From contig NZ_JAESVB010000029.1 of assembly GCF_020618775.1 (NCBI RefSeq), positions 1-24,000 on the forward strand: DNA of 24,000 nt, in the 5' to 3' direction. The notes beneath the pieces are model-generated. The model was not told the origin of the DNA and did no database searches. It saw only the letters and a list, made by a program, of their open reading frames with translations. Both the position numbers and the translations under genes were made by a program. Numbering within the stretch: the stretch's first letter is position 1; the number at the start of each line of letters is the position of its first letter. Origin of the DNA: Acidisoma silvae. Lineage in GTDB: Bacteria; Pseudomonadota; Alphaproteobacteria; Acetobacterales; Acetobacteraceae. Below are positions 1 through 24,000 of the stretch, one piece after another.

Positions 1-244
1 TATCGCGTTCCTGGCGAAGAATTTCATTCTCTCGCCGAAGCCGCTTTAGCTCGGCGGCGGCATCCTCACCCGGTGGTCGCCGCTCCGGCTCATCCATCTC
101 CCGGTCCCGGCGGCGGGACAACCAGCGCGTCAGCGTCGACAAGCCGATGCCAAGATCATTCGCTATCTCCCGCCGCGTCCGGCCGCTCGTCTGGACCAAA
201 CGAACCGCCTCGTCTTCAAACTCCTGCGTAAATCGTTGCGCCAT
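1..244 (-). CDS. IS3-family transposase OrfA, N-terminal part (gene continues beyond window start)
   Basis: Minus-strand ATG at 244-242. The translation MAQRFTQEFEDEAVRLVQTSGRTRREIANDLGIGLSTLTRWLSRRRDREM...AAELKRLRRENEILRQERD has the HTH plus leucine-zipper layout typical of IS3 OrfA. The frame is open to position 1. Confidence 0.85.
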   Translation of the reverse strand, partial: MAQRFTQEFEDEAVRLVQTSGRTRREIANDLGIGLSTLTRWLSRRRDREMDEPERRPPGEDAAAELKRLRRENEILRQERD

Positions 245-298
245 GCCTGGATAACTCCTCTATGCCAGTAGGAGCCCTCCACTTTTCTGAAGCAAGTC
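1..298 (-). mobile_element. IS3-family insertion sequence, left end only (rest lies outside the window), inserted into an IS5-like element
   Basis: orfA plus about 50 bp of upstream sequence. The minus strand reads TGCTTCAGAAAAGTGGAGGG from 294, giving the TG terminus usual for IS3 ends. The exact boundary (294-298) is uncertain. It directly abuts the IS5-like terminal fragment at 299. Confidence 0.65.
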
Positions 299-337
299 CA
301 ATTACGACATGGCCAACGAAAAGTACATGACACGCTC
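299..337 (-). mobile_element. Solo 39-bp terminal fragment of an IS5-family (IS1031-like) element, cut off by the IS3 insertion
   Basis: caattacgacatggccaacgaaaagtacatgacacgctc is identical to 21891-21929, the transposase-proximal end of the IS5-family copy. Identity stops at 298/299, which corresponds to 6 nt upstream of the transposase ATG in the other copy. Confidence 0.8.
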
Positions 338-426
338 AAGTCGTCAGCAAGGGGGGCATGCTAGGGCGACGAAGACGGGGGGCGGTCGCGGTGCGGTAAG
401 TGGGCAATGGTGTCGAGAGGACTACG

Positions 427-678
427 ATGACCCAACTTGCCCTGCAAGAGGCGGCAGCCACCATTCTGGCCGCCTATCTGTCCAACCATGAGATTGGCGG
501 TGCGCAACTGCCTGCGCCGATCGTCGCTGTCGGCGAGGTTCTGGCGACGGCACAGGATGCTGTGCCGTCCCTTGAACCCGTGGTCAGGGCTCGCTGGCGG
601 CGGCCCCGGTTCCCTGTCGCGAGCGAGTTGGAGTCCCGGCGGATTGAGCATGTCGATCAGACGGGGATGCTCTGGTAG
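427..678 (+). pseudogene. Ros/MucR-family regulator remnant (N-terminal oligomerisation-domain region only; zinc-finger part absent)
   Basis: MTQLALQEAAATILAAYLSNHEIGGAQLPAPIVAVGEVLATAQ resembles the MucR N-terminus (..LTAEIVAAYVSNH.V....LP.LI..VH.AL). After about codon 55 the sequence (RARWRRPRFPV...) no longer resembles the family. No CLE.G...K.LKRHL zinc-finger motif occurs in any frame downstream. Confidence 0.45.
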
Positions 679-1394
679 GAGAAGGCTACCGAGACCCGAA
701 GCGACGAGGTGGCTGACCACCTGATCGATCAGGCGCCTGAACCCGAGCAAACTGCTACCGCTGCGATGCCGGAAGCGAGCCTCGATAAGAAGCGCGACAC
801 AAATTAGGTGAATGACGCCGCTGTGCCGGTTGGAACAATCACTCGCCTTCCCGAAGTCCGACGGGGCCGTCGGCGGCTCAGGTCGCAAGTCGCCTGGCGA
901 GGTGAAGAGGTCAGGACGGTCGTTGCTGCAAGGCCGGCGGGAGGGCGAGATTGCGTGACCGAGAGCGTATGACTGTTAGGGTGCACGAGGCTCCGTAAGC
1001 TCAGTGAAGACGTGACTCGTATGCTTGAGGGGATTCCTCAGCAGTCGAAGGTTATCGATACGGTCCGAAAGACATTCACCTATCAGGACAGCGAGACGAT
1101 TGGCCAGGCACCGACGCCCTTGCATGCCATTCCGCGAGTTTGGGTCCGTCCAAGCCTCTTGGCCATGATCGTGAGCCACGCCGAATTAATGCGAGAAAAC
1201 ATCAATTCAACATAAGCCGATTAATATGAGGAATCAATAAAGTGAGTTTTTGTTCTAATAGATCTAGTTCTTCGGGGCGAAGTTGCCCAAAAGTATTGAT
1301 ATAAAACCAAAAAAAGATTAGAAATACGATCTGTTTATAAAATAAATTGACGAAGGCGAGGTAAAGTTCATACATCTAATTGAGTAGAAATTTT

Positions 1395-1453
1395 GCCGCG
1401 ACATGTGTCGACGGCCTGAATCGGCAAACCGATTCCAGACGTTACTGAGTAAC
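1395..1453 (+). promoter_or_regulatory. Cluster of three palindromes in the leader of the pilus operon (possible operator sites or 5'-UTR hairpins)
   Basis: The three elements are GCCGCGACA-TG-TGTCGaCGGC (1395-1415, one bulge), GAATCGG-caaa-CCGATTC (1418-1435, perfect 7-4-7) and GTTACT-g-AGTAAC (1441-1453, perfect 6-1-6). They end 14 nt before the ATG at 1467 and lie just upstream of a GGGGA Shine-Dalgarno-like sequence. Their function is not shown. Confidence 0.3.
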
Positions 1454-1466
1454 AACGGGGATTTAT

Positions 1467-1967
1467 ATGGATCTCGATAGGCGTCATCTCGCGGTAGCGA
1501 CTGCCTTCTTCCTGTCTGCCGCATGCCTTTTCTTTTCCGCAACGGGGGCATCGGCAGCAACGGCAACCTCGTCATTCACGGTGACTGCCACTGTCGCCTC
1601 CACATGCACAGTCGGCGCGACGAACATGTCTTTCGGTCCGTATGTCCCGACTACGGCATCCAATGCGACTTCGACCATCACCGCGACCTGCACATCTTTG
1701 GTGACACCCAGCATTTCGCTCAGCCTGGGCAATGCGACGGCAACACCGCGCTATATGGCAAGCACGGCAACGCCCGCTAACCATCTGCAATATGCGCTTT
1801 ACCAGGATTCCGGCATGAACACGCCCTGGGCTTCGAACGCGACTCAATCCGTTACGATGGTAGGATCCACTGGAACATTGACCGTTTATGGCCAGATTCC
1901 CGCGGCACAGTATGTGCCAGCCGCGACAGATTATACTGACACGATCAATGTCACATTGACATATTGA
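1467..1967 (+). CDS. Spore-coat-U (SCPU) domain pilin, probable major subunit of an archaic (Csu-type) chaperone-usher pilus
   Basis: Signal peptide (..AACLFFSATGASA). SCPU hallmarks are present: FTVTATVASTCTV..MSFG, a second Cys (TATCTS), LQYALYQD, and the C-terminal YTDTINVTLTY. It is the first gene of a subunit-subunit-chaperone-usher-subunit operon. Confidence 0.9.
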   Translation: MDLDRRHLAVATAFFLSAACLFFSATGASAATATSSFTVTATVASTCTVGATNMSFGPYVPTTASNATSTITATCTSLVTPSISLSLGNATATPRYMASTATPANHLQYALYQDSGMNTPWASNATQSVTMVGSTGTLTVYGQIPAAQYVPAATDYTDTINVTLTY

Positions 1968-2015
1968 GGGCAGGCCACTTTGCTGAGGACGCCGTAATGT
2001 AAGGAAGGCCAGCCT

Positions 2016-2456
2016 GTGATAAAGGTAATATCGCAGCGCGTGAGAATTTCCTTGGCGTGTTTCGCAATGGGATTAGCCTGCGTGCACACTGTCGCAGGCG
2101 CAAATTTGTCGGTCACGCAGTTTAAAGTTTCCGCACGGGTCGACGGCGTTTGCACGGTGAGTGTGGATTGGCTTGTGGGCGTACTAGATGATGCAAATGT
2201 CTCGACCTGCGCGGATGGAACGCCGGTCCAGTTATTTGTGTCGCGCGCCACAGCATTCAGTAGACCGCAGATAAAGAAAACGTCATTGGGCGGCGGAAAA
2301 TTCGTACCTGACGGAGGGGTGGAATCTTGCGGCCAAGAAACCAGCTCATCTTTAAGAGACAACGCAGAAAACGGCTTGGCTTCCAAGATTCTTGATGTGC
2401 CACAAGGATTAATCGGCAATGGGCCGAGCCTGACTGTCGTGTCGGCCTGTTTCTAA
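2016..2456 (+). CDS. Secreted hypothetical protein, divergent SCPU-like minor pilus subunit
   Basis: GTG start 7 nt after AAGGAAGG. Signal peptide (LACFAMGLACVHTVAGA). The N-terminal strand FKVSARVDGVCTVSV resembles the SCPU first strand. There are four Cys in the mature part. It lacks the canonical YtDt.tvtv.Y C-terminus and ends LTVVSACF. Confidence 0.6.
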   Translation: MIKVISQRVRISLACFAMGLACVHTVAGANLSVTQFKVSARVDGVCTVSVDWLVGVLDDANVSTCADGTPVQLFVSRATAFSRPQIKKTSLGGGKFVPDGGVESCGQETSSSLRDNAENGLASKILDVPQGLIGNGPSLTVVSACF

Positions 2457-2471
2457 ATTTCGGGATGGATC

Positions 2472-3209
2472 ATGAATCGCCGCAATTTGATCTTAGCGAC
2501 GGCTGGCCTTTTGGCAAGTTCGCGAAACGCGTTCGCCCAAAAAGGTCAGCAGGGTCAGGATGTCCAGATTTCTCCGACCATGCTGGCATTAGGCGGCGTT
2601 GGGGATACAGCTATCTGCACGATCTTCAATAACGGAACCCAGCCGACAAGTTCTCAAATAAGAATTAAATCCTGGCAGCAGAATTCAGGTCAAGACGTGC
2701 TGAGTGATACGAGCGACATCGTCGCCAGCCCACCATTTATGACGGTTCAGCCGAACCAGCGGCAGGTTGTACGTGTCGCCAATCTTTCGGCGACGCCGGG
2801 AGCGACGGAAAGTGCTTATCGCGTGCTCCTTAATCAGTTGCCGTCACCTGGCTCACTCACCGGCAACGGCGTACAGATTTTGCTGGCCTTCAGCGTACCC
2901 CTATTCATAGCAGGTGCGGATGCGGCGCCCCCGTTGTTGCAGGCGCAGTTCGTGCGTGGTGCAGGTGGAGTCATCCTGAGAGTGCAAAATAGCGGCGATG
3001 TGCACATCCGTCTTGCCGATGTTGCCTATCATACGCGGGGTGGGGCGACCGTCATGAGGCTCCCTGGCTTGGTAGGTTATGTTCTTGCCCGGTCAACAAA
3101 AGACTTAGACACTAAATTGAGCAACGCGCCGCCGGTGGGTGGGCATTTCACTATCAGTTACAATGGCGTGGAAAAGCCTCTGCCCGTGACATTAGTGCCC
3201 GGTAACTGA
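2472..3209 (+). CDS. Periplasmic pilus chaperone (PapD-like, CsuC-type)
   Basis: Signal peptide MNRRNLILATAGLLASSRNAFA. The size (245 aa) fits a two-Ig-domain protein. QRQVVRVANL and YRVLLNQLP resemble PapD-like chaperone motifs. It sits directly upstream of the usher. Confidence 0.85.
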   Translation: MNRRNLILATAGLLASSRNAFAQKGQQGQDVQISPTMLALGGVGDTAICTIFNNGTQPTSSQIRIKSWQQNSGQDVLSDTSDIVASPPFMTVQPNQRQVVRVANLSATPGATESAYRVLLNQLPSPGSLTGNGVQILLAFSVPLFIAGADAAPPLLQAQFVRGAGGVILRVQNSGDVHIRLADVAYHTRGGATVMRLPGLVGYVLARSTKDLDTKLSNAPPVGGHFTISYNGVEKPLPVTLVPGN

Positions 3210-3256
3210 CAGGCAAATGACGAGACCTGCCGCGCGCTTGGGCGCGCGGTTAGGCT

Positions 3257-5743
3257 ATGATCGACAGCAAGGTGTTGGCCATTCCGCGCAGGCCTCCTAT
3301 TATTTCGCCGGTTAGCCGCACAGGCCTGATCCGATGCCTGTCTTGCCTGTTGGTTGCTGGCTGGTTGATCATTCAGGCCCACGGCGGTGTGGTATTGGCT
3401 CAAGCAGCCCAGTCAGATCAGGCCCCCTTATATCTGCAGCCAGTGATCGATGGACGCAGTGTTAATGGATTCCTGCCGGTGACGGCAGAGTCGGGCGGTT
3501 TGTTAATTAAGAGTTCTGATATGGAGAAACTCGGCATATCAAGCCGAATTGGCAAACCGGCAGGGCCGGGATACCGGCTTGTCCCGACGTCCGGCCAGGC
3601 AAGTGCTGCGATCAATATGGCCGATCAAACGGTCGTCTTTCACATTCCTCAGGCTTTGATCTTGCCCAATATCACCAATCTCGGCGCTGGCTCCGCTATA
3701 CAGGCGCCGCAAAGCAATGCTACCGGTGCCTATTTCAATTACAATTTAGGGGTAACCACGCCCTTTTCGAACGGCAATGGTCAAAGCGTCGCCTCGCTTT
3801 TGGGCAATGTGAACAGTGTCTTGTTCTCGCCTTGGGGAATGCTGCTGTCGCAGACAGGTATTCAGCTTCCCGCCATTCCCGGCAGCGACCAGCCGGCTGT
3901 GTCCCGTTTATCGACGACCTATGAATATGACGATGTCACAGTGCCGCGTGCTGTCCGCTTGGGCGATATCATTACCACGCCGCCCGGCTGGGCGCGCAGC
4001 AATCTCATGGGGGGATTCCAGATCGCGAGTGACTATAGTCTTCTTCAGCCTCAGACAACGATTTTTCCGACGCCGCAGATCGGCAGCAACCTGTCTGTGC
4101 CTTCTGCCGTGTCCCTGCTCGTCAATAATTCGCGGGCCTATAACGGCAATCTGGAAGCGGGCCCCTATGCGCTGGTGGGCATTCCTGTTCTGACCGGACT
4201 CAATAGCATTACCGTGCAGACTCGCAGCCCCAGTGGTCAGGTCACATCGCAGAGCGTTCCCTTCTATGTTAGCCCGACAATGTTGAAGGCAGGGCTTTTC
4301 ACCTATGAGGCATCGCTCGGCTATCTGCGGCAAAATTACGGAACCTTACAAGACGGCTATAGTAACCCTGCGACCGACGATACGTTGAACTATGGCATTT
4401 CGGACGATTATACCGGAACGCTACATATGGAGGCATCGGCCACCCTGGCCTTGCTGGGTGCGACGCTGGAAACGTCCGGCCTGTTCGGCGATCTTTCCGT
4501 CTCAACGGCCGGTAGCATCCACAAGGGCGCCTTGGGTACGCTTGTCTCGGTCAACTATACGCGCACCGGAAACACGCTCAGCCTTGCCGCAGGAGCAACT
4601 GTAGCGGGACCTGGTTACTATGATCTGGCGGCGGAAAACGGTGCACCTTTTCCACGACTTAATTGGTATGTCTCGACCGGTCTGTCGCTGCCTTTTCATA
4701 TTGGCACTCTGAGCGCCGCTTATACCGAGCAGATTTCGACACCCACGGCCTACACGCCAACGACGGATTACAATGCCGGGCGCTATTCGCTTTATAACCA
4801 GCAACAGACCGGTCTGGCAGGCAATAGCCGGTTTCTCATCCTGACTTATAGCCGCACCTTTCTGTCGGATTGGTCGCTCAACGTCTCCGCCTTCGCAGGA
4901 CAAAGCGAGACGAATTCCGAAACCAGCAACTCAAACGGCATCAATCTCAGCCTCAATTTCCCGCTTGGCCATACGCCCCGTGGCAGCCTGACCTTTGGTG
5001 CCGGCAGCAATATGGGGCCGCAATATGGTCAGGTCTTCTCGGCATTGCCGAGCACGCAATACGGATACGGCGGCCAGGTTCAGAACCAGTTCGGCAATAA
5101 TGGCTCAAGCTACGGTCTCTTCCAGGCCAATACCCATGTGGCCGATTTTGCCACGACCCTCAGCCGCTTCGACAATCAGGAATCCGGCCAGCTGATTGCC
5201 AATGGCACGATCGCTGCCTTCGACGGATTGCACTTCAGCTCGCCCACGCGATCGGCGTTCGCGGTGGTCGATGTCGGCTTTCCCAATGTGCCAGTCTCTT
5301 TGTCGAACCAACCAGTCGCGAAGACTGGAAAGAATGGAAAGGTCTTCGTGCCCGGGTTGACATCGAACTATCCCAATCTCGTATCGATCGATCCTGCGGA
5401 TCTGCCGCTCTCGGCCAATATCAAGACGAGTTCTATCACGGTCGTACCACCGCTGTACGGCGGCGTCGTGGCGCGCTTTCCAAGTAAACCGATCACGGAT
5501 GTGCTGATCCGCATCACGAATGCGGACGGCAGCGTGCCGGCGGCGGGGTCACTCATTTACCTGACAGGGTCGGACCAGCCCGCGACCGTGGTGGGCTATG
5601 ACGGTGAGGCGATGATCACGAATGCGCCGAAGCAACTGACTGGATATGTCGTCTCTGCCAAGGGGAAATGCGCACTTTCCGCGAGGCTGTCGGTCACGAC
5701 GGCTCATTACTTGAAGGGTCAATCAGTCAAATGCGTACCCTGA
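3257..5743 (+). CDS. Outer-membrane fimbrial usher (CsuD-type)
   Basis: 828-aa beta-rich protein with an N-terminal signal region (LLVAGWLIIQAHGGVVLAQA). The composition is Gly/Ser/Thr/Asn/Tyr-rich and barrel-like, with RLGDIITTPPGW and usher-like N-terminal (LYLQPVIDGRSVNG) and C-terminal domains. The stop overlaps the next subunit gene. Confidence 0.9.
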   Translation: MIDSKVLAIPRRPPIISPVSRTGLIRCLSCLLVAGWLIIQAHGGVVLAQAAQSDQAPLYLQPVIDGRSVNGFLPVTAESGGLLIKSSDMEKLGISSRIGKPAGPGYRLVPTSGQASAAINMADQTVVFHIPQALILPNITNLGAGSAIQAPQSNATGAYFNYNLGVTTPFSNGNGQSVASLLGNVNSVLFSPWGMLLSQTGIQLPAIPGSDQPAVSRLSTTYEYDDVTVPRAVRLGDIITTPPGWARSNLMGGFQIASDYSLLQPQTTIFPTPQIGSNLSVPSAVSLLVNNSRAYNGNLEAGPYALVGIPVLTGLNSITVQTRSPSGQVTSQSVPFYVSPTMLKAGLFTYEASLGYLRQNYGTLQDGYSNPATDDTLNYGISDDYTGTLHMEASATLALLGATLETSGLFGDLSVSTAGSIHKGALGTLVSVNYTRTGNTLSLAAGATVAGPGYYDLAAENGAPFPRLNWYVSTGLSLPFHIGTLSAAYTEQISTPTAYTPTTDYNAGRYSLYNQQQTGLAGNSRFLILTYSRTFLSDWSLNVSAFAGQSETNSETSNSNGINLSLNFPLGHTPRGSLTFGAGSNMGPQYGQVFSALPSTQYGYGGQVQNQFGNNGSSYGLFQANTHVADFATTLSRFDNQESGQLIANGTIAAFDGLHFSSPTRSAFAVVDVGFPNVPVSLSNQPVAKTGKNGKVFVPGLTSNYPNLVSIDPADLPLSANIKTSSITVVPPLYGGVVARFPSKPITDVLIRITNADGSVPAAGSLIYLTGSDQPATVVGYDGEAMITNAPKQLTGYVVSAKGKCALSARLSVTTAHYLKGQSVKCVP

Positions 5744-6249
5744 CAATTATTTTGAGTGTCGCGGGGGTGCTTCTTGTGATGCTGCCGAGACCCAGCCAAG
5801 CTGTGCTTATCTGCGACGGCGGCAGTGTTCTTGGCCTGCCTAGCGGAGCACCGGCTGTGACAGCGACTCCGATGGTTTTCGGCGCTTATATGGCCTCTTT
5901 GGGGACTCCGACGACAATTACGAATACCATTACGGTCGCCTGTGTCGGTGCGGCTTTGAATCTGCTGCCGTATTTGCCGGCTTTCACGATCACACTCAGC
6001 GCGGGAAGTTCCAGCAGTTTCTCTCCACGCAAATTTACAGGCCCCTCGACAGCGCTTTCCTACAACATTTATACGACCGCGGCGATGACCGCCGTCTGGG
6101 GCAATGGCACTGGGGGCAGCGTTACCCAGGCGGGCGGCAACAACCTTTTCGCATCCCAGACTTTTACCGGCTATGGCTCCATCCCAAAGGGACAGTGGGT
6201 CAAGGCCGGTAGCTACACGGATACGATCACGATAACGGTCACTTATTGA
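5731..6249 (+). CDS. SCPU-domain pilus subunit (distal gene, possible tip or minor subunit)
   Basis: The ATG at 5731 overlaps the usher stop (5741-5743). Signal peptide MRTLTIILSVAGVLLVMLPRPSQA. SCPU features are present: MVFGAY, VACVG, LSYNIY and the C-terminal SYTDTITITVTY. The longer ORF-track start (5668) lies inside the usher gene. Confidence 0.85.
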   Translation: MRTLTIILSVAGVLLVMLPRPSQAVLICDGGSVLGLPSGAPAVTATPMVFGAYMASLGTPTTITNTITVACVGAALNLLPYLPAFTITLSAGSSSSFSPRKFTGPSTALSYNIYTTAAMTAVWGNGTGGSVTQAGGNNLFASQTFTGYGSIPKGQWVKAGSYTDTITITVTY

Positions 6250-6665
6250 AAATGAGCGTGGTGGTCAAAACCAAGCGCTACAAGCGAACTGTTCAGGGCA
6301 ATTCCGATTTGGCGTATCAGTACAGCGTCGACGCCTAGGATGCACGCGCCATTGTTGGCCGCAATTCCCATAAGCAGTCTACATTGCGACTTGATTGCGG
6401 CCTGTCACTAGGAAGCCCTTTCTGAGAAGCTTTTTCCGAAAACCTTTACCTATGAGCGATATTTAAACGTCTAAGTTCCTTGTTATAATAAAAAGCGATC
6501 AACCTAGCTCTTAATCGATAATCTCCACACGAATTACGACATTTTCCCAAATGCAGAATTGTTTCGCCGGAATGCGGAATCTTTCTTACAAAGTAAGGAA
6601 GAGTCCCTTCGAGGAATGCTGACAGCAGTTTTCGAAGCTCACGGTCACTGCGGCGTGATACTAGG

Positions 6666-7748
6666 CTAGCCGCCGCCCTTCATCAAAACCTTGATGGAGT
6701 CGAGTGAGTTCGCGAGCTTGATGGCCTCGTCCCAATCCGCGAAGGCAAAGTCATGCGTGACGATTCCTTTGGACGTTACCAGGCCGCGCGACAGCAGATC
6801 GATTGCGATTGGATAGCAGTACGGGCCCAGATGGGAGCCACGAATATCGAGTTCCTTGCGGTCACCGATGATCGACCAATCGACCGTCGTCTCCTTGCCG
6901 AAGACCGAGAACTCAACAAAACGGCCAAGCTTACGGACGAGAGACAGGCCCTGCACGACTCCGGAGGGTGATCCAGTGGCCTCGATATAGACGTCGCACC
7001 CGTAGCCGTCGGTCGCATCCTGCACGATCTTCAGCGCGTCCGCCTCGGCCGGGTTGATCGTGATGTCGGCGCCGAAACCGCGCGCCAGCGCCAGCCGCTC
7101 CGGCACCATGTCGATGACGATCAGCTTCTTCGGCGTCTTCAATTTCGCTACCTGCACCATCATCAGCCCGATCGGGCCGGCGCCGGCGATGACGACGACA
7201 TCGCTGAGCTGAATATCGCCGCGCTGCACGGTGTGAATGGCGCAGGCCATCGGCTCAATGATTGCCGCATCCTCAAGCGAAAGTTCAGGTGGAATGACAT
7301 GCACGCGGGCGGTGCGCGGGATCAGCATATAATCTGACATGCCGCCATCTGCGACATCGCGCTGGAAGCCGAAGATATTATGGACCTCACACATCCAGTA
7401 GGAACCGCTACGGCAGTAGCGGCAGCGGTCGCACGGAACGATCTGTTCAGCGATGACGCGGTCTCCTGCCTTTAATCCGAAATGGCTGGCGGCATCCGCT
7501 CCCATCTCGTCGACGACGCCGAAGAATTCATGCCCTGGTACGACGGGCGGTTTCACGTAAGGGTTGTCGCCACCCCAGAACATCTTCGCACCCGACCAGC
7601 ATTTGCAATCACTGGCGCAGATGCCGCAGGCAGTGATGCGGATAACCACCTCGCCCGGACCGGGCGAGGGCCTGTCTTTTTCCTCCACCCGGTAATCTTC
7701 AGGACCATAGCAGACGATGGCGGTCATGCGATTGTTCGGCAGGCTCAT
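6666..7748 (-). CDS. Zn-dependent MDR-family polyol dehydrogenase (sorbitol / erythritol-threitol dehydrogenase-like)
   Basis: Catalytic Zn motifs are CGICASD and PGHEF. The structural Zn cluster is CDRCRYCRSGSYWMC. The Rossmann motif is IAGAGPIGL. The start overlaps the upstream ATPase stop (ATGA at 7745-7748). Substrate is inferred only from context. Confidence 0.9.
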   Translation of the reverse strand: MSLPNNRMTAIVCYGPEDYRVEEKDRPSPGPGEVVIRITACGICASDCKCWSGAKMFWGGDNPYVKPPVVPGHEFFGVVDEMGADAASHFGLKAGDRVIAEQIVPCDRCRYCRSGSYWMCEVHNIFGFQRDVADGGMSDYMLIPRTARVHVIPPELSLEDAAIIEPMACAIHTVQRGDIQLSDVVVIAGAGPIGLMMVQVAKLKTPKKLIVIDMVPERLALARGFGADITINPAEADALKIVQDATDGYGCDVYIEATGSPSGVVQGLSLVRKLGRFVEFSVFGKETTVDWSIIGDRKELDIRGSHLGPYCYPIAIDLLSRGLVTSKGIVTHDFAFADWDEAIKLANSLDSIKVLMKGGG

Positions 7749-8857
7749 GGCCCGGACTTCCTCTCGGTGAATGACGTTTGCGACGATAGGGTCTGGACGC
7801 CATGCATCAGGGCCTGGCCCGTCTTGGCGTCGAACAGATGCAGATCGCGCGGTGCAAAGCCAAGTGGAATGACGCTGCCTGTGCGAGCCGCAATGCGGTG
7901 ATGGGCGACGACCACGATCAGTCGCCCGCCCATGTCGAGTGCGACATGGGCTTCATCGCCCAGCCAACGGTTGGAGATGACGGTGGCAGCCCAATCGCCT
8001 TGCCCGAGCGTGATGGCGTGTGGCCTGAGACCAAGCACAACCGGCGTGCCGAGCGGCGGCAGGGTGACGCCAGGCAGTGACGCGTGGGTATTGTCATCGC
8101 CGTCCAAAATCAGGCCGCTATTGCCGACAACGGCCGGCAGCGCGTTCATGGGCGGTTCCCCGAAAAAGGTCGCGACAAACAGGTTTGCCGGCTGCTCCCG
8201 CAATTCCGTTGGTGTGCCGTATTGCTGCAGCACGCCTCCCTCCATGACGGCGATGCGGTCGGCCATGGCATTTGCTTCAGTTTGGTCATGCGTCACGAGC
8301 ACGGAGGTCAGGCCCCGCGCTTTCGTGAGGGCCTTGACCCGGCCGCGTAGAATCGCGCGCAGCTGCGGCTCCAATTGCCCCATTGGTTCATCCAGCAAAT
8401 GAAGCTCGGCGTCGCGCGCCAGCGCACGGGCCAAGGACGCCCGCTGCTGCTGGCCGCCCGAGAGGCCGGCAGGCTTGCGCTTCAGGATAGGGCCGATTTC
8501 CAGTAAATCGGCCAGTTCCCGGACGCGCTGGCGCGGGTCGAACCCCGGCTTGGCGGCAAGGCCGAAACCGATATTGTCCTCGACCGTCAAGGGTGGGTAA
8601 AGCGCATAGCCCTCGAAAGCCATGGCGACGCGACGCTGTGCCGGCGGCAGCCCATCGATGCGGCGGCCGGCCAGGGTAATGCTGCCCTCCGTCGCTGCTT
8701 CGAATCCGGCGATCATGCGTAGCGTGCTGGTCTTGCCGCAACCAGAGGAGCCGAGAAGGGCGATGAACTCACCGTCCTCAATCTGCAAGCTGAGGTCCTT
8801 CACCGCGCGCACCGTGCTGCGGCCGTAGGCTTTGCTGAGGTGGTCGAGCAGCAGCAT
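7745..8857 (-). CDS. ABC transporter ATP-binding protein, MalK/UgpC type (NBD 1)
   Basis: Walker A GSSGCGKT, signature LSGGQQQR, Walker B HLLDEP, H-loop VTHDQ, and a C-terminal MalK-like regulatory domain. The Q-loop (AFEGYALYP) and D-loop (MGQLE) are atypical. Confidence 0.95.
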   Translation of the reverse strand: MLLLDHLSKAYGRSTVRAVKDLSLQIEDGEFIALLGSSGCGKTSTLRMIAGFEAATEGSITLAGRRIDGLPPAQRRVAMAFEGYALYPPLTVEDNIGFGLAAKPGFDPRQRVRELADLLEIGPILKRKPAGLSGGQQQRASLARALARDAELHLLDEPMGQLEPQLRAILRGRVKALTKARGLTSVLVTHDQTEANAMADRIAVMEGGVLQQYGTPTELREQPANLFVATFFGEPPMNALPAVVGNSGLILDGDDNTHASLPGVTLPPLGTPVVLGLRPHAITLGQGDWAATVISNRWLGDEAHVALDMGGRLIVVVAHHRIAARTGSVIPLGFAPRDLHLFDAKTGQALMHGVQTLSSQTSFTERKSGP

Positions 8858-9978
8858 CAGGCGGCCTCCTCGGTCGCAGTGCGGGCTTCCCCAGCCAGTA
8901 GTCCCGTTTCGGTGTCATAGAGCAGGGCCGTATCGGTCTCCGGCCGAAACCAAATCGTGCTGCCGGTCTCTGGCGCCCGGCCGACCTGGCTTGCTAGAAT
9001 TTCGTCGCCGGCCTGCGTTCGCAGCAGCAGGACGACCTTCCCGTGCAGCGGCGTGACTGCGGCGATGGTCGCGGCCACGGCGCCGGGTTGAGGGTCAGCA
9101 AAGATAGCGATGCTGTCCGGGCGAAGGCCGAGCATGGCCTCACGCCCGGCTAATGCGCCTGCCATCGATAGCGTCAGATCCAGACCAAAGACGCTGACGT
9201 GCAGACCGTCATTGGCAAGCGTCGGACGGCAAGGCACCAGATTGAGCGGCGGGTCGCCGAACAGGCGTGCAACGGCGACCGATGCCGGTGCCGCATAGAC
9301 CCGTTCCGGGTCATCAAGCTGGACGATGTGGCCGTCGATCAGCACCGCGATGCGGTCGCCGAGCGCCATCGCCTCGCGATAGTCCTGGGTAACATAGACG
9401 GCGGCAGCATTGGCGCGGCGCAGCAGGCGGGGCAGTTCCATCCGCATTTCGTAGCGCAGCTTGGCATCGACATTGCGCAATGGGTCGTCCATCAGCAAGA
9501 TTTTGGGGGAGCCCACCAAGGCGCGCGCCAGGGCCGTGCGCTGCTTCTGGCCGTTGGACAGCGCGCGAGGCTGCTGGGCCAAGACATGATCGATCTTCAG
9601 AAGTTTGGCGATGGCGCTGACTTTTTCGTCAATCTCGCGCTCAGGCAGTTTGCGTGCCCGCAACGGGCTCGCGATATTTTCCCGCGCTGACATATGCGGA
9701 TAGAGCGCAAAATTCTGAAAGGCGACGCCGATGCTGCGGCCTTCCGGGCCGGCGGTGGTGACGTCGCGTCCGGCGATGGTGACGTGGCCGGTCGCATTTG
9801 GGTCAAGCCCGGCTATCGCCCTCAGCAGCACGGTCTTGCCGGAGCCGGATGGCCCAAAAAGCACCAGCGTTTCGCCGGGCGCGACCGCCAAGCTGACATC
9901 GTGCAGAACCGTGGTCTTGCCAAAGGCTGTACGTATCGCCTGCGCGTGCAGGCCGTTTTTGGTGATAGCAGTGTTCAT
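8857..9978 (-). CDS. ABC transporter ATP-binding protein, MalK type (NBD 2, degenerate catalytic motifs)
   Basis: The start is taken at MNTAITKNG (ATG 9978, ATGA overlap with the permease stop). The 97-aa Arg-rich extension in the ORF track overlaps the permease gene and was rejected. Walker A is GPSGSGKT and the Q-loop AFQNFALYP. The signature is LSNGQKQR, Walker B is LLMDDP (Glu to Asp), and the H-loop is VTQD (His to Gln). Confidence 0.9.
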   Translation of the reverse strand: MNTAITKNGLHAQAIRTAFGKTTVLHDVSLAVAPGETLVLFGPSGSGKTVLLRAIAGLDPNATGHVTIAGRDVTTAGPEGRSIGVAFQNFALYPHMSARENIASPLRARKLPEREIDEKVSAIAKLLKIDHVLAQQPRALSNGQKQRTALARALVGSPKILLMDDPLRNVDAKLRYEMRMELPRLLRRANAAAVYVTQDYREAMALGDRIAVLIDGHIVQLDDPERVYAAPASVAVARLFGDPPLNLVPCRPTLANDGLHVSVFGLDLTLSMAGALAGREAMLGLRPDSIAIFADPQPGAVAATIAAVTPLHGKVVLLLRTQAGDEILASQVGRAPETGSTIWFRPETDTALLYDTETGLLAGEARTATEEAA

Positions 9979-10832
9979 CCTTTGACGGCTCCCAGGCTCA
10001 GGCCTTCGACCAGCCAGCGCTGCGCATAGAGCGCAAGGGCGAGGGTTGGCAGGATGGAGAGCACGATGGCGGCGGCGATGATGCCATATTGAATGCCGGA
10101 GGCTGTGACGAAGGCGAGCGCGCCCACCGTCACCGGCTGCTTGTCGGCCGATGCCAGGACAAGCGCAAAGACGAAATTGTTCCAGGCGAAGATGAAGGAC
10201 AGAAGAGCGGCAGCCGCAATGCCGGGACCGGCGAGCGGGATGGCGATTTTGGTGAAGGCTTTCCACCACGAATGACCGTCGACACGATACGCATATTCGA
10301 TATCCGGGCTGGCATCTTCAAAATAGCCGCGCACGATCCAAAGTATCAAGGGCAGGCAGATCAACTGATAGATCCAGATCAGGCCCACATAGGTATTGCT
10401 GAGGCCGATATCCTGGAAATACAGCGTCAGCGGCAGCAGAACCAGCAAGGGGGGCGCAAAGCGAAAGGACAGCAGCGTGAAGGCGATATCCTCACCGCCG
10501 CGAAAGCGGAAGCGGGCGAAAGCATAGGCGGCCGGAACGCCCAGGATCAGCGCGACGAGAACCGAACAGGTTGAGAGCAGAACGGAATTCCACAAATTAT
10601 GCAGGAAGGTGATATTGATGATGCCGGTCGCGGTATTCAGCTTGCCGGACAGAAGGGCTACGTAATTCTGCAAGGTCAGATGCGGAGTCAACGTAGGCGG
10701 TACCTGCAGCACGGTCTCATTCGTCTCGAAGGACATAAGCACGATCCAGAAGATCGGGAACAGAAAGAAGACCACTACCAAAGTCAGCGCGACGCCGCGC
10801 AGACCTCGCCATAGCATGTCAGCTTGCGCCAT
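9975..10832 (-). CDS. Carbohydrate ABC transporter permease (CUT1, MalG-like)
   Basis: 285 aa with about 6 TM segments. The EAA-loop region reads EDASPDIEYAYRVDGHSWWKAFTKIAIPLAGPG. It overlaps neighbouring genes at both ends. Confidence 0.9.
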   Translation of the reverse strand: MAQADMLWRGLRGVALTLVVVFFLFPIFWIVLMSFETNETVLQVPPTLTPHLTLQNYVALLSGKLNTATGIINITFLHNLWNSVLLSTCSVLVALILGVPAAYAFARFRFRGGEDIAFTLLSFRFAPPLLVLLPLTLYFQDIGLSNTYVGLIWIYQLICLPLILWIVRGYFEDASPDIEYAYRVDGHSWWKAFTKIAIPLAGPGIAAAALLSFIFAWNNFVFALVLASADKQPVTVGALAFVTASGIQYGIIAAAIVLSILPTLALALYAQRWLVEGLSLGAVKG

Positions 10833-11742
10833 GTGCGCGCTCCCTCAGCTTCATCCATTGCCGCACGAAAACCTGGCTGAGCACATAGGTAATGGCCCAA
10901 AGCACCATAAGAATCGCGGCGGATCGCCCGACATTGGTGTAGGAAAAAAACTCGAGATAGGCTCGGACCTGAAAGACCAGCAGGCTGTTGCCCGGTCCCC
11001 CCTGCGTCATGGCATAGATGATGTCGAACTGCTGAATACTGTCGAGCGTGCGGAACAACACTGCGGTAAACAGGAACGGCGTCAGCATCGGCAGCGTGAT
11101 GCGCAGGAAGACGAATCCGGCATTCACGCCGTCTAGCTTCGCGGCCTCGAAGGGCTGTTGCGGCAGGGATCGCAAGCCTGCCAGCAGCAGGATCATCATG
11201 AAAGGCGTGTAGACCCAGATATCGACCAAAACGACGGTAAACATTGCCGTATGGGGGCTGGACGCCCATTTGAAATCAGTCACACCCACCAGCGAAATCA
11301 GCCAGCTCAGAACACCGAAACCAGGATTGGTCATCAGCTTCCACATCAGCGCAGCGATCGCCGGTGCCGTCATCAACGGCATGAGCAGCGCGATGGAGAT
11401 GATATTGTTCAACCGGCTGCGTTCCCGCAGCAGCAGCGCGATACCGAGGCCAAGTAATAGCTCAAGCACAACCGTCGAAATAGTATAGATCAGCGAGACT
11501 TGAATGGTATTCCAGAAATCAGGATCGGTAAACAAGCTGATATAGTTCCTGAACCAGATAAAGCTCCGCATATAGGGCATGGAGAGATTGTAGCGCTCAA
11601 GACTATACCAAACGGCCGTCACGAAGGGGATCAGAATACCAATGCAGACGAGCAGTGCTGGCAGGCTCAGCAGATAAGGCAAGGCACGCGGCAAGATTGG
11701 CCTGCGCGGTAGGGGGGGTGGCGTGACGGGTATCTCAGACAT
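10819..11742 (-). CDS. Carbohydrate ABC transporter permease (CUT1, MalF/UgpA-like)
   Basis: 307 aa with multiple TM segments. The EAA-loop reads FEAAKLDGVNAGFVFLRITLPMLTP. It lies between the binding-protein gene and the second permease gene. Confidence 0.9.
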   Translation of the reverse strand: MSEIPVTPPPLPRRPILPRALPYLLSLPALLVCIGILIPFVTAVWYSLERYNLSMPYMRSFIWFRNYISLFTDPDFWNTIQVSLIYTISTVVLELLLGLGIALLLRERSRLNNIISIALLMPLMTAPAIAALMWKLMTNPGFGVLSWLISLVGVTDFKWASSPHTAMFTVVLVDIWVYTPFMMILLLAGLRSLPQQPFEAAKLDGVNAGFVFLRITLPMLTPFLFTAVLFRTLDSIQQFDIIYAMTQGGPGNSLLVFQVRAYLEFFSYTNVGRSAAILMVLWAITYVLSQVFVRQWMKLRERAHGAS

Positions 11743-11799
11743 GGTCTTTTCCTCCGAAGCCTGCGGGCGAGCGCGTATCCGCGCCCGCCCGAGCCTTAA

Positions 11800-13242
11800 T
11801 CAGCCGAGGCCGGCGTCGCTCATCTGCCGGTCAGTTGCGGCGGCCAGGGCATCAAGTCCTTCACTGACGGGAATCTGCTTGGCGACCATACGCTGCAGGG
11901 CCGCTGCCCAGTCGGTCGTGACGTTGAAGAAGAGCGGCTGTGGCGTAAAGTAGATCTTCGCGTCCGGCGAAGTGACCTGATAGGTCTCCAGAAAACCGGG
12001 CACCTTCTGTTCCATATGCGCCTGGAATTCGGAATCCTTCCAGATGCTGGAACGCACCGGATCGATCATGTCATGCTCGCGTGCGCCAAACAGAAGATGA
12101 TCGGTTCCCGTCGCCCATTGCATGAACAGCCAGGTCGCATCTTTGCGCTTTGAGAAGTTGGACATGGCCAGAGACCAGATCCAGACGTTGGAAGTCGGGT
12201 GGCTCATCTCGGGATTGGGGGCGATGGGCGCAAAGCCCAGTTGCCCCTTCATCTTGGTGTCGCCTGTCGCCGTGAAATAGCCGAGGCTGTCAGCGTCATA
12301 GATCATGCCCGACGTGCCGGCGCCCAGATCCGCGCCGACTTCGTACCAGGTATAGGTTGCCCAATTCTTTGGCCCGCTATCCTGCACCATCTGCACGAAT
12401 TGCGCCGTGAATTCCTTTGATTCCTTGGAATTCACCGCAGATTTCAATTTTCCGTCGGCCACCGTGAAGTCACGCCCGCCGAAATTGGCGTAGCCCGAGA
12501 GAAAGCCCGGATGGATCGTGGCCCAGGAGCGGCTGCCGCGCAGACCCACGCCATACATGCCATTACCGCCGCTTTGCGTGATTGTCGCGGCTGTCGTCAT
12601 CAGTTCTTGCATGTTCTTGGGCGGCGTCAGCTTCAGCTTGTCGAAGACGGGCTTGTTGTAGGTCAGCATATAGACCTCGAAGCCCCAGGGCAGCGCCCAT
12701 TGCTTGGCCCCAGGGCCGCCCAAAGCGTCACCCGGCTTTCCGGACCAGCTGTCGGACGCACGCAGATTGGGCAGAATGTCTTCCCAGTCGTAATTCGGTG
12801 CAACCTTGGATTTGTCTTGCAGAAACTCATTCATATCGACGAGCCAGCCGGCTGGGCCGTATTGCCAGGTCTGGTAAGCGCCGGTCATAAAGGCATCGTA
12901 TTCTGTGGAATGGGAGGAAAGGGCGGCCGTAACTTTGTCGAAATAGACGTCCTCCGGGAAAATGTCATATGTCACGTCCATGCCCGTCAAAGTTTTGAAG
13001 GCTTCCAGATCGGCAATCATGGAGTCGGCGTAGGGATGCTTGTTTAACAAAAGCTTCAGGCTCGTGCCTTTATAGGCCTTCCAGTCAAAATCGGCCGCCA
13101 AAGCTCGTGTCGCGGTCGCATTGACGAGCATATCGGCAATGCCGGCGGTAATGCCGAGCGCGGCTAACCGCCGCATCAGGTCACGCCGCCCGATACCGCG
13201 GGCTTGAAACGCTTCACAGAGATCCTTGGCTTTTTCGTACAT
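11800..13242 (-). CDS. Extracellular solute-binding protein (family 1, sugar/polyol), twin-arginine signal
   Basis: N-terminus ..ARGIGRRDLMRRLAALGITAGIADMLVNATATRALA (RR motif, hydrophobic core, AxA site). The 480-aa mature part has the W/Y/F-rich composition typical of CUT1 binding proteins. It is the first transporter gene downstream of the AraC regulator. Confidence 0.9.
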   Translation of the reverse strand: MYEKAKDLCEAFQARGIGRRDLMRRLAALGITAGIADMLVNATATRALAADFDWKAYKGTSLKLLLNKHPYADSMIADLEAFKTLTGMDVTYDIFPEDVYFDKVTAALSSHSTEYDAFMTGAYQTWQYGPAGWLVDMNEFLQDKSKVAPNYDWEDILPNLRASDSWSGKPGDALGGPGAKQWALPWGFEVYMLTYNKPVFDKLKLTPPKNMQELMTTAATITQSGGNGMYGVGLRGSRSWATIHPGFLSGYANFGGRDFTVADGKLKSAVNSKESKEFTAQFVQMVQDSGPKNWATYTWYEVGADLGAGTSGMIYDADSLGYFTATGDTKMKGQLGFAPIAPNPEMSHPTSNVWIWSLAMSNFSKRKDATWLFMQWATGTDHLLFGAREHDMIDPVRSSIWKDSEFQAHMEQKVPGFLETYQVTSPDAKIYFTPQPLFFNVTTDWAAALQRMVAKQIPVSEGLDALAAATDRQMSDAGLG

Positions 13243-13287
13243 GATACTTCCCCTGTTTGCTTTTTTATTGATTGATAGGCGGGTATC

Positions 13288-14217
13288 TCAGGCGCCCCAG
13301 TGTCGCTCCTCAGTCACTGGGGAAGGCGGTGAAATGACGGCCGTTACCGCAAGATCCGCGATGGCGTGGTGATGATTGCGGAAAGCGCGCGGTGCCATTC
13401 CTTTATGGGCAAGAAATTGCCGATTGAAATTCGACAGATTGGCGAAACCGACCAGAAAACAGATATCGGCTATCCTTGTCTTGTCGGCAATGAGCATGTC
13501 GCAGGCGCGTTTGATGCGCATGCTGTTGACGTAATAAACGAAACTGACGCCAGCATGGCGGCGGAAGGCGCGAGAAAAGGCTGCCAGCGAATAGCCGCTG
13601 AGCGCGGCCATCTCTGTTTCATGCAATTCGGTTGCGAAATTCGATGCGATATAGTCTAGAACATGGTTGAGCGGTTGCGCCATGTAAGTCGCAGGATCGG
13701 ATCGATATGCTTGGCTCGATAAAATGCGCTTCGCCGTTGAGCGGTTCAGCACGTCAAGCAAGGCAAAAAACAAGGCGAGGCGCCGCACGCCATGGGTCGT
13801 CAGCATGTCTCGCAGCAGCGGTTCGGCGGCTTTGGCATCCTCGGCTGAAAACTGCACGCCAAACGCGGCGTCCTTAAGCAGGCCCTCGACGCAGGACATT
13901 TCAGGAAAATTGTCGCAGCAGCGCCGGACAAAATCTTCGCCGAACTGAACGATCAATCCGCGCTCTGGCACACTGGAGCCGGCTGGCACGTCGCTGATCC
14001 AATTATGCGGCAAATTGGGACCTGTCAGGATAAGATTCCCCGGTTCAAACAGGCCGACATGATCGCCGACAAAACTCCGCCCGCTGGTCGCAGTTACCAG
14101 ATGGATCTCGTATTCGGGATGAAAGTGCCAGCGTACGGTCCGATAGGGATAGCCATGCGCCCAAACAGCAAAGGACGCATCCGTATGGAGGCTGACGACT
14201 TCGAGGTCAGGCTGCAT
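13288..14217 (-). CDS. AraC-family transcriptional regulator (cupin sensor plus HTH)
   Basis: The cupin-like N-terminus reads WHFHPEYEIHLVTATSGRSFVGDH..NLPHNW. The C-terminal AraC HTH reads LSGYSLAAFSRAFRRHAGVSFVYYVNSMRIKRACDML...GFANLSNFNRQF. The start is chosen at MQPDLEV (ATG 14217). An in-frame upstream start at 14322 is possible but adds a basic, non-conserved-looking extension. Confidence 0.85.
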   Translation of the reverse strand: MQPDLEVVSLHTDASFAVWAHGYPYRTVRWHFHPEYEIHLVTATSGRSFVGDHVGLFEPGNLILTGPNLPHNWISDVPAGSSVPERGLIVQFGEDFVRRCCDNFPEMSCVEGLLKDAAFGVQFSAEDAKAAEPLLRDMLTTHGVRRLALFFALLDVLNRSTAKRILSSQAYRSDPATYMAQPLNHVLDYIASNFATELHETEMAALSGYSLAAFSRAFRRHAGVSFVYYVNSMRIKRACDMLIADKTRIADICFLVGFANLSNFNRQFLAHKGMAPRAFRNHHHAIADLAVTAVISPPSPVTEERHWGA

Positions 14218-14508
14218 TTCTGTCACTGTTCGACATAGCCGGCCGACCCGCCATGGCTTTCCCCGACGTTTAAGGGGCTTTGCACCCCTTTCATCTTTTC
14301 TTGCCAGACAGTTATCCACCAAAGCATCAGGGCGTCTACATCACGCGCTCCGGAAGACTGATACTTTTTTGTTTGTGAGAATGATCGGACTTATGGGCTT
14401 TGGCTCGTCCTGATCGGATTTGAGCCTCATGCTCTGCAGCGTCTTGCCCACGTATCAGGGCTTTCTGGTGCCCGGACTTCGCCACCCCTCCTCTGGGGGA
14501 TATCGACA

Positions 14509-15198
14509 CTAAGAATTGCCGGTCGCGACACGGATGAAGGTATTAACGATCTTTGTCCCAGCCCTGATCGTGCCACCGAGAGAGCCCGCGACCTTCGATT
14601 GGCCACCTGCACGGCACCGATATGGCATGGGCACTTCCTGAATGCGGAGCTTGGCGCGGGCCGCGCGCATTTGCATTTCGATATTCCAGCCATAGGTCAT
14701 TTCGCGTAGCGCCAAACTCTCCAGAGCGCTGCGGCTGATCGCCCGGAAGGCGCACATATCGGTGTAGCGGACGCCGTAAAGCGCACCCATGCCGAAACCG
14801 GCCAGGCGGCCAGCCAGGACCTGATGCCAAAGCATCGCCCCGGGGTCGCGCGCGCCTTCCGTGCGGGAAGCGAGCACGAAATCCAGCGCGCCGCTCAGCA
14901 CCGGCCCGGCGATGCGCGCGATGAGGTCGCCACGGTCTGCACCATCGCCATCCATGAAGACAATCACGCGGCTGCCGGGCAGGGCCGCTGCGGCGCCCAT
15001 GGCACAGGCTCGGCCATAGCCGCGGCCGGCATCCAGAACACGCGCGCCGGCCGCTGCCGCAATCTGCTGCGTGCCGTCACGACTGCCGCCATCGGCGACG
15101 ATGATATCGCCCCTGTATTCCGCCGGGATTTCGCGCACAACCGCCCCGATGCTCTCGGCTTCGTTATAGGTCGGAATGACGAGGGTTACAGGCTCCAT
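14509..15198 (-). CDS. Family-2 glycosyltransferase (soluble, polyprenol-phosphate-sugar synthase-like)
   Basis: GT-A motifs are present: VTLVIPTYNEAESI, VADGGSRDGT, GRGYGRAC and FMDGDGAD (DxD). The ATG at 15198 overlaps the rSAM stop (15186). An upstream TTG at 15219 is an alternative start. Confidence 0.85.
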   Translation of the reverse strand: MEPVTLVIPTYNEAESIGAVVREIPAEYRGDIIVADGGSRDGTQQIAAAAGARVLDAGRGYGRACAMGAAAALPGSRVIVFMDGDGADRGDLIARIAGPVLSGALDFVLASRTEGARDPGAMLWHQVLAGRLAGFGMGALYGVRYTDMCAFRAISRSALESLALREMTYGWNIEMQMRAARAKLRIQEVPMPYRCRAGGQSKVAGSLGGTIRAGTKIVNTFIRVATGNS

Positions 15199-16241
15199 CG
15201 CATACCGCAATTCTGGCAAGGGGCTGGGGGGGCGTCGGAGAGCAGGCTATCGCGGAATGCGCGATAGACGTCGCCGTTCCAGATGTCCCGCAGATCCTGC
15301 TGGGTGGCGTCGCCAAGCGTGTAATTGCTGTAGCCGCGTACCGAGAAAGGCGCGATGCAGCAGGGCAGCGCCCGGCCATGGGCGGTGAAATACATCAGCG
15401 ACCAAGGTCTGCGGCACGTCGTCCAGGCCTTGTCCTCCGCCTGTCGTTTCAGGCTGAGACCGGGTTCGGTCGCACCCGAGGCGTCGAGCGTGACGCCGAG
15501 CGGCACGGCCAGCGCCTGCGCCGCTTCGATCGCCAGGCGTTCCTCTTCTTGCGTGCTTTCGAACAGCGAATTGGCAGCGGTCGCCATGCCATAGCCCTGT
15601 TCGTCAAAGACCAGACGCTGCAAATGGACTTCGGTAATGCCCATCTGCGCGGCCAGCCTCACGAAGGCCGGCAACTGCTCCACCGTTTCCTTCAAGCCGG
15701 TCAGCCAAAGCGAGACGCGCGGCGTGGTGGCACCCACCTGCTTCTGATAGGCGATGAACTTGCCGACATCACGGACGATGCGATTGAAGAAATCCTTGCC
15801 CCGCACGCGGGCATAGGATTCGCGGTCGGCGGCATCCAGCGAAACGCGCAGTTCATCAAGGCCGGTATCGATCAGCTCCTGAAAGCGCTTCGGCTGCATC
15901 AGAGTGCCGTTGGTATTGAACAGAACATAGGTGCCGCGATCCTTCAGATAGCGGATCATCTGCGGCAGATTCTGCACCAGCATCGGCTCACCCACGCCAT
16001 GCATGACGACGCGTGCGACATTGGGGACCTGATCGACGATCTTGGTGAACAGTTCCCAGCTCATATCAGCCGGAGGCTCCAGTTCCTCGAAGGTGCGCGG
16101 GCAGGTTTCGCACAGAAGGTTGCAGCGGTTCGTGACCTCCAGATACAGGCAGACCGGCGGTGCGGTGGCGACGGAAGACCGTTTGGCGCCGATCTCCTCG
16201 AAATAGCGGCGCGGATCTTTCAGCGCGACGGAAGCGGACAT
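15186..16241 (-). CDS. Radical SAM protein with C-terminal SPASM-type Cys-rich domain
   Basis: The CxxxCxxC motif reads EVTNRCNLLCETCPR, and the SAM-binding region reads MHGVGEPML. The C-terminus CRRPWSLMYFTAHGRALPCCIAPF....LGD....LRDIWNG...FR.....PCQNCGMRW is SPASM-like. The start is taken at MSASVALKD (ATG 16241). The longer ORF-track version (16346) overlaps the upstream gene by more than 120 nt. Confidence 0.9.
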   Translation of the reverse strand: MSASVALKDPRRYFEEIGAKRSSVATAPPVCLYLEVTNRCNLLCETCPRTFEELEPPADMSWELFTKIVDQVPNVARVVMHGVGEPMLVQNLPQMIRYLKDRGTYVLFNTNGTLMQPKRFQELIDTGLDELRVSLDAADRESYARVRGKDFFNRIVRDVGKFIAYQKQVGATTPRVSLWLTGLKETVEQLPAFVRLAAQMGITEVHLQRLVFDEQGYGMATAANSLFESTQEEERLAIEAAQALAVPLGVTLDASGATEPGLSLKRQAEDKAWTTCRRPWSLMYFTAHGRALPCCIAPFSVRGYSNYTLGDATQQDLRDIWNGDVYRAFRDSLLSDAPPAPCQNCGMRWSL

Positions 16242-17584
16242 GACATCTCTCCGGGTGGGTTTTGCGGGCGTCGCGATGCCGCGCGTCGTTGCAGCAGGTC
16301 GAGTAGCAGCAGGCCGGCTGCCGGCAGATAGATGAGCGAGGGCCAAAGGAAGCGATCATGCGGGATCGGCCCGATGATCAGCAGCAGAGGAGCGGTTGCG
16401 AGCCAGAGCAAGGCGGCAGAGGGTGCGACCACCGCCGGCAAAGCGAGCCACGCAAAATACCAATGATAATGCGCGCTCATGGCGACCATCGTAACGGCAG
16501 CGAGCATGCCGGCATCCTGGCACAGCCGCTGCGCGTCATTCTCGGGTGCGGCTCGGCGCAGGATTAAGACGGAAAGCAGCGTGAAGATCAGAACAGCCAC
16601 GAGCGCGTAGAGTTTGGACGCATAGGCGGGCAGGACGGTTAACTCAGCCAATCCCGCCAGCAGCCAGATGCCGGACCCGCTGTCGAGACCTTCTTCCGAT
16701 CCGTAGGTCGGGAGAAAGCCCAGGACATGCCGGCCTGCACTAATATAGACGGCATAAGCGGCGAGGATAACGGCGAGGCCGGCGAGGGTTGGGCGCCAGA
16801 ACCGTCCGCCGCGCAGCAAGGCAGGTGCCACGACAATGGGCAGAAACTTTGCCATCACGGCGCCGGCCAGTGCCGCACCGGCCCAGCCATTGCGGCGTTT
16901 TGCGCGTAGCAGCAGCGCCAGACCCACGAAACCGACAGCGATGGCATCGACATGCCCGTCACTCGCGAAAGACCACAGTGCCAACGGATTCCAGGCATAG
17001 ATCAAGATGCGTGCGCGAGGCAGGCCGGCCAGCGCCAGCAGCCAGAGCATGGACGCGATGCCCAAAGCCTCGCAGGCGAGCATCGCCAAACGAATCCCGG
17101 TCACGCCGTCCCACAGCCGTCCGGCAAGACCAAAGATCATTTCGGCAAAGGGCGGGTATATGGTGCGCGCATATTCCTTGCGGTTGATATGCGAATAGAC
17201 GGTGCCGTCACGCAAATCAGCGAGTTTGGGATCTGCCGGAATATAGCGATAGGGATTGATGTCATGGGCCTGCACCCGCCCGTCCCAGACATAGCGATAG
17301 ATATCGGTCGAGAGCATCGGCGGTGTGGTCAGCAGCGCAAGGCGTAGCAAGATCGCAACGCCAAGTACCAGCCATATGGTCTGCTTGGGCCAGTTTGCGC
17401 GCTGAATAAGAAGCACAGACCCGAAATAGACGGCTGCACTGATACCAAGAAGCGCCGCCAGCAGACCAAGCTTTGCGACATGGGCACCGCGTGCGATGGC
17501 CGGCGGGTCGATGCAGAGGCCTGCGACGGTCAGCGCCAGCAGCGTCACGCCAAGACCCGCAAGCACAAAAAGCCGTTTCGTCAT
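16220..17584 (-). CDS. Polytopic GT-C-type membrane glycosyltransferase (DUF2029 / GT87-like)
   Basis: 454 aa with 10 or more predicted TM helices. The first loop reads PPMLSTDIYRYVWDGRVQAHDINPYRYIP...RTIYPPFAEM, the D-x-Y/NPY loop typical of polyprenol-phosphate-sugar-dependent mannosyltransferase-like enzymes. ATGA overlap with the upstream gene at 17581-17584. Confidence 0.8.
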   Translation of the reverse strand: MTKRLFVLAGLGVTLLALTVAGLCIDPPAIARGAHVAKLGLLAALLGISAAVYFGSVLLIQRANWPKQTIWLVLGVAILLRLALLTTPPMLSTDIYRYVWDGRVQAHDINPYRYIPADPKLADLRDGTVYSHINRKEYARTIYPPFAEMIFGLAGRLWDGVTGIRLAMLACEALGIASMLWLLALAGLPRARILIYAWNPLALWSFASDGHVDAIAVGFVGLALLLRAKRRNGWAGAALAGAVMAKFLPIVVAPALLRGGRFWRPTLAGLAVILAAYAVYISAGRHVLGFLPTYGSEEGLDSGSGIWLLAGLAELTVLPAYASKLYALVAVLIFTLLSVLILRRAAPENDAQRLCQDAGMLAAVTMVAMSAHYHWYFAWLALPAVVAPSAALLWLATAPLLLIIGPIPHDRFLWPSLIYLPAAGLLLLDLLQRRAASRRPQNPPGEMSCPLPSR

Positions 17585-18354
17585 GCAGCGGAATCCTGGC
17601 GCAGATCATGCGCCAGACCCAGCTGCTCAATTGCCGTCCGCGTAAAGGGTGCCGCGTAGCCGCGTGTTTCCAGAAAAAGCTGACCCAGAGAGACGGCGTC
17701 ATCGACATCATACCAGGACGGCAGCTCTACGATTTCGAGACCAAGCTCAGCGGCCCGTGCGCGTGTGGCATCGGCGACGCTTTCCGTGCTCCAGGTGATG
17801 TCGCGGAACAGGCCGGCGTAAGGCGCGCGCATGCCCAGAAGATAGTAGCCTCCGTCATCGCAAGCCCCAAGAACAATGCGCTTGTCGTGCCCGTGTAAAA
17901 GAGTTTCTGCAGCGGCGACCAGAAATTCGGTCGGTAACGTCGGTGTGTCGGAGCTCAAAACACAGGCGGCGGTATGGCCTTGATCGAACTGGCCTTTGAT
18001 CGCCTGCCACAGCGAGCGGCCAAATCCTTCCACGCCAAATGGCGCGGGCAGCATCCCATCCGCCAGAATACAGGCGGTTTGCACCGCCAGATGCGGTAGC
18101 AGCTGGGCTTCGGTGCCGAGCGGCGCATAAGCCGCATAACTTGCGACAGGAACGGACCGCGACGCGGAAACGAGGTTTTCCGTCGTATCGCGCAGGAAGG
18201 CGGCACTGAGACCGGCTGCCTGATTATGCGTTAAAGGCGGACAAAGTCTGGTCTTGGAAAAGCCCGGCCTTGGCGTTTTCGCCATCACCGCTATGGCGCA
18301 GGCATTTTCCGAGGCACGTATTTCACTCGCTGTCATTTTCTGACCTTTTGACAT
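17581..18354 (-). CDS. DUF2064-family (TIGR04282-like) putative glycosyl/nucleotidyl transferase
   Basis: Family-like motifs are present: AIAVMAKTPRPGFSKTRLCPPL, VLSSDTPTLP, LGACDDGGYYLLGM, ITWSTESV and WYDVDD. The start is uncertain. Candidates are ATG 18354 (used here), ATG 18336, and TTG 18393. Confidence 0.8.
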   Translation of the reverse strand: MSKGQKMTASEIRASENACAIAVMAKTPRPGFSKTRLCPPLTHNQAAGLSAAFLRDTTENLVSASRSVPVASYAAYAPLGTEAQLLPHLAVQTACILADGMLPAPFGVEGFGRSLWQAIKGQFDQGHTAACVLSSDTPTLPTEFLVAAAETLLHGHDKRIVLGACDDGGYYLLGMRAPYAGLFRDITWSTESVADATRARAAELGLEIVELPSWYDVDDAVSLGQLFLETRGYAAPFTRTAIEQLGLAHDLRQDSAA

Positions 18355-18431
18355 TGCTCGCCGCGCGATCGTCTCGAGATCTATACGGGCCAAGTTCCGT
18401 CCGGTTACATGTTGGCACAGAAACGTGTGTG

Positions 18432-18896
18432 CTAATGCGACGGTTTCGCGAGACCGACTTTTAGGATCGTGTCATCGGCCACCGGTGTCGTGGCGTCAGG
18501 CGTGAACGTAGCAAAGGCCGCCAGTTGCTTGGGCGTATAGGCGACGACTTCCATCTCATCGCCAAGCAGGACCATGGCATCGATCGGCACGGCGATCAGC
18601 CGCCCGCCATAGCCATAGAAACCGCCAAAATTCATGACGACCGAGACATCACCTTGTGCGTTGCGAACGACCGATCGCACGCGCCCGAGGATGATCTGGC
18701 TTTCGACCGGCTGTAGAATAAGCCGATGTGCCAGATCGCCGGCGCGGACCGGCTGGGGAAAGCGCATGGCAGTCGATTCAGCCAAGCTCATGCCCGCAGG
18801 CGGCGGCATGCCGCCTGGCATCGGGCTTTGTGCGCAGGCGGGGGCTATGGCGAGCATAATTGCCGTGGCAACGACAATCGGAATGCTGTGCGGCAT
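18432..18896 (-). CDS. PRC-barrel domain protein, secreted
   Basis: The start is taken at MPHSIPIVVATAIMLAIAPACAQS (ATG 18896, 6 nt after the upstream stop). PRC-barrel-like core: ILGRVRSVVRNAQGDVSVVMNFGGFYGYGGRLIAVPID. The longer ORF-track start (18986) overlaps the upstream gene. Confidence 0.75.
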   Translation of the reverse strand: MPHSIPIVVATAIMLAIAPACAQSPMPGGMPPPAGMSLAESTAMRFPQPVRAGDLAHRLILQPVESQIILGRVRSVVRNAQGDVSVVMNFGGFYGYGGRLIAVPIDAMVLLGDEMEVVAYTPKQLAAFATFTPDATTPVADDTILKVGLAKPSH

Positions 18897-18901
18897 GGTA
18901 G

Positions 18902-19678
18902 TCACATTCCTGCGAACCATGGAAAGCCTTTGGATTCCCAGAAGCCCCCGGGATAGGTATTGGTTACTTCGATCGCCGTAATCCATTTTGGATTCTTATA
19001 GCCAAGCTTAACGGCGGTACGCAGACGCACGGGGAAGCCGAATGGGTCGGCCAATGGCTGCCCGCCATATTGCAGCGCCAGCACAGTCTGCGGATGTAGG
19101 GCTGCGGCCATATCGATACTGCTCGGATAATTATCCGCCGTCTGAAAGGCAACGTATTTGGCGCGGAGATCGGCGCCTGTCCGCTCCAGGAAGGTCCGCA
19201 GCGGCACGCCGGTCCATCCGCCGATATAGCTCCAGCCCTCGACGCAGATATGTTTGATGACGATGGAGCGTTGCGGCAGTGCTTGCAGATCCTGCAAGGT
19301 CCAGGGCCGCTTGTTTTGAATCAATCCCCCCAGTTCCAGTTTCCAAGTCGCGCCGTTGACCGGTTTGACATCCGTGACATCGTAATAGGCGTTGAATTTC
19401 GGTGGCCGCAGAATCATCGACGCCGGATAGGTCGGTGCGAGCTTGTTGGCATCGAACAGCAGGGCCTGGACACGGTCGTTAAGGTTGGAGATGGCAAGAA
19501 GCGCTTCTTCCACCGCTTCAGGGCGCTTCACGTCGCAGCCGGTCAGCATCACCAGCGAACCAAGGGTAAGCCCGGCGCGCAACAGCCCGCGCCGCTCCAG
19601 CGTTCGGATCAGCGTGCGGTGCATGTCCAGCACCGAGGCGTCTGGCGCATCATCTGGGCGAAAGGGTGATTTCGTCAT
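18902..19678 (-). CDS. Molybdopterin-dependent oxidoreductase (YedY/MsrP- or sulfite-oxidase-fold catalytic subunit), probable TAT lipoprotein
   Basis: The RR-type signal followed by a lipobox reads LERRGLLRAGLTLGSLVMLTGC. The Mo-domain motifs are HICVEGWSYIGGWTGVPL and FPVRLRTAVKLGYKNPKWI. ATGA overlap with the cytochrome b stop at 19675-19678. Confidence 0.85.
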   Translation of the reverse strand: MTKSPFRPDDAPDASVLDMHRTLIRTLERRGLLRAGLTLGSLVMLTGCDVKRPEAVEEALLAISNLNDRVQALLFDANKLAPTYPASMILRPPKFNAYYDVTDVKPVNGATWKLELGGLIQNKRPWTLQDLQALPQRSIVIKHICVEGWSYIGGWTGVPLRTFLERTGADLRAKYVAFQTADNYPSSIDMAAALHPQTVLALQYGGQPLADPFGFPVRLRTAVKLGYKNPKWITAIEVTNTYPGGFWESKGFPWFAGM

Positions 19679-20328
19679 TTCGATGCGCCTTGCGGTGAGC
19701 GTCTCTTTTCAAGACGGGGCCCGCCGGCGAGCATGGCCCAGATGGTCTTTGGCACGAGTACTGCAAGGAGAACGTGGACGATAACGAAGCCGACGATGAC
19801 GACCATGCCCGCGAAATGAAAGACGCGGACCGATTGAAAGCCACCGAACAGACTGACCAGGCTGGAGAATTGCACCGGCTTCCACAGCGCCAATCCAGTC
19901 AAGGCCTGATTGATGGAGGCGAGGATGACGAGGATGTACAGCAGCTTTTGCACCGCGTTATAAACGGTGAGGTCTTCGTGCGCGATTTTGAAGTGCAGTG
20001 TCTCGACGACAGTTTTGACGACATCGCGCGGGCGGATGGGCAACAGCCTTTCCCGCAAGCGGCCGGTCGCTACTCCATAGGTAAGATAGATCAGGCCGTT
20101 TATGCCAAAAAACCACATGCCAGCGAAATGCCAGTTCACGCTCCAGGCTGCCCATTCGCCCAGGCGCAAGTAGCCTGGAAAATGCAGCCCGTTGATGATG
20201 ACATCGTCATTATAGATGCCCCAGCCGGACGTGATCATGACCATCATCGCGGCTGCATTGATCCAATGCATGACCCTGATGGCTAAGGGGTGAAGGCGGC
20301 GATCTTTCGGTGATCGTTCTTTCTTCAT
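19675..20328 (-). CDS. Cytochrome b-type membrane subunit (Ni/Fe-hydrogenase/PhsC cytochrome b family)
   Basis: 217 aa with 4-5 TM helices. Conserved His positions occur in RVMHWINAAAMM, WHFAGMWFF and FHFAGMVVIVGFVIVHV. GAGGA lies 9 nt upstream of the ATG. It is paired with the Mo-oxidoreductase gene. Confidence 0.85.
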   Translation of the reverse strand: MKKERSPKDRRLHPLAIRVMHWINAAAMMVMITSGWGIYNDDVIINGLHFPGYLRLGEWAAWSVNWHFAGMWFFGINGLIYLTYGVATGRLRERLLPIRPRDVVKTVVETLHFKIAHEDLTVYNAVQKLLYILVILASINQALTGLALWKPVQFSSLVSLFGGFQSVRVFHFAGMVVIVGFVIVHVLLAVLVPKTIWAMLAGGPRLEKRRSPQGASK

Positions 20329-20933
20329 GGTGTTCGATCCTCAGCGTTAAGCAGCCTGGGTGGAACAAAAATAAGACTTAACAGAAAGGACGAAATTTTA
20401 TTAAAAAGAATAATAACGTGACGGGCACGCTACCGGCATCAAGTGCAAGATGCGCGGAGGACTGCAACGTATTTCATGGAAGCGACATAACAGTAGCAAA
20501 GTTAGTGCGCAGTCCGATCTGTTATTGATTACGGGCAACGGGTTGCGTCAGGCAAACGCCATCTATCCGGCCTTGGTTAGAGCTATAGACAGCAGACAGA
20601 AAATATCATTCTGCATCATAAAACCTCACTGAACTCTATTGTCATACGACGCAGACACCAGCCTCGCTGACACACTTGGCATTTGCCTCTCTATTCGAAG
20701 CCTGACCAACTGCGGTTACAGCACTAACCATATAAATTTACATTCGCTAGAATAATTGGCCGAATCTCAAATGGAGCGATGCTTTGTTCGATTTGAACAT
20801 CCATAGGCTTTACATGCTGAAAAATATCATCGCTCTACTGGTCGGTGCGTTTCGCGAGGTCAGCGAGAGCATTTGAGCGCCCGCAAGGTTAAAATCGATT
20901 GGCGACATGCAGAGATCGATACGGTATTGTCTT

Positions 20934-21151
20934 TCACTCAATGACTGCCACCTGGTCCATTTGGCCAGTTAATATTGCCGTGGCTGTAGCCAATGCGAAC
21001 GTGGCGGCTCCTAGCCAAATTGAACTATGAAGACCAGCATGGGTTACTAAAATGTCCCCAGCCAGGGCGGCAGAGGTTATGAAAAGCTGAAACACACTTG
21101 TATTGATAGCCTGAGCGGCCTCGCGGGTGGCGCTCAAAAGCCATATAGCTA
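20934..21151 (-). pseudogene. 3' fragment of a membrane transporter gene (MFS-like) interrupted by the IS5-family element
   Basis: The frame is open from the IS junction: ..AIWLLSATREAAQAINTSVFQLFITSAALAGDILVTHAGLHSSIWLGAATFALATATAIL. This resembles the last two helices of DHA-type MFS proteins. There is no plausible start or RBS of its own. Confidence 0.5.
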
Positions 21152-21158
21152 GAGCATG

Positions 21159-21884
21159 TCATGCACCTTGCATGAGATTTGCGGCTTGTTTGAGCATGTA
21201 GCCGACGAACGCGACAACCCATCGCCTGGGTAGGAGAACGAAGCCTCGTTTGGCCTCGGGCAGTTTAACGACCTCTAGCCTGATGCCTTCCGCCGCGGCG
21301 GCGTTTGCGACTGTCTCGCCCGTATAGCTCTGATCGACATAGGCAACAGACACTGCATCACCAGTAGCGTCCTGGATATCGGCAGCCAGGCGGGCGACAG
21401 CCTCACGGTCGCCGACATCGGCTGCCGTCACATGCAAAGCGAGCAGGTGGCCGAGCGTATCGACCGCCAGATGAACCTTAGATCCACGCTTCCGCTTGGC
21501 ACCGTCATAGCCGGCGCGAGTGCCACTTTCAGGCGTGGAGCGCAGAGTGCGGCTGTCCATGATCGCGGCCGTCGGCTCCGCCTGGCGTCCTGCGGCTAAA
21601 CGGAGGACAGCGCGCAAATCCTGCGCCAGGGTCTCGAAACATCCCGCTGCCAACCACCGGTGGGCCTGCTGGTGGACCGCATGCCAAGGCGGGAGGTCGT
21701 TCGGCATGGCACGCCAAGCTATACCGTAACGGATCACATACCGCAGGGCGTTGAACAGTTCGCGCAGCGGATACTCCCGCTGGGGCGCATCTTCCTTCAT
21801 CAAGGTCAGATACCCGACCACAAGCGACCACTCTTCGTCACTGACATCAGATGGATATGGCTTGCGGGTGCGGGCATTCCTCAT
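21159..21884 (-). CDS. IS5-family transposase (DUF4096-type N-terminus plus DDE domain), in-frame internal deletion near the C-terminus
   Basis: The N-terminus reads KPYPSDVSDEEWSLVVGYL. The DDE region reads AAIMDSRTLRST...VHLAVDTLGHLL...VDQSYTG. The sequence jumps from LPRRWVV directly to AFVGYMLKQAANLMQGA, where family members normally have ERSFAW...DYER...LAGLH (about 30 aa, containing the catalytic Glu). Confidence 0.85.
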   Translation of the reverse strand: MRNARTRKPYPSDVSDEEWSLVVGYLTLMKEDAPQREYPLRELFNALRYVIRYGIAWRAMPNDLPPWHAVHQQAHRWLAAGCFETLAQDLRAVLRLAAGRQAEPTAAIMDSRTLRSTPESGTRAGYDGAKRKRGSKVHLAVDTLGHLLALHVTAADVGDREAVARLAADIQDATGDAVSVAYVDQSYTGETVANAAAAEGIRLEVVKLPEAKRGFVLLPRRWVVAFVGYMLKQAANLMQGA

Positions 21885-21890
21885 GCCCTA

Positions 21891-21929
21891 CAATTACGAC
21901 ATGGCCAACGAAAAGTACATGACACGCTC
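21891..21929 (-). repeat. 39-bp sequence identical to 299-337 (transposase-proximal IS end)
   Basis: Exact match read directly from the sequence. Flanking bases differ on both sides (298 c vs 21890 a; 338 a vs 21930 t). Confidence 0.95.
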
Positions 21930-21931
21930 TA

Positions 21932-22140
21932 GGTAGCGACGGGGGCCAAGGCCCCTATCATTGTGCTGACGCAGACGGCAGCAATATAATTGGCAAAGCC
22001 TGCCAGAGTCGACACCGATAGCAGCATGATGAAGGCGGTTACCACAACCGTTCGGCGTGGGTTTTGTTCCGCCCAAAAGCCCCAAAGGAAATTTCCTCCA
22101 GCGGCCTGTCCAACGTCAGCGCCCATTGGACAGAAAAGGT
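21932..22140 (-). pseudogene. Internal fragment of the same or a similar membrane transporter gene, bounded by the IS5 copy and the IS3 remnant
   Basis: Hydrophobic frame ..GADVGQAAGGNFLWGFWAEQNPRRTVVVTAFIMLLSVSTLAGFANYIAAVCVSTMIGALAPVAT, with a loop RR followed by TM helices, as in MFS proteins. It is cut at both ends by IS DNA. Confidence 0.45.
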
Positions 22141-22186
22141 TGATTGAATAGAGGAGGATTTCTGGCTCATCGTAACCGTAAGGGAA

Positions 22187-22567
22187 GTGAAGAAGAGCCA
22201 GAAATCCTCAGGCGAAGCGAGTACCAGTCAGCAGGTCATCCGCGACATCCGGCGCGCCACACGACGGCATTATTCGGCTGAAGAGAAGATCCGGATCGTG
22301 CTGGACGGGCTGCGCGGCGAGAACAGCATCGCGGAGCTCTGTCGGCGCGAGGCTATCGCCGAAAGCCTCTATTATTCCTGGTCAAAAGACTTCCTGGAAG
22401 CTGGGAAGAAGCGCCTGGCGGGCGACACGGCGCGGAATGCTGCAACGGACGAGGTTCGCCGCCTGCGTGATGAGGCCCGCGCCCTGAAGGAGGTTGTCGC
22501 GGAACAGGCCCTCGACCTGCGCCTGATTAAAAAAAGCATAGTCGGGGATGGGGAAGACCCCGCATGA
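22187..22567 (+). CDS. IS3-family transposase OrfA
   Basis: GTG start. RRHYSAEEKIRIVLDGLRGENSIAELCRREAIAESLYYSWSKDFLEAGKKRLAGDTAR...LKEVVAEQALDLRLIKKS is the HTH plus coiled-coil pattern typical of this IS3 subgroup. Confidence 0.85.
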   Translation: MKKSQKSSGEASTSQQVIRDIRRATRRHYSAEEKIRIVLDGLRGENSIAELCRREAIAESLYYSWSKDFLEAGKKRLAGDTARNAATDEVRRLRDEARALKEVVAEQALDLRLIKKSIVGDGEDPA

Positions 22568-23260
22568 GATACAAAGCCGCAGAAAAGCTGGAGATCATCC
22601 GGCTGGTCGAGGGATCGGTACTACCTGTGAAGCAGATCCTGGGCGAAGATCGGCCTACGCCGCTCGACCTTTCGTCGATGGTGCGAGCTTTACCGGACGG
22701 GCGGCCCGGAGACGCTGGCTGAGCGGCCGTCAGCGCCTGACCGGATCTGGAACCGCATCCCGGACGATATCAGGGCCAGGATCATCGATCTGGCGCTGGA
22801 GGCGCCTGAACTTTCCCCGCGCGAGATTGCCGAGCTGTCCACGGATGAGGAGCGCTATTTGTCTCGGATTCCACGGTTTACCGGCTTCTCAAGGCGCACA
22901 ATCTGAGTACCCGCCCGAAATTCATCGTCATCAAGGCGGCCGACAGCTTCCACACGAAAACCACGGCGCCCAATCAGCTTTGGCAGACGGATTTCACCTA
23001 TCTGAAGGTTATCGGCTGGGGTTGGGCCTATCTCTCGACCGTCCTGAACGATTATTCCTGCTATATCGTTGCTTGGAAGTTGTGCATCACGATGGCAGTC
23101 CGCGATGTCACGGAGACGCTGAACATGGCCCGGCAGGCGTCAGGGCTGCACAATGCCGCTATTCATCACAGACCAAGGCTGCTGTCTGACAATGGCCCGA
23201 GTTATGTCGCCGAGGACTTGGCAAAATGGCTCGGCAGCCACGGTATGGATCATATCAGTG
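22564..23260 (+). pseudogene. IS3-family transposase OrfB (rve integrase core), at least 2 frameshifts and truncated
   Basis: Homologous segments lie in three different frames. The first is MRYKAAEKLEIIRLVEGS... The second is AKIGLRRSTFRRWCELYRTGGPETLAERPSAPDRIWNRIPDDIRARIIDLALEAPELSPREIA. The third is STVYRLLKAHNL...APNQLWQTDFTYLKVIGWGWAYLSTVLNDYSCYIVAWKL...RPRLLSDNGPSYVA..GMDHI. The expected ...YHPQTQGKIERWH continuation is missing. Confidence 0.8.
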
Positions 23261-23608
23261 GACCTCCTTCCCCTCACTGTCGCAGCACTGGGCGCGAAAT
23301 GGGTTTGTCAGATAGCGGGCCGCTTTCCAATCTTTGCTGTCCCGCTTCTCTTGCTTCCGTGTCTATTAGCTGGCCTGTTTCAGGCTAATTATATTTAGCC
23401 GCCGGACGACGGTAATCCTGCCGACATCCAGCGCGGGATCATGAATATGGCCGGCATGAATTTGCCGATGTTAATTGCGTTTTGGCTTTGGGACCGACGC
23501 CTGAAGCAGATAGACCTCATAGCAGAAGATGGCGTGGCATTTGGTCTAGACGATTGGGTATAAAACTTTTTTGCGCTGCATCGATCCCTGAGAAAAATTG
23601 CTAGTCTC

Positions 23609-23645
23609 ATAAAAAATGCGGACCGGCCGGATTCGACCAGTCCGC
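23609..23645 (-). terminator. Rho-independent terminator of the solute-binding protein gene
   Basis: It starts 7 nt after the stop (23652-23654). On the minus strand, GCGGACTGG-loop-CCGGTCCGC (a 9-bp stem with one mismatch and a 10-nt loop) is followed by ATTTTTTAT. Confidence 0.55.
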
Positions 23646-23651
23646 AAGAAC

Positions 23652-24000
23652 TCATTTTTGCTGGCTGGCCCAGTTGATGGTGGGGGAGGTGATCCTGATT
23701 GATTCCAAGTTCCACTTCTTCAGTGCCGCGTCATAGACGCCATTGCTCACCAGCGTTTTGACGGCTGCCAAAATAGCCGGCTGCATGCCTGAATTCTTCG
23801 CAATAGCCACGCCACCGGGGCTGTTGGAATGCAGCAGCGGACCCACGACGACGAATTGCCCGGCTGATGTCGCAGCAGCGGAGTCATTCGCAGGTGCGTC
23901 ATTCAGCACGCCATCAATCCGACCACTGCTCAGCGCGAGGACGGCGTTGGTCGTGCTGCTGAAAACGCTACCAGCCATCAGCGCATGGTCTGTTTCGCCG
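23652..24000 (-). CDS. ABC transporter substrate-binding protein, family 3 (amino-acid type), C-terminal part; the 5' end lies outside the window
   Basis: The frame is open to the window edge. ..AVLALSSGRIDGVLNDAPAN....GQFVVVGPLLHSNSPGGVAIAKNSGMQPAILAAVKTLVSNGVYDAALKKWNLE matches the C-terminal lobe pattern of polar amino-acid binding proteins (G.iDa...D, g.a..K......l..al..l..dG.y..i..KW). Confidence 0.75.
   Translation of the reverse strand, partial: GETDHALMAGSVFSSTTNAVLALSSGRIDGVLNDAPANDSAAATSAGQFVVVGPLLHSNSPGGVAIAKNSGMQPAILAAVKTLVSNGVYDAALKKWNLESIRITSPTINWASQQK

Follow-up and report, generated by a model that had tools for sequence, protein, structure and literature searches.

A conserved four-gene module of Acidisoma silvae predicted to place a radical-modified unusual sugar on the outer face of the membrane

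What single task could a DUF2064 protein, a GT-C membrane glycosyltransferase, a radical SAM enzyme (rSAM) and a GT2 glycosyltransferase share? The four genes lie together on the minus strand of Acidisoma silvae in the window, the 24,000-nucleotide stretch of DNA that was analyzed. The reading we favor, with a probability of roughly 58%, is that they constitute a widely conserved module that passes a radical-modified unusual sugar from a lipid carrier to an acceptor at the membrane's outer face.

Layout and conservation of the four genes

The gene coordinates and the overlaps between genes were read from the sequence:

17581-18354, minus strand: DUF2064 protein, CofC/MobA-like nucleotidyltransferase fold
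17581-17584, minus strand: ATGA stop/start overlap of the DUF2064 stop with the GT-C ATG
16220-17584, minus strand: polytopic GT-C glycosyltransferase of the MptA_B/GT87 (DUF2029) type
16220-16241, minus strand: 22-nt overlap of the GT-C 3' end with the rSAM start
15186-16241, minus strand: rSAM with a Twitch-type domain and a single predicted auxiliary [4Fe-4S] cluster
15186-15198, minus strand: 13-nt overlap of the rSAM 3' end with the GT2 start (ATG at 15198)
14509-15198, minus strand: soluble GT2 of 229 aa

These positions and the three overlaps (4, about 22 and about 13 nt) agree exactly with the original prediction. The likely DUF2064 start is the ATG at 18354 in a frame that is open up to a TTG at 18393, and the rSAM ATG at 16241 has a GGAGAG motif 5 nt upstream.

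A gene neighborhood survey found the four genes to be syntenic. Among the 66 related loci with enough flank, 56 have the complete set and 53 keep the DUF2064>GT-C>rSAM>GT2 order on one strand within 5 kb, an arrangement that is more than chance. In related loci, medians of the estimated junction gaps lie between -1 and +5 nt. Identity of the rSAM ranges from 70 to 88% among Acetobacteraceae and Methylobacterium, and the module's parts recur in Desulfobacterales (L088), Chloroflexota (L085) and further uncultured lineages (L082, L096, L097 and the P0136 contig). A Dehalococcoidia locus (L090) encodes DUF2064, rSAM, a DUF2079 membrane protein and GT2, and a Bathyarchaeia locus (L092) has DUF2079 and rSAM only. 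Natural fusions join DUF2064 to rSAM (P0167, P0183, P0192 and P0212) and GT2 to rSAM (P0138). The synteny, the distant loci and the gene fusions therefore support the earlier proposal that the four genes are one functional unit. Many distant loci also encode a second rSAM and a methyltransferase, both of which are missing from the window, so the four genes may fall short of the full pathway.

The radical SAM enzyme and its partners

The rSAM motif CNLLCETC covers residues 40-47 and supplies the CX3CX2C cysteines C40, C44 and C47; the motifs CRRPW, PCCIAPF and PCQNCGMRW follow. Pfam matches are Radical_SAM at 57.5 bits and SPASM at 52.9 bits. The C terminus had been called SPASM-type, and the motifs and the Pfam match agree with that call, but the cysteines do not fit a two-cluster domain. 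There are only five conserved C-terminal cysteines (C276, C294/C295, C342 and C345), and in the alignment they are in register with the four residues that ligate the single Twitch cluster of BtrN. By this alignment, the C-terminal domain is a one-cluster Twitch and not a full two-cluster SPASM. The view that such an architecture is normally tied to peptide or cofactor maturation is corrected by the same cysteines: BtrN acts on a carbohydrate, and a carbohydrate substrate is thus no anomaly for the rSAM.

Profile searches place the rSAM outside every curated family, and no paper covering it was found. Its best NCBIfam match is TIGR04317 (143 bits against a cut-off of 380) and TIGR04311 scores 127 bits; both are families of putative tungsten- or metallo-enzyme maturases, and the matches span the N-terminal core only. 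The fold neighbors of the AF2 model (pLDDT 88.8) include the sugar- or nucleotide-modifying enzymes DesII, BlsE, BtrN and viperin, as well as SuiB and SkfB, which score equal to DesII; the fold search does not split sugar-acting from peptide-acting rSAM enzymes.

The Pfam SPASM match and the fold likeness to SuiB, SkfB and CteB are what a peptide (RiPP) maturase with an overlooked short precursor gene would display. Across 59 loci, no conserved ORF of 25-90 aa was found up to 1.5 kb from the module, as the original prediction had noted for this locus, and the four largest recurrent small-ORF families fall inside cytochrome b or molybdoenzyme coding sequence. There is no room for a precursor between the module genes because they overlap. 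The fusion partners of the rSAM are GT2 and DUF2064, not peptide-recognition domains, and its C-terminal domain aligns with a single-cluster Twitch. A RiPP maturase is rejected on these grounds as extremely improbable, and the rSAM is instead the predicted tailoring enzyme of the module.

The DUF2064 protein matches its Pfam family at 69.5 bits, in line with the earlier call, CofC at 25.7 bits and PDB entry 3CGX with E=2e-16. The motifs AKxPxPGxxKTRL and DGGYY are kept across 72 homologues. It is predicted to activate a phosphorylated sugar or precursor with a nucleotide. A score of 126.3 bits against TIGR04282, slightly under the cut-off of 134, together with a weak GT2 match to TIGR04283, would suit an arsenosugar-type (organo-metalloid sugar) locus of the TIGR04282/TIGR04283/ArsS kind. 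That assignment is highly improbable. GT2 falls short of TIGR04283, with 49 bits where the cut-off is 182, no ArsS-type family is among the 25 NCBIfam matches listed for the rSAM, there is no ArsM gene nearby, and the candidate second rSAM at the distant Chloroflexota locus is not ArsS either. The rSAM and GT2 scores bear out the original distinction between this locus and the arsenosugar system.

GT2 (Pfam Glycos_transf_2, 60.6 bits) has AglJ (119 bits), a Dol-P-hexose transferase (54 bits) and PpgS (49 bits) as its best NCBIfam matches, and Pyrococcus Dol-P-Man synthase (5MLZ) as its best PDB match. The DxD motif (D90-G-D92) and the RxxGxSK motif (R203xxG206xS208K209) are invariant across 74 homologues. 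GT2 is predicted to be a polyprenyl-phosphate sugar synthase, the resemblance first proposed for it.

The membrane protein has about 11-12 hydrophobic segments and invariant residues (D94, R97, Y98, W100 and D101) in the loop behind the third. Its Pfam GT87 score of 22.5 bits is below the cut-off of 25, and an identical protein (P0334) bears a precomputed PF26314 MptA_B_family match. The top Foldseek matches of the AF2 model (pLDDT 89.4) are ArnT with undecaprenyl phosphate, GPI mannosyltransferase I with Dol-P-Man (TMq 0.60) and PimE. The PF26314 match, the model and its structural neighbors uphold the identification as GT-C, and the protein is predicted to take its sugar from polyprenyl phosphate and pass it to a periplasmic acceptor.

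Predicted pathway and the upstream molybdoenzyme genes

We infer a reaction order, substrate, product and acceptor for the module as follows. The four overlapping genes would encode a single pathway in which the unusual sugar is assembled in the cytoplasm. The DUF2064 protein would start by coupling a phosphorylated sugar to a nucleotide through its CofC/MobA-like nucleotidyltransferase fold. The rSAM would then take a hydrogen from the activated sugar, leading to epimerization, oxidation or deoxygenation; the original prediction placed this radical step on the lipid-linked sugar, and either that form or the nucleotide-linked one may be the substrate. GT2 would load the tailored sugar onto polyprenyl phosphate in the manner of Dol-P-Man synthase, ArnC, PpgS and MtxS. 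Once the loaded carrier has been flipped, GT-C would remove the sugar from it at the periplasmic face of the inner membrane and place it on a glycan, lipid or protein of the envelope.

Three more genes lie upstream on the same strand:

19675-20328, minus strand: cytochrome b561-type membrane protein (Pfam Ni_hydr_CYTB, 70.5 bits)
18902-19678, minus strand: YedY/MsrP-like periplasmic molybdoenzyme of the sulfite-oxidase fold, associated upstream gene (Pfam Oxidored_molyb, 107 bits)
18432-18920, minus strand: small secreted protein p184 with a signal-like N terminus, associated upstream gene, non-core

The functional unit probably extends to these genes. The molybdoenzyme carries a twin-arginine motif and an LTGC lipobox, scores 76.7 bits against MsrP (NF003767, cut-off 207), and has E. 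coli YedY (1XDQ) as its nearest PDB entry, with the CVEGWS motif aligned. Its gene shares an ATGA overlap (19675-19678) with that of the cytochrome b561-type protein, the presumed electron partner. Among 81 loci, the molybdoenzyme adjoins the module in 36-38, and cytochrome b co-occurs with the molybdoenzyme in 33-35 of the 81. The p184 N-terminal sequence is MVRRNVTTMPHSIPIVVATAIMLAIAPACAQS; the protein has no match in Pfam or NCBIfam, and homologues stand behind the molybdoenzyme in 9-10 related loci. The linkage to molybdoenzyme and cytochrome b genes in many alphaproteobacterial lineages was overlooked in the original prediction. The probable target of the two proteins is the installed group or its acceptor.

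This neighborhood also raises a quite unlikely alternative, in which the rSAM and DUF2064 would serve to mature the YedY-like molybdoenzyme, acting on its pterin cofactor or on the protein itself, and the two glycosyltransferases would be unrelated or secondary. Molybdoenzyme and cytochrome b genes adjoin the module in 25 of 44 rSAM lineages and at the more distant L097, but no molybdoenzyme gene lies within 10 kb in the other 19. Three loci (L002, L072 and L077) place the rSAM, with or without DUF2064, beside the molybdoenzyme and have no GT2 or GT-C within 10 kb; L002 and L072 are reduced loci that fit maturation, and L077 is interrupted by a transposase. The relation of DUF2064 to CofC, ModA-like binding proteins in 24 loci and FdhD in 7 also fit. 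The best rSAM profile matches are the putative tungsten- or metallo-enzyme maturases and MoaA, but that similarity is to the generic rSAM core only and far under cut-offs. Against this alternative, the examined loci outside Proteobacteria (Chloroflexota, Desulfobacterales and Bathyarchaeia) retain the rSAM beside GT2, GT-C or DUF2079, and DUF2064 without such a molybdoenzyme, a GT2-rSAM fusion exists, and sulfite-oxidase-fold enzymes use unmodified Mo-molybdopterin.

Comparison with known systems

In M. tuberculosis, the GT2 MtxS (Rv0539) makes decaprenyl-P-methylthioxylose and the GT-C MtxT (Rv0541c) transfers methylthioxylose to an envelope glycan. The Acidisoma module has the same logic of a small GT2 that would produce a polyprenyl-phosphate-linked unusual sugar for transfer by a GT-C. 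By part list, with the proteins compared by description, MtxS/MtxT capping is the closest characterized analogue. We take Rv0540, between the MtxS and MtxT genes, to be a DUF2064 protein. Angala et al. reportedly described in 2017 that the mycobacterial cluster also has a methylthioadenosine phosphorylase, which we take to be Rv0535, and a GalE-like epimerase. The mycobacterial cluster is without a radical SAM enzyme, whereas the Acidisoma module is without an NAD-dependent epimerase. The module, by contrast with the mycobacterial system, is found in Gram-negative Alphaproteobacteria and members of other phyla, and lipoarabinomannan cannot serve as its acceptor. This precedent for a GT2 and GT-C pair serving one unusual sugar was unnamed in the original prediction.

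The analogy suggests a refinement that is possible, if unlikely: the sugar may be a 5-substituted pentofuranose that originates from a nucleoside and resembles mycobacterial methylthioxylose or an arsenosugar. Methylthioadenosine, 5'-deoxyadenosine or a different 5'-modified adenosine would be split by a nucleoside phosphorylase to give a pentose-1-phosphate for activation by DUF2064. The rSAM would stand in for the mycobacterial NAD-dependent epimerase, and GT2 and GT-C would then install the product. The part list equals the MtxS/MtxT set. In 16 of 81 loci a DeoD-type nucleoside phosphorylase adjoins the module, its placement varying between loci, but it is missing from the window and most loci and could merely clear inhibitory 5'-deoxyadenosine. 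The DUF2064 score lies near TIGR04282, a family for which the other known partner is ArsS, an adenosylating rSAM, and DUF2064 is found fused to two unrelated rSAM families, which hints at a connection with the 5'-deoxyadenosyl chemistry that rSAM enzymes share. Sulfur-trafficking genes (rhodanese, DsrE, FdhD and DoxX-like) are sporadic nearby, but no methylthio-specific enzyme was found.

The favored lipid-linked sugar pathway has further counterparts. ArnC/ArnT and PpgS/Rv3779-type systems likewise pair a GT2 polyprenyl-phosphate sugar synthase with a GT-C transferase; the GT-C model finds its best structural match in ArnT, and PpgS and ArnC are among the GT2 profile matches, with scores far under the cut-offs of these families. 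Those systems use conventional nucleotide-sugar tailoring enzymes and have no radical SAM enzyme and no DUF2064. The TIGR04282/TIGR04283/ArsS (TIGR04167) loci share the triad of DUF2064, GT2 and radical SAM enzyme, but the module rSAM is of the Twitch type and not ArsS, the module GT2 is not TIGR04283, and the module has a GT-C and is without an arsenic methyltransferase. The upstream genes resemble MsrP/MsrQ (YedY/YedZ) in pairing a YedY-like molybdoenzyme with a membrane heme b protein. The window molybdoenzyme is shorter than MsrP and has a lipobox, and its partner is of the cytochrome b561/Ni_hydr_CYTB type, which we take to be a different family from MsrQ; no MsrQ model is among the Pfam and NCBIfam matches listed for the upstream genes. 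BtrN, DesII and BlsE combine an rSAM core with a C-terminal one-auxiliary-cluster domain, as predicted for the module rSAM, and HygY and NeoN are presumably further sugar-acting Twitch-related enzymes. Identity of the rSAM to BtrN/DesII/BlsE-type enzymes is only 15-19%, and the matches are too unspecific to infer a reaction. BtrN, DesII and BlsE belong to antibiotic pathways, whereas the module rSAM sits in a predicted envelope glycosylation operon.

Gene layout and conservation of the module

The original prediction described four overlapping minus-strand genes, encoding a DUF2064 protein, a GT-C glycosyltransferase, a radical SAM enzyme (rSAM) and a GT2 glycosyltransferase, as a single functional unit. 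The window is from Acidisoma silvae (Acetobacteraceae), and its rSAM and GT-C proteins are 100% identical to NCBI entries of this species. Reading of the sequence located the four open reading frames and their overlaps exactly at the positions claimed, downstream of three further genes on the same strand.

Module genes and upstream genes in the window
19675-20328, minus strand, cytochrome b561 gene, upstream of the module
18902-19678, minus strand, YedY/MsrP-like Tat-lipoprotein molybdoenzyme gene; ATGA overlap with the cytochrome b gene; product with an RR motif and an LTGC lipobox
18432-18920, minus strand, small secreted protein gene, ending 77 nt before the DUF2064 start
17581-18354, minus strand, DUF2064 gene; likely ATG at 18354, after the 77-nt gap from the secreted-protein gene
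16220-17584, minus strand, GT-C gene; ATGA overlap with the DUF2064 gene at 17581-17584
15186-16241, minus strand, rSAM gene; 22-nt overlap with the GT-C gene; GGAGAG 5 nt ahead of the ATG at 16241
14509-15198, minus strand, GT2 gene; 13-nt overlap with the rSAM gene

The 14000-21000 interval shows no sigma-70-like promoter, and the genes are not separated by any convincing terminator. An Rfam scan of 13500-21500 returned 0 matches, and thus there is no SAM or Moco riboswitch in this interval. Elsewhere in the window, the plus strand carries a chaperone-usher pilus locus at 1467-6249 with two SCPU (spore-coat-protein-U/Csu-type) subunits, a PapD-like chaperone and an usher. On the upstream side of the cytochrome b gene, 20329-21884 holds an AT-rich spacer (GC about 0.49) and then an IS4/IS5-family transposase gene (DUF4096 and DDE_Tnp_1) at 21159-21884.

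A scan of one genome per species identified 80 related loci, mostly in Acetobacteraceae and Methylobacterium, at which the rSAM is 70-88% identical and the partner proteins 42-80% identical to their window counterparts. All four genes are present at 56 of the 66 loci with sufficient flank, and the order DUF2064, GT-C, rSAM, GT2 is kept on one strand within 5 kb at 53 of these 66. Median estimated gaps at the module junctions run from -1 to +5 nt. Exhaustive searching of representatives at 50% identity returned 447 clusters of rSAM homologues at E ≤ 1e-30, and distant members with 35-65% identity retain the same partner genes. Natural fusions join DUF2064 to the rSAM in four proteins (P0167, P0183, P0192 and P0212) and GT2 to the rSAM in a fifth (P0138). 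A search of 59 loci for a conserved adjacent precursor ORF (25-90 aa) found none flanking the module beyond ORFs inside known coding sequence. The synteny, the fusions, the distant loci and the lack of a flanking small ORF show that the four genes are one old, widely distributed functional unit, as predicted, and that the module is a real finding beyond chance.

Gene content of distant loci (L, compared genomic locus; P, protein from the homologue searches)
L090, Dehalococcoidia: DUF2064, rSAM, DUF2079 membrane protein, GT2
L088, Desulfobacterales: large GT2, MptA_B GT-C, DUF547, small GT2, second rSAM, rSAM
L085, Chloroflexota: methyltransferase, second rSAM, GT2-rSAM fusion, followed by DUF2079 and DUF2064
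L082 and L096: GT87, large GT2, small GT2, DUF2064-rSAM fusion
P0136 contig: rSAM, methyltransferase, second rSAM-like gene, GT-C, DUF2064, GT2
L092, Bathyarchaeia: DUF2079 adjoining rSAM

A DUF2079 membrane protein takes the place of the GT87-type GT-C at L090:9005-10432, L092:6417-7889 and L085:9103-11121. These three proteins are 25-28% identical among themselves and have no BLAST similarity to the window GT-C.

The radical SAM enzyme and its auxiliary domain

The rSAM belongs to the radical SAM superfamily, with an invariant CX3CX2C motif (C40, C44 and C47) and a PF04055 score of 57.5 bits against a cut-off of 29.5. The motifs named in the original prediction (CNLLCETC, CRRPW, PCCIAPF and PCQNCGMRW) are all in the sequence, and the protein matches Pfam SPASM (PF13186) at 52.9 bits. 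The predicted SPASM-type C terminus holds to the extent of this match and fails for a true two-cluster SPASM domain, which has 7-8 conserved C-terminal cysteines including CX2CX5CX3C. An alignment of 21 family members that share 34-64% identity with the window protein shows only five conserved C-terminal cysteines (C276, C294, C295, C342 and C345) and no CX2CX5CX3C motif. The C-terminal 87 residues align to BtrN residues 163-235 (phmmer, E = 0.002), the best alignment among all PDB sequences, with four cysteines in register. The BtrN pattern is C-x18-C-x43-CxxC, and from the published structure we take its four aligned cysteines to be the ligands of the single auxiliary cluster. A Twitch domain, the BtrN-like form with one auxiliary cluster, was defined as C-x(17-18)-C-x(40-50)-CxxC aligned with these ligands, and the rSAM has this arrangement. 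By its cysteine register, the "SPASM" domain is a Twitch domain. The NF033640 model also matches residues 309-380.

The rSAM was compared with the curated NCBIfam families and reaches the cut-off of none; the best scores, with cut-offs in parentheses, are 143 (380) for TIGR04317, 128 (400) for TIGR04311 and 72 (381) for PqqE. The AlphaFold model (pLDDT 88.8) has fold neighbors at TM-scores of 0.6-0.68 that include the peptide maturases SuiB and SkfB together with the sugar- or nucleotide-modifying enzymes DesII, BlsE, BtrN, viperin and MoaA. This fold search is too unspecific to assign a reaction, and the modeled fold is compatible with a sugar substrate without being diagnostic of one.

The original prediction had remarked that no precursor-like gene accompanies the rSAM, which the 59 loci bear out. 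The architecture is that of known carbohydrate-acting rSAM enzymes, so the missing peptide partner largely ceases to surprise. A reading of the rSAM as a peptide (RiPP) maturase was rejected on the strength of the fusions, the Twitch domain and the absence of a precursor ORF. Among more distant relatives, P0208, P0224, P0225 and P0255 are giant proteins of 827-1423 aa that carry two rSAM-SPASM modules at roughly 28% identity with the window rSAM, in one case together with TPR repeats and a sulfotransferase domain.

Partner proteins and the proposed pathway

The DUF2064 protein scores 69.5 bits against Pfam DUF2064 and matches CofC weakly. Only one relative has a solved structure: 3CGX, a putative nucleotide-diphospho-sugar transferase. 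Across 72 homologues, AKxPxPGxxKTRL is conserved at the N terminus, and a DGGYY motif is conserved as well.

GT2 is a soluble protein of 229 aa (PF00535, 60.6 bits). Its best NCBIfam matches are AglJ, dolichyl-phosphate hexose transferase and PpgS, each under its cut-off, and its best PDB match is the Pyrococcus Dol-P-Man synthase. The DGD (DxD) and RxxGxSK motifs are invariant, and RxxGxSK is typical of polyprenyl-phosphate glycosyltransferases. These matches are in keeping with the likeness to polyprenyl-phosphate-sugar synthases that had been proposed; GT2 is a candidate member of the DPMS/GtrB/ArnC/PpgS/MtxS type, with a lipid as the putative acceptor.

GT-C has about a dozen hydrophobic segments. 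Our Pfam scan gave a sub-threshold GT87 match (22.5 bits, threshold 25), and an identical protein has a precomputed match to PF26314 (MptA_B_family), a model that the local Pfam copy evidently lacked or under-scored. Near homologues also match GT87. D94, R97, Y98, W100 and D101 are invariant and sit in the loop that follows hydrophobic segment 3 and probably faces the periplasm. The AF2 model (pLDDT 89.4) was searched with Foldseek and matches ArnT with undecaprenyl phosphate, GPI mannosyltransferase I with Dol-P-Man (TMq 0.60) and PimE; all significant PDB matches are GT-C enzymes with polyprenyl-phosphate-linked donors. The GT-C fold and the conserved acidic residues D94 and D101 place the protein in the GT-C superfamily (GT87/MptA_B type), in agreement with the polytopic GT-C enzyme first proposed.

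The pairing of GT2 with GT-C defines the overall logic, in which a sugar is attached to polyprenyl phosphate at the cytoplasmic side of the membrane and transferred at its outer side, and the DUF2064-rSAM and GT2-rSAM fusions assign the rSAM to one pathway with these two partners. In the simplest order, the DUF2064 protein would activate a phosphorylated sugar with a nucleotide, the Twitch rSAM would tailor the activated sugar, GT2 would load the tailored sugar onto the lipid carrier and GT-C would put it on an acceptor; the substrate, product and acceptor in this scheme are what we infer. Alternatively, the radical chemistry may act on the lipid-linked sugar rather than the activated sugar, as suggested in the original prediction. 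The module is best classed as a lipid-carrier envelope glycosylation system in which tailoring by a Twitch radical SAM enzyme is an integral step.

Linked genes and comparison with known systems

Among solved structures, the upstream molybdoenzyme is nearest to E. coli YedY, and the CVEGWS motif is aligned between the two. It falls outside MsrP, defined by an NF003767 score of 207 bits or more and an MsrQ partner: it scores 76.7 bits and is paired with a cytochrome b561-type protein. At 36-38 of 81 loci, corresponding to 25 of 44 rSAM lineages (85% identity), a molybdoenzyme/cytochrome b pair is encoded within 10 kb of the module. The position of the pair varies (upstream, downstream or inverted), a ModA-like binding protein often accompanies it, and in a clade with a 63% identical rSAM the pair directly follows the module. 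The association is real, and the molybdoenzyme may act on the installed group. Another reading would make the rSAM a maturase for the molybdoenzyme, and at the reduced loci L002, L072 and L077 the rSAM, with or without DUF2064, does adjoin cytochrome b/molybdoenzyme genes with no GT2 or GT-C within 10 kb. No such molybdoenzyme occurs, however, at the loci examined outside Proteobacteria, and this speaks against the rSAM simply serving as its maturase.

The reduced loci lacking GT2 and GT-C within 10 kb also include L003, and in this group the rSAM lies beside molybdoenzyme genes or alone. A transposase immediately follows the rSAM at L077, and L003 is a partial second copy, found in a MAG that has a full module as well (L059).

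A second rSAM family with the full CX2CX5CX3C SPASM motif is absent from the window and occurs beside the module in L085, L088, L095 and three Methylobacterium loci. Its members (L021:5930-6976, L016, L022, L085:2784-3782, L088:6995-7996, L095:7003-8028 and L094:11827-13254) are 38-67% identical among themselves. The L094 member is fused to DUF2064, so that, besides ArsS, at least two unrelated rSAM families have DUF2064 as a partner. An ArsS/ArsM reading of the L085 neighbors, a 332-aa rSAM and a methyltransferase, was discarded because NCBIfam shows that neither is such a protein; the 332-aa rSAM defines the second full-SPASM family. Class I methyltransferases recur in distant loci and are weakly similar to each other.

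A DeoD-type nucleoside phosphorylase (16 of 81 loci, variously arranged) and a DoxX-like membrane protein (19 of 81) occur up- or downstream of the module, and neither is in the window; examples of phosphorylase/DoxX neighbors are L021:5074-5904, L074:6295-7176 and 14 other loci. Two apparent conserved neighbors, f19 and f44, were dismissed as shadow ORFs that lie out of frame with, or antisense to, the nucleoside phosphorylase gene. Sulfur-trafficking genes (rhodanese, DsrE, FdhD and DoxX-like) are sporadic near the module. Thiol-redox or sulfur genes were seen in unrelated lineages: rhodanese at L085:7850-8941, DsrE with DsbD_TM and Redoxin at 6782-8783 of the P0136 contig, and FdhD at L042:6945-7808.

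The module core is present in several bacterial phyla and, in partial form, one archaeal lineage, and it corresponds to no curated family. Literature on DUF2064, on DUF2079 or DUF2029 together with radical SAM, on the names of TIGR04282 and on Rv0540 yielded nothing useful, and no paper in the literature searched covers the module. If solved, the module would disclose a new sugar, or a new way of modifying one, on the surface of common soil, plant and lichen bacteria (Methylobacterium, Acetobacteraceae), assign a function to DUF2064 and widen by one reaction the small repertoire of Twitch enzymes that act on carbohydrates. The answer could also account for the frequent co-encoding of a YedY-like molybdoenzyme.

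The module is distinct from the arsenosugar-type loci (TIGR04282, TIGR04283 and ArsS), a difference also drawn in the original prediction. The DUF2064 protein scores 126.3 bits against TIGR04282, just under the cut-off of 134, GT2 scores 49.1 against 182 and no ArsS-type family is among the 25 of 48 rSAM NCBIfam matches listed. That prediction was largely right, with three corrections: the Twitch rather than SPASM domain, the precedent of MtxS and MtxT, and the linked molybdoenzyme/cytochrome b pair.

The closest characterized analogue is the M. tuberculosis methylthioxylose (MTX) pathway, the likeness being one of part class (GT2 and GT-C). MtxS (Rv0539, GT2) makes decaprenyl-phospho-methylthioxylose and MtxT (Rv0541c, GT-C) moves MTX onto lipoarabinomannan's mannoside caps. 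Rv0540, encoded between them, is presumably a DUF2064 protein. Work by Angala and colleagues in 2017 reportedly describes a cluster that includes methylthioadenosine phosphorylase and a GalE-like epimerase, and two features here echo this pathway: the nucleoside phosphorylase beside the module at 16 of 81 loci, and the presence of a radical enzyme in the module where mycobacteria have an epimerase. A detailed extension of the analogy is a long shot: the module would install a thioether or otherwise oxidizable 5-substituted pentose on an envelope acceptor as a Gram-negative counterpart of MTX, with the rSAM supplying the step of the mycobacterial NAD-dependent epimerase, and the periplasmic molybdoenzyme with its cytochrome b would re-reduce the oxidized sugar with quinol electrons, giving a regenerable antioxidant coat outside the cytoplasm whose core is widespread in bacteria and partial (DUF2079 and rSAM) in some archaea.

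Envelope decoration by a GT2 and GT-C pair on a lipid carrier is well known. ArnC/ArnT, PpgS/Rv3779 and MtxS/MtxT share with the module the logic of cytoplasmic loading and outer-face transfer. The examples considered (lipid A aminoarabinose, mycobacterial galactosamine and methylthioxylose) have no rSAM as a fixed part.
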